This document shows, piece by piece, positions 1 to 64,000 of a DNA stretch of 64,000 nt. A program made the position numbers and the translations under genes. Positions within the stretch are counted from its first letter, which is position 1. Each line of letters opens with the position of its first letter. Below the pieces are notes generated by a model. It did not search any database and was not told the DNA's origin. It saw nothing but the letters and a program-made list of their open reading frames with translations. The DNA is from Trueperaceae bacterium. GTDB taxonomy: Bacteria; Deinococcota; Deinococci; Deinococcales; Trueperaceae. The stretch spans positions 4,448,001 through 4,512,000 of the forward strand of contig OZ243927.1 in assembly GCA_965213925.1 (NCBI GenBank), in the 5' to 3' direction.

Positions 1-1539
1 CGCGATGTTGGGCTTAGGGCGTGACCGCTGCGTTTCACCGTAGCCGTAGCCGTAGTGCGCCGAAGCGCGTCCCACTTGCGTGACGACTGCACCTAAAACG
101 CGCACGCCGATATTTTGCAAGCGCTCCGCTGCAACCTGTAAGCTGCGGCGGTCTGTTCCCGCTAGGCTCGCGACGAGCACCGTGCCCGTGCAAAAGGGCG
201 CGATGGTCAAGGAGTCGGCGACGGGCAAGAGCGGCGCGGAGTCGATGACGATGACGTCGTAATGCTTACGCCAGCACTCTAAACAGGCGCGGACGCCGCT
301 GCTGAGGAGTTCTGGCGCAGCAGAAGTCGGCTCGAAGGTGGGGATGACCTCTAGGTTCTGGGTCTGGTTGATGGCGACGTGGGTGGTCTCGGCGGTGACG
401 TCCAGCTCGGGGTTTCGCAGAAAGTCCGCGAGCTGCTTGCGGCTCCCCGGCGCGATGCGGTACTCGTCGGCGACGTCGGGCTTGCGCATGTCGGCGTCGA
501 CGAGCAGCGTACGGTAGTCGTTGCGGGCGAAGCTCTCGGCTAAGTTCAAGGCGACGCTCGACTTGCCCTCGGCTCCTTTGGCGCTCGAGATGAGAAAGAC
601 TTTCGGTCCCTCCTGCGCGGCGAAGAGCAAATTGGTGCGCAAAAAGCTCATCGCTTCGGGCGACAAGCGGCGGCTCTTCGACACCTTGGGTACCTCCGCC
701 AAAATGCTCAGCCCGAGCGCCGCCACGTCTTCGACCCGGCGCAAGCGGCTGTCGAGCGCGTTGCGCAGGAGCAGCACGCCGTAGACGATAAATATACCCA
801 AGATAGCGGCTAAGGCGGCGTTGCGCACGGGGTTAGGCGCAGCGGGGCGCGGCGGGACGGTCGCAGGCTCGACGATAGTGAGAAGCCCCGTCGTCGAATT
901 TTTAAGCGCCCGCGCGTAGAAAAGCTCCTCTTGCTGCTGCGCCCGCAGCGCCATGCGGCTCTCGATCTCGTTCTGGTTGCCCACGTCGCCCATGAGCCTA
1001 AGCGATTCGATGGAGTCGTCTAACGCTTCTATTTGTCCCTCTAGGGTGCTGATGTGCTGCGTGATATTCGCGCTCGCGCGCTCGCGGTCCCACGCGACGA
1101 GCGCTTGCGCCACCGCGTCGGAGTAGACGGCGGCATTTTCGCCCGTGGGGGCGGCGGCGGTGAGGTAGATGAGGCTCGAGACGTCGTCGCGCCCGCCATC
1201 AATTTCGATGAGCAATTCCTTGCGGAGCGCCGAAAGGTCACTCCGGCTCGGGTTCATCTGACCGAACTGCGCGTAGGCGCTCTCGATGACTGGATTGCTC
1301 AGGATGATCGTCTGGTAGGTGCTGTGCTCGATGGGGGGCGGCGTCAGCACCCGGTCCGAACTTGCCGAACTGGACTCGGCGGCTAAGATGGTCGTGGTTG
1401 CTTCGTAGACGGGCTCGAGCTGTTGGCTCAAGAAAAACGCCGCCGCTGCTAAGAGGAGCGCGATGGGCAGGGCGACTAAAAGCCCTCTAAAGACGAAGCG
1501 GAACAGCTCGCCGATACTCGCTTGGGATTCTTCGTTCAT
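1..1539 (-). CDS. wzc: Polysaccharide co-polymerase / tyrosine autokinase (Wzc-like); 3' end runs off the window
   Basis: Read manually (absent from the ORF track because no stop lies in the window). ATG at 1539, two TM segments, Walker A ISSAKGAEGKS, A' LLVDADMRKP, B VIVIDSAP, C-terminal Tyr cluster HYGYGYG. Confidence 0.9.
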   Translation of the reverse strand, partial: MNEESQASIGELFRFVFRGLLVALPIALLLAAAAFFLSQQLEPVYEATTTILAAESSSASSDRVLTPPPIEHSTYQTIILSNPVIESAYAQFGQMNPSRSDLSALRKELLIEIDGGRDDVSSLIYLTAAAPTGENAAVYSDAVAQALVAWDRERASANITQHISTLEGQIEALDDSIESLRLMGDVGNQNEIESRMALRAQQQEELFYARALKNSTTGLLTIVEPATVPPRPAAPNPVRNAALAAILGIFIVYGVLLLRNALDSRLRRVEDVAALGLSILAEVPKVSKSRRLSPEAMSFLRTNLLFAAQEGPKVFLISSAKGAEGKSSVALNLAESFARNDYRTLLVDADMRKPDVADEYRIAPGSRKQLADFLRNPELDVTAETTHVAINQTQNLEVIPTFEPTSAAPELLSSGVRACLECWRKHYDVIVIDSAPLLPVADSLTIAPFCTGTVLVASLAGTDRRSLQVAAERLQNIGVRVLGAVVTQVGRASAHYGYGYGETQRSRPKPNIA

Positions 1540-1687
1540 CTTGCGCTCTTTTCTTTGGGAGTTAGGTCGTTCGGAGCTGGAGTGGTCAAACAGCTAGGTA
1601 AAGTCACGTTATCCACCGAGTCAGACGGACTAGGTAGCGTGTAACTCGGCAGAAGCGGTGTAGGAAATTCGTCACAACCGACACGTC

Positions 1688-2896
1688 TCATCTCGCCTCA
1701 ACTCCATGAGGGGTCGTTCGCCTGGCGTCGGTAGGCTCAGCAACCTCAGCCAGACACGCTGACACGGAGTCTACCATCGCCTGCAAGGAGAAGTGCGCCT
1801 GCGCCCCTACGCGCCCCCGCGCGGCTAACCGTTCGGCTTCCTCGGGCTGCTCGAGCAGCGAGGCGAGCGCCCTGGAGAGCGCCCTGGCGTCGCCGGGCTC
1901 GACTAAAACGCCTCTGTCCGCGCCGACGATCTCGCGCGCGCCGCCCGCGTTCGAAGCCACTACCGGGCGACCCGCCAACATCCCCTCGACGATAACCCGG
2001 CCGAAGGGTTCGGGCGCGGTCGAGGTGTGCGCGACCACGCTCGAGAGCTTCATCAGCGCGGGCACGTCGCGCCGAAAGCCCAAAAAGTGAACGCGCGCGG
2101 AGAGCCCTAGCGCTTTCGCGCGCGCCTTCAGCCTCTGCGCGTACGCCGCTTCGCCGAAGAGCGCCTCGCCGACGAAGAGCGCGTGGACGTCACCGAGATG
2201 AGGGGGCAGGTGAGGCAGCGCCTCTAACAGAACGTGCTGCCCCTTCCAGGGTGACAAGCGGCTAAAAACACTCACGACGGGCGCGTCGCCTAGCCCCAAA
2301 GTTTGGCGTAAGGTCGCGACCTCCGCCGCCGTCACCGCCTCAAAGGGCGCAGGGTCGATGCCGTTATGGACCACGCGAACCGGCGCGCGCCCGCCTGCGG
2401 CTGCGAACGCCTCGGCGGTCGCTTGCGAGTTGGCGATGACCTGCGCGGTGAGGTGATTCGCGAGCGCCACGACGAGGCGGCGGTTGGTGCGGCTGAAGTG
2501 CTCCGCAGTCAGGATGTCGTGCAAGCACCACACGACAGGCCGCCGCGATATCTTGCCCGCCAACGCCGCCACGACAAAGGCTTTTTGAGAGTTGGCGAAG
2601 ATGAGGTCGAAGCCTTTCGCCGCCCTCGCGACCTGAGCGACAAGGCGCAGCAGACCCGGAACCGCGCGGAAAGCGCCGCCGCCCCTATCCTCCCTCGAGA
2701 CTCCCGTCACCGCGCTAGGGGTCTGAAGAACCTGGACGTCTACGCCCGCCTCAGCCAACCGCTCACGAAACGGACCGTCCGAGAAGAGCATCACTTTGCT
2801 GCCCGCGTGACGCGCCGCATCGTGCTTCGCGAGGTCGAGCAAGTAGAGTTCCGCCCCGCCTAAGACGCCTGCGTGGTCCAAAAAGAGCACCCTCAT
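1688..2896 (-). CDS. GT4 family glycosyltransferase
   Basis: Start reassigned to MRVLFLDHAG (ATGA overlap with the upstream stop). GGAE, WKGQ and EPFGRVIVEGM motifs. Confidence 0.92.
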   Translation of the reverse strand: MRVLFLDHAGVLGGAELYLLDLAKHDAARHAGSKVMLFSDGPFRERLAEAGVDVQVLQTPSAVTGVSREDRGGGAFRAVPGLLRLVAQVARAAKGFDLIFANSQKAFVVAALAGKISRRPVVWCLHDILTAEHFSRTNRRLVVALANHLTAQVIANSQATAEAFAAAGGRAPVRVVHNGIDPAPFEAVTAAEVATLRQTLGLGDAPVVSVFSRLSPWKGQHVLLEALPHLPPHLGDVHALFVGEALFGEAAYAQRLKARAKALGLSARVHFLGFRRDVPALMKLSSVVAHTSTAPEPFGRVIVEGMLAGRPVVASNAGGAREIVGADRGVLVEPGDARALSRALASLLEQPEEAERLAARGRVGAQAHFSLQAMVDSVSACLAEVAEPTDARRTTPHGVEAR

Positions 2897-4341
2897 GCAG
2901 TTTTCCCAACGGCGCGCTTTGAGCGCTCGAACTCGTACGACGACAGCGTCAAACATAAGAAAAACCAGATGACCACGCCCATCACGCCGACCCAGGCGTT
3001 GCCGAAGGCGACCTGGCTGAGCCCCGCCACCGCGACGCTCAAGCAGGTCGTGCCGAACGCGCCCGAGCGCCTGAGGCGCGCCAGCGCGAGCGCGAAGAGC
3101 CAGCCGACGCCGCCCGCGTAGTAGAGCGTCCCGAGCGCGCCGAAGGCGTACGGCACCGCGATGACGCCGCTGTCTAGGTTGACCACGCCGCCCCGCGCGT
3201 TTAAGTCGGCGGCGACGCCCGTACTCCCCAGCCCCAGACCGAGCGGATGCCGGACGAGGAACGACGCCATGTCGGTATAGAGCGTCAGGCGGGCGCGGTA
3301 ACTCACGTCGCCCTGAACGTTGTCGAGCGACTCGAAGCGCGTGTTGACCGACTCGGCGATAGGTCCGAAGCGTAAAAGGGGCAGCGCCGCGACGCCGACC
3401 GCGACCAAGGTCAAGGCTAAGCGCGTGCGCTCGCGCGCCGGCAATTGCGCGGCGAGGACGAGCAGACCCACGACTAGCCCGCCCCAAGCGGAGCGCACCA
3501 GCGAGAGCATAAAGCTCGCGAAGCCGACCGCAGCCGCCCCCCAGCGGAGCACGCCGGGCGTGCGCAAGAGCAGCAGCAGCCCCGCCAGCATCACCACGGC
3601 GAACGGTCCCGGCGAGTTGAGCGTGCTGAAGACGCGCACCTCGAAGGGCTCGGGCGACCCGATGGAGCCCATGTCGGACTGGACCATCCAGTAGCTGTCC
3701 CACGCAGGCATGACCAGAAATTGGTAGAGCCCGTAAAGCCCCATGACCAGCACACCCCAGATGAAGGTGCGCTGGACCACGCGCCGCTGCGCCTCAAAGT
3801 GGTGCGGCGTAACGAGCAAGTACGCGCCTAAAACCACGGGCGCGAGCCAGTTGAGCAGGTCGAAGGTTGCGCCGAACACGCTGCCGAGCAGAACGCCGAT
3901 CCCGTAGCCGTACATGAGCCCCAGCAAGACGAGCGCGAAGGGCAGCCGGTAGCGCGGCGCGAAGCGGTGCAGGTTGAAAAATACCGGGAACGCCGCTAAG
4001 CACGAGACCAGAAAGGGCGCGACCATGACCAGGCTCGCCTCGGTGTAGCCCGTCTGGTTATCCACTAGGCGGCGCACCTCGGGGGTCAAGAACCAGAGCC
4101 ACCAGGTGTAGCCTAGGTAGCCCGCCGGACGCTGCCAGAGCCAGAGCGCGCCGACGCCCGTCGCCAGCACCGGGAACGCGAGTTGTAAAACGCTCGAGCC
4201 GCCCCCAACGACACCCAGCGCCGTAACGCCCACGAGCCCGATAAGGGACGCTATGGGCAGAGCCTCCAAATACACGTTACCGCCGCGACCACGCCCTGCG
4301 GGGGACCCGCCTTCGGCTCGAGCCCGGTACGCGCGTATCAC
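2893..4341 (-). CDS. Wzy / O-antigen-ligase-like polysaccharide polymerase
   Basis: Many TM helices. RVFSTLNSP, SLVRSAW and PLGLGLG...NLDSG motifs; EPS operon context. Confidence 0.75.
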   Translation of the reverse strand: MIRAYRARAEGGSPAGRGRGGNVYLEALPIASLIGLVGVTALGVVGGGSSVLQLAFPVLATGVGALWLWQRPAGYLGYTWWLWFLTPEVRRLVDNQTGYTEASLVMVAPFLVSCLAAFPVFFNLHRFAPRYRLPFALVLLGLMYGYGIGVLLGSVFGATFDLLNWLAPVVLGAYLLVTPHHFEAQRRVVQRTFIWGVLVMGLYGLYQFLVMPAWDSYWMVQSDMGSIGSPEPFEVRVFSTLNSPGPFAVVMLAGLLLLLRTPGVLRWGAAAVGFASFMLSLVRSAWGGLVVGLLVLAAQLPARERTRLALTLVAVGVAALPLLRFGPIAESVNTRFESLDNVQGDVSYRARLTLYTDMASFLVRHPLGLGLGSTGVAADLNARGGVVNLDSGVIAVPYAFGALGTLYYAGGVGWLFALALARLRRSGAFGTTCLSVAVAGLSQVAFGNAWVGVMGVVIWFFLCLTLSSYEFERSKRAVGKTA

Positions 4342-5204
4342 CGGTTCGCCTCCGCGGGTGCTGTAGCGTCTATCGGTGCGTCTTTGTAGGTATCCTCTTT
4401 ACAGGTGTCCTCCGGCGCGTAGAGCGCGGGCGGGTGAGGAGTGCGCGCCGCGTTCTGCCGCTCCCACAGCTTGGCGTAGCGGATAAAGTCGCTCGTCGCC
4501 TTGAGCAGCGAATGCATGAGCCCGCGCGTTCCCAAGCGAAAGCCCCCTCTGGCGACGTAGCTCCACAAAAAGCGCAGCACGGGCTTCACGGCGATGTCCG
4601 CCGCCGTCGCCCGCTTCCCCAAACGGTCGAGTTCAGCGGCTTCTAGGGTCGCGTAGCGGTTGAACAGCCCGACGAACTCGTCCACCGTATGCCCGTTCCA
4701 GTGGAGCAACACCCCCTCGACCGGAATGGACACGCCGGGAAAGCGCACCTCTTCGTGCACGTTCATCGCCGTGTCATAAGCGCTCTCCTTGCGGTTATAG
4801 AGCCGCACGAAGCTTCGCCTCTTGCTAGGTCGCGACTCGTTCGGCAGCAAGACGCCCAAAAAGTCGCCGCGGCGGTCTAAGGCGTAGGCGTTACGGGCGT
4901 CCAGCGGTCCGCGCAGCACCTCCTGCAAGGACGCGGACAGCTCCGGCGTAGCGACCTCGTCCGCGTCCAAAAAGAGCACCCAGTCGTGCTGAGCCAGCGC
5001 CGCCCCCCGGTTGCGCTGCTTCGAAAAACCGAGCCAAGGCTGCTCGAACACGTTCGCGCCCAAAGACGCCGCGATCTCCTTTGTATCGTCCGAGCTGCCC
5101 GAGTCGATGACGAGCACCTCGTCCGCCCAGCGCACGCTGCGGATGCAGCGCCCGATGAACTGCGCTTCGTTCTTCGTCATGATTACGACGCTGAGAGGGG
5201 TCAT
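4338..5204 (-). CDS. GT2 glycosyltransferase (WaaE/KdtX-like)
   Basis: LSVVIMTKNE, IDSGSSD, FLDADE, VHE motifs. RBS GAGG before ATG 5204. Confidence 0.88.
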   Translation of the reverse strand: MTPLSVVIMTKNEAQFIGRCIRSVRWADEVLVIDSGSSDDTKEIAASLGANVFEQPWLGFSKQRNRGAALAQHDWVLFLDADEVATPELSASLQEVLRGPLDARNAYALDRRGDFLGVLLPNESRPSKRRSFVRLYNRKESAYDTAMNVHEEVRFPGVSIPVEGVLLHWNGHTVDEFVGLFNRYATLEAAELDRLGKRATAADIAVKPVLRFLWSYVARGGFRLGTRGLMHSLLKATSDFIRYAKLWERQNAARTPHPPALYAPEDTCKEDTYKDAPIDATAPAEANR

Positions 5205-5293
5205 ATCAACCTCTTTTGACCGCACGGTTGGTCCACAAGATTAAAGTCACTGACCGAGATGCCACAGATGGCGATGTCGCTGACACGAAGCTC

Positions 5294-6250
5294 CTAACTC
5301 TGCACTTTCGTAGACCCCAAGCGCCTCAACCAGCGCGCTTTCACAATCGTTAAACCCAGACGGACGCTGTTCTTGGCGTAGCGCAGCCTTGGATAGTGCG
5401 CCAACGCCTCCTGGTGGAGCTGCGACGCTTCCTTGTCGTCGCCCGCATAGAGCAGCGAGCGCCACGCCGTATGAAGATACGCCCGCCCCAAAGCTCGCCC
5501 CTTGAGGTGCTGCTGCGCCGCGGGCACATCCCGAAAAGATTTATCGATGATTCGGCGGAGCGTAGGCAGGAGCGACTGATAGTTCTTGTGCTTGTTGTCG
5601 GCGTGCTGGCGGTAGGCAGCTAGGGGTTCTTTAACTACCGCAAAGCGGTAGCGCGCGGTGATGCGAATCCACATCTCCCAGTCTTCGGCGTAGCGAAAGC
5701 TCTCGTCAAACGTGCCGACCTCTCCGAAGAGTCGGCGGCGCACCAGCGGCGTGCTGCCGCAGCGCACCAGGTTGTACTCGACCATCTGCGCCCACACGTC
5801 GCCCTCTAAATGCTGCGTCATCACCTTGCCGATAGGCTCGCCCGCCGCGTTGATATACGAAATCCAGGTGTCCACCAAGCCCACCTCAGGGTCAGCCTCC
5901 ATGCGCGCCACCTGCTTCTCGAGCTTCGTCGGCTGCCACAGGTCGTCCGCGTCCAGAAAGGCGACGTACTCGCCCCTTGCCGCCGCCACGCCCGTGTTGC
6001 GCGCCGCCGCCGCGCCGCCGTTGGGTCTCGAGACCAGCTTGACCCTCGGGTCGGGGTGCGCCGCCGCCCAGCTCGCCGTATTGTCCTTGCTACCGTCGTC
6101 TACGATGAGCACTTCGAAGTCTTGGAGCGTTTGTGCCAAGACGCTCTCGACGGTGTGCGGAAGAAAGCGCATGGCGTTGTAGGCGGGGATGACGACCGAC
6201 ACTTTGGGAATAATATGTGGAGCTTTGGAAGAACTTGGCTGATAGGGCAT
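5294..6250 (-). CDS. GT2 glycosyltransferase
   Basis: VSVVIPAYN, VDDGSKD, FLDADD, AEDWEMW motifs. Confidence 0.92.
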   Translation of the reverse strand: MPYQPSSSKAPHIIPKVSVVIPAYNAMRFLPHTVESVLAQTLQDFEVLIVDDGSKDNTASWAAAHPDPRVKLVSRPNGGAAAARNTGVAAARGEYVAFLDADDLWQPTKLEKQVARMEADPEVGLVDTWISYINAAGEPIGKVMTQHLEGDVWAQMVEYNLVRCGSTPLVRRRLFGEVGTFDESFRYAEDWEMWIRITARYRFAVVKEPLAAYRQHADNKHKNYQSLLPTLRRIIDKSFRDVPAAQQHLKGRALGRAYLHTAWRSLLYAGDDKEASQLHQEALAHYPRLRYAKNSVRLGLTIVKARWLRRLGSTKVQS

Positions 6251-6390
6251 GGTGTCCTTTTACGTGAGTCTCAACACTGTCGCTGGCACGACCTTAATCT
6301 CAGAGGTTGCGCGTCCCGCGAAGTCCGGTGTGAGTAGCGGACCGGTCCACGTGAAGTTTAACTTTTTTCAAACTAAGATATGCTGAGTGA

Positions 6391-6598
6391 TACCAATTCC
6401 GATTGATTCTCAATCAATCCGAGCGAAAAAGTCTTCAACCGGGCGTATCATGCCGTCGTAATGTCGCTCATATTGGCTATTCGTTGATGTTACCACCGGT
6501 TGAGGACTCTCCTGCGAGCAGGAACAAATATACGGATGGAGCGTATGGACTATCACCGAACGCTTCTCTCGGTGATAGGGAATTAAGCGGAATCCGTA
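6391..6598 (-). repeat. SNR/MITE-like small non-coding repeat, copy 1
   Basis: Ends TACCAATTCCG / CGGAATCCGTA, internal hairpins. Inverted homolog of 20824-21040. Confidence 0.85.
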
Positions 6599-6607
6599 TG
6601 ACCCCGC

Positions 6608-7660
6608 TCACTCGGCACCGCTCACAACCTCTCGAAAAGCTTGCCATGTTTCCTTGCCGACCTCTCCCCACTCGAGCGCGTTCAGGTCCGCGCGTTGCCC
6701 CGCGACCCCTCGCGCCCACGCCTGACTCGCCCGTAGGTCCGCCGCGCTCAGCATTCCACGGTACATCTTAACCCAAGCCTCACCCACTTTCCCCTGCAAC
6801 TCCTCCATCGCACCCATGTTAGGGACCAGGATAGGTGTATCGAGCGAGAGCGCCATCAGCGCGCTGCCCGAATGCAAGATGTCCTTGTAGGGAAGAACCG
6901 CGACGTCCGCAGCGGCGAAGTAGTATTGTAGGTCGTCATCCGGGATAAACGTCAAGTGGAGCCGCACGCGCGGGTCATCCTGCGCTGCTTTCTCTATCTC
7001 ACGCTTTAAGCGGGGCGTGCGAGGATTGCCCGCGACCAAAAGCAGCGTCTGCTCGTCGTCAAGTTCGCGGAAGGTGCGCACAAGGTGGGGCACGTTTTTG
7101 TACCTTCTGATCTGCCCGAAGTGCAAGACAACCCCGACCTCTTCCGGTATCCCCAGGCGCTCGCGGGCAACTCGTTTTGACACCTGCACCTGATGCGAGT
7201 CGCGGTAATGACCTCTCGGAATCACGAACGAGGGCAGCGTTTTGAGGTGCGGAAACTTTGCGGTAGCCTCATCTGCTGCCGTTTGGCTGAGCGCAATCCA
7301 GCCGTCTAAGAGTTTGACGTAAGGGCGGTAGAAAAACGGCTCTAGGTAGGGATGATAGCGCTCGTGCGGGCGGAGGTTATGCACTGTCCACACGAGCTTA
7401 ACTCCTTTGGACTTAGCCTCTTTCAGCCAGCCCAATATCTCAGAGGTGTGCTTCATGATTTTGAGGGGGCTGCGCGTGTTGAAGTGGGTGTCGGGCCAGT
7501 GGATGTGCCACACGTCGTAACCGTCTACGCTAAAACGCCCCTCAGACATCGCCTGGGTCGAGAAGTCGTCTATCTCGACGCCAAAGGGTTTCATGCTGCC
7601 GTACAAGAGGTCCATGTGGTTATTCGTGGGGATGGAGGCGGGCCAGGCGAGTATTCGCAT
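6608..7660 (-). CDS. GT-B (GT4-like) glycosyltransferase
   Basis: WHIHW, WTVHNLRPHE, FGQIRRYKNV and AVLPYKDILHSGS motifs. Confidence 0.85.
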   Translation of the reverse strand: MRILAWPASIPTNNHMDLLYGSMKPFGVEIDDFSTQAMSEGRFSVDGYDVWHIHWPDTHFNTRSPLKIMKHTSEILGWLKEAKSKGVKLVWTVHNLRPHERYHPYLEPFFYRPYVKLLDGWIALSQTAADEATAKFPHLKTLPSFVIPRGHYRDSHQVQVSKRVARERLGIPEEVGVVLHFGQIRRYKNVPHLVRTFRELDDEQTLLLVAGNPRTPRLKREIEKAAQDDPRVRLHLTFIPDDDLQYYFAAADVAVLPYKDILHSGSALMALSLDTPILVPNMGAMEELQGKVGEAWVKMYRGMLSAADLRASQAWARGVAGQRADLNALEWGEVGKETWQAFREVVSGAE

Positions 7661-7691
7661 ACTTTTCCTCTTCAGATGTGTTGGACTTAGC

Positions 7692-8903
7692 TTAGAGCGC
7701 CTCGATAAGCGCGACGAACTGTTCGTTCAAAACATCGTTATTGAACTCCCGCTCGACTTTAGCGCGGGCGGCGCGGCTCATATCGCTCAAAGTCTGAGGG
7801 GACGAGAGAAGCTCGAGCAGCCCCCTAGCGAGTGCGTCACTGTCGCGCTCGGGCACTAGATAGCCCGACACGCTATGTTCGATGAGTTCGGGGATGCCGC
7901 TATGCCAGGTGCTCAGCACGGGCGTTCCTTGCGCCATCGCCTCCATGATTGCCACTGGGATGCCCTCCATATCGCCGTTTTGCGCCGTGACGCTCGGCGC
8001 GAGCAGCACGTGAGCTTCGGAAAGCGTTTCGAACACGACGCGGCTCGGCTGAGGTCCTAAAAACCTAACGTGTGTCTGCACCCCTAAATGTGTCGTCTCA
8101 GCTTCTAGCACTTTGCGCAACGGACCGTCACCGATGATCGTATAGACGAGGTCGGGGTGCTGTGTAATAACGGCAGGCAGGGAGCGAATCGCGTAGATGA
8201 GCCCCTTTTTCTCTACCGCCCTCGCGACGCTCAAAAGCTTGACGGGCTCTCTCAGCGGCGTAGGATTAAAGGCGATCTCCGAACACGCGACGCCCATGTG
8301 GTGCACGCGCATCTTTTCAGACGGGAAGCCTTTCTCCTCGAGCCGCGCTTTCCACAGCTCGTTGACGGTTAGGAACAGGTCGCCCTCCTCCCTAAGCTGA
8401 GCGTAAGCGTCAGGGTGCGCGTCCAAGTAGGCGGAAACGTCAACCCCGTGAAAGATAGTAACGATTTTTCCAGAGAGTGCCCCGGCACCCTTGAGCGCCG
8501 CCGCCTCAGCGCCGTTGTAGCCGAAGTGACAGCAGACTACGTCGAAGGGCGGCTTCTGATTGAGAAAGGTCACACCAGCGGCAAAGAGCCGCGCGCTCCA
8601 GCGTCCTCTCAGGTAATCTCGAGGGCGCAGCACGCTCAAGTAAGCGGGGATGTTCGCGGGGTGGCGCACACACGACCTCAACATAAGCGCCGCCACGCTG
8701 AAGAGTCGCTCGAGCTTACGGCGCTCACCGGGCAGATAGAGGACCCTCACCCGCTCCGCCACCGGCACGTTGGCGCTAGGGTCCGCGCTAGGTTGCGCAA
8801 CCACGCTCACCTCGTGCCCAGCTTGGGCGAGCGCCTCGATCTGGCGGTAGACAAACGTCAAAGAGGTCAAGGGAAACTCCCTCAGCACGAACGCTATCTT
8901 CAC
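7692..8903 (-). CDS. GT4 glycosyltransferase, WcaL-like
   Basis: CHFG, FHGVD, EKKG, SVTAQNGDMEGIPVAIMEAMA motifs. Confidence 0.9.
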   Translation of the reverse strand: MKIAFVLREFPLTSLTFVYRQIEALAQAGHEVSVVAQPSADPSANVPVAERVRVLYLPGERRKLERLFSVAALMLRSCVRHPANIPAYLSVLRPRDYLRGRWSARLFAAGVTFLNQKPPFDVVCCHFGYNGAEAAALKGAGALSGKIVTIFHGVDVSAYLDAHPDAYAQLREEGDLFLTVNELWKARLEEKGFPSEKMRVHHMGVACSEIAFNPTPLREPVKLLSVARAVEKKGLIYAIRSLPAVITQHPDLVYTIIGDGPLRKVLEAETTHLGVQTHVRFLGPQPSRVVFETLSEAHVLLAPSVTAQNGDMEGIPVAIMEAMAQGTPVLSTWHSGIPELIEHSVSGYLVPERDSDALARGLLELLSSPQTLSDMSRAARAKVEREFNNDVLNEQFVALIEAL

Positions 8904-8909
8904 GGCTAT

Positions 8910-10247
8910 TTACGCTTTCACATGGTCTTGAGCTGACGGTTTACTTGCGGGGTCTAGGTCAAACACGTAGTCCAAAGCGTCGAAGGATGCCTCAGCCCGC
9001 CGATGCTCGCTCAGAACACCTTCAAAAAGCTGCTTATTGAAACTCGAGTAGTGCTCGACAAAACGCTCAATCTTACCTGCTAGTTCGTCGCCTGTAACGG
9101 TATCGATGTCCGAAACATACTTACCGATGCCGAAGCGACGAAAGAGTTCGGTCGTTTTGAACTCGTAAGAGATAGGCACGACGGGCGTACCTCTCGTAAG
9201 TGACAAAATAGCGACGTGCAGCCGCGTTGCTATGACAAGGTCAAAATCTGCCAGCTTAGCTTGCAAATCGAAAGGATCGTTGAAGTCAGAATTGACGGTT
9301 ACGCTCGCCTGATAGACTGGGTCTAGCTCGTCGAATACGCGCTGCGCGACTTTGGCGTCGTCCACCCAGTATTCAGGTATGCCCTGACAGGTGGAAATAA
9401 AGGTCACTTGCGCCCCGTAGGTGTCAATGACGAATTCCGTCGCCTGCCGGACGGCTTTCAGATATCTCTTCATACCGACGTCGGGCGAATCGTTTTTGAA
9501 ATACGGCCAGTGCCGCACCGATATGGCTACACGCTTAGGACGTAACGCTATAGCTTCACCCGCTTCCGCCACCTCTTTCTCTACCGCCGTAACGAAAACA
9601 GCGTCGGCTGACACCTGCATGTTGTCCGCCGTGTTCACGCTCTTGCAGTGTTCGTAAGAAGCCTCGTCGCGAAGCAGAATAAGGGCACACTTGGGAAACA
9701 CCTGACTCAGCATCTCTCGGTTGCGCTCCTCTGTAAAGGGTCCCATCGACTGAGTAAAGAGGACGACGGGGCGACCTGTGGCGAGCGAGAAACTTAGTTC
9801 GTCGTACCTCCTCTTGATGGAGTAGTTCTCGACGATGTAGGTCCCGCCCGTACCAATAATCATATCTACACTTACGTAATCGTCGAAAATCGCTCTCACC
9901 CTTGCTGGCATGAGCGCGCGGGCTAGGTTGATCCAGCCCCGCCTGAGCAGGGCGAGCGAAAGCACAGCCCGCACACGCTGCCCCTCTTGTTTTATCTTTC
10001 GACGTATCTTGCTGACTAGACCGGGCTGCGCCGCCGACCCCTCCCCCCCAAACGACCTCAAAACGTACTGTAGCTGGCTCTTGATCGTCAGGTCTGGGTA
10101 GTAGCGACGCGCCGCCTCTGCCTGGGAATCGTAGATCACAAACTCCGTATCGGGCCCGTATTTCTGCTCCATGCCCGCGATCATAGACTTGAGTATGGCG
10201 GCGTCGCCGGCGTTGAGCATGACTATATTTGTGATAGCGATTTTCAC
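8910..10247 (-). CDS. Polysaccharide pyruvyl transferase, WcaK-like
   Basis: NAGDAAI, TGGTY, QSMGPF, LLRD, IATRLHVAI, ISYEFKT motifs. Confidence 0.88.
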   Translation of the reverse strand: MKIAITNIVMLNAGDAAILKSMIAGMEQKYGPDTEFVIYDSQAEAARRYYPDLTIKSQLQYVLRSFGGEGSAAQPGLVSKIRRKIKQEGQRVRAVLSLALLRRGWINLARALMPARVRAIFDDYVSVDMIIGTGGTYIVENYSIKRRYDELSFSLATGRPVVLFTQSMGPFTEERNREMLSQVFPKCALILLRDEASYEHCKSVNTADNMQVSADAVFVTAVEKEVAEAGEAIALRPKRVAISVRHWPYFKNDSPDVGMKRYLKAVRQATEFVIDTYGAQVTFISTCQGIPEYWVDDAKVAQRVFDELDPVYQASVTVNSDFNDPFDLQAKLADFDLVIATRLHVAILSLTRGTPVVPISYEFKTTELFRRFGIGKYVSDIDTVTGDELAGKIERFVEHYSSFNKQLFEGVLSEHRRAEASFDALDYVFDLDPASKPSAQDHVKA

Positions 10248-10276
10248 GTGATGAAGCCTCCGTTAGCGGTTCGCGC

Positions 10277-11743
10277 TCAGCCTTTAGCTTTGAGAGGGCG
10301 GCGTAGCGGGAGCGTCGTGCGAACGAGGTCGAACACTCTGAGCGACAAGGCTGGGGCGATCAGCCTTATGCTCGCTAAATAGGACGTGCCGCCCGCGAGC
10401 GCGAGCAGCGCGAGCCTGACGGCGGGCGCGAGGTTAGCGGACAGCGTGAGCGTAGCGTAGAGCGCGCCGACCATGAGGAGCGAAGCAGTGAGCGGACCTA
10501 GAAAGCGTCTGAGATAGTCCTTGATGCTTATGTTGGTGAGCCGCTTGACCATGATCACGCTGACGGGCGAAAGAATGTATGCGCGGATTGTATAGGCTGC
10601 CGCGACCGCTTCGATGCCGAAGCGCACCACGCTCAGAAACGAAACCAGGTTGATCACCGCCGAGAGCGCGCCGTAAGCGACCTGCCACTGAGGTTTCCCG
10701 TAGGCTTGAACGACGACGAAATTGAAACTGAGCGAAGTCTGAATCATGCCCGCGCCGCAGAGAATTTGCAGCACGAGCACGCTCTTTGTCCACTCCTCGC
10801 CGAACACGAGAGGCACCAGCAGAGGTGCGACAAAGGCGAGACCTATAAAGGCAGGGAACGCCAAGAAGCTAACCGTCTCTATGAGGGAATAGAACGCCCT
10901 CCTAGTACGGGCAAGCTCCGTTTGCGTACGCGAAATAGCCGAGAACGCGACCTCGGAGAACGACGAGGAGAAAAGCTCCGCAACGATATAGTAAGCGCGG
11001 TAGGCTACGCCGTAAAAGCCGAGCGCGGTGGGACCAAGGAACGCGCCGATCAAGAGGTCATCGCTACGCCGGTTGATAAACGTCAGCGCCCGTGTGCCGA
11101 ACGAGTTGACTTCAAAAGCGAAGAGGTCTACGAAGTGCTTCCTCGAAAACGCGAACCTCGGTCTCCAGGAACTTAAAAACCACAAGGTTGCTGTGGACAG
11201 GACGCTCGAGATAAGTTGCTGAGCGACGAGGCTCCACACCCCGAAACCTGCGAACGCCATACCCACCCCGACAGCGCCGCCCACAACTAACCCCAGCAGG
11301 GTCCGCACCGCGAGCGCTCTATACGCAAGCTCTCGCTGCAAATAAGCGTTCTGCACGTTGACAAATGCGTTGATGATAAAGACGAGCGAGAGCCAGCGTA
11401 AGATAGCGCCGAGTTCTGGCTGGTTAGATAGATGGGCGATGAGGGGCGCAAGCGCGAAGACGAGCGCTGTGAGTAGAGCGCCCGTGACGATATTGCTCCA
11501 GAAGGCGGTGTCTAGGTGCTCTGGTTCGAGCTTGGGGCGCTGCACGAGCGCTTTGACGAAGCCGTTGCCCAGAAAGATATCGGCTATAGCGATAAATACG
11601 CCCGCGTAGGCGACGAGGCCGAACGCTTCCGGTCCGAGGAGCCGGGCGAGGATGAAAAAGACGAGCAAACCCCAGAACCGGGCAGCCCAGCGCTGCACAA
11701 GAGACCAGACGACTCCGACAATCGTTCTTTCTTTAAGGCTCAT
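10277..11743 (-). CDS. wzx: Wzx flippase (WzxC/PST family)
   Basis: LARLLGPEAFGL, FGVWSLV, DDLLIG..LG..ALGFY, FGEEW; many TM helices. Confidence 0.9.
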   Translation of the reverse strand: MSLKERTIVGVVWSLVQRWAARFWGLLVFFILARLLGPEAFGLVAYAGVFIAIADIFLGNGFVKALVQRPKLEPEHLDTAFWSNIVTGALLTALVFALAPLIAHLSNQPELGAILRWLSLVFIINAFVNVQNAYLQRELAYRALAVRTLLGLVVGGAVGVGMAFAGFGVWSLVAQQLISSVLSTATLWFLSSWRPRFAFSRKHFVDLFAFEVNSFGTRALTFINRRSDDLLIGAFLGPTALGFYGVAYRAYYIVAELFSSSFSEVAFSAISRTQTELARTRRAFYSLIETVSFLAFPAFIGLAFVAPLLVPLVFGEEWTKSVLVLQILCGAGMIQTSLSFNFVVVQAYGKPQWQVAYGALSAVINLVSFLSVVRFGIEAVAAAYTIRAYILSPVSVIMVKRLTNISIKDYLRRFLGPLTASLLMVGALYATLTLSANLAPAVRLALLALAGGTSYLASIRLIAPALSLRVFDLVRTTLPLRRPLKAKG

Positions 11744-12023
11744 TATTCGTGGGTCTCATCTCAGAAATGGGAGTAGAGGTGGGTGCGCCATAAGGCTCGA
11801 GCTTACGGTAGCGAGTCGCCTCCTCGAGGTGCCACCGCCCAGCGCATTTAACCATAAGCCACAGTTCATGTCTACGCGGTCGGACGACCGTAAGGACATA
11901 GCCAGAATGGAAAATGCTATCTTGAATCCGCGGAGCAAACGCCGCGTTTAATACGGAGTGTCTAAATTTTGCGGTACGCCGCGACCCACTCGAACCCCTG
12001 GAAAGCCCTATAAGGAGCGACCC

Positions 12024-12845
12024 ATGAACGTTGGACACATGCTACGTGAGGTCAAGACTAAAGCCAGCAGTACGTACATGCGCCTGAGTTACAGACGAAA
12101 GGCTAGAGTCTACTGCGTCGGAACGGCGAAAAGCGGCACGCACTCAATTGCTGAGATGTTTGACGACACCGTTCGTTCGGGGCACGAGCCTGAATACCGC
12201 GAGGTCATCCGGAAAATCTTCGAGATTGAAGAGGGGAAGATGTCAGAGTCGGCGGCCCTGTCCTACGTCCGAGCCAGAGATAAAAGGCTCTGTTTAGATA
12301 TCGACTCGTCTCAGCTCAACTTCTTTATCCTTAGCTACCTTTTAGAGGCGTTTCCGGATGCGCGCTTTATCCTCACCATCCGAGACTGTTACTCCTGGTT
12401 GGACTCTTTTATCAACCACTCGCTGCGCCGAGATGCCAGGAAAGAATGGATTGCACTTAGGGATTACCGGTTTCAAGCGCACACCTTGTCACACCCTCCA
12501 GAGGAGCGGGCGCTCGAAGAGAGGGGGCTATACACGCTCGACGGCTACCTCTCATACTGGGCGCACCATAACCACAAGGTTTTATCTTCTATTCCACAAG
12601 ACCGCCTTATGGTGCTCAAAACAAAGGAGATAACGCAGTCGGCTCAGGCTATCGCTGCGTTTACCGGTCTGCCGAAAGAAACGATACTGCTAGAGAAATC
12701 TCACGCCTTCAAAAACCCCGAGAAGTACAACGTCTTACGAGAGATCAAAGAGACCCATCTCGAGGCGAAGGTACACCTGCACTGCGGCGACCTCATGAGC
12801 AGATTCTTCCCTGAGATTCGTTCCGTACGTGATACGGAAGTTTGA
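12024..12845 (+). CDS. PAPS-dependent sulfotransferase family protein
   Basis: 5'-PSB loop VGTAKSGTHS and 3'-PB motif FPDARFILTIRDCYSWLDS. RBS AAGGAG before ATG 12024. Confidence 0.75.
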   Translation: MNVGHMLREVKTKASSTYMRLSYRRKARVYCVGTAKSGTHSIAEMFDDTVRSGHEPEYREVIRKIFEIEEGKMSESAALSYVRARDKRLCLDIDSSQLNFFILSYLLEAFPDARFILTIRDCYSWLDSFINHSLRRDARKEWIALRDYRFQAHTLSHPPEERALEERGLYTLDGYLSYWAHHNHKVLSSIPQDRLMVLKTKEITQSAQAIAAFTGLPKETILLEKSHAFKNPEKYNVLREIKETHLEAKVHLHCGDLMSRFFPEIRSVRDTEV

Positions 12846-13098
12846 GGGACGCATTAGATGCGAGATGAAGCAACGAGTCCCAGCACGGTGGAGCGGGCGC
12901 GAATATACGGCGCTTCCACGTAACGTTACTACATTTCTCCGCAGGCATCATCCCCAAATGTGCGTGTCAAGCGATATTTTTTGAAGTGAGAGTATCTCAA
13001 ACCAGATGATACCTGCTATAAAAAATGCTTTCAGAAACGGTGTGAGCTGAAGTTGTGGCGGGACTCAAAGTGGAGGCGGAGACTGCCAAGGCAGTTGC

Positions 13099-14073
13099 TC
13101 AATCCTTAATTGTCGGAGCACTTTCTACTCGCGCCGTTGCACCATTCACTATTAAGCTGTCCTGCGGCAGAAAACGCACCTCACGCTCGAGCCACACCCC
13201 AAAGCGCTCCTGCACCACCTCTTGAATATGCGCCATCAGCGCCTTGACGTCTTGCGAGGTCGCCTCGCCGCCGTTCTCGATCCAGTTGGCGTGCGTGGGG
13301 CTCACCACCGCACCGCCGACCTTATAGCCTTTGAGCCCGGCTTGGTCGATATACCAGCCTGCGGGCTCGCCCCCCTCGGGCTGCTTAAAGACGCTGCCGC
13401 TCGTGTGACGCTGCAAGGGCTGCTTGGCAGCGCGCTTTTTGAGCACCTCTTTTTGCCGCGCCTTGATCGCGTCTACGTCGTCTCGTTTTTCGGCGCGAAA
13501 GGTCGCGTCTAGGACCCAGTGAGTGTGCAAGAGGTCGCTGTGGCGGTAGCGCAACCCGGCTTCGCTGGCGCTGAGCGTTTGGATGCGCCCTGTGGCCAGC
13601 TCGAGCGTCCGCACAGATTCTAAACGTTCGCTGATCGAGACGCCGCTCGCCCCGCCGACGCCGGCGTTAATGGCGACGCCTGCGCCCACCGTGCCGGGAA
13701 TGCCAATTAGAAACTCGAAGCCAGAGAGACCCGCTTGCCCCGCCTTGACCGCGAGTTTAGGAAGCGGACAGCCCGCCTCCGCGCGGACGCGCCCCCCGTC
13801 GGCGTCCACCGTGACCTCGTCGAAGGAGCTGCGCAGACAGACGACCACGCCGGGGACGCCCGTGTCGTCGATGAGCGTGTTCGAGCCGCGCCCTAAGATG
13901 GTGAGGGGCAAGCAGGCGTCTTTAGCGTACTCGTAAGCGGCGATGAGTTCGTCGGCGCTGTCGGGCTCTAAGAGCACCTCCGCTTCGCCGCCGATGTTCC
14001 AGGTCGTGTAGGGCGCGAGCGCGTGGTGGTAGCGGGGCGCGTTGACGTAGTCGGGAGGAGCGAGTTCAGGCAT
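13099..14073 (-). CDS. murB: MurB-family enolpyruvyl-sugar reductase
   Basis: GRGSN, GIPGTVGAGVAINAG, YRHS, QP...GSVFKQP, HANWI, LEREV motifs. Confidence 0.9.
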   Translation of the reverse strand: MPELAPPDYVNAPRYHHALAPYTTWNIGGEAEVLLEPDSADELIAAYEYAKDACLPLTILGRGSNTLIDDTGVPGVVVCLRSSFDEVTVDADGGRVRAEAGCPLPKLAVKAGQAGLSGFEFLIGIPGTVGAGVAINAGVGGASGVSISERLESVRTLELATGRIQTLSASEAGLRYRHSDLLHTHWVLDATFRAEKRDDVDAIKARQKEVLKKRAAKQPLQRHTSGSVFKQPEGGEPAGWYIDQAGLKGYKVGGAVVSPTHANWIENGGEATSQDVKALMAHIQEVVQERFGVWLEREVRFLPQDSLIVNGATARVESAPTIKD

Positions 14074-15400
14074 AGCTGATGTCGCCGCCTAAACTCCGCA
14101 GCTTCTGCACGAAACCGTTGTAGCCGCGCTCGACTTGCCAAGCATCTTGCACGTACGTCGTGCCGTCCGCGGTGAGCCCCGCGAGCGTGAGCGAGACGCC
14201 CGCGCGCAGATCGAGCGCCTTGACCTCCGCGCCGCGCAGGGGTGCGCCGCCCGCGATCTTGAGCAAGTTGCCGTCGACCTCGCGCTGCGCGCCCATCTTG
14301 GCGAGTTCGTCGGCGTAGCCGTAGCGCCCTGGAAAGCGCAGGTCGACGATGCGCGATTCGCCCCGCGCGCACGCGCCGTAGAGCGCGAAGAGGGGCTGCA
14401 TGTCCGAGTTGATGCCGGGGTAGGGTCCGGTGCTGATCTCGACGGGGAAGCAGCGCCCGCCGCGGACGATGAGGCTGTTTTCGCCCCTGTAGAACTTCGC
14501 GCCGCTCTCGCGCAGGTGGATGAGGGGCACCTCTAAATCTTGGGCGGGAAAGTTGACGATCTCGACGCTGCCGTGCGTCACCACCGAGCCGATAAGCCAG
14601 GTGATCGCCTCCATGTTGTCCGCGATGACCGTGTGCTGCGTGCCCGAGAGGGACTCCGAGCCGATGATCTCGATGTGCTCTTGCCCGAACACCTTGATGC
14701 GCGCGCCCATCCCCCTTAAAAATTCGATGAGGTCTAAAATTTCGGGGCGGATGTGCGGGTTCCAGACGCGCGTGATGCCCTCCGCCAGACTTCCGCAAAT
14801 AATCGCATTTTCGGTCGCGCCCGTCGAGCGTATGGGCAAGTAGATGTCGTTGCCCCGCAAACGCCCCGGCGCGCTCGCGCAGAGCGTGTCGCCTTCGGTC
14901 CAGACCTCCGCGCCGAGGCGGCGCAGCACCATCTCGTGCAGGTCGAACTTGCGCTCGCCCAGTTTGCAGCCACCCGGCAGCGGCACCTTGCCCTCACCGA
15001 GACGCGCCGTGAGCGCCCCTAAGATCAGCAGCGTGTTCCTGATCGAGCGACCCGACCACTCGAGCGTTGCGTGGGGCGCGCCCGCCTCTTCGCCTATCGT
15101 GATCGTTTCGCTGCCTGGGGCGCACGTCTTGCCGAGGGCGCGGAGCATCTCCACGTGGACTTGGGCGTCGAGCAACCCGGCTGGGTAGTTGCGCAGCACG
15201 ACCCGTTCGTCCGTTAAGAGGGAAGCGGCGAGCAGCCTGAGCACGCTGTTTTTCGCGCCGCTTACGTGGACTGTGCCCTCGAGCCGCGACATCCCCACCG
15301 CGTAGGTCGTCCGCTCGGGCTGCGCCGACGCCGTGTGCGGCTGCGAAGCCCGGTCTTCAGCTGTATCTACCTTTTCTGTCACTGCGGTGTCTTGTGGCAT
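14066..15400 (-). CDS. murA: MurA-family 1-carboxyvinyltransferase (divergent)
   Basis: SGAKNS, LPGGCKLGER (Cys115 equivalent), GATEN, SDMQP, DLRAG, VERGY. RBS AGGAG before ATG 15400; overlaps the murB start. Confidence 0.9.
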   Translation of the reverse strand: MPQDTAVTEKVDTAEDRASQPHTASAQPERTTYAVGMSRLEGTVHVSGAKNSVLRLLAASLLTDERVVLRNYPAGLLDAQVHVEMLRALGKTCAPGSETITIGEEAGAPHATLEWSGRSIRNTLLILGALTARLGEGKVPLPGGCKLGERKFDLHEMVLRRLGAEVWTEGDTLCASAPGRLRGNDIYLPIRSTGATENAIICGSLAEGITRVWNPHIRPEILDLIEFLRGMGARIKVFGQEHIEIIGSESLSGTQHTVIADNMEAITWLIGSVVTHGSVEIVNFPAQDLEVPLIHLRESGAKFYRGENSLIVRGGRCFPVEISTGPYPGINSDMQPLFALYGACARGESRIVDLRFPGRYGYADELAKMGAQREVDGNLLKIAGGAPLRGAEVKALDLRAGVSLTLAGLTADGTTYVQDAWQVERGYNGFVQKLRSLGGDISYA

Positions 15401-15640
15401 CGTTACACTCCTAAAGAAGGATTCTAGCCGTAAACGCGCGCGCATGTCGCGCATAAGTCACATGTCGAGGTCAGTTTTGTGCTGCTTGTTCTGTGCTGCT
15501 TATGGCTAGGTGCCGCGCGGCGCTCTTCTCGCGGCTACATCCCGTGTGCGGAGTTCGCACCTGTTTCCATCATGCAAGCATATGGGTGCTGACAACGTTT
15601 CCTGCGTAGCGGGACCGCTTCATAAGTTGTACTAAGCGCT

Positions 15641-15656
15641 AGTGAGACCGATCACA
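15641..15656. promoter_or_regulatory. Possible CRP/FNR-family site AGTGA-N6-TCACA
   Basis: 9/10 match to TGTGA-N6-TCACA, in the divergent region between murA and the hydrolase. Confidence 0.35.
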
Positions 15657-16032
15657 GACCCGGAGCGCGACTCGCCCGGCGAGCGGCGCGAGCACCCCCG
15701 AGCGCATCTGTCACACGAATATTTCATATACACAGCGCGGCTTTGCCCCTATTATAAAGCATACCTGAGGGACACCCCGCCCTCGGACGCGATGAAACCT
15801 GTTTCGCAATGAGCTTCGGAAGGGAAGCGTAACGCGGCCTTTCCGAAGTTCTCTTGGGCGCTTGAAACAGGCGGAGCAAGTAGCGCAACCGGCCGGGGGC
15901 ACACCTTTGCTTTCTCACGTCATCTTCTGCGTCTATCCCCTTGCGTTCTCCCTGTGCCCACCTAACCGAGTTGAGCTGAAGCCTGGCTCGCCAGGTCTCA
16001 ACACACTCACCGGGGTCATTTGGAGGCAGAGG

Positions 16033-17943
16033 ATGAAAAGGAACATTCAGGTTGTGAAACGGACGCTGACTCAGTATGCTAAAGGCGTGGTGGCGGCTCT
16101 GTTACTCCTTTTATTCGCGGCGTGCGGCGGCGTAACCCAAGCACCTACTTTGGATACGCTCGCGGCGACCTTGGCGACGAGCGAGCACGGGCTCGTCGTC
16201 GAAGCCGAGGCGTTTCACGCGAAGGCGGCTAAGGGCAAGCACCAGTGGAAAGCGCGCGGCGACGCGATGTACGCCTTGCCCGACGTCAAAACGACCTACA
16301 ACAGCAACTTTACTTTGAGAAGCCCCCGCTTGGACTACCGGATCAGCGTCGAGCAGCCCGGCACCTACTACGTGTGGGTCAAGGGAATGGCGGCCGGCAG
16401 CTCGAAGGGCAGCAGCGACTCGGTACACGTCGGCTTAAACGGCAAAGCGGTAAGGAGCGCCGACCGTATCAGCGGCTTTGGTACCCGCTTCGGTTGGAAA
16501 AAGGGAACGATGGACGGCCCTAGAGCCAAGCTCAAGCTGAGCGCGGGGACCCACACCCTCAACGTCTGGATGCGCGAAGACGGTTTCGCGTTCGATAAGC
16601 TCGTCTTAACCCGCGACGCTAGCGCGAAGCCCGCCGCCGTCATCAAGGCGACCGAAAACGAGCAAGAGGCGACCAGCGGTCCGGCGCTGCCCGTGCCGAG
16701 TAGCAAAGAGAACACAATGAGTTTACCGCGCGTAAAAGCGAAATCTGCGGGCAGCTTTATCGACAGCATCGGCGTGAACACGCACCTGCACTACCAGGGC
16801 ACGGTCTACGACAAACGCTACGAAGACCTTATCAAGCCTAAGCTTTTAGAGCTAGGCGTCCGCCACATCCGCGACGGCGCGTACACCTACGAGGAGGCAG
16901 GGCGCAACACCTTCTTCTACAAGCGGCTCCGCGAGCTAGGCGCGGCGGGCATCGACTTCAACCTGCTCACCTCATTAGAGACCCCCTATAACGACGCCAC
17001 GGACTACAGCAAGTTGGACGACGTCGTCTCCTGGACGGACGGCGCGGTCACTTCGTTCGAGGGCATCAACGAGCCCGACTTGCAAGGCATCAGCGGTTGG
17101 GTCAACCTCACCAGAGACGCGCAGAAGAAACTCTACGGCACCGTAAGGGGCAACCCGGCGCTCAAGGACGTAAAAGTTTTAGGTCCGTCGCCCGTATGGA
17201 AGGCGAAAGACTTGGGCGACTTGAGCCGCTACATGGACTACGGCAACACCCACCCTTACCCCGGCGGTAAGATGCCGACTGGCAGCGAGTACGGTCAGAG
17301 CACCCAAACCAGCATGGTCAAAGCCTCCAGAAACAGCGGCGTCAAACCCGTCATGTTCACCGAAACGGGCTATCACAACGCCCTCAAAACCGACAACGAT
17401 CACGCACCGACCTCCGAAGCGGCGACCGCCAAGTACCTCCCCCGGATGCTCCTGGCGCACTTCAACATGGGCGTGCCGCGCACCTACCTATACGAACTCA
17501 TCGACAGCAAGTCCAAAGGGCGCAGCACGGACCCCGAGGCGTCCTTCGGGCTCTTGCGCAACGACGGGTCCGAAAAGCCCGCCTTTAGAGCGGTGGAGAA
17601 CCTCATCGACTTGCTGGAGGACTCCGGCACCTTCACGCCCGGCGCGCTCAACTTCTCGCTGAGCGGCAGCGCGGACGACGTCCACCAGACGCTCCTGCAG
17701 AAGCGCGACGGCACCTTCTACTTAGCGCTCTGGTCGGCGAAGGAGAGCTGGGACCGCGACTCGAGAGAAGACGTCCGCGTGAACGCGCAAAACGTCACCG
17801 TGACGCTCGGTTCAGACGTTAAGAACGTGACCTTACATACCCTAAACGGCGCGGGGCGCATGTCCAAAAGAGCAGTGTCCTTACAGAACGGCTTGGTCGA
17901 GCTTAAGGTCGGTGACAGCGTGACGGTGCTCGAGCTTCGTTAA
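16033..17943 (+). CDS. Lipoprotein glycoside hydrolase (clan GH-A-like) with N-terminal beta-sandwich domain
   Basis: Lipobox LFAAC. VEAE...YYVWV...WMREDGFAFDKL domain. IGVNTH, GVRHIRD, acid/base GINEPD, nucleophile FTETGY, FGLL. Confidence 0.75.
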   Translation: MKRNIQVVKRTLTQYAKGVVAALLLLLFAACGGVTQAPTLDTLAATLATSEHGLVVEAEAFHAKAAKGKHQWKARGDAMYALPDVKTTYNSNFTLRSPRLDYRISVEQPGTYYVWVKGMAAGSSKGSSDSVHVGLNGKAVRSADRISGFGTRFGWKKGTMDGPRAKLKLSAGTHTLNVWMREDGFAFDKLVLTRDASAKPAAVIKATENEQEATSGPALPVPSSKENTMSLPRVKAKSAGSFIDSIGVNTHLHYQGTVYDKRYEDLIKPKLLELGVRHIRDGAYTYEEAGRNTFFYKRLRELGAAGIDFNLLTSLETPYNDATDYSKLDDVVSWTDGAVTSFEGINEPDLQGISGWVNLTRDAQKKLYGTVRGNPALKDVKVLGPSPVWKAKDLGDLSRYMDYGNTHPYPGGKMPTGSEYGQSTQTSMVKASRNSGVKPVMFTETGYHNALKTDNDHAPTSEAATAKYLPRMLLAHFNMGVPRTYLYELIDSKSKGRSTDPEASFGLLRNDGSEKPAFRAVENLIDLLEDSGTFTPGALNFSLSGSADDVHQTLLQKRDGTFYLALWSAKESWDRDSREDVRVNAQNVTVTLGSDVKNVTLHTLNGAGRMSKRAVSLQNGLVELKVGDSVTVLELR

Positions 17944-17966
17944 ATCGGTTAGAACGGCACATGAGC

Positions 17967-18001
17967 AGGCGGAGGTTTTCGTAATCTCCGCCTCTCCTTT
18001 T
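17967..18001 (+). terminator. Intrinsic terminator between convergent genes
   Basis: Stem AGGCGGAGGTT / AATCTCCGCCT followed by a pyrimidine run. Confidence 0.6.
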
Positions 18002-18038
18002 GGTTTGATCGCCTCGAGCCAAGGTCCAGCCCTTCGCT

Positions 18039-19874
18039 CTAGGGGGTACTCGTCAGCGTCCGCTGCGCGGTGTCTTTCGGCGTCAGCACGAGCGAAACGA
18101 GCACCGCGCCGGGCTCCAGCTCGAGGCTTTCTTCGGTCACGACGGTGATGCGCTTGCCCCGGATGACGAACATCGGCAGGTAGTTCTCGCCGTGGACCTC
18201 TTCAAAGTCTTTTAGGCTGAATTCGGCGGTGATGGGCGTTTTTTTCAGCTCGCCGCCCTTGTTGAAGAGGTTGTTGAGCTGCGCGTAGGTGGTGCCGCCG
18301 TAGAAGATAATCCGTCCGCGCTGCTCTTGGCTCAGATTTTCGCGGGCGCGGCTGCTACGACCCGGCTCCAACTGGAAGACGTGACCTGAACCGAACTCAC
18401 GGGCGAATTTAAGCGCCGCTAATGCGTTCGCCTCGTCGTTCGAGGTGAGCGCCAAGAGATTGCCGATGCCCGAGAGCCGCAGGTCGTCGTCGCTGCGTTC
18501 AGACAAAGGGCTACCGTAATACGCCTCTAAGCCTTCGATGCGCGCGGTTGCCACGTTCGACCAGTTGGTGTCCGACACGACGACGCTAAAGCCCTCACCC
18601 TTCAAAAACGCCGCGATGCGCCGCGCCACGCTGTGCGCGCCCATGATGAAAAGACCTTGCGGGTCGGGCTCCGCCACGCCTAGAAGTTGTGCGACCGGCT
18701 TGGCGGTAAGGCTGTTTAGGGCAACTGTACCGACGATAACGATAAACACGAGCGAGGTGAGAATGCCCGCGCCCTCGAAACCTGCTGCGACGAGCCGCGC
18801 CGTGAAGAGCGAGGTCACCGCCGCCGCCACGATGCCGCGCGGCGCGATCCACGACAAGAAGAGCTTTTCGCGCAGCGAAAGCGGTGAACGCACCGTGCTC
18901 GCAAAGACGTTCAAAGGGCGTATCACGAGCATGATCACCGCGACGAGCGCTAAGCTCTGCCAAGAGAGCGCCTCCATAAAGGACGCCAGCTCGATATTCG
19001 CCGCCAACACGAGGAAAAGAAGCGAGATAAAGAGGATGGTCAAGTCCTCCTTGAAACTCAAAATCCCCTCGATATTCGGCACGTGCCGGTTCGCCATGAT
19101 AATGCCCATGACAGTCGTCGCCAAAAGCCCCGACTCCTCGGCGAAGCCGTTCGAAATCGCGAACACGGTGAAAACGAGCGCCAGCGACACGAAGTTGATG
19201 AGGTAATCCGGGATAAAGCGGCGGCGCAGCAAAAAGGCTAAGAAGAGCCCGCCGATTACGCCAACGACGGTGCCTACAGTGAGGAAGCGTAAAAAGAGCA
19301 AGATGGTTTGCCCGAGCGCTTCGCTGCGGTTGCCGAGCAAGATGTACTCGAAGACCAGCACCGCCACGAGCGCCCCGACGGGGTCGATCAAGATGCCTTC
19401 CCACTTGAGCACGTTGGCGATGCGCGACGTTGGTCTCACGTTGCGTATAAGCGGACCGATGACGGTGGGCCCGGTGACGATGACGAGCGCCCCGAAGAGC
19501 GACGCGAGCGAGAGGTCGAGCCCGACGATGTAGTACGCCGCCGCCGTCGCGCCGAGCCAGGTGATGAGCGAGCCGACAATCACCAAGTTGAGCACCACGC
19601 GGCGCACTTCGCGCACTTCGGGCAGGCGTAACGTCAGCCCGCCTTCGAAAAGGATAAGCCCTACCGCCAAACCGATGGCGGGAAAGAGCAGGTCCTCGCC
19701 GATAAAGTCAGAGGGCGCAACGACGCCGAAAACGGGACCGATCAGAAAGCCGATAATGAGGAGTGGCAGAATCGCGGGCAGATTCACGCGCCACGCGAGC
19801 CACTGCGCCACCGCGCCCAAAGCGATGGTCAGCGCGATAAAGAAGCCGGGGTTTAGGTGAAATATCTCGTGCAT
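18039..19874 (-). CDS. CPA1 Na+(K+)/H+ antiporter with C-terminal RCK/TrkA-N domain
   Basis: ILFEGG, VTGPTV, WEGILID, APRGIVAAA motifs; Rossmann-like IMGAH tail. Confidence 0.9.
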   Translation of the reverse strand: MHEIFHLNPGFFIALTIALGAVAQWLAWRVNLPAILPLLIIGFLIGPVFGVVAPSDFIGEDLLFPAIGLAVGLILFEGGLTLRLPEVREVRRVVLNLVIVGSLITWLGATAAAYYIVGLDLSLASLFGALVIVTGPTVIGPLIRNVRPTSRIANVLKWEGILIDPVGALVAVLVFEYILLGNRSEALGQTILLFLRFLTVGTVVGVIGGLFLAFLLRRRFIPDYLINFVSLALVFTVFAISNGFAEESGLLATTVMGIIMANRHVPNIEGILSFKEDLTILFISLLFLVLAANIELASFMEALSWQSLALVAVIMLVIRPLNVFASTVRSPLSLREKLFLSWIAPRGIVAAAVTSLFTARLVAAGFEGAGILTSLVFIVIVGTVALNSLTAKPVAQLLGVAEPDPQGLFIMGAHSVARRIAAFLKGEGFSVVVSDTNWSNVATARIEGLEAYYGSPLSERSDDDLRLSGIGNLLALTSNDEANALAALKFAREFGSGHVFQLEPGRSSRARENLSQEQRGRIIFYGGTTYAQLNNLFNKGGELKKTPITAEFSLKDFEEVHGENYLPMFVIRGKRITVVTEESLELEPGAVLVSLVLTPKDTAQRTLTSTP

Positions 19875-20526
19875 ATTGGTCTCACTGAAGCGTTAGAGGC
19901 GCTCCAAAGGTGCTGGGCTGGGCGCGGAACCGGCAGGCGCGGCAGAGATACTTGCGTCACTTCTTTCATGACAGCTTCCTCCCACGGAATAGATAGTGTG
20001 ATTTAGAGGCTTTGACCTCTTCTCGAGTCGTGATAAGCAGAGAGCGCGAAACGGTTTTTACGTTTCTAGTAGCCCTTCGAGCAACCCTTTAGATAGACGC
20101 TCGAGGCTCAAAGCGCATCTAACGGAGCTTCGCGTCGTCATCATTCGCTAACTATACGTGATTTCCTCCTACCCGATGTCGGTTACAACGTGCACCGCGC
20201 GCTCCGCATCTGTTAGCGAACGCGCGCTGAGCAGGTGCGCGCTAGTACCGGTTCACGCTTTACCAAGATGCAACGCCAGACGCTCTATGCTCGGCTTGCC
20301 GCCGCGAGGACATACTCAACGCCCTACGCGGCTAAGCACGCTGCACGATGCGACACCGAAAACTAGAAAGGTGGACCACGCTGAGAACGTCATGGAAAGA
20401 GGCAAATGTTGTAGGGGGGACTCATGAACCCCCCGCCCATTTTGTTTATGTCGCGCAATCCCTCTACCTTAAATGATGTGACTTCTTGTGACTTTCTTAA
20501 TGTGGTGAGTCAGTATAAGCTAACGT

Positions 20527-20823
20527 GTGAACGCCTACTTAGTCAAAACTGATCACGGCGACGTGCTCGTGGAGGTCAACCCCGCGTGCAACAACGCCTT
20601 GGAAAAAGATTTGCTCCTCTTCCATAAGCCCACGCCGGACAACACGCAAGACATCAACATGGAGGTGCCGCTGCGCGCCTTTAGCGCTAAGATGGTCGAC
20701 ATCATCGAGGGCGTCGGCACGCCCAACGTAGACGCGAGCCCCAAGCTTTTAGCGATGATGAAAGAGGAGAAAGCCACCGAAGACCTCGCCCGCATCGAGA
20801 GGTGGGCCAAGGCGAACGCCTGA
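20527..20823 (+). CDS. Hypothetical protein (98 aa), probably leaderless
   Basis: Genome-like codon usage. TAAGCT lies 5 nt before the GTG. Confidence 0.7.
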   Translation: MNAYLVKTDHGDVLVEVNPACNNALEKDLLLFHKPTPDNTQDINMEVPLRAFSAKMVDIIEGVGTPNVDASPKLLAMMKEEKATEDLARIERWAKANA

Positions 20824-21040
20824 TACGGATTCCGCTTAATTCCCTATCACCGAGAAAAAGCCTCGGCGATAGTCCATACGCTCCATCCGTATATTTGTTC
20901 TTAATCGCAGAGGAGTCCTCAACTGGGCGTATCATGCCGTTATAAACGCCCGTAGTGTTGATTTGAAGATGCTACCTCCAGTTGAGGACTCTTTCGCTCG
21001 GATTGATCCGCGTATATTAGCGAATCAATCGGAATTCGTA
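20824..21040 (+). repeat. SNR/MITE-like small non-coding repeat, copy 2
   Basis: TACGGATTCCG...CGGAATTCGTA termini. Fills the whole gap between two convergent stop codons. Confidence 0.85.
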
Positions 21041-21541
21041 TTACTCCTCGACCTCGATGACCTCGCCTAAGTTTTCCAAGCTCGACTTGTAGAGGTGTAG
21101 CGCCAAGTCCTGCACTGCGCTGATCGCCTCGCTGTTGCGCAGGGCGCTGTCTACGCGGCTGTTGGCGACGGCGAGGCTCGAGGCTAGCACCTCAGGAAAG
21201 ATGGGCCACGGTCCCTCAAAAGGTCCGTCGTCCGCATATTGCTGGCTCACGCCTTCGTTCGTTATCTGCGCGGGCTGCTCTCGCTCGGGCACGGTGCGAC
21301 TAGGCGCAGACCCGTTCGTGCTGACAGACCCTCTCAACTTCGAGAGCGCCGCTTCGCTCGCTCTACGCTCGGCTTCGCGCTTGTTGTTACCTTCACCCTT
21401 GCCGTAGACCTCGCCTTGGATGATCACGTCGCTCACGAAGGTCGGTTCGTGCTCGGGTCCGGTATTTTTGGTGTCGAATTTGGGCTTGGCGAGCCCCGAC
21501 TGCTTGCAGTGCTCGATAAGCACGCCTTTGGGATGTTGCAT
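21041..21541 (-). CDS. Double-stranded RNA-binding domain protein
   Basis: HPKGVLIE..Q, GPEHEPTF, GEGNNKREAERRAS..AL is a canonical dsRBD; no RNase III domain. Confidence 0.85.
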   Translation of the reverse strand: MQHPKGVLIEHCKQSGLAKPKFDTKNTGPEHEPTFVSDVIIQGEVYGKGEGNNKREAERRASEAALSKLRGSVSTNGSAPSRTVPEREQPAQITNEGVSQQYADDGPFEGPWPIFPEVLASSLAVANSRVDSALRNSEAISAVQDLALHLYKSSLENLGEVIEVEE

Positions 21542-21914
21542 TCTGCTCCTCGTTGGGTAGCCGCCGCCCTCTCAGCCCCCCTTTAGCTTTGAGCAGGCTA
21601 GCACTACCTTATAGTGTATTGAATAGTGTATTGATTTAGATTCGCGTCTCGTTCGCTGCCTCTCAGCGCGTTCGCACGTTGCGCACTAGGAGGCAGGTCA
21701 TCTCATGCTACAACGTTTTACCTTAGGGTAGCGTTAGCCCCGGTCGAGTTCTTCTCACCTTTGCCCAAAGGTGTGAGAAAGATAACGCCACAAACGGATA
21801 GTTTACGTGAATTTATCGATTTTTTTGATAAAGTATACATTTGCTTGGGCTGCTATATTCGTTTCGCTAAACCCTCAGGGAACTTGAATACAGCGTTAAA
21901 TAAAAAGTAAGCCG

Positions 21915-22103
21915 TGTCATTCTGAACCCTACAGCAAGCTATAGGATAGACTCCACCCTACGGCGAGCGTAGGATAGACTCCGCGGAATCGAAGAATCTC
22001 TGACCGCCTTCCCGTGAGAGAGCGAAAGGCGAAACCCGTAGGCTGCGCTCCGCAAGGCTGCGCGTCACTGCGTTTCCACTAGCGACTTCGTGAACGGGGT
22101 GAC
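21915..22103 (+). repeat. TGTCATTCTGAA...GGGTGAC palindromic repeat, copy 1 (with internal tandem duplication)
   Basis: Shares TGTCATTCTGAA, GAAGAATCTCTG, GAAAGGCGA and GGGTGAC with 41584 and 54575. Confidence 0.7.
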
Positions 22104-22255
22104 GACAATGTTGCAAAACTTAATTAACGGTGCATTGAGGAAAGAGGTTGCGATGTTGCTCGGAACGCCGACGCCTTGCTCTTTACGTAAGGTGATGTGA
22201 TATTCTTTGCAAATGCTTGTTCAGTCCCTCTCACCTCTCACCTCAGCTCACCCGC

Positions 22256-23707
22256 ATGTTTGACGACTACAGACCCGGCGGCTTCTTCGACGAGGCGTTT
22301 CGCACCCCGGATGACCCGAGGGAGCACTACAGCAAGATCGTTTCGGGCTTTGGCGCGTATGGCGCTGACGAGTTCGGGCGGCGACGCGCGCTCATCGACC
22401 TCACGCTCCGCAATCAAGGCATCACCTTTACCGTTTACGGTGACGAAGCGGGAACCGAGCGCACCTTCCCCTTCGACCCCTTTCCGCGCGTGATTCCTGC
22501 GGACGAGTGGGCGCACCTAGAGCGCGGGCTCATCCAGCGCGTCCGCGCGCTCAACCTCTTTTTAGATGACGTTTACCACGACCAAGAAATCCTCAAAGAC
22601 GAGGTTATCCCGCGCCACCTCGTTTTGAGCAACGACAACTTTCGCCCGCAAGCGCAGGGCATCGACGTACCGCACCGCGCCTACACGCACATCGTCGGCT
22701 GCGACCTCATCCGCGACGAGGAGGGGACCTACCGCGTTTTAGAGGACAACCTGCGCAACCCGAGCGGCGTCTCGTATATGCTCGTCAACCGCAATGTGAT
22801 GGCGCGGTCCTTCCCCAAACTCATGGCGGGGCGGGGCGTGCGCCCAATTTCGCACTACACCTCGGCGCTCTTCGAGTGCTTGAGCAGCCTCTCGCCGAGA
22901 GACGTGGCGACGCCGACCATCGTCGTGCTGACGCCGGGGCAGTACAATAGCGCCTACTACGAGCACGCCTTCCTAGCGCAGCAGATGGGCGTCGAACTCG
23001 TCGAAGGGCGCGACCTCTTCGCCGAAGACGGGCGCGTCTGGATGCGCACGACGCGGGGCAAAGAGCAAGTGGATGTCATCTACCGCCGCATCGACGACAA
23101 CTTTTTGGACCCTTTAGCCTTCCGTAAGGAGTCGATGCTGGGCGTGCCGGGGCTCGTGGACGTGTACCGCGCAGGGCGCGTGGCGCTCGCCAACGCTGTC
23201 GGCACGGGCATTGCGGACGACAAAGCGATGTACGCTTATGTGCCTAGAATTATCGACTACTACTTGAATGAAGAGCCCGTCTTGCCCAACGTCGAGACCT
23301 ACTTGGGGAGCGACCCGGAGAAGCTCGAGTACATCTGCAATAACGCCGCCGACCTCGTCATCAAAGAGGTGGGCGGCGCGGGGGGCTACGGGATGCTCAT
23401 CGGTCCTGAAGCGGACAAAGAAACCTGCGAGAAATTCGTCGAGCGCGTGCGCGAAACGCCCAGTAACTACATCGCGCAGCCCGTCCTCAAACTCTCGCGC
23501 CACCCTACCTACTACGCCGACAACCACGCCTTCGAGCCCTGCCACGTGGACTTGCGACCTTACATTCTAGTGGGCGAAGAGATCACCGTCGTGCCGGGAG
23601 GACTGACCAGAGTCGCCCTCAAGCGTGGCTCCTTAGTCGTCAACTCCTCACAAGGGGGCGGCTCGAAGGACACGTGGGTGCTGGCGGACGAGGGCGAGGT
23701 AGCATGA
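22256..23707 (+). CDS. Circularly permuted type 2 ATP-grasp protein
   Basis: GITF, LEDNLRNPSGVSY, VDVIYRRIDD, ANAVGTGIADDK, GAGGYG, HVDLRP, VVNSSQGGGSKDTWV. Confidence 0.95.
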   Translation: MFDDYRPGGFFDEAFRTPDDPREHYSKIVSGFGAYGADEFGRRRALIDLTLRNQGITFTVYGDEAGTERTFPFDPFPRVIPADEWAHLERGLIQRVRALNLFLDDVYHDQEILKDEVIPRHLVLSNDNFRPQAQGIDVPHRAYTHIVGCDLIRDEEGTYRVLEDNLRNPSGVSYMLVNRNVMARSFPKLMAGRGVRPISHYTSALFECLSSLSPRDVATPTIVVLTPGQYNSAYYEHAFLAQQMGVELVEGRDLFAEDGRVWMRTTRGKEQVDVIYRRIDDNFLDPLAFRKESMLGVPGLVDVYRAGRVALANAVGTGIADDKAMYAYVPRIIDYYLNEEPVLPNVETYLGSDPEKLEYICNNAADLVIKEVGGAGGYGMLIGPEADKETCEKFVERVRETPSNYIAQPVLKLSRHPTYYADNHAFEPCHVDLRPYILVGEEITVVPGGLTRVALKRGSLVVNSSQGGGSKDTWVLADEGEVA

Positions 23708-23711
23708 GCCT

Positions 23712-24887
23712 ATGCTGAGCCGCATCGCCGAAAACCTCTACTGGATGGGGCGCTACGTCGAACGCGCCGAGAATACCGCACGGCTTTTGGACGTGAACTA
23801 CCACGCGATCGTCGAGGTGCCGCTGCAACCTGGCACGAGGGGAATCGTGACCGAGCAGTGGGCTCCCTTGCTGCATATTTTAGACGACGAAGCGCGTTTT
23901 CGCGAGCACTTCGAGCGGGCGGATAGGAACACCGTTCCGGAGTGGTTGGCGGTCAGCGCCGACAACCCGAGCAGCATCAGAATGAGCCTCACCCACGCCC
24001 GCGAGAACGCCCGCACCCTGCGCGACCGCATCTCCACCGAGATGTGGGAAACGCTGAACCGCGCCTATTTGGAGCTGTGCGACGGCAGACGCGAGGACAT
24101 CGCCCAGGAGACCCTGCACGACTACTGCGCCACCGCGCGCGAGTCGAGCTACCTCTTCTTCGGCAGCGCCGACGCGACGCTGCCCCGCGACTTAGGCTGG
24201 TATTTCTTAAAAGCAGGGCAATATTTGGAGCGCACCGACAACGTGCTGCGCATCCTCATGGTGCGCTACCGGCAATACAAGGGGCAAGAGGTGGTGGCGC
24301 GCGGCGTCGAGACGCATAGGGGCATAGCGCTCCTAAAGTCCATCAGCGCCTTCGAAGCCTTTCGCAAGCGCTACCACAGCGCCCTAGACTCGAGCCACAT
24401 CGCCGAGTTTTTACTGCTTGACCCCTTCTTTCCGCGTAGCGTACGCTTCAGCGCGAACGTCGTTTACGACGTGCTTAAAGAGATCGAAGCGCGCAACCCC
24501 GACGTCTCCGCCGAGCCGAGCCGTCAAGCGGGCTGGCTTGCGGCGCAGCTCGAGTACATGCCCAGCGCCGACAAGGTCACCGAAGAGGAAGACCCGAGCT
24601 TGGAGTCGCTGTTGAGGGGGTTAGCCGCACTCTCGGACGCGGTCTCGAGCGCCTACTTCGACTACGCCAGCGCGCAGCAGCAAGCACAGAGTCAGTCCCA
24701 GGGTAGTCAGAACCAGAGCCAGTCGCAGAGCCAGAGCGGGGGCGGTTCGCAGAGCCAGAACCAATCTCAGAGCGGAAACGTCAGTCAAAGCCAGAGCCAG
24801 TCGCAAGGCGGGCAGAAACAAAATAAACGCGAACAAGACGAGCAAGACAAACGCCAAGAACAGCTCTTTTCAAGGGGGGACATCTGA
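23712..24887 (+). CDS. Alpha-E domain protein with Gln/Ser-rich C-terminal tail
   Basis: MLSRIAENLYWMGRYVERAEN, ARENAR..R..ISTEMW, GQYLER, FPRSV. Confidence 0.93.
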   Translation: MLSRIAENLYWMGRYVERAENTARLLDVNYHAIVEVPLQPGTRGIVTEQWAPLLHILDDEARFREHFERADRNTVPEWLAVSADNPSSIRMSLTHARENARTLRDRISTEMWETLNRAYLELCDGRREDIAQETLHDYCATARESSYLFFGSADATLPRDLGWYFLKAGQYLERTDNVLRILMVRYRQYKGQEVVARGVETHRGIALLKSISAFEAFRKRYHSALDSSHIAEFLLLDPFFPRSVRFSANVVYDVLKEIEARNPDVSAEPSRQAGWLAAQLEYMPSADKVTEEEDPSLESLLRGLAALSDAVSSAYFDYASAQQQAQSQSQGSQNQSQSQSQSGGGSQSQNQSQSGNVSQSQSQSQGGQKQNKREQDEQDKRQEQLFSRGDI

Positions 24888-24940
24888 ATGACCCATCAGC
24901 CAGCAGACAACCGCAATACCAACGAAACCAGGGGGGTCCC

Positions 24941-25786
24941 ATGCGCGTAAGAGTCGGCTGCGAACTCGTCTACGAATCGCCCCAAGGTGCACACATGATG
25001 GCAACCGTTGAGCCGCGCGGCGAGAGCCGCTACCACACCCTCGTTAGCTCGCAGAAACACATCGAGCCGCAAGGTATCATGCACGACTATAGGGACGGCT
25101 TCGGCAACCACGTGTGGCGCATCGACGCGCCGAGCGGCAAGCTCACGCTGTTTCACGACGCGATCGCCGAGGTGCCGCCTCACCCCAACACCGTCCCGGA
25201 CGACCTGCCGAAAACGCCCGTGGCGGAGCTGCCCGACGAGGTCATGGTCTACACGCTGCCGAGCCGCTACTGCCAAATTGAGCACTTCATCGGCGACGCC
25301 TGGGACATGTTCGGACACATCCAAGGCGGCTCAAAGCAGGTGCAAGCGGTCTGCGACTGGCTGCACGAGAACGTCACCTACACCGCCGGGAGCACGCCGA
25401 CGACCTCGAGTTTTGAGGCCTACAAAGAACGCACCGGCGTCTGCCGCGACTTCGCGCACTTGGGCATCGTCTTCTGCCGCTCGCTGAACATCCCCGCGCG
25501 CTACGTCTCGGGCTTCCTGCCCGACATCAACGTGCCGCCCGACCCCAACCCGATGGACTTTCACGCCTGGTTCGAGGCGTATATCGACGGTGCGTGGCGC
25601 ACCTTCGACGCGCGTCACAATATCCCGCGTACCGGACACGTCCTCCTTGCGTATGGACGCGACGCCGTGGACACCGCGTTTTCGACCTCTTACGGCAACC
25701 TCAGGCTGACCAAAATGCGGTGCTGGGCGGACGAGGTGGGCGAGGACTTCACCCTGCCCGAGCCCTCAAACGTGGTGGCAAGTTAA
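24941..25786 (+). CDS. Transglutaminase-like protein
   Basis: Triad GVCRDFAH / DFHAW / FDAR; GRDA.D. Confidence 0.92.
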   Translation: MRVRVGCELVYESPQGAHMMATVEPRGESRYHTLVSSQKHIEPQGIMHDYRDGFGNHVWRIDAPSGKLTLFHDAIAEVPPHPNTVPDDLPKTPVAELPDEVMVYTLPSRYCQIEHFIGDAWDMFGHIQGGSKQVQAVCDWLHENVTYTAGSTPTTSSFEAYKERTGVCRDFAHLGIVFCRSLNIPARYVSGFLPDINVPPDPNPMDFHAWFEAYIDGAWRTFDARHNIPRTGHVLLAYGRDAVDTAFSTSYGNLRLTKMRCWADEVGEDFTLPEPSNVVAS

Positions 25787-25846
25787 ATTTCTCCTAGCCC
25801 TCGGTGGTTAGATAAAAAAGACTGATGGAGAGGCGATCCGCCTCTC

Positions 25847-26755
25847 TTGGAGACCTTTGTGACTTCCCCTTCCCTAAACCCTTTCATCGACCGTTCCGAA
25901 GTGCGCTGGGCTGACGTGAAGCGCGTGCAACACAGCCTTGTCCAGAGGTTTCACTACGCCTACCCCGGTCCAATTGAAGACCTCACACACCGTTTGATGA
26001 TCGCGCCGCGCACCGAGTACGGCGATCAGCGGCGCTGTGATTTTCGCCTAGACATAACGCCCGACCTTAATATCAAGCGTAAGCAAGACCTCTTCGGTAA
26101 CGAGGTGTTGAGCGTGAAAGCGGAGAGGCTCGAGTCCCCCCTCGTCTTCGAGATGAGCAGCGCCGTCACGCGCACGGCAGAGGACGTGCCCATTTGCGTC
26201 TCCAAAGACGAAGCCGACCACTTCCTCTCCCCCACTCGCCTGACCTTCGCCGACGAACACCTCTCGGGCATCGCGCACGTCTTAGAAGTGACCGCTCAAA
26301 ATGACCTTTCCTTTGCTGAAGCCGCTAGCAACTGGGTCAGCAAAGCCATGACCTACGGCTTCGGCGCAACCGACACGAGCACCGCCGCCGCCGAAGCCTT
26401 GACCATCGGCAAAGGCTTGTGCCAAGACTACGCCCACATCATGATTGCGCTGTGCCGCGAGGCGGGCGTGGCGGCTCGCTACGTGTCGGGGCACATGCTA
26501 GGCGAGGGCGGCTCGCACGCTTGGGTGGAGGTTTTGATTCCCGAAGGCGACCAGCTACGCGCCCACGCCTTCGACCCCACCAACCGCCGCCGCCCGAATC
26601 TCAGCTACATCACCGTCGCCGTCGGGCGCGACTACCGCGACGTTGCGCCCACGTCCGGCTCGTTTTCTGCGCCCTATATGGGTAAGCTGACCTCTTCGAA
26701 GCGGGCGGGGTTGACGTTGGTGGAGTATGGGGATGGGGAAGTGGTGCGGGGGTAA
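25847..26755 (+). CDS. Transglutaminase family protein (with bacterial TGase N-terminal domain)
   Basis: DLFGN, GLCQDYAH, ARYVSG, SHAWVE, FDPTN, GRDYRDVAP. Start uncertain. Confidence 0.9.
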   Translation: METFVTSPSLNPFIDRSEVRWADVKRVQHSLVQRFHYAYPGPIEDLTHRLMIAPRTEYGDQRRCDFRLDITPDLNIKRKQDLFGNEVLSVKAERLESPLVFEMSSAVTRTAEDVPICVSKDEADHFLSPTRLTFADEHLSGIAHVLEVTAQNDLSFAEAASNWVSKAMTYGFGATDTSTAAAEALTIGKGLCQDYAHIMIALCREAGVAARYVSGHMLGEGGSHAWVEVLIPEGDQLRAHAFDPTNRRRPNLSYITVAVGRDYRDVAPTSGSFSAPYMGKLTSSKRAGLTLVEYGDGEVVRG

Positions 26756-26789
26756 AGCTTTGCTGTAAGATAAAATTTATATGGACAAG

Positions 26790-27561
26790 GGTAGTGGTCG
26801 CACCTCGAATGCTACAATAAAGGAATGGTAACGAAGATAGTAACCTGCCGTCACTGCAACAGCGAGAACATTGTCAAGAATGGGATAGCCCCGAATGGCA
26901 AACAGAAGTATAGGTGCAAGGACTGTAAGAAACAGAGCCGCGAAGACCCGAGTCCGAATGGCTACACCGAGCCGCGTAAAGAGGAGATTCTCGGTGCCTA
27001 TGAGGAGCGTTCAAGTCTGAGAGGGCTGGAGCGCACCTTCGGGGTGGCGCGTAGTACCGTAAGCCGCTGGCTCAAAAAAAACGAAGAAGGCTTCCCGCAC
27101 TGAAAGACACCCTCGTCCGATTCGATGTTCCTCAGCGCGTGGAGCTAGAGCTTGATGAGATGTGGTCGTTTGTGCAGAGGAAAAGCAAGAAACGCTGGAT
27201 TTGGATCGCGTTATGTAAACAGACCCGTCAGGTGGTCGCTTGTGTCATTGGCGGGCGTGGCGCGGCTACCTGCAAACAACTTTGGAAGGGCATTCCTGAC
27301 AACTATAAACAAGGTCTCTGCTACAGCGACTTCTGGGAAGCCTACCAGAGCGTGCTCCCAGATGAACACCATCAAGCTGTGAGTAAAGCAAGCGGTCTCA
27401 CCTCACACGTTGAACGTTTCAACAACACACTCAGGCAACGTCTTGCTCGCTTCGTGCGCAAGACGTTAGCCTTCTCCAAGTCTGAGCGTATGCACCTTAT
27501 CTGCTTACACCGTTTCCTCGTGCGTTACAACCTAGATATCATTCGGGATTGAACCACTACC
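26790..27561 (+). mobile_element. IS1-family insertion sequence (772 bp)
   Basis: Terminal IR GGTAGTGGT / ACCACTACC. 8-bp target duplication TGGACAAG at 26782-26789 and 27562-27569. Confidence 0.95.
26825..27552 (+). CDS. IS1 transposase InsA/InsB joined by -1 frameshift
   Basis: InsA zinc finger CRHC...CKDC plus HTH. A8C slippery site at 27074-27082. InsB in the -1 frame with ELDEMWSFV, SDFW, HVERFN. Confidence 0.92.
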
Positions 27562-27990
27562 TGGACAAGAACTGGATATCTCTTAATATTGACTTACTAG
27601 AAATTGATAAAGAACGCTTTGACTTCGATGATGATACAAAAAACTTCTATCCTCACCAAGCATGGATAAATCTTGCAGAAATTCCCTGCATGTTTATTAA
27701 TATGGATGGAAATCTAATTATTAGGCTATCTAATAGCATGTCATTCGTCGTCAAAAAACTGGAGGAAATTAAAACGGTTCAAAGATGGTTAGAAGAACGG
27801 ACCTTCGAATAACGCTGATCTCACTTAGCTATAAACATACCCAAATCTTCGAGCCTCAACTATGTTCAACCGTAGTGGCGCAACCTCGAGCAGCAGATTA
27901 CAGGTAGAGGACATCACCATCATCAACCGAGACCCAGAGATTCCCACATGGACAGTCCAGTGAGCCTACCTCTCTAAATCTTCGTGTTGT

Positions 27991-28347
27991 CTATCGGTTG
28001 AGCGGGCGGCTCCGAACACTTTGCTGGGAGATGACAGTAAAAGCTTGCTCGAGCGTCGCCCCATAATCCTCAATCACCGCAAGGAGAATCCCAGCCTTTT
28101 GTCGGCTTGTCAAATCCTCGAGTCGCAGCAAAATTACGCCCTGAGCGCTGAGCTTGCGAAGGTAAACAAGCTCGCCAAAGTCTTTATCAATCGTAATGAG
28201 AATGGACTCAGCCTCGTTTGCGCGGATTAGCACCTCTGAATCTGGCAGTGCTGGCTCATCGTCGACAATGGCTAAGACCCTATGTTCCCAAGCACGTAAA
28301 GCTTCAATGATGGGATAGTCAACGCTTTCGTCGGCGTAAAACCTCAC
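27991..28347 (-). CDS. DUF5615 PIN-like toxin
   Basis: MRFYADES, D.EV...A, LITIDKDFGEL, GVILLR; coupled to DUF433. Confidence 0.88.
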   Translation of the reverse strand: MRFYADESVDYPIIEALRAWEHRVLAIVDDEPALPDSEVLIRANEAESILITIDKDFGELVYLRKLSAQGVILLRLEDLTSRQKAGILLAVIEDYGATLEQAFTVISQQSVRSRPLNR

Positions 28348-28577
28348 GCAGCGTCGCGCTCGGGATGCGGCGTGGGGTAGATTGCTGTGGCACTAAGCGA
28401 TTTCGTAGCAAATGCAAGGGCGTCGTAAATATCCCTTTGGCTCAGCCTGGGGTACGCTTCCAATACCTCTTCATACGTGCGCCCTGCAGCAAGCTTCTCC
28501 AAGATGCTTTCTACAGTGATTCGCGTACCCTCTACGGTTGGCTTACCAAGCATAATATCGGGGTTCGAAATAATCAT
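28344..28577 (-). CDS. DUF433 antitoxin
   Basis: NPDIMLGKPTVEGTRITV...YPRLS..DIYDAL. TATGAT lies 6 nt before the ATG. Confidence 0.9.
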   Translation of the reverse strand: MIISNPDIMLGKPTVEGTRITVESILEKLAAGRTYEEVLEAYPRLSQRDIYDALAFATKSLSATAIYPTPHPERDAA

Positions 28578-28696
28578 AGCCTTATCATAGCAATTGACAG
28601 AGAGCAATGATGGGGCGTTCTGACGTAGTTTCCTGGCGTGAACAGTGAACAAGTTCGAGAAGTCCTCGAGCTAAACTAAGGGCGGAGGATAGCGTT

Positions 28697-28951
28697 GTGA
28701 CATGCCCCATCATCAACCGAGACCCGGACATCCTCGGCGGCACGCCCGTCTTCACGGGAACGAGGGTCCCTGTGAAAGCGCTGTTTGACTATTTAGAGGC
28801 GGGCGACAGCTTAGATGAGTTTTTAGACGATTTTCCTTCGGTTCAGAGAGAGCAGGCTTTAGCGCTGCTCAGACTCCGAATTACAGACCTCTTAGGAACG
28901 ATTGACTATGACGAGGATTATGACTATAAAGCTCAGCGCAAGCGCGGGTAA
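28697..28951 (+). CDS. DUF433 antitoxin with chimeric VapB-like tail
   Basis: DPDILGGTPVFTGTRVPV...FLDDFPSV, then DLLGTIDYDEDYDYKAQRKR. Confidence 0.75.
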   Translation: MTCPIINRDPDILGGTPVFTGTRVPVKALFDYLEAGDSLDEFLDDFPSVQREQALALLRLRITDLLGTIDYDEDYDYKAQRKRG

Positions 28952-29071
28952 AAGCGCCTGACGACTGATTCACTAAGCAGCGTCATCTGAGCGTGGTGGT
29001 GCGGACTCGAGCCCATCCAACACGCCTCTCAAGATAAACAAACCCATTCAACGGACCTAAACCACTTCACC

Positions 29072-29106
29072 TTGCATAACCCCAGCACGTACAGTAAAAT
29101 GTACAC
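29072..29106 (+). promoter_or_regulatory. yefM-yoeB leaderless promoter with operator palindrome
   Basis: TTGCAT-17-TAAAAT-6-ATG. GTACA...TGTAC palindrome overlaps the -10. Confidence 0.7.
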
Positions 29107-29364
29107 ATGAGAACCCTCAATTACACCACCGCGAGACAGAACTTAGCGAGCGCCATTGATGACGTCGTGGACGACCACACTCCCCTCATCATCACAAAAG
29201 GGAGCGACAAAGCGGTAGTCATGATGAGCTTGGAGGATTGGAACGCTTGGCAAGAGACGATGTATCTGCTCCGCAGCCCCGCCAATGCCGAGCGTTTACT
29301 CGGCGCAGTGCGCGACTTTGACGAAGGTAAGAACCTGGTCATTGAAGAGTCGCTGCCTGAGTGA
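29107..29364 (+). CDS. yefM: Phd/YefM antitoxin
   Basis: YTTARQNL, AVVMMSLEDW, ETMYLLRSPANAERL. Confidence 0.93.
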   Translation: MRTLNYTTARQNLASAIDDVVDDHTPLIITKGSDKAVVMMSLEDWNAWQETMYLLRSPANAERLLGAVRDFDEGKNLVIEESLPE

Positions 29365-29621
29365 AGTACGTTTTCCACCAAGCTGCGTGGGAGGACTACC
29401 TTTACTGGCTCGAGCAGGATAAGAAGACACTCAAACGCGTCAATTTACTAATTAGAGACGTTGAGCGCTCACCTTATGAGGGTATTGGCAAACCTGAAGC
29501 GCTCAAGCACAACCTCTCAGGCTGGTGGTCACGGCGGATTACGGATGAGCACCGTATGGTTTACCGCGTCAAAGGTGACGAGTTGCACCTCGCTGCACTG
29601 CGCTATCACTACTCAAAGTAG
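29361..29621 (+). CDS. yoeB: Txe/YoeB toxin
   Basis: AWEDYLYW, GIGKPEALKHNLSGWWSRRITDEHRMVY, RYHY. Confidence 0.95.
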   Translation: MKYVFHQAAWEDYLYWLEQDKKTLKRVNLLIRDVERSPYEGIGKPEALKHNLSGWWSRRITDEHRMVYRVKGDELHLAALRYHYSK

Positions 29622-29645
29622 CTTTCCGCGGGCTTCTCACTTGGA

Positions 29646-29875
29646 GGGAGCAGGCTTTGGCGCGGCTCGAGCTAGGCGAACATAGAACGAAGCGAGCGGT
29701 CGTTGAGGAGGCGCTACAGGAATACGTCGTGCGGCGCAAACAGCTTCGACTTTTAGACCTCTTCGGCACAATTGACGACAACGAGGATTACAACTATAAA
29801 GCTCAGCGCAAGCTGGTATAAAATTGCCGTTCCACGGACGAAGACTTTGCCCTTCTCAAGACGCTGCTTCCGATG
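29646..29875 (+). pseudogene. Fragments of DUF433 / VapB (DUF2191-like) / PIN genes
   Basis: Reads EQALARLELGEHRTKRAVVEEALQEYVVRRKQLRLLDLFGTIDDNEDYNYKAQRK with no start. A possible PIN remnant STDEDF follows. Confidence 0.6.
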
Positions 29876-29920
29876 ACGCTCCGCACACGCCATCCTCAGA
29901 AATAGGTCACAATAGACCTT

Positions 29921-31231
29921 ATGGAGACTCTGGCTTACAGCGAAGATTTCGCTCGCTTCCTTATTCAGCACCACCCGATGGACAGCGCCCGCGTTTTAGA
30001 GCGGCTCGAGCCGTTCGAAGCGTGGTCCGAACTGAGCAAATTGGACGAGGAGTTTCGCCCGCCGGTGATGGAGGGATTTTCGCCGCCTTTCGCGGCGCGG
30101 GTGCTGCTCGAGGCGAGTATGCAAGACACCTTTGGTCTGGTGCGTGAGCTGCCTTCGGAAGTGACGGCGGATATTTTAGAACACGTCCCCGACGAGGTCG
30201 AGGCGGCGATCCTGGCAGCGCTGCCGGCTATACACGCCCGCGAAATCGAGACGCTGAGCGAGTACCCCGAGGACACCGCCGGGAGCATCATGTCGCCTGA
30301 CTTCGTCGCGCTCCGGCGCAAAGCGACGGTGGGCGACGCCTTGACGCGGCTCAGACGTTTGGCGCTGGTGGGGCGGCACGTCAACTATGTGTACGTCGTG
30401 GACGAGCGCGAAGAGCTTGTCGGCGTCATCATGATGCGCGACCTCGTTTTGAATCTGCCCCTGACGCCTTTAGAAGATGTGATGATTCGCAACGTCGTCA
30501 AGGTCTACGACAGCAACCATATCGACGATGTCGCCGACCTCTTGCGCGAACGCAATTTACACGCGATACCTGTCGTTGACGACGCCGACAAACTCAAAGG
30601 GGTCGTGTCGTCCAACCAACTTGTCAGCGAGCTGCAAGAGGAGGGTTTCGAGGACGCGCAGAAGATGTTCGGGGCGGGCGCGGACGAGCAGGCGACCTCT
30701 ACGCCGCTTTTCAGCATCCGCAAGCGCCTTCCCTGGCTGCAGGTCAACTTAGGCACGGCGTTTCTAGCGGCGGCGGTCGTGGGCGCGTTCGACGGCATCA
30801 TCGCGCAGATCACGATTTTGGCGGCGTTTCTGCCGGTCGTCGCGGGACAGGGCGGCAACGCGGGGGCGCAGGCTCTAGCGGTGATGCTCCGCTCGCTCGC
30901 ACTAGAAGAGGTCGACATTGGGCGCTCGCGCAAGGTGCTCCTCAAAGAGGCGACGGTAGGTCTGGTTAATGGGCTCACCACGGGCGTCGTTGCGGGGCTA
31001 TTCGCCGCTATAGTGACGCAAAACGTCGCGCTCGGCGCGGTGATCGCGGTGGCGATGACGGTCAACCTCGTGATCGCGGGCGTCGCGGGCGCGGGCATCC
31101 CGCTGATGATGGAGCGTTTCGGGCAGGACCCGGCGCAATCCTCGAACATCATCTTGACGACGGTAACAGATATCGTCGGCTTCGCGTCGTTTCTGGGCTT
31201 CGCGATGCTGGCTCAGGATTACCTCGTCTAG
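29921..31231 (+). CDS. mgtE: Magnesium transporter MgtE
   Basis: YPEDTAGSIM, tandem CBS, RLPWL, GGNAGAQ, DPA..S..LTTVTD. Confidence 0.93.
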   Translation: METLAYSEDFARFLIQHHPMDSARVLERLEPFEAWSELSKLDEEFRPPVMEGFSPPFAARVLLEASMQDTFGLVRELPSEVTADILEHVPDEVEAAILAALPAIHAREIETLSEYPEDTAGSIMSPDFVALRRKATVGDALTRLRRLALVGRHVNYVYVVDEREELVGVIMMRDLVLNLPLTPLEDVMIRNVVKVYDSNHIDDVADLLRERNLHAIPVVDDADKLKGVVSSNQLVSELQEEGFEDAQKMFGAGADEQATSTPLFSIRKRLPWLQVNLGTAFLAAAVVGAFDGIIAQITILAAFLPVVAGQGGNAGAQALAVMLRSLALEEVDIGRSRKVLLKEATVGLVNGLTTGVVAGLFAAIVTQNVALGAVIAVAMTVNLVIAGVAGAGIPLMMERFGQDPAQSSNIILTTVTDIVGFASFLGFAMLAQDYLV

Positions 31232-31240
31232 CGTTCTCGC

Positions 31241-31924
31241 TCAGTTCTTGTCGCCGCCGCGCCGCCCTCTGCGGCGGCGACGGCGGCGGCTGCGTTTGGA
31301 GGTGCGCGCCTCCTCTTGGATGGCGGCATCTTCCTGCACGACTTTCACCAAAAAAGCGTCGAGCAGTCCGCCTTCGAACCGCTGGGTCAGGCGCAAGATG
31401 AGGTGCGGCGGGGCGACGTCGACGTAAACGTAGCAGGGACCTGGATACAGCACGTAGGGGTAGGCACGCCGCTCCCCTAAGGCGGTCTCTAAGGGCACCT
31501 CCGCCAACCGCTCCGCCACGACCTCTTTGCCGAGCAGCGGCACGCGCAAGCGTTCAGGACGCCCGCGGAGCGCGTGCAGGAGCCCGAGCGGGTCGCGGTA
31601 AGGCAGGGTGTAGGGCGCTTCGGCGAGGTCAGCCTTACCGCCGCTCTTGCTCTGCACTGCCCGTACCACGCCGCGCTCCGCGTCGAACGTCACCTCGAAG
31701 GTGCGCGTCTGTGAGCGCTCCTGGGTCTCTTCGGTAAACCGCGTACTCTCCAGGGCGGGGTTGAGTTGGCTCGTTTGCGTGATCGTTTTCTGACCTAGCG
31801 AGCCCTGCAGCGCCATCCTGGCCTCGAGCACCACGCCCTTTCTCAGCGGCTGTGTGCGGAGCGTGTGCGTGCCTACCGCTTTGCCGTAGAGGTTGAGGCG
31901 GTAGCTGCAGAGTTCGGTCGGCAT
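31241..31924 (-). CDS. Hypothetical beta-rich protein with Arg-rich C-terminus
   Basis: Start reassigned to MPTELC (TACGCT 6 nt upstream). DPLGLL..LR motif. Confidence 0.7.
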   Translation of the reverse strand: MPTELCSYRLNLYGKAVGTHTLRTQPLRKGVVLEARMALQGSLGQKTITQTSQLNPALESTRFTEETQERSQTRTFEVTFDAERGVVRAVQSKSGGKADLAEAPYTLPYRDPLGLLHALRGRPERLRVPLLGKEVVAERLAEVPLETALGERRAYPYVLYPGPCYVYVDVAPPHLILRLTQRFEGGLLDAFLVKVVQEDAAIQEEARTSKRSRRRRRRRGRRGGDKN

Positions 31925-32062
31925 GGTCCAAGCGTAACATGGTCGGCTCTGAAGGCTCAGGGGAATGGACGGAGGGTATCTCGCACCGAGCGCGCGACGC
32001 CGACGTGAAGCGTTACTTTGTGGCTTACTAAAATTCGAACCGCTCACACAGCGCCACACGCG

Positions 32063-32638
32063 CTACTCGAGCGCCTCAGGCACCCGGCGAATCTCCGGGT
32101 CTGTGAACACGTCTGTCTCGTCACGGCTCTTGGTGCTGAATTCACTCACCACCGCGCCCTCAGGTCCGCCCTGAAACCAGTGCCAGGTATCTGGCATGAT
32201 CGTGTGCTGCTCGCCCGGTTTTAAGATGACCTCGTGCCAAACGGTATAGGTAGATTCACGTCCTGATGGGGGCGTGGCTTTCGCTTGGCTCGGATCGATT
32301 CCTTCGCCCTCGACGTACAGGTAAACCTCTCCGGCGCGGCAGCGGAAGGTCTCCTCTTTGCCGGGCTTACCCGCGACAGGCGGATGCTTGTGCTCCGGGC
32401 AGGTCTGACCGGGTTGCAAGACGAGTTCCTTGGCGCAGACGCGCTCCGTGTTGATGTAGGTGACGAGCGCCAAGCCGGTTTGCCTAAATTCGCCTAGCCC
32501 TAAGTCGGTAATTTCAACGTTCGCCTCTTCTTCGGGCGTTAGGACGATGCCCGCGTCGTTCAGGTAGCGCACCGCTACTTTTCTAGCCTCTTTAATCTCT
32601 TCGTTTGTCACGTCTACCTCCTCGCTCCTTCTACTCAA
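32063..32638 (-). CDS. D-lyxose/D-mannose family cupin sugar isomerase
   Basis: CAKEL, QTCPEHKH, GKEETFRC, WHWFQ, VSEFS..SRD..D.FTDP. Confidence 0.92.
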   Translation of the reverse strand: MSRRSEEVDVTNEEIKEARKVAVRYLNDAGIVLTPEEEANVEITDLGLGEFRQTGLALVTYINTERVCAKELVLQPGQTCPEHKHPPVAGKPGKEETFRCRAGEVYLYVEGEGIDPSQAKATPPSGRESTYTVWHEVILKPGEQHTIMPDTWHWFQGGPEGAVVSEFSTKSRDETDVFTDPEIRRVPEALE

Positions 32639-33753
32639 GCACGTCTATCGTGTGGACCCAAAAAGACGTTCTCTGCACTCTGCCACGCTTCTACCTCTTT
32701 AACATCATGACGTGCCCAACCTGCCCGAATGCGCTCCTGGGTTGCCTCCCAACCTCTCACGCCGCTGCTCGCCCCTAGCGCCTCGACGGAGCACGCGCCG
32801 ACCGCTGCTGCCGTCGTCACGGCTTCCTCGGGTGACTGCCCACGCAGTATCGCCGCGATAAGCCCCGCCGCCGCCGCATCGCCCGCGCCCGTCGTGCCGC
32901 GCACGTTGGCTTCGAAGGTCGGTGCGTACAGCTCGCGGCTGCGCCATTCTCCGCTAAAGGGGGGCTGCGCCAACCTCTTCGCATCACTCGAGCGCAGATA
33001 AAGTCCATTCTCGCCGAGGGTCAGGGCGACGACCTTTGCGCCTAACGCAAGCAACCTCTCCGCCAGTGACGCCCACGCTTCATACCCGCCATCTATTGAC
33101 AACTCGAGCATCACGCCGACCTCTTCTACACTCGGCGTGATGACGTCAACGTGGGACAGAACTCGAGCTAAAAAACCTTGCCAATCCACACGCCCCGACG
33201 CGCCATTCGGGTCGGGCATCGCCAGGTCGAGTACAGTTAGGATGCCCGCATCTTGGACTTTTGCGAAGAGGTCGGCTAACCCCTCGCCGCCATCTTCATA
33301 GATACTAGCCATCAACGGCGGATAGCCGAAGTAGAAAGCGCGTGCATTCGCCTGAACGTCAATATCACCTGCTCTAAGCGCGTCGTTGCAGCCCCCGTAG
33401 TGCAAAAAGAGCCTGTCGGTATCGGGTGGGTTGATGACGATGGTATAGGAGGTGTCCACTGAGCTAGATACCAGACTCAGTTTCGCGTTAGGTGCACGTT
33501 CGTTTAGCTGTTCGCGCAATACCGAGCCCAGGTAATCCTCCCCTATCTGACCGATTAAATTCGCCCGCATCCCCAGTGCATCAAGCGACAACCCTACATT
33601 CGCCACCGCTCCCCCCGGCGTGAAGGTCAGGTCGCCGACTTCGGAGAGGCTCCCCGGTTTTAGCTCGAGCGCCCCGCGTATATCTGGGATGAGGTCGAGG
33701 CAGAGGTGCCCGGCGACGACTACATCCACCTCTTCAGCCATTGCTGCGTCCAT
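32635..33753 (-). CDS. PfkB family carbohydrate kinase
   Basis: GGAVANVG and GTTGAGDAAAAG motifs. Confidence 0.9.
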   Translation of the reverse strand: MDAAMAEEVDVVVAGHLCLDLIPDIRGALELKPGSLSEVGDLTFTPGGAVANVGLSLDALGMRANLIGQIGEDYLGSVLREQLNERAPNAKLSLVSSSVDTSYTIVINPPDTDRLFLHYGGCNDALRAGDIDVQANARAFYFGYPPLMASIYEDGGEGLADLFAKVQDAGILTVLDLAMPDPNGASGRVDWQGFLARVLSHVDVITPSVEEVGVMLELSIDGGYEAWASLAERLLALGAKVVALTLGENGLYLRSSDAKRLAQPPFSGEWRSRELYAPTFEANVRGTTGAGDAAAAGLIAAILRGQSPEEAVTTAAAVGACSVEALGASSGVRGWEATQERIRAGWARHDVKEVEAWQSAENVFLGPHDRRA

Positions 33754-34876
33754 GCGCTTCTAGCGCTCCTGTAAAAATACGGTGGCTCTGCGCCGCTTCC
33801 TCCGGTGTGACGCAGTGAAGCGGACCTTTCATTCCCTCACGCCCGTGCGCGACCTCGTCACAAAAGGCGGCGAACATCTGCAACAGGGCGTCCGAAAAGC
33901 CGAACTCGAAGATGCCGCCCGTAATCGCGGGGTAGGCGCTCTCGTAGCCCAAGTCGAGGTGCTGCCAGGCTTGGGCGCTGCTGCGAGATTCGGTGGGGTA
34001 CTCGAGCCGCCTCAGCGTCTTGGGAAATTTCGTGCTGAATTCCACTGAGCGCTCCGTCCCGTGCACCTTGATAAACCAGGTATTCATCTCGCCCGGCGCG
34101 ATGCGCTTGGTGTGCAGGGTCATGGGAAAGGTGTATCCGTCCCGCTCGACTTCGGTTAAAAGCGTCGCGTTGTCCCAGGTCTCGCAGGGGACGCGCTCCT
34201 CTGCGCCCGCTCGCTCAGGTCTCTCGGTGACGATGTTGGAAAGCTGCGCTCGCACCTTGCGCGGCGTCCAGCCCAGACGAAGCGGTAAGTGCACGACGTG
34301 CATCCCTAAGTCGCCCATGCAGCCGTACGCGCCGTTCGTGGCGATTTGCCGCTTCCAGTTGATAGGCTTGTCGGGGTTTAAGTCGGACGAATGCAAAAAG
34401 CCCGCCTCGACCTCGAGCACGCGCCCGACGCCCTCACGCGCTGTGCGGAAGACCTCTAACGCGCCGGGGAAGAAGGGGAACTCCGACGAGCAGGCGACGG
34501 TGAGGTCGGGGTGGTCACGGATGGTGCTCGAGATAGCCTCATTCGCCTCCTTGTCAATCCCGAACGGTTTCTCGCCCAAGAGGTGCTTACCCGCCCGGAT
34601 GATGTCCGTATAAAGCTGTTGATGGAGGTGGTGCGGCACGGCGCAGTAGATCGCGTCAACGTCGTCTCTCGCTAAGAGGTTGCGGTAGTCGTCCGTTGAA
34701 GTTTGGATAGTCGGGACGTGTTGCTCGAACCACGCCCTTGCTTGTGGGTTCGTATCGCAGATGCCCGTAATCACAGGCGTCACACCCATGTCCTCCAGGT
34801 GAAACCACCGCGCCGCCGCCGACGCGAACTCGCGCCCCATCAGCCCCAAACCGATGATGCCGAAACGTAAGTTCAC
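33734..34876 (-). CDS. Gfo/Idh/MocA oxidoreductase
   Basis: GIIGLGLMG, AVPHHLH, EKP, DLGMH. Confidence 0.9.
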   Translation of the reverse strand: MNLRFGIIGLGLMGREFASAAARWFHLEDMGVTPVITGICDTNPQARAWFEQHVPTIQTSTDDYRNLLARDDVDAIYCAVPHHLHQQLYTDIIRAGKHLLGEKPFGIDKEANEAISSTIRDHPDLTVACSSEFPFFPGALEVFRTAREGVGRVLEVEAGFLHSSDLNPDKPINWKRQIATNGAYGCMGDLGMHVVHLPLRLGWTPRKVRAQLSNIVTERPERAGAEERVPCETWDNATLLTEVERDGYTFPMTLHTKRIAPGEMNTWFIKVHGTERSVEFSTKFPKTLRRLEYPTESRSSAQAWQHLDLGYESAYPAITGGIFEFGFSDALLQMFAAFCDEVAHGREGMKGPLHCVTPEEAAQSHRIFTGALEAHGRSNG

Positions 34877-35703
34877 GCCGCACCTGTTAAGAGGTCGTGC
34901 GCCTCGTCTGGTGTCGCGCCTTCATGCACAATCTTCATGAGCGCCGCCGTCATCGCGTTGGGGTCGTCGTGCTGGATGATGTTGCGTCCGTAAACGATAC
35001 CTTTCGCACCTTGCTCCAACACCTTATAGGTACGCTCTAACACCTCTTTATCACTCACTCGTCCACCGCCGCGCACCAAAACGGGCACGCGCCCCGCTAC
35101 TTCGATGACCTCGTGGTAGTCCTCTAACTTGTCCGTCGGGTCGGCTTTGATGAGGTCCGCGCCCAGTTCGACGGCTTGGCGCACGAGCGGTTTGATCTTC
35201 GTCTTGTCACCGTTGACGCTGTAGCCCGCGTCGCCTTTGCGCATGACTAAAGGCTCGACCATAACGGGCATTCCATGACGCTCCGCGTCTGCTTTGAGCC
35301 TCAAGATATTGCGGACGCACTGTTCATGGACTTCGGGGGCGTGCTCGAGTTGAAACAAATTCACGCATAAACACGCTGCGTCGAGACTCACCGCGCGTTC
35401 GGCGCAGCGTTCTAAAACAGCGCTGAATAACCTCTCCGGTAAAGAGGTTCCGTAGACGTTGGCGATATCGGTACGCAAGACCAGCGCAGGTTTCTGTTTC
35501 CCCGGTATGCGTTGCAAGAGCGGCGCTTGCCCGACGGAGAGCTGCACGGCGTCGGGATTCGCTCGGACGACGCGGCTGACGGCGGTCTCCATATCCTCGA
35601 TGCCTTGCAAAAAACGGTCCTCGCCGAAAAAGCCGTGGTCAATCGCGACATCCAAACAGCGCCCGTCTTCGGCGAGTAAGCGGTTGAGTCTAGCTTCGAC
35701 CAT
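34873..35703 (-). CDS. Class I aldolase (DhnA/LsrF-like)
   Basis: VAIDHG, Schiff-base GADLIK, VLVRGG, YGRNI. Confidence 0.88.
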   Translation of the reverse strand: MVEARLNRLLAEDGRCLDVAIDHGFFGEDRFLQGIEDMETAVSRVVRANPDAVQLSVGQAPLLQRIPGKQKPALVLRTDIANVYGTSLPERLFSAVLERCAERAVSLDAACLCVNLFQLEHAPEVHEQCVRNILRLKADAERHGMPVMVEPLVMRKGDAGYSVNGDKTKIKPLVRQAVELGADLIKADPTDKLEDYHEVIEVAGRVPVLVRGGGRVSDKEVLERTYKVLEQGAKGIVYGRNIIQHDDPNAMTAALMKIVHEGATPDEAHDLLTGAA

Positions 35704-35724
35704 ACGTGAGTTCCTCCTCGATAC

Positions 35725-35831
35725 AGCAATGGGTGAAAAGCAGAAGGACTGAGGACTGAGAGAAAAGTAAAAACTCAGTCCTCAGCTTCGCTGGAGGCAA
35801 GCCGATCAGTCCTTCTCTCTCAGTCCTTGCT
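35725..35831 (+). repeat. AGCAA-bounded GGACTGA heptamer palindromic repeat, copy 1
   Basis: GGACTGA/TCAGTCC units; inverted homolog at 53441-53547; overlaps the lacD 3' end. Confidence 0.7.
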
Positions 35832-36837
35832 CATCGCTTTCAACTTTCCTGTAAACCTCTCCCCACGGCGTCGCGTGCTGCTCCAGCACCGCGTTGAGCG
35901 TTTGGATATTCGGAACGCCTTCGTCCTCCAACCACTTTTCCAGCGCCGACAATCCCTGGCTTGCGTATACCGCGATGCCCCCCTTCCACGTCGCCCGTCC
36001 GCAGAGTACGCCGCTGTAGCCCGTGCCGACCTCGCCCGCGACCTCTAAGAGTTCGGCGTAAATCGCCATGTCCACCCCCGCCGAGAGGTAGATAAAAGGC
36101 TTTTCTGCCGCCTCCGCTGCTTGGACGAGATAGTCTTTAACCTCTTCCATGTCGTAGGCGGTCTGCTCACCGTCCGTGAGACCTCTTGTGTACGCTGCCT
36201 CGGTAGGAAACTCGACCTTGAGCACGTCCACGCGGTAGCGGTCTTTGGAGAACTCCCGCACCGTTTCCGTCACGCGCTCCGGCTTGCCTTTGGCGACGGC
36301 GAACTCATCATCTTCGGAATCGTCGTAGGTCATGGGCTCGAGAAAGAACGGCAACCCCTCCGCCTCGCACTCCGCGCCGACCCGCTCCACAAAAGCGTGC
36401 TTGACCTCTTTGAGTTCGTCTCTTTCTGCCGGGTTGTAGTAGACGAGGAGCTTGACCGCCGTCGCGCCCGCTTCCGCTAACCTCTTGACGCTCCAGCCCT
36501 CTTGCAAATCGGGGAAGCGTCCGGGGCGCTCGTTGTCGTAGCCGCTCTCTTCGTAGGCTAAGAGGAGACCCGTGTTCTCAGCGAGCTGCTCAGCGGCGTC
36601 TAAGCCGTAGCGGGGCTCGAGCAAAAGCGCCGAAGCGTGCGGGCTAAGCGCCGTCGCCACCGCTGTTTTGAACTCGCGGAGCTGCGCGTCGCTGGCGTCT
36701 AAGCCCACTTTCGCCAATGCCCGCTTGAGCGAGCCGCGCTGGTCGAGCGCGGCGGCTGCGATGATGCCGCCGGGGGTCGAGCACGTCTGAAGTCGTTCGA
36801 ATTTCTCTTTAGATAAGGTCTGCTTGGTCATAGTCAC
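35806..36837 (-). CDS. lacD: Tagatose-1,6-bisphosphate aldolase (LacD family)
   Basis: ALDQRGSL, AYEESGYD, VKLLVYY, DVLKVEFP, IYLSAGV, GVLCGRATW. Confidence 0.88.
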   Translation of the reverse strand: MTMTKQTLSKEKFERLQTCSTPGGIIAAAALDQRGSLKRALAKVGLDASDAQLREFKTAVATALSPHASALLLEPRYGLDAAEQLAENTGLLLAYEESGYDNERPGRFPDLQEGWSVKRLAEAGATAVKLLVYYNPAERDELKEVKHAFVERVGAECEAEGLPFFLEPMTYDDSEDDEFAVAKGKPERVTETVREFSKDRYRVDVLKVEFPTEAAYTRGLTDGEQTAYDMEEVKDYLVQAAEAAEKPFIYLSAGVDMAIYAELLEVAGEVGTGYSGVLCGRATWKGGIAVYASQGLSALEKWLEDEGVPNIQTLNAVLEQHATPWGEVYRKVESDEQGLREKD

Positions 36838-36856
36838 GTCCCTATAGATTGAGGTT

Positions 36857-37771
36857 TCACGAGTCTAAGTCTCTAGGCGATAAGGGCGCTTCCATCGGAC
36901 CCTGCACCGCCACCGAATATGCGCCGATACGGTTGGCTTTGAGTACGCTATCCGCCAAAGGAAATCCCTGCGTGAGCGACACGAGGAGCGCCGCCGCGAA
37001 GCAGTCGCCCGCCCCCGTCGGGTCAACCTCATGGATGCGGATACTGGGAACGTCGCGCTTTTCAGAGGGCGTGAAGAGCGTGCTGCCTGCCGCGCCGCGT
37101 TTGAGAACGACGTAGCGCGAGGGCGTCACGAGCGAGCGACACGCCTCAATTCGGTTGGGGTTCTTCGTCAAGAAAGACGCCTCTGCGCCACTCGGTAAAA
37201 CGAGGTCGGCATGTTCTAAAGGATACGCGCAAAGCTCGCGGAGCGTATCGGCGTCGCCTAGCTCGGGTCTCAAGTTGGGGTCGAAGCTGATTCGTCCGCC
37301 TCGAGCTTTAACCTCTTCGATTGCCTTATAACACGCCTCTCGCATGGACTTGGAGACGGCGAGGCTCGAGCCCGTCACGTGCAGCCAGGTCACGCCCTCA
37401 AAGAGGTCGCTCGAGAGGTCATCCGGCGTGAGAGAAGCCGCTGCCGATTCCGCCACGTGAAAAACGAACTCGCGTTCACCACCTGGCTTATAGCGCACAA
37501 AGGCGATGCCTGTGGTTCGTCCTGAAACTCGTTTAACCGCCCGAACGTCCACGCCAGCTTCACGCAGATGCCGCGTGCAAAGCTCGCCAAACGGGTCATC
37601 GCCGACGGCACCCAGAAAGCGCACCTCCGCGCCTAGCGCCGCCACCGCCCACGCGAAGATAGCGGGTGCGCCGCTGGCGTAAGGACCGCGAAAGATGCCC
37701 GGCGTGGCGAGGTCCACCTCGAGCCCTTCGCGCATCACTTCGACCAAAATCTCACCTAAGGAGAGAATCAC
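36857..37771 (-). CDS. PfkB family sugar kinase
   Basis: GPYASGAPAIF, SFDPNLR, VDPTGAGDCF. Confidence 0.9.
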   Translation of the reverse strand: MILSLGEILVEVMREGLEVDLATPGIFRGPYASGAPAIFAWAVAALGAEVRFLGAVGDDPFGELCTRHLREAGVDVRAVKRVSGRTTGIAFVRYKPGGEREFVFHVAESAAASLTPDDLSSDLFEGVTWLHVTGSSLAVSKSMREACYKAIEEVKARGGRISFDPNLRPELGDADTLRELCAYPLEHADLVLPSGAEASFLTKNPNRIEACRSLVTPSRYVVLKRGAAGSTLFTPSEKRDVPSIRIHEVDPTGAGDCFAAALLVSLTQGFPLADSVLKANRIGAYSVAVQGPMEAPLSPRDLDS

Positions 37772-38664
37772 GCGCTCATCTCCAACAGGGTCTGTGCGCC
37801 ATAAAGCGCCGCTTCGGAACCCAAGCTCGCCCAGGTAAAGTGAACGCTCGTCGCCGGGATTGGTCGGCGCAGGTGGGCGTAAAAAATCTCTACAAATTTC
37901 TCTTTGGGAAAACCGTTCATTTCAGGGATGCCGCCGCCGACTAGGGCGAGCTGCGGGTGAAAGAGGTTGACGCCCGTCGCGAGCGCAAAGGCGAGGTCGC
38001 GGACGAACTTGTCTAAAAGGGTGGCGACCTTTGAGTTCTCGTAGCCGTTTATAAAGAGGTCGGTAAGCTCGAGCCCGTACTGACTGGCAATTTCACGGAG
38101 CGTGTGACCACACGCATACGCCTCCAGACAGTCCAGGTTGCCGCACACACAGCGCCGCCCCTCACCGCGAATGGGGATGTGCCCGAGTTCAACCGCCGCG
38201 CCCGTCGCGCCGCGATAGGGCTCGCCGTTTATAAGCATACACGCGCCGACGCCCGTGCCGACGAACATGCCGAAGACGTCCGCGTAACCTCTCGCCGCGC
38301 CCGCCCTAGCTTCGCCGAGCAGGAGCAGATTGATGTCGCGCTCGAGCCGCACCTCACACCCCAACGCTTCGCCTAACCTCTTGGTCAGAGGGACGCCCTC
38401 GAGGTTCGGGATGTTGGGACTCGAGAGCGCCATTTTTAGGTCTTTGTCTGGTGTGAAGGGTACGCCGATGATGACAGTCGTGGGTTCCAAGTTTCGCTCT
38501 TTCGTGTAACAGCGGATGAGGTCAGCCAACACGCCGACGGGTTCGCCCTCTCTCACGCTCTCCGTCTCGTAAACCTCTTGTCGTCTATCAGCGTCGCCTA
38601 TATGACCGATACGCAGATGCGTGCCACCCATGTCCACGACGATGGTTGAGGCTGGACTAGGCAT
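37768..38664 (-). CDS. ROK family sugar kinase (AlsK-like, no HTH)
   Basis: DMGGTHLR, ERD.N, GTGVG, ELGH, CVCGNLDCLEAYACG. Confidence 0.85.
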   Translation of the reverse strand: MPSPASTIVVDMGGTHLRIGHIGDADRRQEVYETESVREGEPVGVLADLIRCYTKERNLEPTTVIIGVPFTPDKDLKMALSSPNIPNLEGVPLTKRLGEALGCEVRLERDINLLLLGEARAGAARGYADVFGMFVGTGVGACMLINGEPYRGATGAAVELGHIPIRGEGRRCVCGNLDCLEAYACGHTLREIASQYGLELTDLFINGYENSKVATLLDKFVRDLAFALATGVNLFHPQLALVGGGIPEMNGFPKEKFVEIFYAHLRRPIPATSVHFTWASLGSEAALYGAQTLLEMSA

Positions 38665-39601
38665 GGCTGAGGTGAGGGGGTTCGGTTAAGGCTTTCGTCT
38701 GCGGACGGTCTGGAAAAGGGAGCACGCGCACCGCGCCGCCTTGCATCACGACTCTGCCGCTCTGCTTCTGTGCGAGCGTTTCTATCGCCGCGAGCGCAAA
38801 GCGAACGGCTAGAAACCTATCCCTCGCGCTCGGACGCCCGCCGCGCTGCGCGTGTCCAACGCGGGAGAAGCGGCTGCGCGTTCCTAAAGCTGCGGACGCC
38901 CGCTTTACGATCCTTTCCAAATCGGGATAGCCTTCGGAGCCGACGAGGAGCGCGTAGCGCTGACGCGAGATGACCTCTCGCAAGGTCTCAATGACCTCTT
39001 GCTCATCTTGCGGACGCTCGGGCACGAGCAGCACGTCCGCCGCGCCGACTTCGGCTAAGGCTTGAGCGAGGAAGCCCGTGTCGCCGCCTAAGGTCTCGAG
39101 CGCAAAAAACCTCGGCATCGCCTCGGCGGTGTCGCGCATCCCGTCGAGGAGGGCTAAGCCTGTGTTTAAGGCGGTATCAAAGCCGATGCTTTCGTCTGAG
39201 TCTGCCACATCGTTGTCTATCGTCGCGGGGAGGCTCACGACGCTTACCTCTTCTTGCAGAGTCGCCGCTGCCAGCGCGGAGCCGTTGCCGCCTAAGATGG
39301 CGAGGTGGTTGAGGTTCAAGTCTCGTAGTGCCTGCTGGATGTCATCTACGTGGTCGGGGAAGTTGGGGAGCCTCGAGGTTCCTAAAAACGTCCCGCCGTG
39401 CCGCGCCGTTCGTAACGTATCGGTAGGCGTCAAAGAGACGACCTCTTGTGCTTTCAACCCGGCAAACCCCTCACGAATCCCGAGCACCTTCCAACCGCGT
39501 AAGCTCGCATGATGCGTCAGCGCCCACACCGCCATATTCATCCCCGGCGCGTCGCCGCCCGAGGTAAGGACGCCTAATGTCGTTCTACCTGCTATGCTCA
39601 C
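38657..39601 (-). CDS. PfkA-family phosphofructokinase-like protein (divergent)
   Basis: TSGGDAPGMN, GGTFLGTSR, PATIDND, IGFDTA, GHAQRGG. Confidence 0.85.
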   Translation of the reverse strand: MSIAGRTTLGVLTSGGDAPGMNMAVWALTHHASLRGWKVLGIREGFAGLKAQEVVSLTPTDTLRTARHGGTFLGTSRLPNFPDHVDDIQQALRDLNLNHLAILGGNGSALAAATLQEEVSVVSLPATIDNDVADSDESIGFDTALNTGLALLDGMRDTAEAMPRFFALETLGGDTGFLAQALAEVGAADVLLVPERPQDEQEVIETLREVISRQRYALLVGSEGYPDLERIVKRASAALGTRSRFSRVGHAQRGGRPSARDRFLAVRFALAAIETLAQKQSGRVVMQGGAVRVLPFPDRPQTKALTEPPHLSHA

Positions 39602-40401
39602 GCTGAATCCTGAGAGGTTTCTTTCATCTCTTCCTGAGCATCCTCCAAGCTCTCGCCGCCCATCATCAGTTTGACGACCTCATCGTCGTCCGTCTCACTC
39701 GCTTTGCGTTCGCCCGCCTTTCTGCCCCGCTCCAAGACGCAGATGCGGTCACTCACAGCGAAGATGTCGCGCAAATTGTGCGAGATAAAGATGAGCGCGA
39801 CCTCTTGCTCTTTAAGCCGCTCGATGAGCTTCATCACCTGCCGCTGCTCCGGCACGCCGAGTGCGGCGGTCGGCTCGTCCATGATGAGGACTTTCGCCTG
39901 CCAATAGACCGCCCGCCCGATGGCGATGGCTTGACGCTGCCCACCCGAGAGGTCGCGAACGGGCAGCTTGGGATTCGGAATCTTGATGCCTAAGTTTTGC
40001 AGCGCCGTCTCCGCCTCTTCGTGCATCTTCTGATAGTTCAAAAAGGGCAAGCCCAAGCGCCTTTTGACGGGTTCGCGCCCTAAAAAGAGGTTCGTGCCGA
40101 CGTCCAAATTGTCCGCTAACGCGAGGTCTTGGTAAATCGTCTCGATGCCCAGCTCGCGCACCTCTTTGGGCGTCATGTCTCTAATCGAGTCGCCCTGATA
40201 GGTAATGTCGCCCTCGTCGGGTTGATGCACACCCGAAATCATCTTGATGACCGTAGACTTGCCCGCACCGTTGTCGCCCGCGAGCGCTAAGACCTCACCG
40301 GGGTAGAGGTCGAAGGAGACACTATTCACCGCCATTGTGCCGCCAAAGCGTTTGCTGATGCCTTTAACCTGTAACACGGGTTGAGCCGAGGTAGAGGTCA
40401 T
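39598..40401 (-). CDS. Sugar ABC transporter ATP-binding protein (single domain)
   Basis: GDNGAGKS, LSGGQRQ, IMDEPTAAL. Confidence 0.95.
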   Translation of the reverse strand: MTSTSAQPVLQVKGISKRFGGTMAVNSVSFDLYPGEVLALAGDNGAGKSTVIKMISGVHQPDEGDITYQGDSIRDMTPKEVRELGIETIYQDLALADNLDVGTNLFLGREPVKRRLGLPFLNYQKMHEEAETALQNLGIKIPNPKLPVRDLSGGQRQAIAIGRAVYWQAKVLIMDEPTAALGVPEQRQVMKLIERLKEQEVALIFISHNLRDIFAVSDRICVLERGRKAGERKASETDDDEVVKLMMGGESLEDAQEEMKETSQDSA

Positions 40402-41477
40402 GAGGTCGCCTCTTTGGGGGAATCGGTAGAGGGTTCGGAGGGCTCGTCCGGTGGCGCTTCACTCGCTTGAAGTTGCTGCAAGCGGTCCCTGGACTGGTCG
40501 ATGAGCACGGCAACGATAATCACGCCGCCCACCGCGATGAACTGCCAGTACGGGGCGACGTTGATGAAAACGAGTCCGAACTGAATCACCGCGATAATGA
40601 GCGAGCCGATGACGGTCCCTTGCACCGTCCCCTGCCCACCCGTCAAGCTCGCCCCGCCGATAAAGACCGCCGCCACCGCGTAGAGCAGCACCGGCTCCCC
40701 CGCTTGCGCCGCGCCCGCCGAAAAGCGCCCGACGTAGAGGATGCCGCCGACGCCCGCCGTAAGCGCCGAAAGCATAAAGAGGATGACCGTGTGCCGCTTG
40801 ATGTTGACGCCCGCCCGGAGCGCCGCTTGCAAATTGCCGCCCATCGCGTAGGTGTAGAGCCCGAAGCGCGTGTGAGCGAGCAGGTAGTGAAACACGAGCA
40901 CCATGACCGCTGTGATGACGACGGGCATCGGCACGCCTAAAACGCGCCCGTTGCCCATAAAGACCGCCGCGTCGTTGCGAATAGCGACGGTTGCGCCGTC
41001 CGCGACGAGGAGCGCCATCCCCCTAGCGATGCCGTACATACCGAGCGTCCCGATAAACGAGGGCACATTAAGCTGCGCGACCATCCAGCCGTTGAACCAG
41101 CCCGGCACGAGTGAGGCGAGAAGTCCCGCCAGCACGCCCAAAAGCAGCGACGCCACATCCGGCATGAAAGGGTCTAGCCCACGAATGGTCAGCGCCATGA
41201 CCACCGCTGCCAACCCTGTGATAAAGCCGATGGAGAGGTCGATGCCCGCCGCGACGATGACCAAGGTCAACCCAAGCGCCAAGCAGAGCGTCTGCGTCGC
41301 CGCGATGCCGATGCTCTGGATATTGTTGACACGCCCCAAAAAGGTCGTGCCATAAGAGACCTGCGCCCACACCTCGAAGAAGATGAGGATAAGGATGAGG
41401 AAGAGCCACGACCAGGTGGCAGTGATGAAGCGGAGGAGGCGGAGGGTGGTGGAGGGTTGGGCTGGGCTCGAGTCCAA
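40398..41477 (-). CDS. CUT2 sugar ABC permease
   Basis: GIDLS, PSFIGTLG, YAMGGN..AA..AGV, IGGASL.GG.G. Confidence 0.93.
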   Translation of the reverse strand: MDSSPAQPSTTLRLLRFITATWSWLFLILILIFFEVWAQVSYGTTFLGRVNNIQSIGIAATQTLCLALGLTLVIVAAGIDLSIGFITGLAAVVMALTIRGLDPFMPDVASLLLGVLAGLLASLVPGWFNGWMVAQLNVPSFIGTLGMYGIARGMALLVADGATVAIRNDAAVFMGNGRVLGVPMPVVITAVMVLVFHYLLAHTRFGLYTYAMGGNLQAALRAGVNIKRHTVILFMLSALTAGVGGILYVGRFSAGAAQAGEPVLLYAVAAVFIGGASLTGGQGTVQGTVIGSLIIAVIQFGLVFINVAPYWQFIAVGGVIIVAVLIDQSRDRLQQLQASEAPPDEPSEPSTDSPKEATS

Positions 41478-41583
41478 GAAAAGGGTCCTCTCAAGGGTTA
41501 TTTCGGATGAACTTTAAGTAGCGTTTCAGTCAGCTCGTCAGATTCTAAAATATCCCGAAAAGATAGTGAGCGCCTACCCAGTT

Positions 41584-41676
41584 TGTCATTCTGAACGAAG
41601 TGAAGAATCTCTGCATTCGCCTTCTCCTCTAGCTGAGAATGAAAGGCGAGACCCTTCACATGCGTTCAGGGTGACA
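41584..41676 (+). repeat. TGTCATTCTGAA...CAGGGTGACA palindromic repeat, copy 2
   Basis: Imperfect hairpin TGTCATTCTGAACGAAGTGAAG / CTTCACATGCGTTCAGGGTGACA. Confidence 0.8.
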
Positions 41677-41733
41677 TGACGAAATGCTGACTAGCTGAAC
41701 GGCTTTATCCGTCAAAACTAACTCTGCTCATCG

Positions 41734-42699
41734 CTAGTTCGAGTAGATAAACTGCTGCACCTCTTCGTCCTGGTAATTCGACTCGTCGATGATGGTAAAG
41801 CCCGTCCCGATAAGGGGCGGCACGGACTGACCCGTGGCGACGGCGTAAGCTGCCATCACGCCAAAGTATCCGATTTCAGCGGGGTGCTGGGCAATCGCGA
41901 TGTTGACTAAGCCAGATTCGATGTTGTCCACAATCGAGGGGGGTGCGTCGAAGGCGACGACCGTGATATTGCCCGTTTCGCCTGCGTTACGTACCCCGTT
42001 AGCTGCGCCAATCGCGGAGAAGAGGTTCGCGCCGAAGACGCCTGCTAAGTCGGACTCCCTGGCGAGCACTGCTTGAAACTGCGAGGCGGCGGTGCTCGAG
42101 TCGTTCTCGTTATACTGCGTCTCCAACACGGTGATGTTCGGATAGTTCTCTTCCATCTCCGCTTTGAAGCCCTCTTCGCGTTGGTCGGTGGTCGAGATGC
42201 CAGGACGCACGTTCGAGACGTACACGCTGCCCTCTTCGCCGACGGCTTCCGCCATCGCTCGCGCCGCGATGCGCCCGCCTTCGATGTTGTCCGAGGCGAC
42301 GTAAGAGCGCGGGAAGTCGCCGTCACCCTGACCGTCCCCGTACTGCCCGTCACCGATAAAGGTGTCTACCGTGACGATGGGAATATCCATCTCTGAGGCA
42401 CGCTCTAAGGGCGCGATGAGCTGCGTCGAGTCGGTGGGGGCGATGAGCAGCGCGTCCGGTTGCCGCCCGATGACGGCGTCTAAAACGGGTACTTGCAACG
42501 TCGGGTTAAATTCCTCCGCGCCCTGAAAGTTCACGGTGATGCCCAAGGCTTCGGCGGCGGCTTGTGCGCCCTCGTTCATGGTGATGTAAAAGGGATCGGT
42601 GGTGAGCCCTGGGATGAGGGTAATGGTGACATCTTCTTGTTCTTGGGCGAACGACAACGCGCTAAAGAGTAAAAGGACGGCGAGAACGAGACGTTTCAT
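41734..42699 (-). CDS. CUT2 sugar ABC substrate-binding protein
   Basis: Signal peptide MKRLVLAV after GGAGG. DPFY, TVDT, SDN..GG, STTDQR, AFD, IAQHP. Confidence 0.92.
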   Translation of the reverse strand: MKRLVLAVLLLFSALSFAQEQEDVTITLIPGLTTDPFYITMNEGAQAAAEALGITVNFQGAEEFNPTLQVPVLDAVIGRQPDALLIAPTDSTQLIAPLERASEMDIPIVTVDTFIGDGQYGDGQGDGDFPRSYVASDNIEGGRIAARAMAEAVGEEGSVYVSNVRPGISTTDQREEGFKAEMEENYPNITVLETQYNENDSSTAASQFQAVLARESDLAGVFGANLFSAIGAANGVRNAGETGNITVVAFDAPPSIVDNIESGLVNIAIAQHPAEIGYFGVMAAYAVATGQSVPPLIGTGFTIIDESNYQDEEVQQFIYSN

Positions 42700-42859
42700 G
42701 CGGGCTCCTCCTGAGATAGAAAGACGTAGCGTTAGCGGCGTATTCCAAAGCCTCCTTTTCGGGCTGCACCTTTGAGAACAAAAGAGGTCGGCAGTCTCAG
42801 CGTCTCCCTCTGGCAGCGTCCATATGAAAAGCGCACGAACTAGCTTGTGTAAGTGTCTC

Positions 42860-42970
42860 AAGATATAGGGCGCGAATGTCGCTTGTCAAGCCGAAACCCA
42901 CAAAAACCAAGAGAGTCTAACAAAGTGGGCTTGTTAACCTTTTGACAGGACGCCGAAAAACGTTTACGAT
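42860..42970. promoter_or_regulatory. Divergent sigma70-type promoters
   Basis: Plus: TTGACA(42942)-17-TACGAT. Minus: TTGACA(42889)-18-TATCTT. Confidence 0.55.
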
Positions 42971-43284
42971 AGCTCTATTAAACAAAGTTGAGGAGTCCAA
43001 CTTGGGTTGATTTCAGAGTGCGCTCTCTAGCGCTGCTTACCTCGTTCGTAGGCTTGAAGCGGCTATCTGGTCTTTGGTGTCACGGGTTACATCGTGGCGG
43101 CTCGCTTATGGACGAGAAGAGGTCTCGAGCCGCACACCGCAATGTTCGAAAAACGAACACGCCTGAGCGGGCGTGACCTGACTGAGATATGACGAAATAT
43201 AAATCGCAGTGCTGGGGGCTCTATTCACGCAAGCGGCTCGCCCCAACCTCAACTTACCGTCCTCACCCCAACAAGGAGACAACC

Positions 43285-44754
43285 ATGCACATCAAAGGGT
43301 TCGCACTTTCCGTCTTGCTCCTCAGCGCTTTTACCTTTGCTCAGAGCGATTCGCAATTTGAGGGCGTCGAAATCAACGTCCTCACCTTCACGGGTCCGCA
43401 AATCGCTGAGCCCTTGCAGCGCCGCGCCCCGGACTTCGAAGCGCAGACGGGCGCGTCAGTCAACGTCGTCACCGTGCCCTTTTCGGACCTCTACCAGCGG
43501 ATGCTCACCGACATGGCGACGGGCACGAACTCCTTCGACGGCTTCGTCTTCGCGCCGCAGTGGATGGTGGACTTCATCGTGCCGGGCTATATCGAGGATT
43601 TGACCAGCCGCGTCGAAAGTGATGAGGCTTTACAGTGGGAGGGCGTCGCGCCCTTTTTCCGCAATTTTTCCTCGACCTATGAGGGGAGCATCTACACGGT
43701 TCCACTAGACGGCGACTTTCAGATGGTCTACTACCGCAGCGACCTCTTGGAGCAAGAGGGGCTCGAGCCCCCGCAAACTTGGGACGACTACTTAGCCATC
43801 GCCGAAACTTTCAACGGTCAAGATTTGAACGGCGACTCTCAGCCCGACTACGGCTCGTGCATCTCCAAAAAGCGCAACGCGCAAGCCTACTGGATGATCC
43901 TCTCCGTCGCGGGCGGTTACTTGCAGACGCAGGGCACCTCGCAAGGAGCCTTTTTCGACACGGAGACGATGGAGCCGTTGGTCAACAACGCGGCGTTCGG
44001 GGCAGCCTTGGACATCTACAAGGCGACCACACAGTACGGTCCACCCAACGAACTCAACTTGGACGTAGGCGATACCCGCAGCTTGTTCATCACCGGGCGC
44101 TGCGCTTTGTCACTCGACTGGGGCGATATCGGCACGCTGGCGATCGACCCCGAGCAGTCTACGGTGCAGGGGCAAGTCGGCAGCATCATCTTGCCGGGGA
44201 CGGCTGAGGTTTTAGACCGCGAGACGGGCGAACTGGTTGCGTGTGACGAAACCACCTGCCCCCACGCCGACGAAAACGGCATCAACCACGCGCCCTACGC
44301 GGCGTTCGGTGGCTGGTCGGGCGGCGTCAACGCGGCGATTGACGACCAGGTGAAAGAGGCGACCTACGCTTTTCTCTCTTACATGAGCCAGCCCGAAAAC
44401 TCCAACGTGGACGTGACGATGGGCGTGACGGGCTTTCAGCCCTACCGCACCTCTCAGTTTGAGAACATGGAACTGTGGCTCGAGGCGGGCTTTAGCGAAG
44501 CGGGCGCAGAGGATTACCTGGGCGCAATCGAGAGCAGCCTGGACAGCCCCAACATGATTTTGGACTTGCGCGTGCCCCAAAACCAGCGCTATCAACAGAT
44601 CGTTTTAGACACCGCCATCAGCCAGTTTTTAGCGGACGAGTTGGATAGAGAAGAGACGATGCAGCAGATTTACGACGGGTGGCAAGAGATCACCGAAGAA
44701 CTCGGGCGCGAGCAGCAGCAAGAGGCGTACGTCGGCACGCTCGGTATAGAGTAG
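43285..44754 (+). CDS. CUT1 sugar ABC substrate-binding protein
   Basis: RBS AAGGAG and signal peptide; PLDGD, YYRSDL, PPQTWDDY. Confidence 0.92.
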   Translation: MHIKGFALSVLLLSAFTFAQSDSQFEGVEINVLTFTGPQIAEPLQRRAPDFEAQTGASVNVVTVPFSDLYQRMLTDMATGTNSFDGFVFAPQWMVDFIVPGYIEDLTSRVESDEALQWEGVAPFFRNFSSTYEGSIYTVPLDGDFQMVYYRSDLLEQEGLEPPQTWDDYLAIAETFNGQDLNGDSQPDYGSCISKKRNAQAYWMILSVAGGYLQTQGTSQGAFFDTETMEPLVNNAAFGAALDIYKATTQYGPPNELNLDVGDTRSLFITGRCALSLDWGDIGTLAIDPEQSTVQGQVGSIILPGTAEVLDRETGELVACDETTCPHADENGINHAPYAAFGGWSGGVNAAIDDQVKEATYAFLSYMSQPENSNVDVTMGVTGFQPYRTSQFENMELWLEAGFSEAGAEDYLGAIESSLDSPNMILDLRVPQNQRYQQIVLDTAISQFLADELDREETMQQIYDGWQEITEELGREQQQEAYVGTLGIE

Positions 44755-44769
44755 ATGGGTATAAAGTAG

Positions 44770-45903
44770 ATGCAAAAAGCAAACGAGGCGCAGCGTTTTG
44801 AGCAGCCTCGAGGCGAGCGCCTAAGGGATTGGTTCGACCGCGCCGCGGGCAATATCTTCCTGTTGCCCGCCGTCATCACCGTTCTGCTCTTGGCGCTCTT
44901 CCCGCTCATCTTGTCGGTCTACCTGGCGCTCTCGCGCCTCCAGTTCGTTAGCGGCGGCTTCGACCTCTCGTTCGTGGGGCTCGCTAACTTCCGCAAGCTC
45001 TTCGCGGGCAGCGAGCAGAGCCACTTTTTGGGCGTCGTCACCACGCCCTCGCCGCTCGGTTGGGTGGTCTTTTTGGCGGCAGTGGCGCTGACCTCTCTCC
45101 TCTTATGGCGCTACCTCCGCTCACCTAAGCGCACGGTGGGCGGGCTCATCTATCGCCTCATCACCGGGCTCATCATCACGGGTCTGCTCTACTACGTGCT
45201 GAGCACGCTCGGCACGGAAGGGCGTCCAGGGACGGTCGCGGTAACACTTGTCTACGTGTTCGTGGGGATTGCGATTCAGTACGTCATCGGGCTCGGTTTA
45301 GCGGTGCTCACAACGCAAAAGCTCCCTGGTCGCCGCTTCTTCCGCGTCGTCTTCCTCCTGCCGATGATGATCACGCCCGTGGGCGTCGCGTACATGTTTT
45401 GGATGCTGGCGGATACGGTTAAAGGTCCCTTCGCTCCGGTGTGGCAAGCGCTCGGGCTTGCGGGCTTTTCGTGGGTCAGCAGTCCGTGGGGCGCACGCTG
45501 GGCGGTGATGGTCGGGGACATCTGGCAGTGGACGCCCTTAATGTTTATCGTGCTACTTGCAGCAATTGAAGGGCAGCCGGTGGAGCTGATTGAAGCGGCT
45601 TTAGTTGACGGCGCAAGTCGCTGGCGCATCTTCTGGCACATCACCTTGCCGCAGCTTTTAGGCGTCTCGCTGACGCTCGTCCTGATTCGCATGATCGAAG
45701 CCTTTAAGATTATCGACCTACCGAACGTCTTGACCAACGGCGGACCCGGCACGGCGACAGAGTCGATGACGCTGCAAGCCTTTTTCTCCTGGCGCACGCT
45801 GGACTTGGGCGGCGCGATGGCGGTGGCGTTTTGCTTGCTCGTGCTGGTGATGTTCTTGTCTGTGACGCTGGTGAATTTAGCACCTCGAGAGAACCGCGCA
45901 TGA
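44770..45903 (+). CDS. CUT1 ABC permease (MalF-like)
   Basis: FVGLANF, DIWQWTP, EAA loop EAALVDGAS, GGPG.ATE. Confidence 0.93.
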   Translation: MQKANEAQRFEQPRGERLRDWFDRAAGNIFLLPAVITVLLLALFPLILSVYLALSRLQFVSGGFDLSFVGLANFRKLFAGSEQSHFLGVVTTPSPLGWVVFLAAVALTSLLLWRYLRSPKRTVGGLIYRLITGLIITGLLYYVLSTLGTEGRPGTVAVTLVYVFVGIAIQYVIGLGLAVLTTQKLPGRRFFRVVFLLPMMITPVGVAYMFWMLADTVKGPFAPVWQALGLAGFSWVSSPWGARWAVMVGDIWQWTPLMFIVLLAAIEGQPVELIEAALVDGASRWRIFWHITLPQLLGVSLTLVLIRMIEAFKIIDLPNVLTNGGPGTATESMTLQAFFSWRTLDLGGAMAVAFCLLVLVMFLSVTLVNLAPRENRA

Positions 45904-46922
45904 ACCTCTTCAAACGCCGCTCGGTGTTAAGTCCATCCCCCATAACGATGATCGTTTCCTATATCCTCCTGATTTTCTGGACCTTCGTCGTGCTGTTCCC
46001 GCTCTACTGGCTCGTCGTGACCTCGCTCAAGCTCCCCGTCCAGGTCAACCAGGGACCTTTTTATCTCCCCTTCGTGGACTTTCAACCCTCCCTACACGCC
46101 TGGCGCTACCTCTTCGTGGACGTGCGCGGCGACACGCTCCGCCCCTTTATGAACACGCTCGTGGTTTCCGCCGTGAGTGCGCCGCTGACGCTCTTACTCG
46201 GCACCACGGCGGCGTACGGGCTGGTGCGCTTTACGTATCGCCCGCGCGTCGGCTCGGTGCTGATGTTCGTCGGTTGCTTGGTCGCGACGATTCTCTTAGT
46301 CGTGAACGGTGTGCCCTGGCAGTTTGCAACGGCGGCGATGACCGCGCTCTTTCTCATCCTCTTGCAGACGGTGGGCAAGCGCTTCAAACGCTCTTTAGGC
46401 AACAATGACATCGCCGTGTGGCTCATCTCGAACCGCGTGCTGCCGCCCGTGGCGGTGGTGCTGCCCATCTACGTGCTCTTTCAGCAACTCGGGCTGCTCG
46501 ACACACGCACCGCGCTGATTCTCGCCTACACCGCCATCAACTTGCCCATCGCGGTATGGCTCATGCGGGACTATTTTATGAACATTCCCATTGAACTCGA
46601 GGAGTGCGCCGCAATCGACGGCGCGTCGCGCTACCGGATTTTCCGCTCGATTGTCCTGCCCTTAGCCGTGCCGGGGCTGGTTGCGACGCTGCTCCTCGTC
46701 CTCGTTTTTACCTGGAACGAATACCTCTTGGCGCTCTTTTTGTCGTCCGCCGACGCGCAAACGATGCCTATCATGGTCGCCGCGCAGCACGCCACGCGCG
46801 GTCCGCAGTGGTGGACGATGTCGGCTTTGATCCTCATCATGATCGTACCCGTGGTCATCATGGCGATCTTTTTGGAGCGCTACATCTCGAGGGGTCTCCT
46901 CATCGGCGCGGTGAAAGGGTGA
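45900..46922 (+). CDS. CUT1 ABC permease (MalG-like)
   Basis: ATGA overlap; IPIELEECAAIDGAS, WNEYL, GAVKG. Confidence 0.93.
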   Translation: MNLFKRRSVLSPSPITMIVSYILLIFWTFVVLFPLYWLVVTSLKLPVQVNQGPFYLPFVDFQPSLHAWRYLFVDVRGDTLRPFMNTLVVSAVSAPLTLLLGTTAAYGLVRFTYRPRVGSVLMFVGCLVATILLVVNGVPWQFATAAMTALFLILLQTVGKRFKRSLGNNDIAVWLISNRVLPPVAVVLPIYVLFQQLGLLDTRTALILAYTAINLPIAVWLMRDYFMNIPIELEECAAIDGASRYRIFRSIVLPLAVPGLVATLLLVLVFTWNEYLLALFLSSADAQTMPIMVAAQHATRGPQWWTMSALILIMIVPVVIMAIFLERYISRGLLIGAVKG

Positions 46923-48016
46923 AGGTTCACCTCTATGAGCCGATGTTCGGGGAGAAGGAGCGGGTGGTGCTCGAGCACCCCGCCTTCACCGCCTCCACTT
47001 TTCGCTATGACAGCGGCGTGGCGGCGCTTAGGCTAACGAACGGACGAGGCGAAATCAAAATGCTCCCCTTTCAAGGTCAGCAGATTTGGTCGGCATATTT
47101 CGACAACCGCGAGTTGACGATGAAGAGCATGTTCGACGAGCCGAGGCAGACGCAGGACTATTTAGAGACCTACGGCGGCTTCCTCATCCACTGCGGCGTC
47201 AGCGCGATGGGCGTGCCGGGTGAAAAAGACACGCACCCTCTACACGGCGAGTTGCCGAACGCACCCTACCAGCAGGCGTATCTAGTGTTGGGCGAAGATG
47301 AACGAGGTCAATATTTAGGATTGGGTGGACGCTATCAACACACGGTTGCGTTCAGTACGAACTACATGGCGGAACCTCTTGTCAAACTCCACGCGGACAG
47401 TAGCCTCATCTCGACCTCTCTAACCGTGACGAACCTCAAAGCGACGCCGATGGAGCTGATGTACTTGGCGCACATCAACTTTCGCCCGGTAGACCACGCG
47501 CAGCTTCTCTACAGCGCGAAAAAAGACCCCGAGCACGTGCGCGTGCGTAAGAGCATCCCCTCGCACGTCAAGCCTGAACCTGGCTACGCAGAGTTTTTAG
47601 ACGAACTCTCGCAGCAGCCCGAGAAACATCATGGGCTCGAGCCCGACCTCACCTTTGACCCCGAAGTCGTCTTCTTTATCGACTACCTCGCCGACGAAAA
47701 CGGCTGGGCGCACACCTTACAGGTTCATCCGAACGGCGCGGCGGACTACGTGCGCCACCGCCCTGAACAGTTGGACGTGGGCGTGCGCTGGATTTGCCGC
47801 ACACCCGACCAGGACGCGCTCGGCATGGTAGACCCCGCAACGGCGGAGCCGGAGGGGTACGGCGCGGAGAAGGCGAAGGGCAACGTAAAGACTGTGCCGC
47901 CCGGTGGGATGTGGCGCTGTGACTATGAGATGGGCACGCTGACCTCTGAAGACGCGCAAGAGGTCGAGAGGCGCATCGGTGAGGTGACTTACGGAGCCAA
48001 ACATGCCCAACTTTGA
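46919..48016 (+). CDS. DUF4432 / aldose-1-epimerase-like protein
   Basis: GTGA overlap start; LPFQGQQIW, HPLHGELP, YLAHINF, PATAEPEG. Confidence 0.8.
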   Translation: MKVHLYEPMFGEKERVVLEHPAFTASTFRYDSGVAALRLTNGRGEIKMLPFQGQQIWSAYFDNRELTMKSMFDEPRQTQDYLETYGGFLIHCGVSAMGVPGEKDTHPLHGELPNAPYQQAYLVLGEDERGQYLGLGGRYQHTVAFSTNYMAEPLVKLHADSSLISTSLTVTNLKATPMELMYLAHINFRPVDHAQLLYSAKKDPEHVRVRKSIPSHVKPEPGYAEFLDELSQQPEKHHGLEPDLTFDPEVVFFIDYLADENGWAHTLQVHPNGAADYVRHRPEQLDVGVRWICRTPDQDALGMVDPATAEPEGYGAEKAKGNVKTVPPGGMWRCDYEMGTLTSEDAQEVERRIGEVTYGAKHAQL

Positions 48017-48067
48017 ACACCGACCGCCTCTTCGCGGCGCGTACTAAGATAGGGAGAGGAGGTCAAT

Positions 48068-48631
48068 ATGGCAACCGCGCCTGTGACGACGTACCGCTTT
48101 AGCGTCGACGATTATTACAAGATGGCTGAGGCGGGAATTTTGCATGAAGACGACAGGGTCGAGCTCATCGAGGGAGAGGTCATTACGATGACACCGATAG
48201 GGAGCCGACACGCGGCGTGCGTGAGCAGGATCAATAAACTCTTTTCTCGAGCCCTATCTGACGCTGTCATCCTGAGAGTTCAGGACCCCATCCGCTTGGA
48301 TGACTTCAATGAGCCTGAGCCTGACCTCGCGTTGGTCGCCTTTCGCGCCGACTTTTACGCCGAACAGCATCCGAGACCGGAGGACGTGCTACTGGCTATA
48401 GAGGTCGCCGACTCCTCGCTGGCATATGACCGTGAGACCAAGATTCCGCTCTACGCTCGCTCGGGCATTCGAGAAGTGTGGCTCGTTGACCTTCAGTATG
48501 GTGAAATTACGGTGTACCGCCAGCCAACACTGGAGGGTTATGGGCTCGAGCAACGCTATCAGCCGAGTGACACTCTCGAGCACCCGACACGCAACACCTC
48601 TTTGCGCGTCCAGGACATTCTGCTCCGCTAG
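48068..48631 (+). CDS. Uma2 family PD-(D/E)xK protein
   Basis: VELIEGE, EPEPD, IEVADSSLAYDR..K..LYA..GI.E.W.VDL. Confidence 0.92.
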   Translation: MATAPVTTYRFSVDDYYKMAEAGILHEDDRVELIEGEVITMTPIGSRHAACVSRINKLFSRALSDAVILRVQDPIRLDDFNEPEPDLALVAFRADFYAEQHPRPEDVLLAIEVADSSLAYDRETKIPLYARSGIREVWLVDLQYGEITVYRQPTLEGYGLEQRYQPSDTLEHPTRNTSLRVQDILLR

Positions 48632-48633
48632 CG

Positions 48634-49890
48634 ATGAGCATCCCCGCGACCATGCGTGCGCTCGTCCTTTCCGGTAGGGGATTCGAGCACTTAGGGGTCT
48701 ACACCGTCCCGACGCCCGAGCCAGGACCGAGACAGCTTCTCGCTCGCGTAGACGCCGCAGGCATCTGCACGAGTTTACTCAAGCTCATTTCTCAAGGCTC
48801 CGAGCACAACTATCTTTACGGTTGGGATGTGAACGAGCATCCGCTAATTTTGGGTGACGAGGGCGCGGTGACGCTCGTTCAAATCGGCGAAGAACTCCAA
48901 GGAACGTACAGCGTCGGTGAACGTTACGTGATTCAGCCCGCCGTGGACCATCCGCCTATCAACCACCGCGAACGCTATCAGCACCCGGAGCGCATCCACA
49001 AACTCGCGGTGGGCTACACGCTGCCGGGGCATCTGGCGGAATATGTCTTGATTCCTGAAGAGGTCTTAGAGGCAGGTTGTTTGCTGCCTCTGCCGGACGG
49101 GGTCACGGCGGCACACGGCGCACTCAGCGAGCCTATCTCCTGCGTCGTCTCGGCGCAAGACCATCATCTACATGCAAGTCAAGCGAGTCCGCTCGAGCGC
49201 CGCACAACCATCCAAGGACTCAAACCCGGCGGCGTCACCGTGGTTGTCGGCGCGGGCGCGATGGGGCGGATGCACGTGGACGTGGCGCTCAGCTACCGCC
49301 CGAGCGCGATCATCGTGACAGATTTTGCGAAGGAGAGGTTGGCGCGTGTTCGCGACCTCTTTGCAACGAAAGCAGAAGCGCAGGGAACGGCACTTCACAC
49401 GGTTCATGCCGACGGAGATGTGCTCGAGCTTATCCACCATCTCAGCAACCAGCGCGGCGCGGATGACGTCATCGTGGCGGTTGGTTCGCCTAAAGCGATT
49501 AGCGCGGCGCAAAGCCACGTTGGGCGTGGCGGCGTCTTAAACCTCTTCGGTGGACTCACGGCGGACGAGCGCGAGGTTATGTTAGACGGCAACCTCATCC
49601 ACTATCAAGAGCAAATCGTGACGGGCTCGTCGGGCGGCTCGCCGTGGGACGTGGTGAGGACGCTCGAGCTGATAGAAGCGGGCGCGTTAGAGGTCGCCGG
49701 ACACATCGCAGCGGTGGGAGACTTGGCGCACGCGCCTGAATTTATTGAACGTATAAAACGGCGAGAACTCGACGGCAAAGCAGTTGTCTACCCGCATCGG
49801 CGGAGTAAAAAGGTGCGAGAGATTCGCGGGTGGACGGCGGCGGACGAACAAAAGTATTTGAATTCAATATCAGAAAATAGGAACCTGTGA
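48634..49890 (+). CDS. Medium-chain (Zn-ADH-like) dehydrogenase, sorbose-1-P-reductase-like
   Basis: GICTS, LGDEG, EPISC, VGAGAMG, GSSGG. Confidence 0.8.
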   Translation: MSIPATMRALVLSGRGFEHLGVYTVPTPEPGPRQLLARVDAAGICTSLLKLISQGSEHNYLYGWDVNEHPLILGDEGAVTLVQIGEELQGTYSVGERYVIQPAVDHPPINHRERYQHPERIHKLAVGYTLPGHLAEYVLIPEEVLEAGCLLPLPDGVTAAHGALSEPISCVVSAQDHHLHASQASPLERRTTIQGLKPGGVTVVVGAGAMGRMHVDVALSYRPSAIIVTDFAKERLARVRDLFATKAEAQGTALHTVHADGDVLELIHHLSNQRGADDVIVAVGSPKAISAAQSHVGRGGVLNLFGGLTADEREVMLDGNLIHYQEQIVTGSSGGSPWDVVRTLELIEAGALEVAGHIAAVGDLAHAPEFIERIKRRELDGKAVVYPHRRSKKVREIRGWTAADEQKYLNSISENRNL

Positions 49891-51224
49891 CGCCTGTCGG
49901 ACAAAAAACGTTCGTCGGCTTCGGCTTCGGCGCTATTCAGGCAGGGCTCTACCTCTTTGAGGCGCAGCGTTCGGGCGCGTTTGACAGGCTCGTCGTGGCG
50001 TACCGCCGTAAAGAGGTCATCGCCCGCGTCCGTGCGGCGAAAGGGTATATCTCGCTCAACATCGCGCAGCAAGAGGGTGCTGAGACGGTCAAGGTCGGTC
50101 CGGTTGAGATGTTTGATGTCAACATCGCCGCCGAGCGAGAGCGCCTTGTCGAGGCAGTAGCGGAAGCCTCAGAGATTGCGGTGGCGGTCTCGAGCGTGGA
50201 CGACTACATCGGCGACGGACCCGAAAGCCTCCACCGGCTTCTTGCACGGGGGCTGAAACGTAAAACTGTGAATGGTGATTCTAAAGCGGTGATCTACGCT
50301 TCGGAAAACCACACGCAAGCCGCGCAAATACTACAGTCTGCCGTACTGAGCATTGTACCTAAAGGCGAACACAGAGATGTTGCGGAGAAAGGCTGCTTCG
50401 TCAACACCGTTATCGGCAAGATGAGCCGCACCGTTCACGGTTTAGGTGAGATTAGAGGGCTTGCGCTCGAGCCCGTCACCCCGAGTAGCGACCGCGCCTT
50501 TTTAGTCGAAAGCTACCGCCACATCCTCACGTCTAAAGTTTCCTTTCCAAACGGTGCACCGTTCGAGCGCGGCTTAATAAACTTTACCGAAAAAGACGAC
50601 CTCACCCCATTCGAAGACGCGAAGCTCTACGGTCACAACGCCACCCACGCTCTAGCGGCGTATCTCGGCACGATGTTAGGTGTCACTTATATCGCTGACC
50701 TCGCTGACGTACCGGGCTTTTTACGCTTTTTGCGAGCGGCAGCTTTAGAGGAATCTGGTGCGGCGCTCCTGCGTAAATATCAAGACGCTGACTCGATGTT
50801 CACCCCGCAAGGTTACGCGGACTTTACAGATGGATTGCTGAAACGGATGCTCAATCCGAACCTCAAAGATACGGTGGCGAGGGTCGGGCGAGACGCGCCG
50901 CGCAAGCTCGGCTGGCGTGACCGCCTCATCGGGACGGTGCGCTTGGCGCTGCGCGAAGGGTTGCAGCCTCACCGTTTTGCGTTGGGGGTTGCGGCGGCGC
51001 TCGAGGTCGCAAGCATGAAACCCTCGGCACTTCCCGACCTTTGGCGGAGCGAAGACGTAGACGAAGCCGAAAAACGCGCGGTATTAAGCGCCGTAGAAAG
51101 AGGTGTGAACGACCTCGAGGTGTGGCAAAACGCGGGTTGTCCGGCGCTCGAGCCCTTCGTCCAAGCCTGCGTATCAGGAGGCAAGCATGGCAGTAGCAGC
51201 GTCACCAAAAACCCTGCGGGATGA
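49887..51224 (+). CDS. Long-chain polyol(-phosphate) dehydrogenase, MtlD-like
   Basis: [27 protein letters not shown]...RVGRD..RKL...DRL. Confidence 0.8.
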
Positions 51225-51969
51225 CCTCATCACGCTCTCGCGAAACTTGGGGGAGGACGCGCGGCAGTTCGCGATTTTAGGCGAGGGCAATACGAGTGCG
51301 GACTGCGGCGACGGCACCTTCTGGGTCAAGGCGTCGGGGAGCAGCTTGGGAACGTTGGACGAGACGGACGTGAGCCGCGTGCGCTTCGAGCCAATTGTGA
51401 ACCTCTTACAACGCGAAAAGATGGACGAACAAGAGGTCGAGGACGCCCTCGTCGCCGCGCTCGCTGATTCAAACCACAAAAAGCCCTCCGTCGAGACCTT
51501 TTTGCACGCGCTCTGTCTGCGCTCCGGTGCGTCGTGGGTCGGACACACACACACAGTTTCCGTCAATCAAATCCTCTGTAGCAACTTGGGCGCGGAACCT
51601 TTCGAGCGCCACATCTTCCCGGACGCGGTTGTTGTTTGCGGGCTCCACGTCGCCACGATTCCCTACGTTGACCCCGGCTTCGCGCTCGCTAAGGCGGTGC
51701 AGCGGGAGTTGGAGCGCTACGCTTCGAAGTACGGTTATCCTCCCAAACTTCTGCTGATGGAAAATCACGGCTTAGTCGCGTTAGGTCAAAGTCCGAAAGA
51801 GGTCACGAACATTCATCTGATGGCGGACAAGTGGGCGAAGACGCTGCAAGGGACGTATGCGCTGGGCGGTCCTAAGTTCTTACCGGATGAGGACGCGGCG
51901 CGGATAGATGGGCGTTTGGACGAGCATTACAGGCGGCTCGAGCTAGTCAAAGGACCTTCACGTGAATAA
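51187..51969 (+). CDS. Class II aldolase/adducin family protein
   Basis: GEGNTS, VKASG, PSVET.LH, HTH, FPD, NHG. Confidence 0.88.
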
Positions 51970-53431
51970 GGCGAACTTCATCGCTGTAGACCTGGGCGCG
52001 TCGGGCGGGCGGGTTCTGCTAGGAAAATTCAGTGGTGAGCGGTTTGAGCTTGAAGAGTTGCACCGCTTTCCTAATGGTCCGGTCAACGTGTTGGGGCGCT
52101 TGCACTGGGACGTGCTGGGGCTCTGGCAAGAGATTAAAACGGGGCTGCGCCGCTACGCGGAGATGTACCCTGACATGCCGCTCGAGGGCATCAGCGTGGA
52201 CACCTGGGGCGTAGACTTCGCCCTCTTGGACGAGGCAGGGAGCGTGCTCGGACACCCGTATCACTACCGCGACGCTCGCACGGATGGAATGGTCGAGCGG
52301 GTCAGCCAAGAGGTCGGGAACGGTTTCCTCTACGAGCGTACAGGCGTCCAGTTCATGCAGATCAACACGCTCTACCAGCTCTACAGTATGCGCTCAGACC
52401 CCAGGTTGGGCTGCGCCCAAACGCTCCTCATGATGCCTGACCTCTTCCACTACTGGCTCACGGGGCGCAAGGTCGGCGAATACACCATCGCCTCGACCAG
52501 CCAACTCTTGAACGCGCAGCGCCGCACGTGGGACGAAGAGGTGTTAGACGCGCTCTCGCTCCCAACGCATATCTTCCCCGACTTAGTCGAGCCTGGAACT
52601 GTCATCGGACCTCTTTTAGAGAGCGTCGCCGAAGAGGTTGGTTTGACGGATGTGCCCATCATCGCCACCGGCTCCCACGACACCGCAGGCGCAGTCGCGG
52701 CGATTCCTGAGTTGGACGAGAACAGCGTCTACATCAGCAGCGGAACCTGGAGCTTGATGGGCGTCGAACTCAGCGAGCCCATGTTAAGTGAGGAAGCAAG
52801 GGCGTTAGATGTAACCAATGAGGGCGGCGTAGGAAACACGATTCGACTGCTTAAAAATGTCGCAGGCTTGTGGCTCTTGCAGGAGAGCCGCAAGAGGTGG
52901 CAGCGCGAGGGCGAGGACTATAGCTGGGATGACCTTTTGGAGAGGGCGACGCAAGCCGAACCTTTTCGCTCCTTCGTCAACCCCGGCGCGGAGACCTTCT
53001 TGAGCCCCGGCGACATGCCCGCCGCGATTCGCAGCTTTTGCCGCGAGACGAACCAGGGCGAGCCGGGAAGCGTTGGCGCGGTGGTCCGCTGCGCTCTGGA
53101 GAGCTTAGCGCTTAAATACCGCTCAGTATTAGAAGGTTTGGAAAGCTTACTAGGTCGCCGCTTAGACACCATCCACATCGTCGGCGGCGGTAGCCAAAAT
53201 GACCTCTTGAACCAATTCACCGCTGACGCTTGTTTGCGCCCCGTTGTGGCTGGACCTATCGAGGCAACCGCGCTCGGCAACCTGATGGTGCAGGCGATTG
53301 CCACTGGTCACATTGACGACCCTGCAGCGGGACGGCGCGTCGTAGCGGCGTCGGTGTCGCAGCGGAGATATGAACCCAAACACGGGGAGGCGTGGGAGGA
53401 GGCATACGAGAGATTTCAGAGGCTTCTTTGA
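51962..53431 (+). CDS. rhaB: Rhamnulokinase (FGGY family)
   Basis: [45 protein letters not shown]. Confidence 0.88.
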
Positions 53432-53440
53432 GTCGAGATA

Positions 53441-53547
53441 AAAGGACTGAGGGAAAAGGACTGAGGACTGAGTTTTTACTTTCCTCTCAGTTCCTCTGCT
53501 ACGCAGAAACTACGTAACAGCACTCAGTCCTTCTCTCAATCATTGCT
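53441..53547 (-). repeat. GGACTGA heptamer palindromic repeat, copy 2
   Basis: CTGAGGACTGAGTTTTTACTTT matches the reverse complement of part of copy 1; lies between convergent genes. Confidence 0.7.
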
Positions 53548-54518
53548 CAGAAGTTAAAGTCGCCTATATTCTCCGACGTAAAAACGAACGGATCGCCCAG
53601 CAGCACCCACATGCTCGTCTCGTCCTCTTGTACCTCATACGAGCCCAAGCGCCCCGCTTCGAAGGTGCTGCCCGGCTCTAAGCCTTGCTCCACGAGCGCT
53701 TTGGCGGCGTAGATGGTCAAGTAACCTAAGTCCACCGGGTTCCAGAGCACCACGCTCTCGATGACGCCCGCTTCCATAAAAGGAGCCATCTGCTGCGGGG
53801 TGGACGCGCCGACCACGGCGACCTCGCCGCCACGCCCCGCTTGCTGCACCGCTTCGGCTGCGCCGGGGAAAGCCACTGAGGAGAGCGCGAAGATACCGTC
53901 TAAGTCGGAGTAGACGCGCAAGAGGTCTTGGGTGACGCTAAAGGCGAGCTGCTGGTCCTCTTCGCTCGGGCGGGTGTCCACGATTTCGAAGTTCGGGTAG
54001 TTCTCTTCGATGTGGGCGTTCATGGCGTCTATCCAGGCATTTTGGTTGGGGGCGGTGAGGCTCGAGGTCACAATAGCCACTCGCGCGTCCTCGCCGACCT
54101 GCGAGACCATGTTGTCAACGAGCGTTTCGCCGAAGCCCTCGAACGTCACCTGGTTGACGAAGAGGTTGCGGGCGTTCGCGTCGGCGTCAAACGTCACGAC
54201 TTGGATGCCCGCGTCCATCGCGCTTTGCAGCGCGGGCGCAATCGCCTGCGGGTCGTTGGGCGCAACCGCAATCACGTCCACACCCGCCGTGATGAAGTTT
54301 TCGATGAGCTGAATTTGCTCATTCACGCTCGCGGTAGTGGGTCCCCGGTGGATAAAGCGGATGTTGCCGATTTCGTCCACCGCCTCCTGTGCACCTTGCT
54401 CCGTCGCGGCGAAGTAGTCGATGCCGACGAGTTTGGGGATCATGGCGACGGTGAGCTGTTGGGCGGTGCCGAGGGTGAAGAAGGTAAGGGTGACGAGGAT
54501 GAGAAGGGTGCGTTTCAT
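53547..54518 (-). CDS. Rhamnose/AI-2-type ABC substrate-binding protein
   Basis: PKLVGIDYF, TAPNQNAW, LWNPVDLGY. Confidence 0.88.
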   Translation of the reverse strand: MKRTLLILVTLTFFTLGTAQQLTVAMIPKLVGIDYFAATEQGAQEAVDEIGNIRFIHRGPTTASVNEQIQLIENFITAGVDVIAVAPNDPQAIAPALQSAMDAGIQVVTFDADANARNLFVNQVTFEGFGETLVDNMVSQVGEDARVAIVTSSLTAPNQNAWIDAMNAHIEENYPNFEIVDTRPSEEDQQLAFSVTQDLLRVYSDLDGIFALSSVAFPGAAEAVQQAGRGGEVAVVGASTPQQMAPFMEAGVIESVVLWNPVDLGYLTIYAAKALVEQGLEPGSTFEAGRLGSYEVQEDETSMWVLLGDPFVFTSENIGDFNF

Positions 54519-54574
54519 GGAGACTCCTTTGTGTAATAAGTTGAATACAGGTTCACTAAGGTTTACGACGTGAA

Positions 54575-54720
54575 TGTCACCCTGTTTACGCAGTTAGGCG
54601 AAGCCCGGTTGTCGAAGGGTCTCGTTTGGCTGTGCCAAAACTGCGTAACTTCCATTCTCTACAAAAGGAGAAGGCGAATGCAGAGATTCTTCATTGCGCT
54701 TTGCTCCATTCAGAATGACA
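54575..54720 (-). repeat. TGTCATTCTGAA...CAGGGTGACA palindromic repeat, copy 3
   Basis: Reverse complement shares GAAGAATCTCTGCATTCGCCTTCTCCT and GAGACCCTTC with copy 2. Confidence 0.8.
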
Positions 54721-54767
54721 TGTCCTATCATTTGTCTACCAGCTTTTTTCACCTCCTTTCGAGGAAC

Positions 54768-55735
54768 TCATACCTGCCTCAGCCGCTGATTCACGGCAAC
54801 CGCCGCAATGAGAATCAGCCCGACGAAGACGGCTTGCACCTCTAAAGGCACAAACGCCAGCGTCAAACCGTTGCGCACAACGCCGATGATGAGGAGCCCT
54901 AAGAGCGTGCCCCAAACCGTGCCGCGTCCACCTGTTAAGGCAGTGCCGCCTAGAACGACAGCGGTGATGACATCCAACTCGACCAGTTGCCCGGCGTCAC
55001 CTCTTGCGCTCGAGACCCTAGACACAAAAATCACCGCCGCCACCGCACTTAGAAAGCCGGAGAGCGTAAAAACGACGAGTTCTAAGCGGTCCACGCGCAA
55101 ACCGGAGAATCTCGAGGCGAGCTTGTTGTGCCCGAAAGCGTAGACCGAGCGCCCGAAGGTGGTGCGACTGAGCAGCAGCCCGAAGGTGACGGCGAGCACC
55201 GCGAAGATAAGAAGCTGCACCGGAACCGGACCAATGTAGCCTTGCCCAAGTGCGTAAAGAACGCTTCAGGAAAGCCCCGGTACGAATCCCCTTGCGAGAT
55301 GCCTAAAGCCACACCCCGGTAGATCGCCAGCGTCGCCAGCGTCACCACGAGCGAGTGAACGCCCGTGCGGGTGATGATAAACCCGTTCAGCGCTCCCGCC
55401 GCCGTACCCGCTGCCAGCGCGATAAGCGCCGCCAGCCAGATGCTCACGCCCGCCGCGAAAAGCGCCCCCATGACGATGCCGCACATCCCCAGAATCGAGC
55501 CCACCGAGAGGTCGATGCCGCCCGTTAAGATGACGGCTGTCATGCCGAGTGAAATAATGCCGATCTCGGCGGTAAAGCGGACTATATTAAAGAGGTTGCG
55601 CGTGGACAAAAAGGCGGGCGAGAGCTGTGACATGATAATGACGGCGACGATGAGGACGACGAAGAGCATCGTCTCGACGGTGTATTCGCGCAGCACCTCG
55701 CGCCAGCCGCCGCGCTGCGCACCGGCCTGGCTCAC
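54768..55735 (-). pseudogene. CUT2 ABC permease, frameshifted near 55255
   Basis: N-half (GIDLSVG) and C-half (ITAVVLGG) are in different frames. Adding one T restores FFYALGQGYIGPVPVQLL. Confidence 0.8.
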
Positions 55736-56709
55736 GCGGCTTCACCCGCGCTCTCCGCTCGAGCTTGCCGCGCCTTTGCGCTCCGCCTTTGAGCTTGGAA
55801 CACGCCGAAGCCTACCGCTAAGAGGATAAAAAGCCCATGTAAGGTCTGCTCCCAAAAGGCGCTGATTTCCAGAAATACGAGCACCGTTCCGGTAATACCG
55901 ACGAGAAGCGAGCCGAGCGCTACGCCCAAAACCGTCCCCGAGCCGCCAAAGATGTGCACGCCGCCCACGACTACGGCGGTGATCACCAGAAACTCGAAGC
56001 CCGTGCCGATGTTCGACTGGATGGTCGAAAAGCGCGGCGCGAAGACCATCGCGGCGACGCCGACCAACGCGCCGTTGACGGTGAACGCGCTCGTGATGAT
56101 GTTTGAGGGGTTCACCCCGGAGAGGCGGGCGGCTTCTTCGCTCGAGCCCACCGCATAGAGCGAACGCCCCCACGCCGTGTTGCGCAGCACGAAACTTCCC
56201 GCCACAAGGACGAGCACCGCCACCCAAATCGGATTCTCAATGCCTAAAACCGAGCCCAAGCCGAGCTGACGGAAGTCGGGCGGCAAGTCGTAGACCCACG
56301 CCCCGCCCGTGACGTAGAGCAAGACGCCCCGGTAGATGCTCAGCGTCCCGAGTGTGACGATAATCGAGTGGATGCCTAGGCGTGTGACGAGCAGTCCGTT
56401 GATGAGCCCCAAGGTCGCGCCGACGCCGCAAGCGATGAGGAAAACAGCGAAGACGGGCACGCCCATCTTGCTGAGCGTCCCCGCAGTGATGGCGCAAATC
56501 GCTAAGATTGAGCCAACGGAGATGTCGGGTTGCCCTGTCAAGATAGCGAGCATCCCGCCTAGCGCGGCGATAGCGACGTAAGAGGTGTTGACTAAGATAT
56601 CCGCTAAGTTGCCCACCGAAAAGAAGTTCGGCGCGAAGATGAGGAGCACGAGCGCGATGACGCCCAGAAAAACAGCGATGGAGACCTCACGCCCTCGGTC
56701 AATGTACAT
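55732..56709 (-). CDS. CUT2 ABC permease
   Basis: PDISVGS, IIVTLGT, YAVGS..AA.LSG, VVVGG..FGG.G. Confidence 0.92.
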   Translation of the reverse strand: MYIDRGREVSIAVFLGVIALVLLIFAPNFFSVGNLADILVNTSYVAIAALGGMLAILTGQPDISVGSILAICAITAGTLSKMGVPVFAVFLIACGVGATLGLINGLLVTRLGIHSIIVTLGTLSIYRGVLLYVTGGAWVYDLPPDFRQLGLGSVLGIENPIWVAVLVLVAGSFVLRNTAWGRSLYAVGSSEEAARLSGVNPSNIITSAFTVNGALVGVAAMVFAPRFSTIQSNIGTGFEFLVITAVVVGGVHIFGGSGTVLGVALGSLLVGITGTVLVFLEISAFWEQTLHGLFILLAVGFGVFQAQRRSAKARQARAESAGEAA

Positions 56710-58264
56710 GGGACGCCTCCTTGTCGTTCTCTTCTTCATTCTGTTGCGCGTCGGGTTCACTACCGGATTGGCTGGACTCCTCAGAAGACAAACCCGTCGC
56801 GTGACGCATGACCTCTTCGGGACCCACGCCCTGCGGCAACTCCGCTACAATATGCCCCTCGCGCATCACCAAAATCCGGTCCGCCATCCCCAAGACTTCG
56901 GGCAAGTCCGAGGAGATGAGCAAAATCCCGACCCCTCGCTGCACTAACTCGTCCACCTGCCGGTGAATCTCACGCTTCGCGCCCACGTCCACCCCTTGCG
57001 TCGGCTCGTCCAAGATAAATACGCGCGGCTCCGAGGCGAGCCACTTGCCGAGCACCACCTTTTGTTGGTTGCCGCCCGAGAGCGACGCGGCGGGCGTGTA
57101 CGCCGAGGGCGTGCGGATGCTCAAGCCTTCGATGAACTCGTTCGCCAACTTCCTTTCGCGCGGCTCGTCCAAGATGCCGTTTTTATGCAAGGAGCGCAGC
57201 ACGGGCAGCGCGACGTTATTTTTAACCGAAAAGGGCAACACAAGCCCCTGCGCCGAGCGGTCTTCGGGCAACAGCGCGACCCCCTTGGCGATGACCTCTT
57301 TAGGTTTGTGCGGGAGCGGTTCTCCGTCTAAGGTGACGCTGCCCTCGTCGTAGGGGTCGATGCCGAAAACCGCCCGCGCGACCTCCGAGCGACCTGAGCC
57401 GACCAAGCCCGCCATGCCGACCACTTCGCCTTCGCGAATCTGGAAAGAGATGTCCTCGAAGACGCCCGTGCGCGTTAGAGAGTTGACCTCGAGCAGCGCC
57501 GCCCCCGCCTCGCGCCGGTTGCGCGGGTAGAGGTCTTTGAGTTCGCGCCCGACCATCTTCTGGATGAGCCAGTCTTGGTCAACCTCTTTGACGGAGCTGT
57601 GACCGACCTTCTCCCCGTCGCGCAAGACCGTTACCGTGTCGGCGATTTCAAAAATCTCCTCCAAACGGTGCGAGATGTAGATGACCGCGACCCCTTGCGA
57701 GCGCAAATCCTTGACGAGCTTAAAGAGCCTTTCGGCGTCGTCCGAGGGTAGCGCGGCAGTCGGCTCGTCCATGATGATGACGCGGGCTTGGCGCAAGAGG
57801 GCGCGAGCGATTTCGGCGAGTTTCGTCTGAGCGCGGCTCAAGTCGCCCGCCCTGGCTTTGAGGTCTAAGTCGATGGCGAGGTCGCCAAAGACCTCTTCCG
57901 CCTTGCGTGCCATCTCCTGCCAGTCGAGCAGCCCGAAGCGTTTTTTAATCTGATGTCCGATGAAGAGGTTCTCGAGAACAGACAAATCCGGGTAGAGGCT
58001 GCCCTCTTGGTAAATCGTCGCGACGCCCAAGTCCTGCGCCTGGCGCGGCTCGCTCAGCGTGACCTCTTCTCCGTTCAGTACAATCTTACCCGAGTTGGGC
58101 TGATGTGCGCCCGAGAGGATTTTGATGAGCGTCGATTTGCCCGCGCCGTTCTCGCCCACAATGGCATGTACTTCGCCCTTTTGCAGCGTGAAGTCCACAC
58201 CCTCTAACGCCTGCACGCCGCCGAAGCGCTTGCCGATACCGCGCATGGTGAGCAGGTCAGCCAT
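56699..58264 (-). CDS. CUT2 ABC ATP-binding protein (two domains)
   Basis: GENGAGKS, DEPTA, LSGGNQQKV, DEPTQGVDVGAK. Confidence 0.95.
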   Translation of the reverse strand: MADLLTMRGIGKRFGGVQALEGVDFTLQKGEVHAIVGENGAGKSTLIKILSGAHQPNSGKIVLNGEEVTLSEPRQAQDLGVATIYQEGSLYPDLSVLENLFIGHQIKKRFGLLDWQEMARKAEEVFGDLAIDLDLKARAGDLSRAQTKLAEIARALLRQARVIIMDEPTAALPSDDAERLFKLVKDLRSQGVAVIYISHRLEEIFEIADTVTVLRDGEKVGHSSVKEVDQDWLIQKMVGRELKDLYPRNRREAGAALLEVNSLTRTGVFEDISFQIREGEVVGMAGLVGSGRSEVARAVFGIDPYDEGSVTLDGEPLPHKPKEVIAKGVALLPEDRSAQGLVLPFSVKNNVALPVLRSLHKNGILDEPRERKLANEFIEGLSIRTPSAYTPAASLSGGNQQKVVLGKWLASEPRVFILDEPTQGVDVGAKREIHRQVDELVQRGVGILLISSDLPEVLGMADRILVMREGHIVAELPQGVGPEEVMRHATGLSSEESSQSGSEPDAQQNEEENDKEASHVH

Positions 58265-58461
58265 GAATCACTCCGGTCGGACAAATAGGGGCAGCGACGA
58301 CCCGCACCGCACATGGACCGAAAGGAAACCTTGCGTGGTTGTGGCGCGATAAAGCGATACGAGACCCCTTTCAAAAGGCTTCCGCCCGCACGTGACTTCT
58401 AAACCTTAGGCTGAGCGCGACGCGCTTATCTGCCTCGCCAGCCATTCAATACTGAGATTCG

Positions 58462-58493
58462 AACAAATTAACACAGAAGTTATCACACGTCAA
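58462..58493 (-). promoter_or_regulatory. Promoter of rhamnose ABC operon
   Basis: TTGACG-17-TAATTT with extended TG; overlapped by TGT(T/G) repeats. Confidence 0.5.
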
Positions 58494-58512
58494 TCGTTGA
58501 GCAGTTGAAAGC

Positions 58513-58610
58513 AATGAGCAATGAGTGAAAGGCTTTAGGCTCATTGCTCACCGTCCGTTCCTGCGGAGATTGCATAACCAGCTTGACTGGATTGCTTTCA
58601 ACTCATTGCT
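58513..58610 (+). repeat. 98-bp repeat, left arm
   Basis: Exact reverse complement of 59434-59531. Confidence 0.95.
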
Positions 58611-58664
58611 ACCCTTCCTGATTCCCTTTTCTCTTCCTAACTTTTCTGGTTTAATACGCCCAAC

Positions 58665-59434
58665 ATGGACACCGACCTCGTACCCGCCGCCCGCCGCGAA
58701 GAGATCATGCGACGCGCGACCTTGGAGCGCGTCATCCGCGTGAAAGACTTGGCTGAGATGTTGAGCGTCCACGAGATGACGATTCGGCGCGACTTAGACA
58801 CGCTCGTCGAGGAGGGGCGCTTGGAGCGGGTGCACGGCGGGGCGCGGCTCAGAAGTCAGGGCGGGCTCGAGGTTCGTACGCGGCTCGAGCGCTCACTAAT
58901 CAAGGCGCAAAAGCGCGAATCGCGCGGGCAGCCGCCGACCTCATCAGCGAGGGCGACACCGTCGCCTTCGACGCGAGCACGACGGCGTTGGAGGTGCAGC
59001 GGCGGCTGCGCCTCACCTCTGGCTTGGCGATTATCACGAGCTTAGACGGCGCGAACACGCTCGCAGGCGCGGGCGTGCCCTTCATGATGATCGGCGGCAG
59101 CTTCCACGCGCCCGCCCGCTCGTTTGTAGGTCGAGGCGTCTGCGCCCAGCTCGCTCGGTTACACCCCGACAAGGTCTTTTTTTCCGCCAAAGGCTTCTCA
59201 TTGCAAGCGGGCTTCACCGACGCCCACCTCCCCGAAGTCGAGGTCAAAGAGTGCCTCATCGCCTCCGCCGGGCTCAAGGTCGCCCTTTTAGACGGTTCCA
59301 AGTTCGGCAAGGAAGCGCTCGGGACGATCGTGGGTATAGAGAGCGTAGACGTGCTGATTACCGATTGCGAGCCGCCGGGAGAGATTGTGGAGAGGCTCGA
59401 GCAGGACGGAGTGCAGCTTATCGTGGCAGAGTAA
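58665..59434 (+). pseudogene. DeoR/GlpR regulator (RhaR-like), frameshifted near 58873
   Basis: HTH VHEMTIRRDL...RVHGGA. Adding one T gives EVSYAAR...KARIARAAADLISEGDTVAFDASTT, continuing to DGSKFG. Confidence 0.85.
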
Positions 59435-59531
59435 GCAATGAGTTGAAAGCAATCCAGTCAAGCTGGTTATGCAATCTCCGCAGGAACGGACGGTGAGCAA
59501 TGAGCCTAAAGCCTTTCACTCATTGCTCATT
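59434..59531 (-). repeat. 98-bp repeat, right arm
   Basis: Exact reverse complement of 58513-58610; its first base is the last base of the deoR TAA. Confidence 0.95.
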
Positions 59532-59648
59532 CTTCATTGCTTCTGAAAAGCAAGTTCTTCCAAACAAGTTTCCCAACCACCCTTGCATCCCTCTGTTCAA
59601 AAATGTTTATTATTGTGCTATCACAGGACGCTGGTACAGGAGGCGAGT

Positions 59649-60812
59649 ATGAACAGGGCGAACATTGTGGCGAGGCTGAAACGTCAGGCAGTCGAGACGC
59701 CCTCATGGGGCTACGGCGACTCGGGCACGCGCTTTAAGACCTTTCCCGCACCGGGGGCGGCGCAAACCGTCTGGCAGAAGGTCGCGGACGCGGGCTTTGT
59801 GCACCGTATGACGGGGGCGGCACCTTCGGTGGCGCTCCACATTCCCTGGGACAAAGTGGACGATTACGGCGAGTTGCGCGACTACGCGCAGGGCCAGGGC
59901 GTGCGGCTCGGCGCGATCAACCCGAATACCTTTCAGGACGACGCCTACAAGCTCGGCTCGCTCTGCCACCCGAAAGAAGAGGTGCGGCAGCAGGCGTTGG
60001 AGCACATGTTGGAATGCTGCGACATCATGAGACAAACGGACAGCAAGGTACTAAGCATCTGGCTCGCTGACGGCACGAATTATCCCGGTCAGGATGATTT
60101 GGTACGGCGTAAAGAACACCTCGCAGAAGGGCTCAAGACGGTGCACGACGCGCTACCCAAAGACTCTAAGATGCTCATCGAATATAAGTTCTTTGAGCCC
60201 GCTTTCTACCACACCGACTTAGCCGATTGGGGCACGGCGTACGTCATGAGCCTCAAATGCGGCGACAACGCGCAGGTCTTGGTGGACACCGGGCATCACC
60301 CACTGAGCACCAACATTCCGCACATCGTGAGCTTCCTTTTAAGCGAAAACAAGCTCGGCGGCTTCCACTTCAATAACCGCAACTACGCCGACGACGACCT
60401 CGTCGTGGGAAGCCAAAACCCCTTCGACCTCTTCGACATCTACACCAAAATTGTGCCGTTCGGGGAGCGCGGCGAAGCGGTCGCGTACATGATCGACCAG
60501 AGCCACAATATCGAGCCTAAGTTAGAGGCGATGGTCTTGTCCGTGGTGAACTGTCAGGTCGCGCTCGCCAAAGCGCTTTTGGTGGACTATGACGCGCTGC
60601 GGGACGCGCAGCAGAACGAGGATGTGCTGGGCGCTCACCGCATTCTGATGGACGCCTTTCAGAGCGATGTGCGCCCACTACTCCAAGAGGTCCGCACCGA
60701 GATGGGCGCACCCGCTGACCCCTTGACGGCGGTGCGCGAGGACGAGTATCCGAAGCGAGTGATTGAGGAAAGAGGTACAGGGAGCGGGGGTGGCGGCTAT
60801 CCGACGGCGTAG
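59649..60812 (+). CDS. rhaI: L-rhamnose isomerase (RhaI type)
   Basis: ETPSWGYGDSGTRF, LHIPWD, WLADGTNYPGQ, EYKFFEP.FY, GGFHFN, DDDL, MIDQSHN. Confidence 0.93.
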   Translation: MNRANIVARLKRQAVETPSWGYGDSGTRFKTFPAPGAAQTVWQKVADAGFVHRMTGAAPSVALHIPWDKVDDYGELRDYAQGQGVRLGAINPNTFQDDAYKLGSLCHPKEEVRQQALEHMLECCDIMRQTDSKVLSIWLADGTNYPGQDDLVRRKEHLAEGLKTVHDALPKDSKMLIEYKFFEPAFYHTDLADWGTAYVMSLKCGDNAQVLVDTGHHPLSTNIPHIVSFLLSENKLGGFHFNNRNYADDDLVVGSQNPFDLFDIYTKIVPFGERGEAVAYMIDQSHNIEPKLEAMVLSVVNCQVALAKALLVDYDALRDAQQNEDVLGAHRILMDAFQSDVRPLLQEVRTEMGAPADPLTAVREDEYPKRVIEERGTGSGGGGYPTA

Positions 60813-60983
60813 GCGAAACAGATTCACCGTAGCGGGAAGATATGCGGGTGGATATTTGGTGGGAACGTGCAATATAAGCAGGGGCTTGCAACGCTTCGTT
60901 TCGGAAAATATACCTTGTAACCTATCGGCTTTGAAGGACTCGAGCCTAGCCCCTGCTACCTCTCTAGGAATAGGAGTTCATCC

Positions 60984-63173
60984 ATGAGCCAAACCATCCC
61001 CGACTTCCAACACGTCACTTACGGCTGGGACGACGCTCACGCCGATACGCTCGACCCAGTGGAGCGCCTCGTCTACCGCTCGAACCTTTTAGGACAAGAC
61101 CAGCGCATCACCAATACGGGCGGCGGCAACACCAGCAGTAAGCTGACGATGAGCGACCCCCTAACAGATGAAGAGGTCCAAGTTTTATGGGTTAAAGGCT
61201 CGGGCGGCGACCTGCGCACCGCTAAGCGCGAAAACTTCGCCTCGCTCTACATGGACAAGCTGATGCGGCTTAGGGATATTTACACTTCGGCGGAGAATAA
61301 GGGCGTTAAAACACCGATCGAGGATGAGATGGTGGCGATGTATCCGCATACGACCTACAACCTCAACTCGAGAGCCAGTTCAATCGACACCCCTCTTCAC
61401 GCCTTCATCCCGCGCAAGCACGTGGACCATACGCATCCTATCGCCGTTATCGCCATCGCCGCCTCGGAAGACGGGGAAGCCTTGACCCGCGAAATCTACG
61501 GCGACGAAATTGGCTGGATTCCTTGGCAGCGCCCCGGTTTCGACTTGGGCGTGGCGATGCAGGAGAAGCTCGAGCAAAACCCCAATCTCAAAGGTCTGGT
61601 GATGGGGCAGCACGGGCTCATCAACTGGGCGGACGACGACAAGGAATGTTATGAGCGGTCGCTCGAGCTCATCGAAAAAGCGGCGCGGTTTACCGAGTCT
61701 AAGACGAGTGACGAGCCTTTCGGCGGCGCGAAAGTTCAACCGTTGGACGAAACCGAAAGAAACGACCTTTTAGCGGAAGTCCTGCCTAAGCTGCGCGGCA
61801 TGGTCTCGCAGGAGCGCAAGTTCATCGGGACGGTGGAGGCTCGGGAGGAGGTCGTGCAGTTCGTGAGCAGCGCCGACGCGCCGCGTCTAGCCGAGTTGGG
61901 GACTTCGTGCCCTGACCACTTCTTGCGGACGAAGATAAAGCCTTTGTATGTGGATTGGAACCCTCGAGAGGGCGGCGCAGAGGATTTAGTAGCGGCGCTA
62001 GAACGCGGCTTAGCGCAGTACCGCAAAGACTACGCCGAGTATTACGAAACGTGTAAACACCCTGACTCGCCCGCCATGCGCGACCCCAACCCCACCGTCG
62101 TCCTCATCCCCGGCGTCGGTCTCATCGCGTGGGGCAAAAACAAGAGCGAGTCGCGGGTCACGGCGGAGTTCTATACCTCCGCCATCGGCGTGATGCGCGG
62201 GGCGGAAGCGGTGTCGCGTTACCGCTCGCTGCCACAGCAAGAAGCCTTCGACATCGAGTATTGGGCGCTCGAGGAGGCGAAGCTCCAGCGGATGCCCCCG
62301 GAGAAGGCGTTTGCAAGAGAGGTCGTCGTCGTCGTGGGTGCGGGCAGCGGCATCGGCGGCGCAGTGGCGGCGCGGGTAGCGCAAGAGGGGGCGCACGTCG
62401 TCTGTGCGGACTTGGACGCGGCGGCAGCAGAAGCTACAGCGGATGCACTGATAGAAACGCATGGGCAAGGCATCGGCGTGGCGGGGACGGGGGTCTCGAG
62501 CTGTGGTCCCGCCCTCGCTGCTGAGGTGGATATTACGGCGCGTTCTAACGTTCAAGCTATGCTCAGTAAGGTCGTTCTCGCCTACGGCGGACTCGACCAC
62601 CTCATCGTCACGGCGGGCGTCTTCTTTTCGCCGGACGCCTCGGGAGGTCTCTCCGAAGAGAGGTGGCGCACCACCTTTGACGTGAACGTCATCGGCAGCC
62701 ACCTCGCCTCTAACGAAGCGCGGCGCATCTGGGACGCGCAAGGATTGAAAGGCTCACTTGTTCTGACCACTAGCGTCAACGGCGTCGTACCGAAAACGGG
62801 CTCGCTCGCTTACGACACCTCCAAAGCAGCGGCAAATCATCTCGTGCGCGAACTTGCGGTTGAACTCGCGCCCAAGGTCCGCGTGAACGCTCTTGCGCCC
62901 GCCACCGTCGTTGAAGGGAGCAGCATGTTTCCCCGCGAAAGGGTGGAAAGTTCGCTCACTAAATACAGTGTAGATTTCTCAGAAGAGGAGGATACCGGAG
63001 CGTTACGCGACAAACTCGCCGCCTTCTACGCCGAGCGCACGCTCACCAAAGCGCCGATCACGCTCGCCGACCAAGCGGAAGTCGCCTATCTCTTATGTAC
63101 CGGCGCGTTCGCTAAAACGACGGGGCACATCTTCAGCGTGGACGGGGGTTTGACGGAGGCATTTCTGCGCTAA
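60984..63173 (+). CDS. Bifunctional rhamnulose-1-phosphate aldolase / short-chain dehydrogenase (RhaEW-like)
   Basis: GGGNTS.K, SIDTPLH, GTSCPDHFLRTK, IEYWALEEAKL; SDR GAGSGIG and YDTSK. Confidence 0.93.
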   Translation: MSQTIPDFQHVTYGWDDAHADTLDPVERLVYRSNLLGQDQRITNTGGGNTSSKLTMSDPLTDEEVQVLWVKGSGGDLRTAKRENFASLYMDKLMRLRDIYTSAENKGVKTPIEDEMVAMYPHTTYNLNSRASSIDTPLHAFIPRKHVDHTHPIAVIAIAASEDGEALTREIYGDEIGWIPWQRPGFDLGVAMQEKLEQNPNLKGLVMGQHGLINWADDDKECYERSLELIEKAARFTESKTSDEPFGGAKVQPLDETERNDLLAEVLPKLRGMVSQERKFIGTVEAREEVVQFVSSADAPRLAELGTSCPDHFLRTKIKPLYVDWNPREGGAEDLVAALERGLAQYRKDYAEYYETCKHPDSPAMRDPNPTVVLIPGVGLIAWGKNKSESRVTAEFYTSAIGVMRGAEAVSRYRSLPQQEAFDIEYWALEEAKLQRMPPEKAFAREVVVVVGAGSGIGGAVAARVAQEGAHVVCADLDAAAAEATADALIETHGQGIGVAGTGVSSCGPALAAEVDITARSNVQAMLSKVVLAYGGLDHLIVTAGVFFSPDASGGLSEERWRTTFDVNVIGSHLASNEARRIWDAQGLKGSLVLTTSVNGVVPKTGSLAYDTSKAAANHLVRELAVELAPKVRVNALAPATVVEGSSMFPRERVESSLTKYSVDFSEEEDTGALRDKLAAFYAERTLTKAPITLADQAEVAYLLCTGAFAKTTGHIFSVDGGLTEAFLR

Positions 63174-63369
63174 ACTTCTGTGACTCCGCCCGCGTCTGCA
63201 CGTACAGCCCGAGCAATCTCCTCGAGTCGCTCCGACTTTGTTTCAGCGTCCTCACGTTCTGGCTTCGTCCACTCAGACCGGATGAAAGTGCACCCTAAAG
63301 CCAGCGGGGTGACGCGTTGAAAAGGTAAGAGGGGTTCAAACCCAGCCTCAAGGGGTATACCTGCTATAC

Positions 63370-63981
63370 TTGCAACTCAGATTGAACTTGGCAAAAGAAA
63401 CCCTTGTGTTTGAGCGAGCGGGCGACCTGCGCGAATGGGTTTGGGCGACGCTTATGAAAGAGCGTCAGGTCGCTTACCCCTTACCGCCGCGCGGCCATCA
63501 TCCAAACTTCAAGGGTGCGGGCGAGGCGGCGGCGCGGCTCGTGACGTACTTGGTCGAGCACGCCTACCTTAGCCCCGGCGACACCGTTATCAGCTATCCC
63601 GACTACGTCCTTAAACCGCTCCGCAAAGCCCTCTTGGAAGCAGGTATCAGCGTCGTCGTGCCTGCGAAATACGGTCGCGGCTACCGCTTGTTGGACGCTC
63701 AGAAGGTACCGGCTAAAGGAGCCTCGAGCATCGCAGGCGCAGAGCGGCACGGCGCGTTCGTCACGGCGTTGCCGACCCTGAAAATGGCCTTTCTCGCGTG
63801 CGTCGCTATAGGTGAACAGGGCGAGGTCTTAGATAAAGGCTACGGCTTTAGCTTGCCCGGAGCGCTCGGCGAGTTGCCCAAGGCGACCCTAGCGCATCCG
63901 CTCCAGCGCTTTAAGACCTTGCCTGAGAAAACCTCTTCTGTGAAGTTTTATGCTACGCCCGAAACGGTGTGGAAGAAGTAA
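63370..63981 (+). CDS. 5-formyltetrahydrofolate cyclo-ligase-like protein (start uncertain)
   Basis: LREWVW...PLPP.G..PNFKGA, PD..LKPLR..LL, DKGYGF, T..HPLQ. Confidence 0.6.
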   Translation: MQLRLNLAKETLVFERAGDLREWVWATLMKERQVAYPLPPRGHHPNFKGAGEAAARLVTYLVEHAYLSPGDTVISYPDYVLKPLRKALLEAGISVVVPAKYGRGYRLLDAQKVPAKGASSIAGAERHGAFVTALPTLKMAFLACVAIGEQGEVLDKGYGFSLPGALGELPKATLAHPLQRFKTLPEKTSSVKFYATPETVWKK

Positions 63982-64000
63982 GGAATTTGCCAGCACCGCC

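Follow-up and report, generated by a model that had tools for sequence, protein, structure and literature searches.

The accessory pair and its exopolysaccharide cluster

In the window, a 64,000-nucleotide stretch of the genome of a Trueperaceae bacterium, an exopolysaccharide (EPS) cluster of the Wzx/Wzy type is headed by a murA-like and a murB-like gene. Both are termed accessory here, since the genome encodes housekeeping copies elsewhere. The features of the locus are as follows.

1-1539, minus strand: Wzz/BY-kinase Wzc, running off the window (Pfam)
Within ORF 1688-3703, minus strand: GT4 (Pfam)
2893-4341, minus strand: Wzy-like polymerase (Pfam)
4338-5225, minus strand: GT2 (Pfam)
5294-6250, minus strand: GT2 (Pfam)
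6608-7660, minus strand: GT4-like glycosyltransferase, weak match (Pfam)
7692-8903, minus strand: GT4 (Pfam)
8910..10247, minus strand: polysaccharide pyruvyl transferase, WcaK/CsaB-like (PF04230, E 9.5e-29)
10277..11743, minus strand: Wzx-type flippase (PF13440, E 2.9e-89)
11958..12845, plus strand: sulfotransferase, convergent with the accessory murB (PF17784, E 9.9e-11; PF13469, E 1e-7)
12905..13025, no strand assigned: short dispersed repeat, one copy, located between the accessory murB and the sulfotransferase (49 blastn hits in its own genome)
13099..14073, minus strand: accessory murB, type-II-like, FAD-dependent enolpyruvyl reductase of 324 aa (PF01565, E 4e-20; PF02873, E 1.8e-33)
14066..14073, minus strand: 8-nt overlap ATGCCTGA of the accessory murA stop (TGA) and the accessory murB start (ATG), read directly from the sequence
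14066..15400, minus strand: accessory murA, MurA-family enolpyruvyl transferase of 444 aa (PF00275, E 3.5e-66)
15401..15450, minus strand: Shine-Dalgarno sequence (GGAG) and promoter-like match 5' of the accessory murA (consensus match only)
15862..17943 (likely start 16033), plus strand: probable lipoprotein forming the divergent flank, with a GH115_C-like domain (PF17829, E 3.6e-12 only)

The gene boundaries given by an earlier, sequence-only reading of this DNA proved exact: the accessory murA begins at position 15400 with an ATG that GGAG precedes by 7 nt, and it overlaps the accessory murB at 14066-14073, an arrangement likely to result in translational coupling. That reading had also described the pair as an isolated two-gene unit, and indeed neither Mur ligase genes nor ddl or fts were found among the 19 + 32 annotated ORFs of the window. 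The promoter-like element upstream of the accessory murA (GCGACA-18-TAGAAT, 15450-15421) is a consensus match only; the number of promoter-like sites in the region (3 found versus 1.0 +/- 1.1 expected) is uninformative, as is that of terminator-like sites (1 found versus 3.7 expected). The GC content of the accessory murA (65.7%) and murB (64.0%) exceeds that of the genome (58.4%) and of neighboring genes (52-54%; 52.3% in the sulfotransferase).

Among the NCBIfam models, only the subfamily model NF006873 recognizes the accessory MurA (381.5 bits, cutoff 297), which scores below the TIGR01072 equivalog cutoff (368.2 versus 392.7 bits), as do four of the five other tested members of its clade. 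The accessory MurB has an FAD_binding_4 plus MurB_C architecture and passes both NF010480 (298.8 bits, cutoff 259) and TIGR00179 (221 bits, cutoff 144.5). When searched against PDB sequences, the accessory MurA scored 252.3 bits with Haemophilus influenzae MurA (2rl1) and matched 33 MurA-family sequences at E <= 1e-20. The accessory MurB scored 168.6 bits with Listeria MurB (3tx1), and its YRHS, GSVFK and LEREV segments align with the same motifs there (YR.S, GSVFK, E.EV), presumably the seat of the catalytic Arg/Ser/Glu triad. Alignments to solved MurAs bore out the catalytic motifs noted earlier (GAKN, GGC, SDMQ and DLRA), as well as the replacement of canonical segments by IRNT, RSTGAT, GINSDMQ and DLRFPGR, which are real signatures of the clade. 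The fosfomycin-target cysteine is also kept in the accessory MurA.

As had been claimed, the pair points the same way as the EPS genes of the minus strand (Wzx, pyruvyl transferase, two GT4, two GT2, Wzy, a further GT4 and Wzc). Its placement between a sulfotransferase and a secreted glycoside hydrolase had to be revised in part. The sulfotransferase stands (PF17784), and secretion of the product of ORF 15862..17943 is plausible, given that its N-terminus (MKRN...LLLLLFAAC), read from the probable start at 16033, resembles a lipoprotein signal. A glycoside hydrolase is not demonstrated, as only the GH115 C-terminal accessory domain is matched, and a search for PDB relatives of this ORF returned none. 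The pyruvyl transferase at 8910..10247 scores 121 bits with NF007452, under the cutoff of that model.

Comparison with two genomes of the same genus (G022 and G023) shows that the flanks are conserved and the slot between them is variable. Region 1..4341 (Wzy-like polymerase, GT4, Wzc) is syntenic in both congeners, and both retain the flank formed by ORF 15862..17943. G023 encodes an accessory MurA (86% identical) without the accessory MurB, adjoined by an opposite-strand pyruvyl transferase and a nitroreductase-family protein, and its locus lacks the sulfotransferase. G022, which harbors many copies of the dispersed repeat, has unrelated DNA in the slot. The three congeners thus carry the pair, the accessory murA only, or neither, and the sole MurB of G022 and of G023 is the dcw-linked copy (in G023, the housekeeping enzyme).

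Elsewhere in the window's genome, a second murA that passes the TIGR01072 equivalog cutoff (468.6 bits) and a dcw-linked murB (murC-murB-ORF-ftsA arrangement) represent the housekeeping set, with which the accessory proteins share 34% (MurA) and 38% (MurB) identity. Housekeeping MurAs of the same family are 60-89% identical to the housekeeping copy of this genome; the accessory MurA falls outside this group and is 34-37% identical to its members. Only two of the 128 genomes of the family carry the accessory murA (two of 127 when unpublished G089, which has a 32% match only, is left out).

Distribution and neighborhoods of the accessory murA clade

The accessory MurA belongs to a monophyletic clade (SH-like support 96), and the housekeeping copy falls outside even the wider superclade. 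Clade members were defined by at least 60% identity, position inside the clade and the signature R209/T211/I-N-S/L-R-F-P-G-R-Y, all found in the window's protein. The clade is present in 276 species genomes, and members from many phyla are 61-86% identical to the accessory MurA of the window, including proteins from Geobacter, Armatimonadota, Bacteroidota, Gammaproteobacteria, Planctomycetota and Methanosarcina. In Methanosarcina barkeri, canonical MurA is absent, the only family members being AroA and the accessory MurA, and the single MurB adjoins the latter (among control genomes, MurB_C matches all 10 bacterial and none of the 4 archaeal ones). In the planctomycete family of Rubripirellula, one of 41 sampled genomes has a MurA-type match, and that match is the accessory MurA. 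Both of these lineages without canonical MurA have their own murB beside the accessory murA. Rubripirellula was considered as a natural test of whether the accessory enzyme alone could supply peptidoglycan; this was dropped because the family as a whole lacks MurA-type matches, making it uninformative on the acceptor sugar.

The association of the clade with polysaccharide-assembly genes, which the sequence-only reading had proposed to score, is evident in 73 of 81 loci, where one or more assembly families lie within 7 kb. A Pfam scan of 11 loci placed every accessory murA in a Wzx/Wzy-type cluster and showed dcw genes in none. A same-strand murB accompanies the accessory murA in 63 of 80 loci (within 700 bp in 44 of these 63), and the distances of the two proteins co-vary over 56 loci (Mantel r = 0.80, p = 0.001), a correlation that may partly reflect shared species phylogeny. 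Nine of 53 well-flanked loci lack murB; in the eight of these that were scanned, no alternative reductase lies within three ORFs on either side of the accessory murA. Ugd-type dehydrogenases (24/81 loci) and epimerases (36/81) are found next to the accessory murA, and a neighbor of ~390 aa recurs in 42 of 81 loci. This last protein, which is missing from the window, matches neither a Pfam nor an NCBIfam family, lacks PDB relatives and does not resemble the weak GT4-like gene there. None of the usual clade companions (the ~390-aa protein, hexapeptide acyltransferase, epimerase, Ugd) occurs within 7 kb of the window's accessory murA, and no obvious dedicated glycosyltransferase for the product is apparent in the window's cluster.

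Active-site residues and the acceptor sugar

Residues K22, N23, R91, C115, R120, D305, R331 and R397, which have catalytic or PEP-site roles in MurA, are present in the accessory MurA and 100% conserved in 70 clade members. Of the positions at least 80% conserved in canonical MurAs, 80 of 85 are kept, the canonical set here consisting of nearest representatives rather than verified housekeeping enzymes. The accessory MurA shares with Escherichia coli MurA (1UAE) eight of the 11 residues published as contacting UDP-GlcNAc, N23, R91 and D305 among them. Three contacts show clade-invariant changes (K160 to I/M/L, V163 to T and V327 to R), so UDP-GlcNAc as the acceptor is not assured. Clade-invariant differences in the ligand-contact segments also include R (Arg209) for V161, I-N-S for F-P-T before D305, and L-R-F-P-G-R-Y for T-V-F-E-N-R-F; the Arg at the V327 position (Arg373) is common to the whole superclade. 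In a first test, clade-specific positions appeared to be concentrated near the contacts (11/32, p = 0.001). This enrichment disappeared when the comparison was restricted to clade-conserved positions (11/39 versus 21/108, p = 0.27), and with this fair control it was rejected as support for a new substrate. The earlier suggestion that the altered segments hint at a different acceptor was therefore given up. The proposed product, a carboxyethylated NDP-sugar, can be narrowed to a UDP-sugar, because the UDP-binding residues are kept.

If the pair serves EPS synthesis as proposed below, UDP-GlcNAc, converted to UDP-MurNAc, would be the simplest candidate acceptor, with roughly even chances of being the correct one. 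The presence of the accessory murA without murB in G023 and in nine of 53 loci mildly favors a product that the housekeeping MurB can reduce. The lack of a recurrent alternative reductase, and the murB found beside the accessory murA where canonical MurA is absent, were likewise counted for UDP-GlcNAc.

Use of another UDP-sugar as acceptor by the same cassette, for example UDP-GlcA (giving 3-O-lactyl-GlcA, or "nosturonic acid"), UDP-Glc or a UDP-HexNAc uronic acid, is possible, although we consider it rather unlikely; it represents a sub-variant of the preferred explanation and is compatible with its general part. Such an acceptor is suggested by the clade-invariant residues in ligand-contact segments, by the clade members scoring below the MurA equivalog cutoff (four of five tested) and by two NDP-sugar dehydrogenases elsewhere in the genome. 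An EPS of Vibrio alginolyticus contains 3-O-lactyl-GlcA together with GalA and GlcNAc (PMC5983295). The identity of most UDP-GlcNAc contacts and the absence of enrichment near them argue against it, as do the loci and the congener without a dedicated MurB, which suggest that the housekeeping MurB handles the product. The recurrence of Ugd-type dehydrogenases and epimerases beside the accessory murA across the clade is a further point in its favor. Neither gene is present in the window's locus, and Ugd is common in acidic-polysaccharide clusters generally, both of which count against it. In a narrower version that seems decidedly improbable, the accessory MurA clade would not use UDP-GlcNAc and would instead be a UDP-uronic-acid (e.g., UDP-GlcA) 3-O-enolpyruvyl transferase, in which the clade-invariant Arg residues replacing Val327 and Val161 bind the carboxylate at C6. 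If true, the pair would represent a new substrate class for MurA/MurB and the missing "nosturonic acid" synthase for acidic polysaccharides of bacteria, cyanobacteria and even archaea.

Proposed function and comparison with known systems

Most likely, the pair is a horizontally acquired accessory cassette that acts outside peptidoglycan synthesis and is dedicated to providing a lactyl-ether UDP-sugar for EPS. The accessory MurA, in which the catalytic Lys, Asn, Cys, Asp and Arg residues and the UDP-binding residues are intact, would use PEP to enolpyruvylate a hydroxyl of the UDP-sugar. In an FAD/NADPH-dependent step, the accessory MurB would then reduce the resulting enol ether, yielding a lactyl (1-carboxyethyl) ether. 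One of the glycosyltransferases of the cluster would then incorporate the UDP-lactyl-sugar into the repeat unit, to be flipped by Wzx and polymerized by Wzy into an acidic EPS that is probably pyruvylated and sulfated as well. The core of this proposal, a paralogous pair serving EPS rather than peptidoglycan, had been advanced by the sequence-only reading and is well supported by comparative genomics, since housekeeping copies exist, the accessory MurA groups separately from them, and 73 of 81 neighborhoods are polysaccharide clusters. Counted against it are the opposite-strand sulfotransferase that separates the pair from wzx and the lack of an obvious dedicated glycosyltransferase in the cluster. 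We infer which reaction takes place in vivo, which sugar is the acceptor and which glycosyltransferase uses the product; no biochemical study of any member of the clade was found in the open-access literature searched.

Alternatively, the accessory MurA alone could install an enolpyruvyl (1-carboxyvinyl) ether, to be left unreduced or processed by a different enzyme, with the accessory MurB dispensable or acting in another step. The murB-less locus of G023, where a pyruvyl transferase and a nitroreductase-family protein lie nearby, and the nine well-flanked loci without murB are consistent with this scheme. It is nevertheless highly improbable given the intact murB of the window with its 8-nt overlap, the same-strand, co-varying murB in 63 of 80 loci, and the absence of a recurrent alternative reductase in the eight MurB-less loci scanned. 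Least probable, to the point of being very doubtful, is a redundant or conditional second peptidoglycan set, like MurAA/MurAB (MurZ) of Firmicutes, that merely sits beside an EPS locus: curated models score both proteins as MurA/MurB (the accessory MurB passing the equivalog cutoff), the catalytic residues are intact and clade members bear peptidoglycan GO terms in RefSeq, but the clade extends to Methanosarcina and to a planctomycete family without a MurA-type match in 40 of 41 sampled genomes, is carried by two of 128 own-family genomes in a slot that differs among three congeners, and resides in polysaccharide clusters (73/81) without dcw genes (0/11).

Lactyl ethers decorate many O-antigens, capsules and exopolysaccharides, including the O-antigens of E. 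coli O58, O69, O124, O146 and O150 and, according to a citing paper, the EPS of Nostoc. In the open-access literature searched, no enzyme family assigned to polysaccharide lactyl ethers, no functional assignment of MurA/MurB paralogs in polysaccharide clusters and nothing on the gene families of wfeP/GlcLA was found. A review treats MurA, in its available part, in the peptidoglycan context only (PMC6801904), and what MurA/MurB-like proteins do in archaea has been called unclear (PMC10117817). A tight, widely transferred MurA/MurB clade in polysaccharide loci is an obvious candidate for lactyl-ether synthesis that is directly testable, and the congener triad (pair, accessory murA only, neither) offers a ready natural comparison. 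Automated annotation of the clade as peptidoglycan enzymes misleads pathway reconstruction (e.g., "peptidoglycan genes" in archaea or Planctomycetes).

Among known systems, the lactyl-ether genes of E. coli and Shigella O-antigens are likewise dedicated to lactyl-ether nucleotide sugars inside a polysaccharide cluster (e.g., wfeP for UDP-GlcLA in E. coli O124, PMC7685785; "two new genes" for the lactyl-ether sugar of S. boydii 17, from a title cited in PMC5643014). A Psychrobacter accessory murA-murB pair had no blastn match in any complete E. coli genome, a result compatible with distant protein-level homologs. NikO, the nikkomycin enolpyruvyl transferase acting on UMP (PDB 4fqd), is also a MurA-family enzyme in a non-peptidoglycan pathway. 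A NikO-type enolpyruvyl-UMP transferase was rejected as an identity for the accessory MurA (126.6 bits to 4fqd versus 252.3 to 2rl1), which, unlike NikO, has retained the sugar-site residues of MurA and has a MurB partner. The ketal-pyruvyl transferases (PF04230; WcaK, CsaB), one of which lies at 8910-10247, also place a PEP-derived three-carbon acid on polysaccharide sugars, but have an unrelated fold and form a cyclic ketal, not an ether. Most Firmicutes encode two MurA-type enzymes (PMC12077105), and MurAA/MurAB (MurA1/MurZ) are a similar case of a second MurA-family gene per genome; both, however, serve peptidoglycan and are vertically conserved in the phylum, whereas the accessory murA occurs sporadically, comes with a MurB of its own and is linked to polysaccharide loci. 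Housekeeping MurA (EC 2.5.1.7) and MurB (EC 1.3.1.98) share folds, families, and catalytic and UDP-binding residues with the accessory pair, for which the same two-step chemistry (PEP enolpyruvyl transfer, then flavin-dependent reduction to a lactyl ether) is predicted. Unlike the housekeeping enzymes, the pair is accessory, horizontally spread and located in Wzx/Wzy loci, and its clade also occurs in organisms where canonical MurA is absent.

The accessory gene pair and its variable slot

The coordinates and identities that the sequence-only reading had assigned to murA* and murB*, the accessory pair beside a Wzx/Wzy exopolysaccharide (EPS) cluster, proved exact. These genes, a neighbour, the housekeeping homologs on contig C1 of the same genome, and the equivalent slot in congener G023 are listed below.

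13099-14073, reverse strand: murB*, with FAD_binding_4 and MurB_C domains; 298.8 bits against the MurB equivalog NF010480 (cutoff 259, passed)
14066-15454, reverse strand: murA* ORF (PF00275); passes the MurA subfamily model NF006873, and scores 368.2 against the MurA equivalog TIGR01072, below the cutoff of 392.7
11958-12845, forward strand: sulfotransferase, between murB* and wzx
C1:1930238-1931464: housekeeping murA, 34% identical to murA*; TIGR01072 468.6 bits
C1:3768592-3769368: housekeeping murB, 38% identical to murB*
G023:C4, 10560-12864, reverse strand (locus L117): pyruvyl transferase (393 aa), then directly a nitroreductase-family protein (370 aa)

The true start of murA* is the ATG at 15400, with GGAG 7 nt before it, and the murA* stop codon TGA overlaps the ATG of murB* (ATGCCTGA). 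Downstream of the pair, the same strand encodes Wzx, a pyruvyl transferase, two GT4 and two GT2 glycosyltransferases, a Wzy-like protein, a further GT4, and Wzc, while the remaining genes of the window concern sugar catabolism and transport. The isolation of the pair was borne out, as Mur ligase, ddl, and fts genes are absent among the 51 annotated ORFs of the window. The other flank probably encodes a lipoprotein; it had been called a glycoside hydrolase, but its domain match is to the GH115 C-terminal accessory domain alone, and that label is therefore unproven. The GC content of murA* (65.7%) and murB* (64.0%) is higher than that of the genome (58.4%) and of the neighbours (52-54%).

Only two of 128 genomes in the family carry a murA* paralog, namely the window's genome and G023 (86% identity); the others have one match each at 31-38% identity (including an unpublished genome, G089, whose only contribution is a 32% match), with none in three. 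G023 lacks murB* and the sulfotransferase, its sole MurB is the housekeeping one, and its pyruvyl transferase and nitroreductase-family genes lie on the strand opposite to murA*. In G022, another congener, the flanks are retained (Wzc to Wzy, GT2, Wzx, a GT4, and the GH115C-like gene), but ~4 kb of unrelated DNA takes the place of the pair. Because its contents differ among these three genomes, the slot is a variable cassette region.

For two short dispersed repeats (6380-6610 and 12905-13025; also 20823-21046), blastn gave 27 and 49 matches within this genome, and dozens in a congener. In the EPS locus, the two copies are intergenic and lie at synteny breaks relative to congeners (GT2b/GT4b and murB*/sulfotransferase), and these repeats may mark cassette-exchange junctions. 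Another copy adjoins a 166-aa ORF (21041-21541, reverse strand) whose only Pfam domain is dsrm, a double-stranded-RNA-binding motif (E 1e-15). Elsewhere in the window are an IS1-transposase fragment (27139-27552, forward strand; 137 aa) in a stretch of low GC content (0.52-0.53, at 26-30 kb) and a DeoR-type regulator (58665-59434, forward strand) seemingly split into overlapping ORFs (HTH_DeoR, 58665-59045; DeoRC, 58988-59434), possibly through a frameshift or sequencing error.

Housekeeping copies and evidence against a peptidoglycan role

The pair is not the sole source of MurA and MurB, since a second copy of each gene was found in the genome. The housekeeping murB stands in the order murC, murB, unassigned ORF, ftsA, and in ten other genomes of the family, the housekeeping MurA shares 60-89% identity with this genome's housekeeping copy and 34-37% with murA*. 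Canonical MurA likewise accompanies murA* in each of Psychrobacter, Christiangramia, and Citrifermentans. The EPSP-synthase family members of Methanosarcina barkeri are AroA and murA* only, and its sole MurB is the gene adjoining murA*; among control genomes, the MurB_C model matched in 10/10 bacteria and 0/4 archaea. For archaea without pseudomurein, PMC10117817 calls the function of proteins resembling MurA and MurB unclear and raises extracellular polysaccharides as one possibility. In the family of Rubripirellula obstinata, one of 41 sampled genomes has a MurA-type match (with the query used, E <= 1e-15), and that match is murA*. The exception, R. obstinata itself, holds murA*-murB in a polysaccharide locus, along with a second, weak MurB_C match elsewhere.

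The murA* clade and its neighbourhoods

When 5.8 billion proteins were searched by word index, the best 120 matches to murA* all had 66-100% identity, and their named sources include Geobacter, Armatimonadota, Syntrophotaleaceae, Desulfobacter, Vitreimonas, and M. barkeri (complete chromosomes included). Among contigs representing one genome per species, 276 stretches encode relatives, the best 80 of which (61-70% identity) span Pseudomonadota, Bacteroidota, Thermodesulfobacteriota, Planctomycetota, Verrucomicrobiota, Chlorobium, and Methanosarcina. At the level of 50%-identity representatives (1.84 billion searched), the clade is reduced to two full-length ones (66% and 60%), beyond which come intermediates at 42-49% and then the bulk of MurAs at 41% or less. 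In a FastTree phylogeny of 165 sequences, the 30 sampled clade members form a single branch (support 96) within a wider branch of 50 (support 95) that adds seven intermediates and 13 of the nearest other representatives; the genome's housekeeping MurA falls outside both.

Pfam annotation of 119 ORFs placed murA* within a polysaccharide cluster in 11/11 loci, Methanosarcina included, with Wzx, Wzy, GT4/GT2, Wzz, acyltransferases, and sugar-nucleotide enzymes. The proposed association with polysaccharide genes held more broadly, with at least one assembly family in 73 of 81 loci; the other eight are mostly short contigs.

Table. Neighbours of murA* in 81 loci (907 flanking ORFs, clustered; representatives of larger clusters annotated)
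Wzx: 61
murB: 59
~390-aa protein without family: 42
GT4: 40
Epimerase: 36
Hexapeptide acyltransferase: 34
Ugd-type dehydrogenase: 24
GT2: 14
Wzy: 12
Wzc: 11

By tblastn, murB lies near murA* in 63 of 80 loci, always on its strand and within 700 bp in 44 of those 63; where at least 5 kb is available on both sides (n=53), it is present in 44 loci and absent in nine. MurA* and MurB distances correlate (Mantel r = 0.80, p = 0.001, 56 loci), with MurB diverging faster (mean distance 0.63 vs 0.36). MurB* relatives (46-64% identity) occur on contigs equal in size to those bearing MurA* relatives, an indirect sign of co-inheritance.

The ~390-aa gene (e.g., L058:12195-13358, L073:5330-6517, and 40 further loci) is absent from the window and lies directly 3' of murB in loci inspected (e.g., L019, L050, L058). 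Its product belongs to no family of Pfam or NCBIfam, lacks relatives in the PDB, gave weak GT4 matches in one member, and is a candidate for a glycosyltransferase dedicated to the lactyl sugar. Sulfotransferases adjoin murA* in three of eight scanned MurB-less loci (L010, L037, which also has an adjacent APS kinase, and L067) and occur in the window (11958-12845), suggesting polysaccharides both sulfated and lactyl-bearing.

Clade members also occur in seven plasmid or chromid records. On a plasmid of Qingshengfaniella (NZ_CP042263.1, 8977-11246), the order is a minimal one of small ORF, murA*, murB, and GT2; RefSeq links this pair to GO terms for cell division, cell wall, and peptidoglycan, which is probably an over-annotation to be expected throughout the clade.

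The acceptor sugar and known lactyl polysaccharides

The altered MurA segments are genuine clade signatures that vary little or not at all among 70 members: A92 is replaced by N, P121 by K, V161 by R, and V163 by T (E. coli numbering), F-P-T before D305 by I-N-S, and T-V-F-E-N-R-F by L-R-F-P-G-R-Y. Catalytic residues are 100% conserved, and the clade retains 80 of 85 positions that show at least 80% conservation across the 128 nearest other MurAs. Table 1 of PMC13750019 lists 11 hydrogen-bond or ionic contacts of E. coli MurA with UDP-GlcNAc; when these are transferred via an H. influenzae MurA alignment, eight are identical in murA*, the differing ones being K160, V163, and V327. Clade-specific positions cluster near contacts in a naive test (p = 0.001), but this enrichment, and with it the suggestion that the segments point to a different acceptor, disappeared when the test was limited to clade-conserved positions (11/39 vs 21/108, odds ratio 1.6, p = 0.27); the substitutions are therefore not counted as evidence for a new acceptor.

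The acceptor may be UDP-GlcNAc, a reading favored by the loci and the congener G023 that have no murB of their own, with no alternative reductase in the eight loci scanned, and by the adjoining murB in both lineages without canonical MurA. It may also be another sugar, given that Arg at position 327 is common to the entire superclade (13/13 of the nearest other representatives in the wider branch), that genes for Ugd and epimerases are found repeatedly next to murA*, and that 3-O-lactyl-GlcA is described from a Vibrio EPS (PMC5983295).

With either acceptor, the reading of an accessory pair serving EPS rather than peptidoglycan is supported by every genomic test that the sequence-only reading had proposed, and on such evidence the pair is assigned to a widespread accessory MurA/MurB cassette predicted to act in polysaccharide synthesis. 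The open literature searched yielded no function assigned to the clade, and the accessible portion of a pyruvylation review covers MurA in the peptidoglycan context only (PMC6801904). Among known systems, PMC7685785 describes E. coli O58, O124/O146, and O69/O150 as carrying lactyl groups on Rha, Glc, and GlcNAc, and ascribes UDP-GlcLA in O124 to wfeP.

Follow-up and report, generated by a model that had tools for sequence, protein, structure and literature searches.

In the genome of this Trueperaceae bacterium, the deoR regulator gene of a rhamnose locus stands between the two arms of a perfect inverted repeat. We consider, with a probability of about 0.62, that these arms are two old repeat copies which inserted around an ancestral regulator gene and were recently homogenised by local gene conversion. 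For the window (the whole stretch of 64,000 nucleotides that was analysed, C1:4448001-4512000), the first-pass annotation had proposed three readings of this arrangement, namely a regulator that can be flipped, a MITE composite that delivered the gene and a recent gene conversion. It is the last one that the evidence favours: the arms are outliers in their family, the identical patch has a visible outer edge and a second perfect pair exists in the same genome. Nothing in our results shows a dedicated gene switch or a mobile cassette. The features of the locus are listed below; G002 is a congener (84% identity).

56699..58264, minus strand: ATPase of a sugar ABC transporter, first gene of the divergent transporter operon, with the permeases and a RhaS-like binding protein further left.
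About 58450..58512 (to 58527 at the widest), no strand assigned: block conserved with G002 (78% in the alignment) beside the left arm.
58499..58610, plus strand: left repeat copy, with its identical part at 58513-58610 and about 14 nt of outer family sequence of subtype GTTGAAAGC.
58611..58664, plus strand: deoR upstream region of 54 nt, whose last 40 nt (58625-58664) are conserved with G002.
58665..59434, plus strand: deoR, a DeoR-family regulator, RhaR-like by context, broken into two pieces in the assembly, where 1 nt is lacking at about 58874.
59434..59545, minus strand: right repeat copy, with its identical part at 59434-59531 and about 14 nt of outer family sequence of another subtype, GCAATGAAG.
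59577..59648, plus strand: block conserved with G002 (84% in the alignment) beside the right arm.
59649..60812, plus strand: rhaI, L-rhamnose isomerase (TIGR02635, 574 bits, cut-off 531).
60984..63173, plus strand: bifunctional rhamnulose-1-phosphate aldolase/short-chain dehydrogenase of the RhaEW/RhaD type (NF006189, 1078 bits, cut-off 634; compare the available part of PMC3870299).

The two arms measure 98 nt, are 100% complementary and lie 823 nt apart; a repeat search and a direct string comparison both bore out the exact reverse complementarity of 58513-58610 and 59434-59531 reported by the first-pass annotation. Inspection of the sequence also located the GCAATGA/TCATTGC heptamers that had been placed at the arm ends, and the right arm indeed starts on the last base of the deoR TAA codon (59432-59434). 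On the outer side the similarity ends at once (8/30 nt match in the flanks, which is the chance level), and the inner flanks are at chance level as well (9/30 nt). The perfect arms enclose the presumed deoR promoter, the gene and its stop, and the unit that an inversion would turn is 921 bp long. Among the 23 exact inverted repeats of at least 35 nt and at most 20 kb apart in the whole genome, this pair ranks second by length. The left copy folds as single-stranded DNA at -23.3 kcal/mol (z -4.4) and the right copy as RNA at -42.1 kcal/mol (z -2.6).

Each arm is a member of a dispersed family. Counting its copies in the genome, as had been suggested, gave 83 BLAST HSPs and 16 near-full copies, and no other copy exceeds about 87% identity to the arms, the closest one being at 87.4%. 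An alignment of the 16 copies shows a modular element, in which a variable array of GCAAYGA heptamers at one end is followed by a hairpin module (GAGCAATGAG-loop-CTCATTGCTC), a block CACCGTTCGTTCC, a variable core and a conserved 3' module (ACCAGCTYGACTGGATTGCTTTCAACTCATTGCT); the termini are inverted (AGCAATGAG...CTCATTGCT). The element shares several attributes with MITEs, being about 100 nt long, non-coding, multi-copy and bounded by terminal inverted repeats. None of the 16 near-full copies falls in a long ORF; where open frames cross a copy, they measure 89 aa at most. The main contig (C1) holds 56 hairpin modules of the form GAGCAAYGAG-N8-24-CTCRTTGCTC, palindromic units in the 20-40 nt range of REP/REPIN sequences, and GAGCAATGAG occurs 190 times where 7.8 occurrences are expected. 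Modules are common to other elements too; for instance, the 93-nt repeat at C1:1857244 has 29 nt in common with the element.

Of 31 genomes searched, only the three that belong to the genus gave arm-like matches. G002 shares the copy at C1:523759, which lies at the orthologous site within a single uninterrupted 80% alignment. Because of this orthologous copy, and because the copies are on average only 68% alike, the family is to be regarded as old. A search for the RAYT gene (Y1_Tnp, PF01797) gave no match in the window's genome (G000) and detected matches in 6 of the 14 genomes taken as controls. Neither a GTAG nor a CGTC tag is conserved in the family consensus. As for a parent IS, no IS-sized pair of ends was seen in this genome (96.9% complete): the near-full BLAST matches are no longer than 123 nt, and each remaining HSP covers less of the arm. 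No target-site duplication is visible at the arm ends or in the 16-copy alignment, where the heptamer array makes the limits of the element indistinct. Against Rfam, the only match was a chance-level one to a miRNA (21.7 bits, gathering score 75). Another element of this genome, 115 nt long (for example at C1:2216301-2216415), occurs in 28 copies that cover 80% or more of its length, the eight that were listed being 99-100% identical; it is apparently a young and active repeat, unlike the old family found at deoR.

Within its family, the deoR-flanking pair stands apart. The two arms are 100% identical; the 16 near-full copies form 120 pairs, and the remaining 119 average 67.7% and reach 86.2% at most. 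In addition, when 46 neighbouring repeat pairs of any family were ranked, this pair had the largest identity excess (100% versus 87.4% for the best distant copy). The partners thus greatly exceed the other family members in likeness, as is expected of a conversion tract. We then observed that over the 14 nt beyond the outer identity edge the arms match each other at 5/14 positions only. The left outer 14 nt match the copy at C1:4247363 at 12/14 positions and the copies at 2801265 and 1319789 at 10/14, and the right outer 14 nt match the copies at C1:994952 and C1:749746 at 10/14; a score of at least 10/14 arises in 0.06% of random genomic 14-mers. The outer 14 nt of the two arms are therefore different family subtypes. 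Since family sequence of differing subtypes continues past both outer edges, the identity is an internal patch and not the result of two whole fresh insertions. On the outer side, identity ends inside homologous but diverged sequence, which is again what a conversion tract looks like. On the inner side it reaches the very end of the element, and a patch edge can be seen only on the outer side, where the family sequence is a variable heptamer array in which the true element end is hard to define.

A second inverted pair of the same super-family was found at C1:1857244-1857336 and C1:1863987-1864079, perfect over 93 nt and 6.65 kb apart. Its 93-nt core sits within a 160-nt alignment of 90.6% identity, with diverged family sequence on both sides. 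This pair bears the signature of a conversion patch and supports conversion at deoR. The genes between its copies are ordinary ones, which encode a BrxC-like protein, a transporter, a glycogen-debranching-type enzyme, a DUF6794 protein, an FGase and a LuxR-type regulator. Comparing the orientation of this 6.65-kb segment with congeners was uninformative: G001 and G002 are rearranged, with a breakpoint near positions 3400-3520 of the extracted locus L124, in which the repeats occupy 1045-1137 and 7788-7880. Around C1:1856200-1865200, G000 shares 97-98% identity with one contig of the congener assembly (G002:C1:44470-53087), whereas on the G002 chromosome the corresponding pieces are scattered and have 79-88% identity; the close likeness of the contig could come from a recent transfer, or from a contig of a G000-like strain binned into G002.

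Neighbouring copies are not homogenised in general. Of 46 repeat pairs situated within 10 kb and having five or more family copies at a distance, 4 had the neighbour as their best match, for 3.3 expected by chance. Conversion at deoR must therefore have been a rare single event. The arm family holds no further young pair, the maximum among the other 119 pairs being 86.2%. A point against conversion is that copies as far apart as the remaining family members (about 70-85% alike), if this was their state before the event, would have recombined inefficiently over about 100 nt and against mismatch repair, in view of the available part of PMC5485169.

The regulator gene itself has relatives in comparable positions. 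In the congener G002 the order is the same, with the ABC gene on the minus strand and deoR and rhaI on the plus strand. In three genomes from other families of the order (G023, G026 and G030), deoR lies directly upstream of rhaI on the same strand, and in G023 the ABC gene is divergent too. These four are all the genomes besides G000, among the 31 searched, with deoR and rhaI matches on one contig; in the remaining searched genomes the deoR part gave no match at the DNA level. The orientation comparison proposed by the first-pass annotation thus gave the same orientation as here in 4/4 informative relatives, and by this comparison the position and orientation of deoR are ancestral. A genome contig scan based on RhaI found only distant relatives of at most 65% identity and no close kin, and in a JGI metagenome scan with the DeoR C-domain the best relative was 64% identical and no same-species locus was found.

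Neither of the two deoR spacers of G002 contains a copy of the element that flanks deoR here. Both hold members of another repeat family of about 300 nt, in direct orientation and 74-81% alike (1791-2384 and 3189-3712 of G002:C2:1055500-1061500), and since these belong to a different family, the spacers around deoR can be viewed as recurrent landing sites for repeats. In G002, a further 98-nt repeat begins about 8 nt past the deoR stop codon. The idea that a MITE composite delivered deoR did not survive this comparison: four relatives have the gene at the same site in the same orientation, G002 has it without the element, the interior is single-copy in G000, and the outer flanks show neither a direct repeat nor a target-site duplication around the whole cassette. 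Judging from these alignments, deoR was not brought by the repeats.

The first-pass annotation had described the interior (58611-59433) as holding nothing but deoR and 54 nt of upstream sequence. The upstream stretch is confirmed, with the ATG at 58665, but the gene is not intact as assembled: it consists of two overlapping ORFs, 58665-59045 with the HTH_DeoR domain (PF08220) and 58988-59434 with the DeoRC domain (PF00455). Its ortholog in G002 is a single intact ORF, of which the 257-aa DeoR reading from an internal ATG was scanned, and the DNA alignment with G002 puts the 1-nt gap of the window at about 58874. Among the short-read contigs of the public run X1, one (record 7, 58822-59460; depth 5.57 of 5.57) shows an additional C after position 58873. 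Because this contig carries the missing base exactly at the gap, the frameshift is most likely an assembly error or a minority variant. It should not be taken for a pseudogene.

The product is predicted by context to be a RhaR-like rhamnose regulator: both domains of a DeoR-family RhaR are found, and the neighbours RhaI and RhaEW score above their cut-offs. This gene set with a DeoR-type RhaR fits the rhamnose regulons of Rodionova et al., in the part of PMC3870299 that is available. Profile matches also agree with the location that had been given, between a divergent sugar ABC operon and rhaI; the binding protein of this operon is RhaS-like, its score of 253 bits lying below the cut-off of 342. 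With its last 40 nt conserved in G002, the region 58611-58664 is presumably the deoR promoter; a scan for consensus promoters and terminators found nothing at the arms and no promoter in these 54 nt.

The conserved block on the left is presumed to be the promoter/operator region of the divergent ABC operon, and the block on the right the promoter/operator of rhaI together with its ribosome-binding site. Within these blocks, outside both arms, we observed the motifs TTAACACA/TTATCACA and TTATTGTG/CTATCACA (58468-58487 and 59610-59625), which are candidate operator half-sites of the DeoR regulator. Published sites of DeoR-type RhaR proteins are direct repeats with a 10-11 bp periodicity, in the available part of PMC3870299. 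An operator role of the arms was considered and rejected, the arms being absent from G002 and the blocks conserved with G002 lying outside them. Since conserved sequence lies outside both arms and, on the inner side of the left arm, resumes at 58625, the arms fill the stretches that are free to vary, which explains why they seem to bracket the gene so precisely.

We infer the mechanism, its direction and its neutrality as follows. Two family members would have inserted separately into the two spacers that flank the ancestral deoR. A break or gap in one copy would then have been repaired with the inverted neighbour, 0.8 kb away, as the template; this repair may have been initiated at the conserved 3' module (inner side) and the GCAATGA-heptamer/hairpin module (outer side). 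By such non-reciprocal homologous recombination, 98 nt of one copy would recently have been copied onto the other, and the outcome would be a perfect inverted repeat bracketing promoter, gene and stop. The tight fit would reflect selection that tolerates repeat insertions only outside functional parts. The structure would then be a by-product of repair, and its arms could now and then let general recombination turn the 921-bp unit around.

A recent transposition, whether a local hop from one spacer to the other, a duplicative inversion or two insertions from one master copy, is an unlikely alternative to conversion. Perfect identity resembles a fresh copy, the element carries inverted repeats at its termini and adopts a hairpin fold, other families of this genome such as the 115-nt element are young and apparently active, and neighbouring copies are in general not homogenised here. 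However, fresh copies do not fit an identity that stops about 14 nt before the family-defined outer end, at the point where the arms differ in subtype. No other family copy reaches more than about 87% identity to the arms, and no other pair exceeds about 86%. Target-site duplications are lacking at the arms and around the cassette, no longer element with the same ends turned up (the near-full BLAST matches stay within 123 nt, the other HSPs being shorter) and the genome has no RAYT gene. Moreover, a duplicative inversion predicts an inverted deoR, but the observed orientation is the ancestral one.

A functional invertible cassette is clearly more doubtful still. It would suppose that the 921-bp unit flips through RecA or a recombinase acting in trans, which keeps the arms identical and changes the read-through into rhaI or the ABC operon. 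In its strongest version, to which we attach an equally low probability, the regulator would face the ABC operon instead of rhaI-rhaEW in part of the population, altered read-through and regulator dosage would provide bet-hedging in rhamnose use, and heteroduplex repair would keep the arms identical. In its favour, promoter, gene and stop lie precisely between the arms, and the gene would thus survive an inversion intact; the excess of identity (100% versus 87%), by far the largest among the 46 ranked pairs, also speaks for it. Furthermore, 98 nt of perfect inverted homology suffices for general recombination, and occasional inversion by this route is physically plausible. Against a functional switch, however, stands an orientation that is the same in all four informative relatives, and the arms are copies of a generic dispersed repeat that is absent from the congener's locus. 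With its own presumed promoter inside the unit, deoR itself would be changed little by a flip. The unit is also about 1 kb long, whereas more than 75% of the 10,983 inverton sequences found by PhaseFinder are shorter than 300 nt (core dataset, as given in the available part of PMC11602134).

No invertase gene is adjacent to the cassette either. The first-pass annotation had stated that the window holds no recombinase gene, and searches with PF00239 and PF00589 agree, neither a serine nor a tyrosine recombinase being found in it. The serine-recombinase profile has two matches in the genome, of which one lies 1.9 Mb away at C1:2620434 and the other, which is broken, 8.5 kb to the right at C1:4516002; the tyrosine-recombinase profile has ten, none of them inside C1:4448001-4512000. 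A dedicated recombinase for the repeat was found neither beside the cassette nor in the genome searches. The broken resolvase belongs to a mobile-element wreck at C1:4513505-4517800, 1.5-6 kb past the right end of the window, which contains inverted IS1 fragments with 95-nt perfect inverted ends, a DUF4158 piece (Tn3 transposase N-terminal) and an Xre/RES toxin-antitoxin pair. This Tn3-type resolvase lacks the first 41 profile positions and is separated from its HTH by a stop.

Least probable of all is an assembly or polishing artefact in which the consensus of one arm overwrote the other: the genome appears metagenome-derived (X1 comprises 5.5 million contigs) and at least one error-like 1-nt gap lies nearby, in deoR, but an X1 unitig (record 4, 58513-58604) shows zero differences from the arm at about twice the depth of the unique flanks (13.8 versus 5.6-10.4), begins exactly at 58513, where two contexts should merge, and is joined by flank unitigs that enter the arms by 17, 27 and 30 nt without mismatch. 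Three of the four listed arm junctions are reproduced by X1 unitigs (records 1, 7 and 8). As the unitigs match the arm in sequence, depth, start and flanks, the reads as well as the assembly support two identical arms; X1 is possibly the sample behind the assembly, so that it checks the consensus and does not stand for an independent population, and its unitigs are built from reads. All three public runs used here consist of k=31 contigs, and X3 contributed none at this locus. Every word below 98 nt is the same before and after an inversion between perfect 98-nt arms, so that such contigs do not discriminate between the orientations. Contig joints such as that from 58526 to 59514 were set aside, since foreign letters separate their two sides and their origin lies in other repeat copies of the metagenome. 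In a strain about 90% identical, one contig skips 58495-58670, possibly an empty left site; its depth is 3 and the intervening letters are not known, so this contig was left out of the argument.

The process proposed here, conversion between inverted repeats, is known, and the locus is a clean example of it; the repeat family is new, an undescribed, genus-specific mosaic in a relative of Deinococcus. A tidy-looking "cassette" can come from ordinary processes, as repeats settle in tolerant spacers and repair sometimes copies neighbours. Two clean conversion patches between copies of about 100 nt bear on how short and how diverged a repair template may be in this radiation-resistant lineage. In practical terms the gain is modest, the locus offering a ready substrate for measuring the rates of spontaneous inversion and conversion.

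Compared with known systems, the locus resembles invertons, in the available text of PMC11602134, by its inverted repeats around a short regulatory segment. It differs from them in that its arms are 98 nt of a generic repeat and not short recombinase sites, no invertase is adjacent, the unit is about 1 kb long with a whole gene, and it is known here in one orientation. Like REP/BIME/REPIN sequences and MITEs, the family has a palindromic hairpin core of about 35 nt and forms an intergenic composite of about 100 nt with inverted ends and many copies. Unlike REP/REPIN sequences, it occurs in a genome without a RAYT (Y1 transposase) gene and its consensus has no GTAG/CGTC tag, as this tag is defined in the accessible part of PMC3733652; unlike MITEs, it shows no target-site duplication and no parent IS was found for it.

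The mosaic small noncoding repeats (SNRs) of Deinococcus radiodurans, with 295 copies of at least nine types according to excerpts of PMC1978522, which gives Makarova et al. 1999 as a reference in connection with them, are similar in build. As far as this text describes them, they are likewise short, intergenic and modular mosaics in dozens of copies to which no mobilising enzyme is assigned. The sharing of a 3' module (ACCAGCTYGACTGGATTGCT) and of a 5' heptamer/hairpin module across elements recalls them too. The arm family, by contrast, was found only in the genus of the window, and the likeness described here concerns build.

RecA-dependent conversion between inversely oriented repeats is established in bacteria for tufA and tufB of Salmonella, as reported in the available part of PMC5485169. 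Those are essential genes of 1.2 kb lying 762 kb apart, whereas the repeats described here are non-coding, 100 nt long and 0.8 kb apart, with no sign of selection for identity and a starting divergence that was probably much higher. Like tufA/tufB, as that text presents them, the deoR-flanking pair would illustrate how non-reciprocal copying between inverted homologues on one chromosome leaves a contiguous identity tract, which stops where homology ends or where the sequence has diverged.
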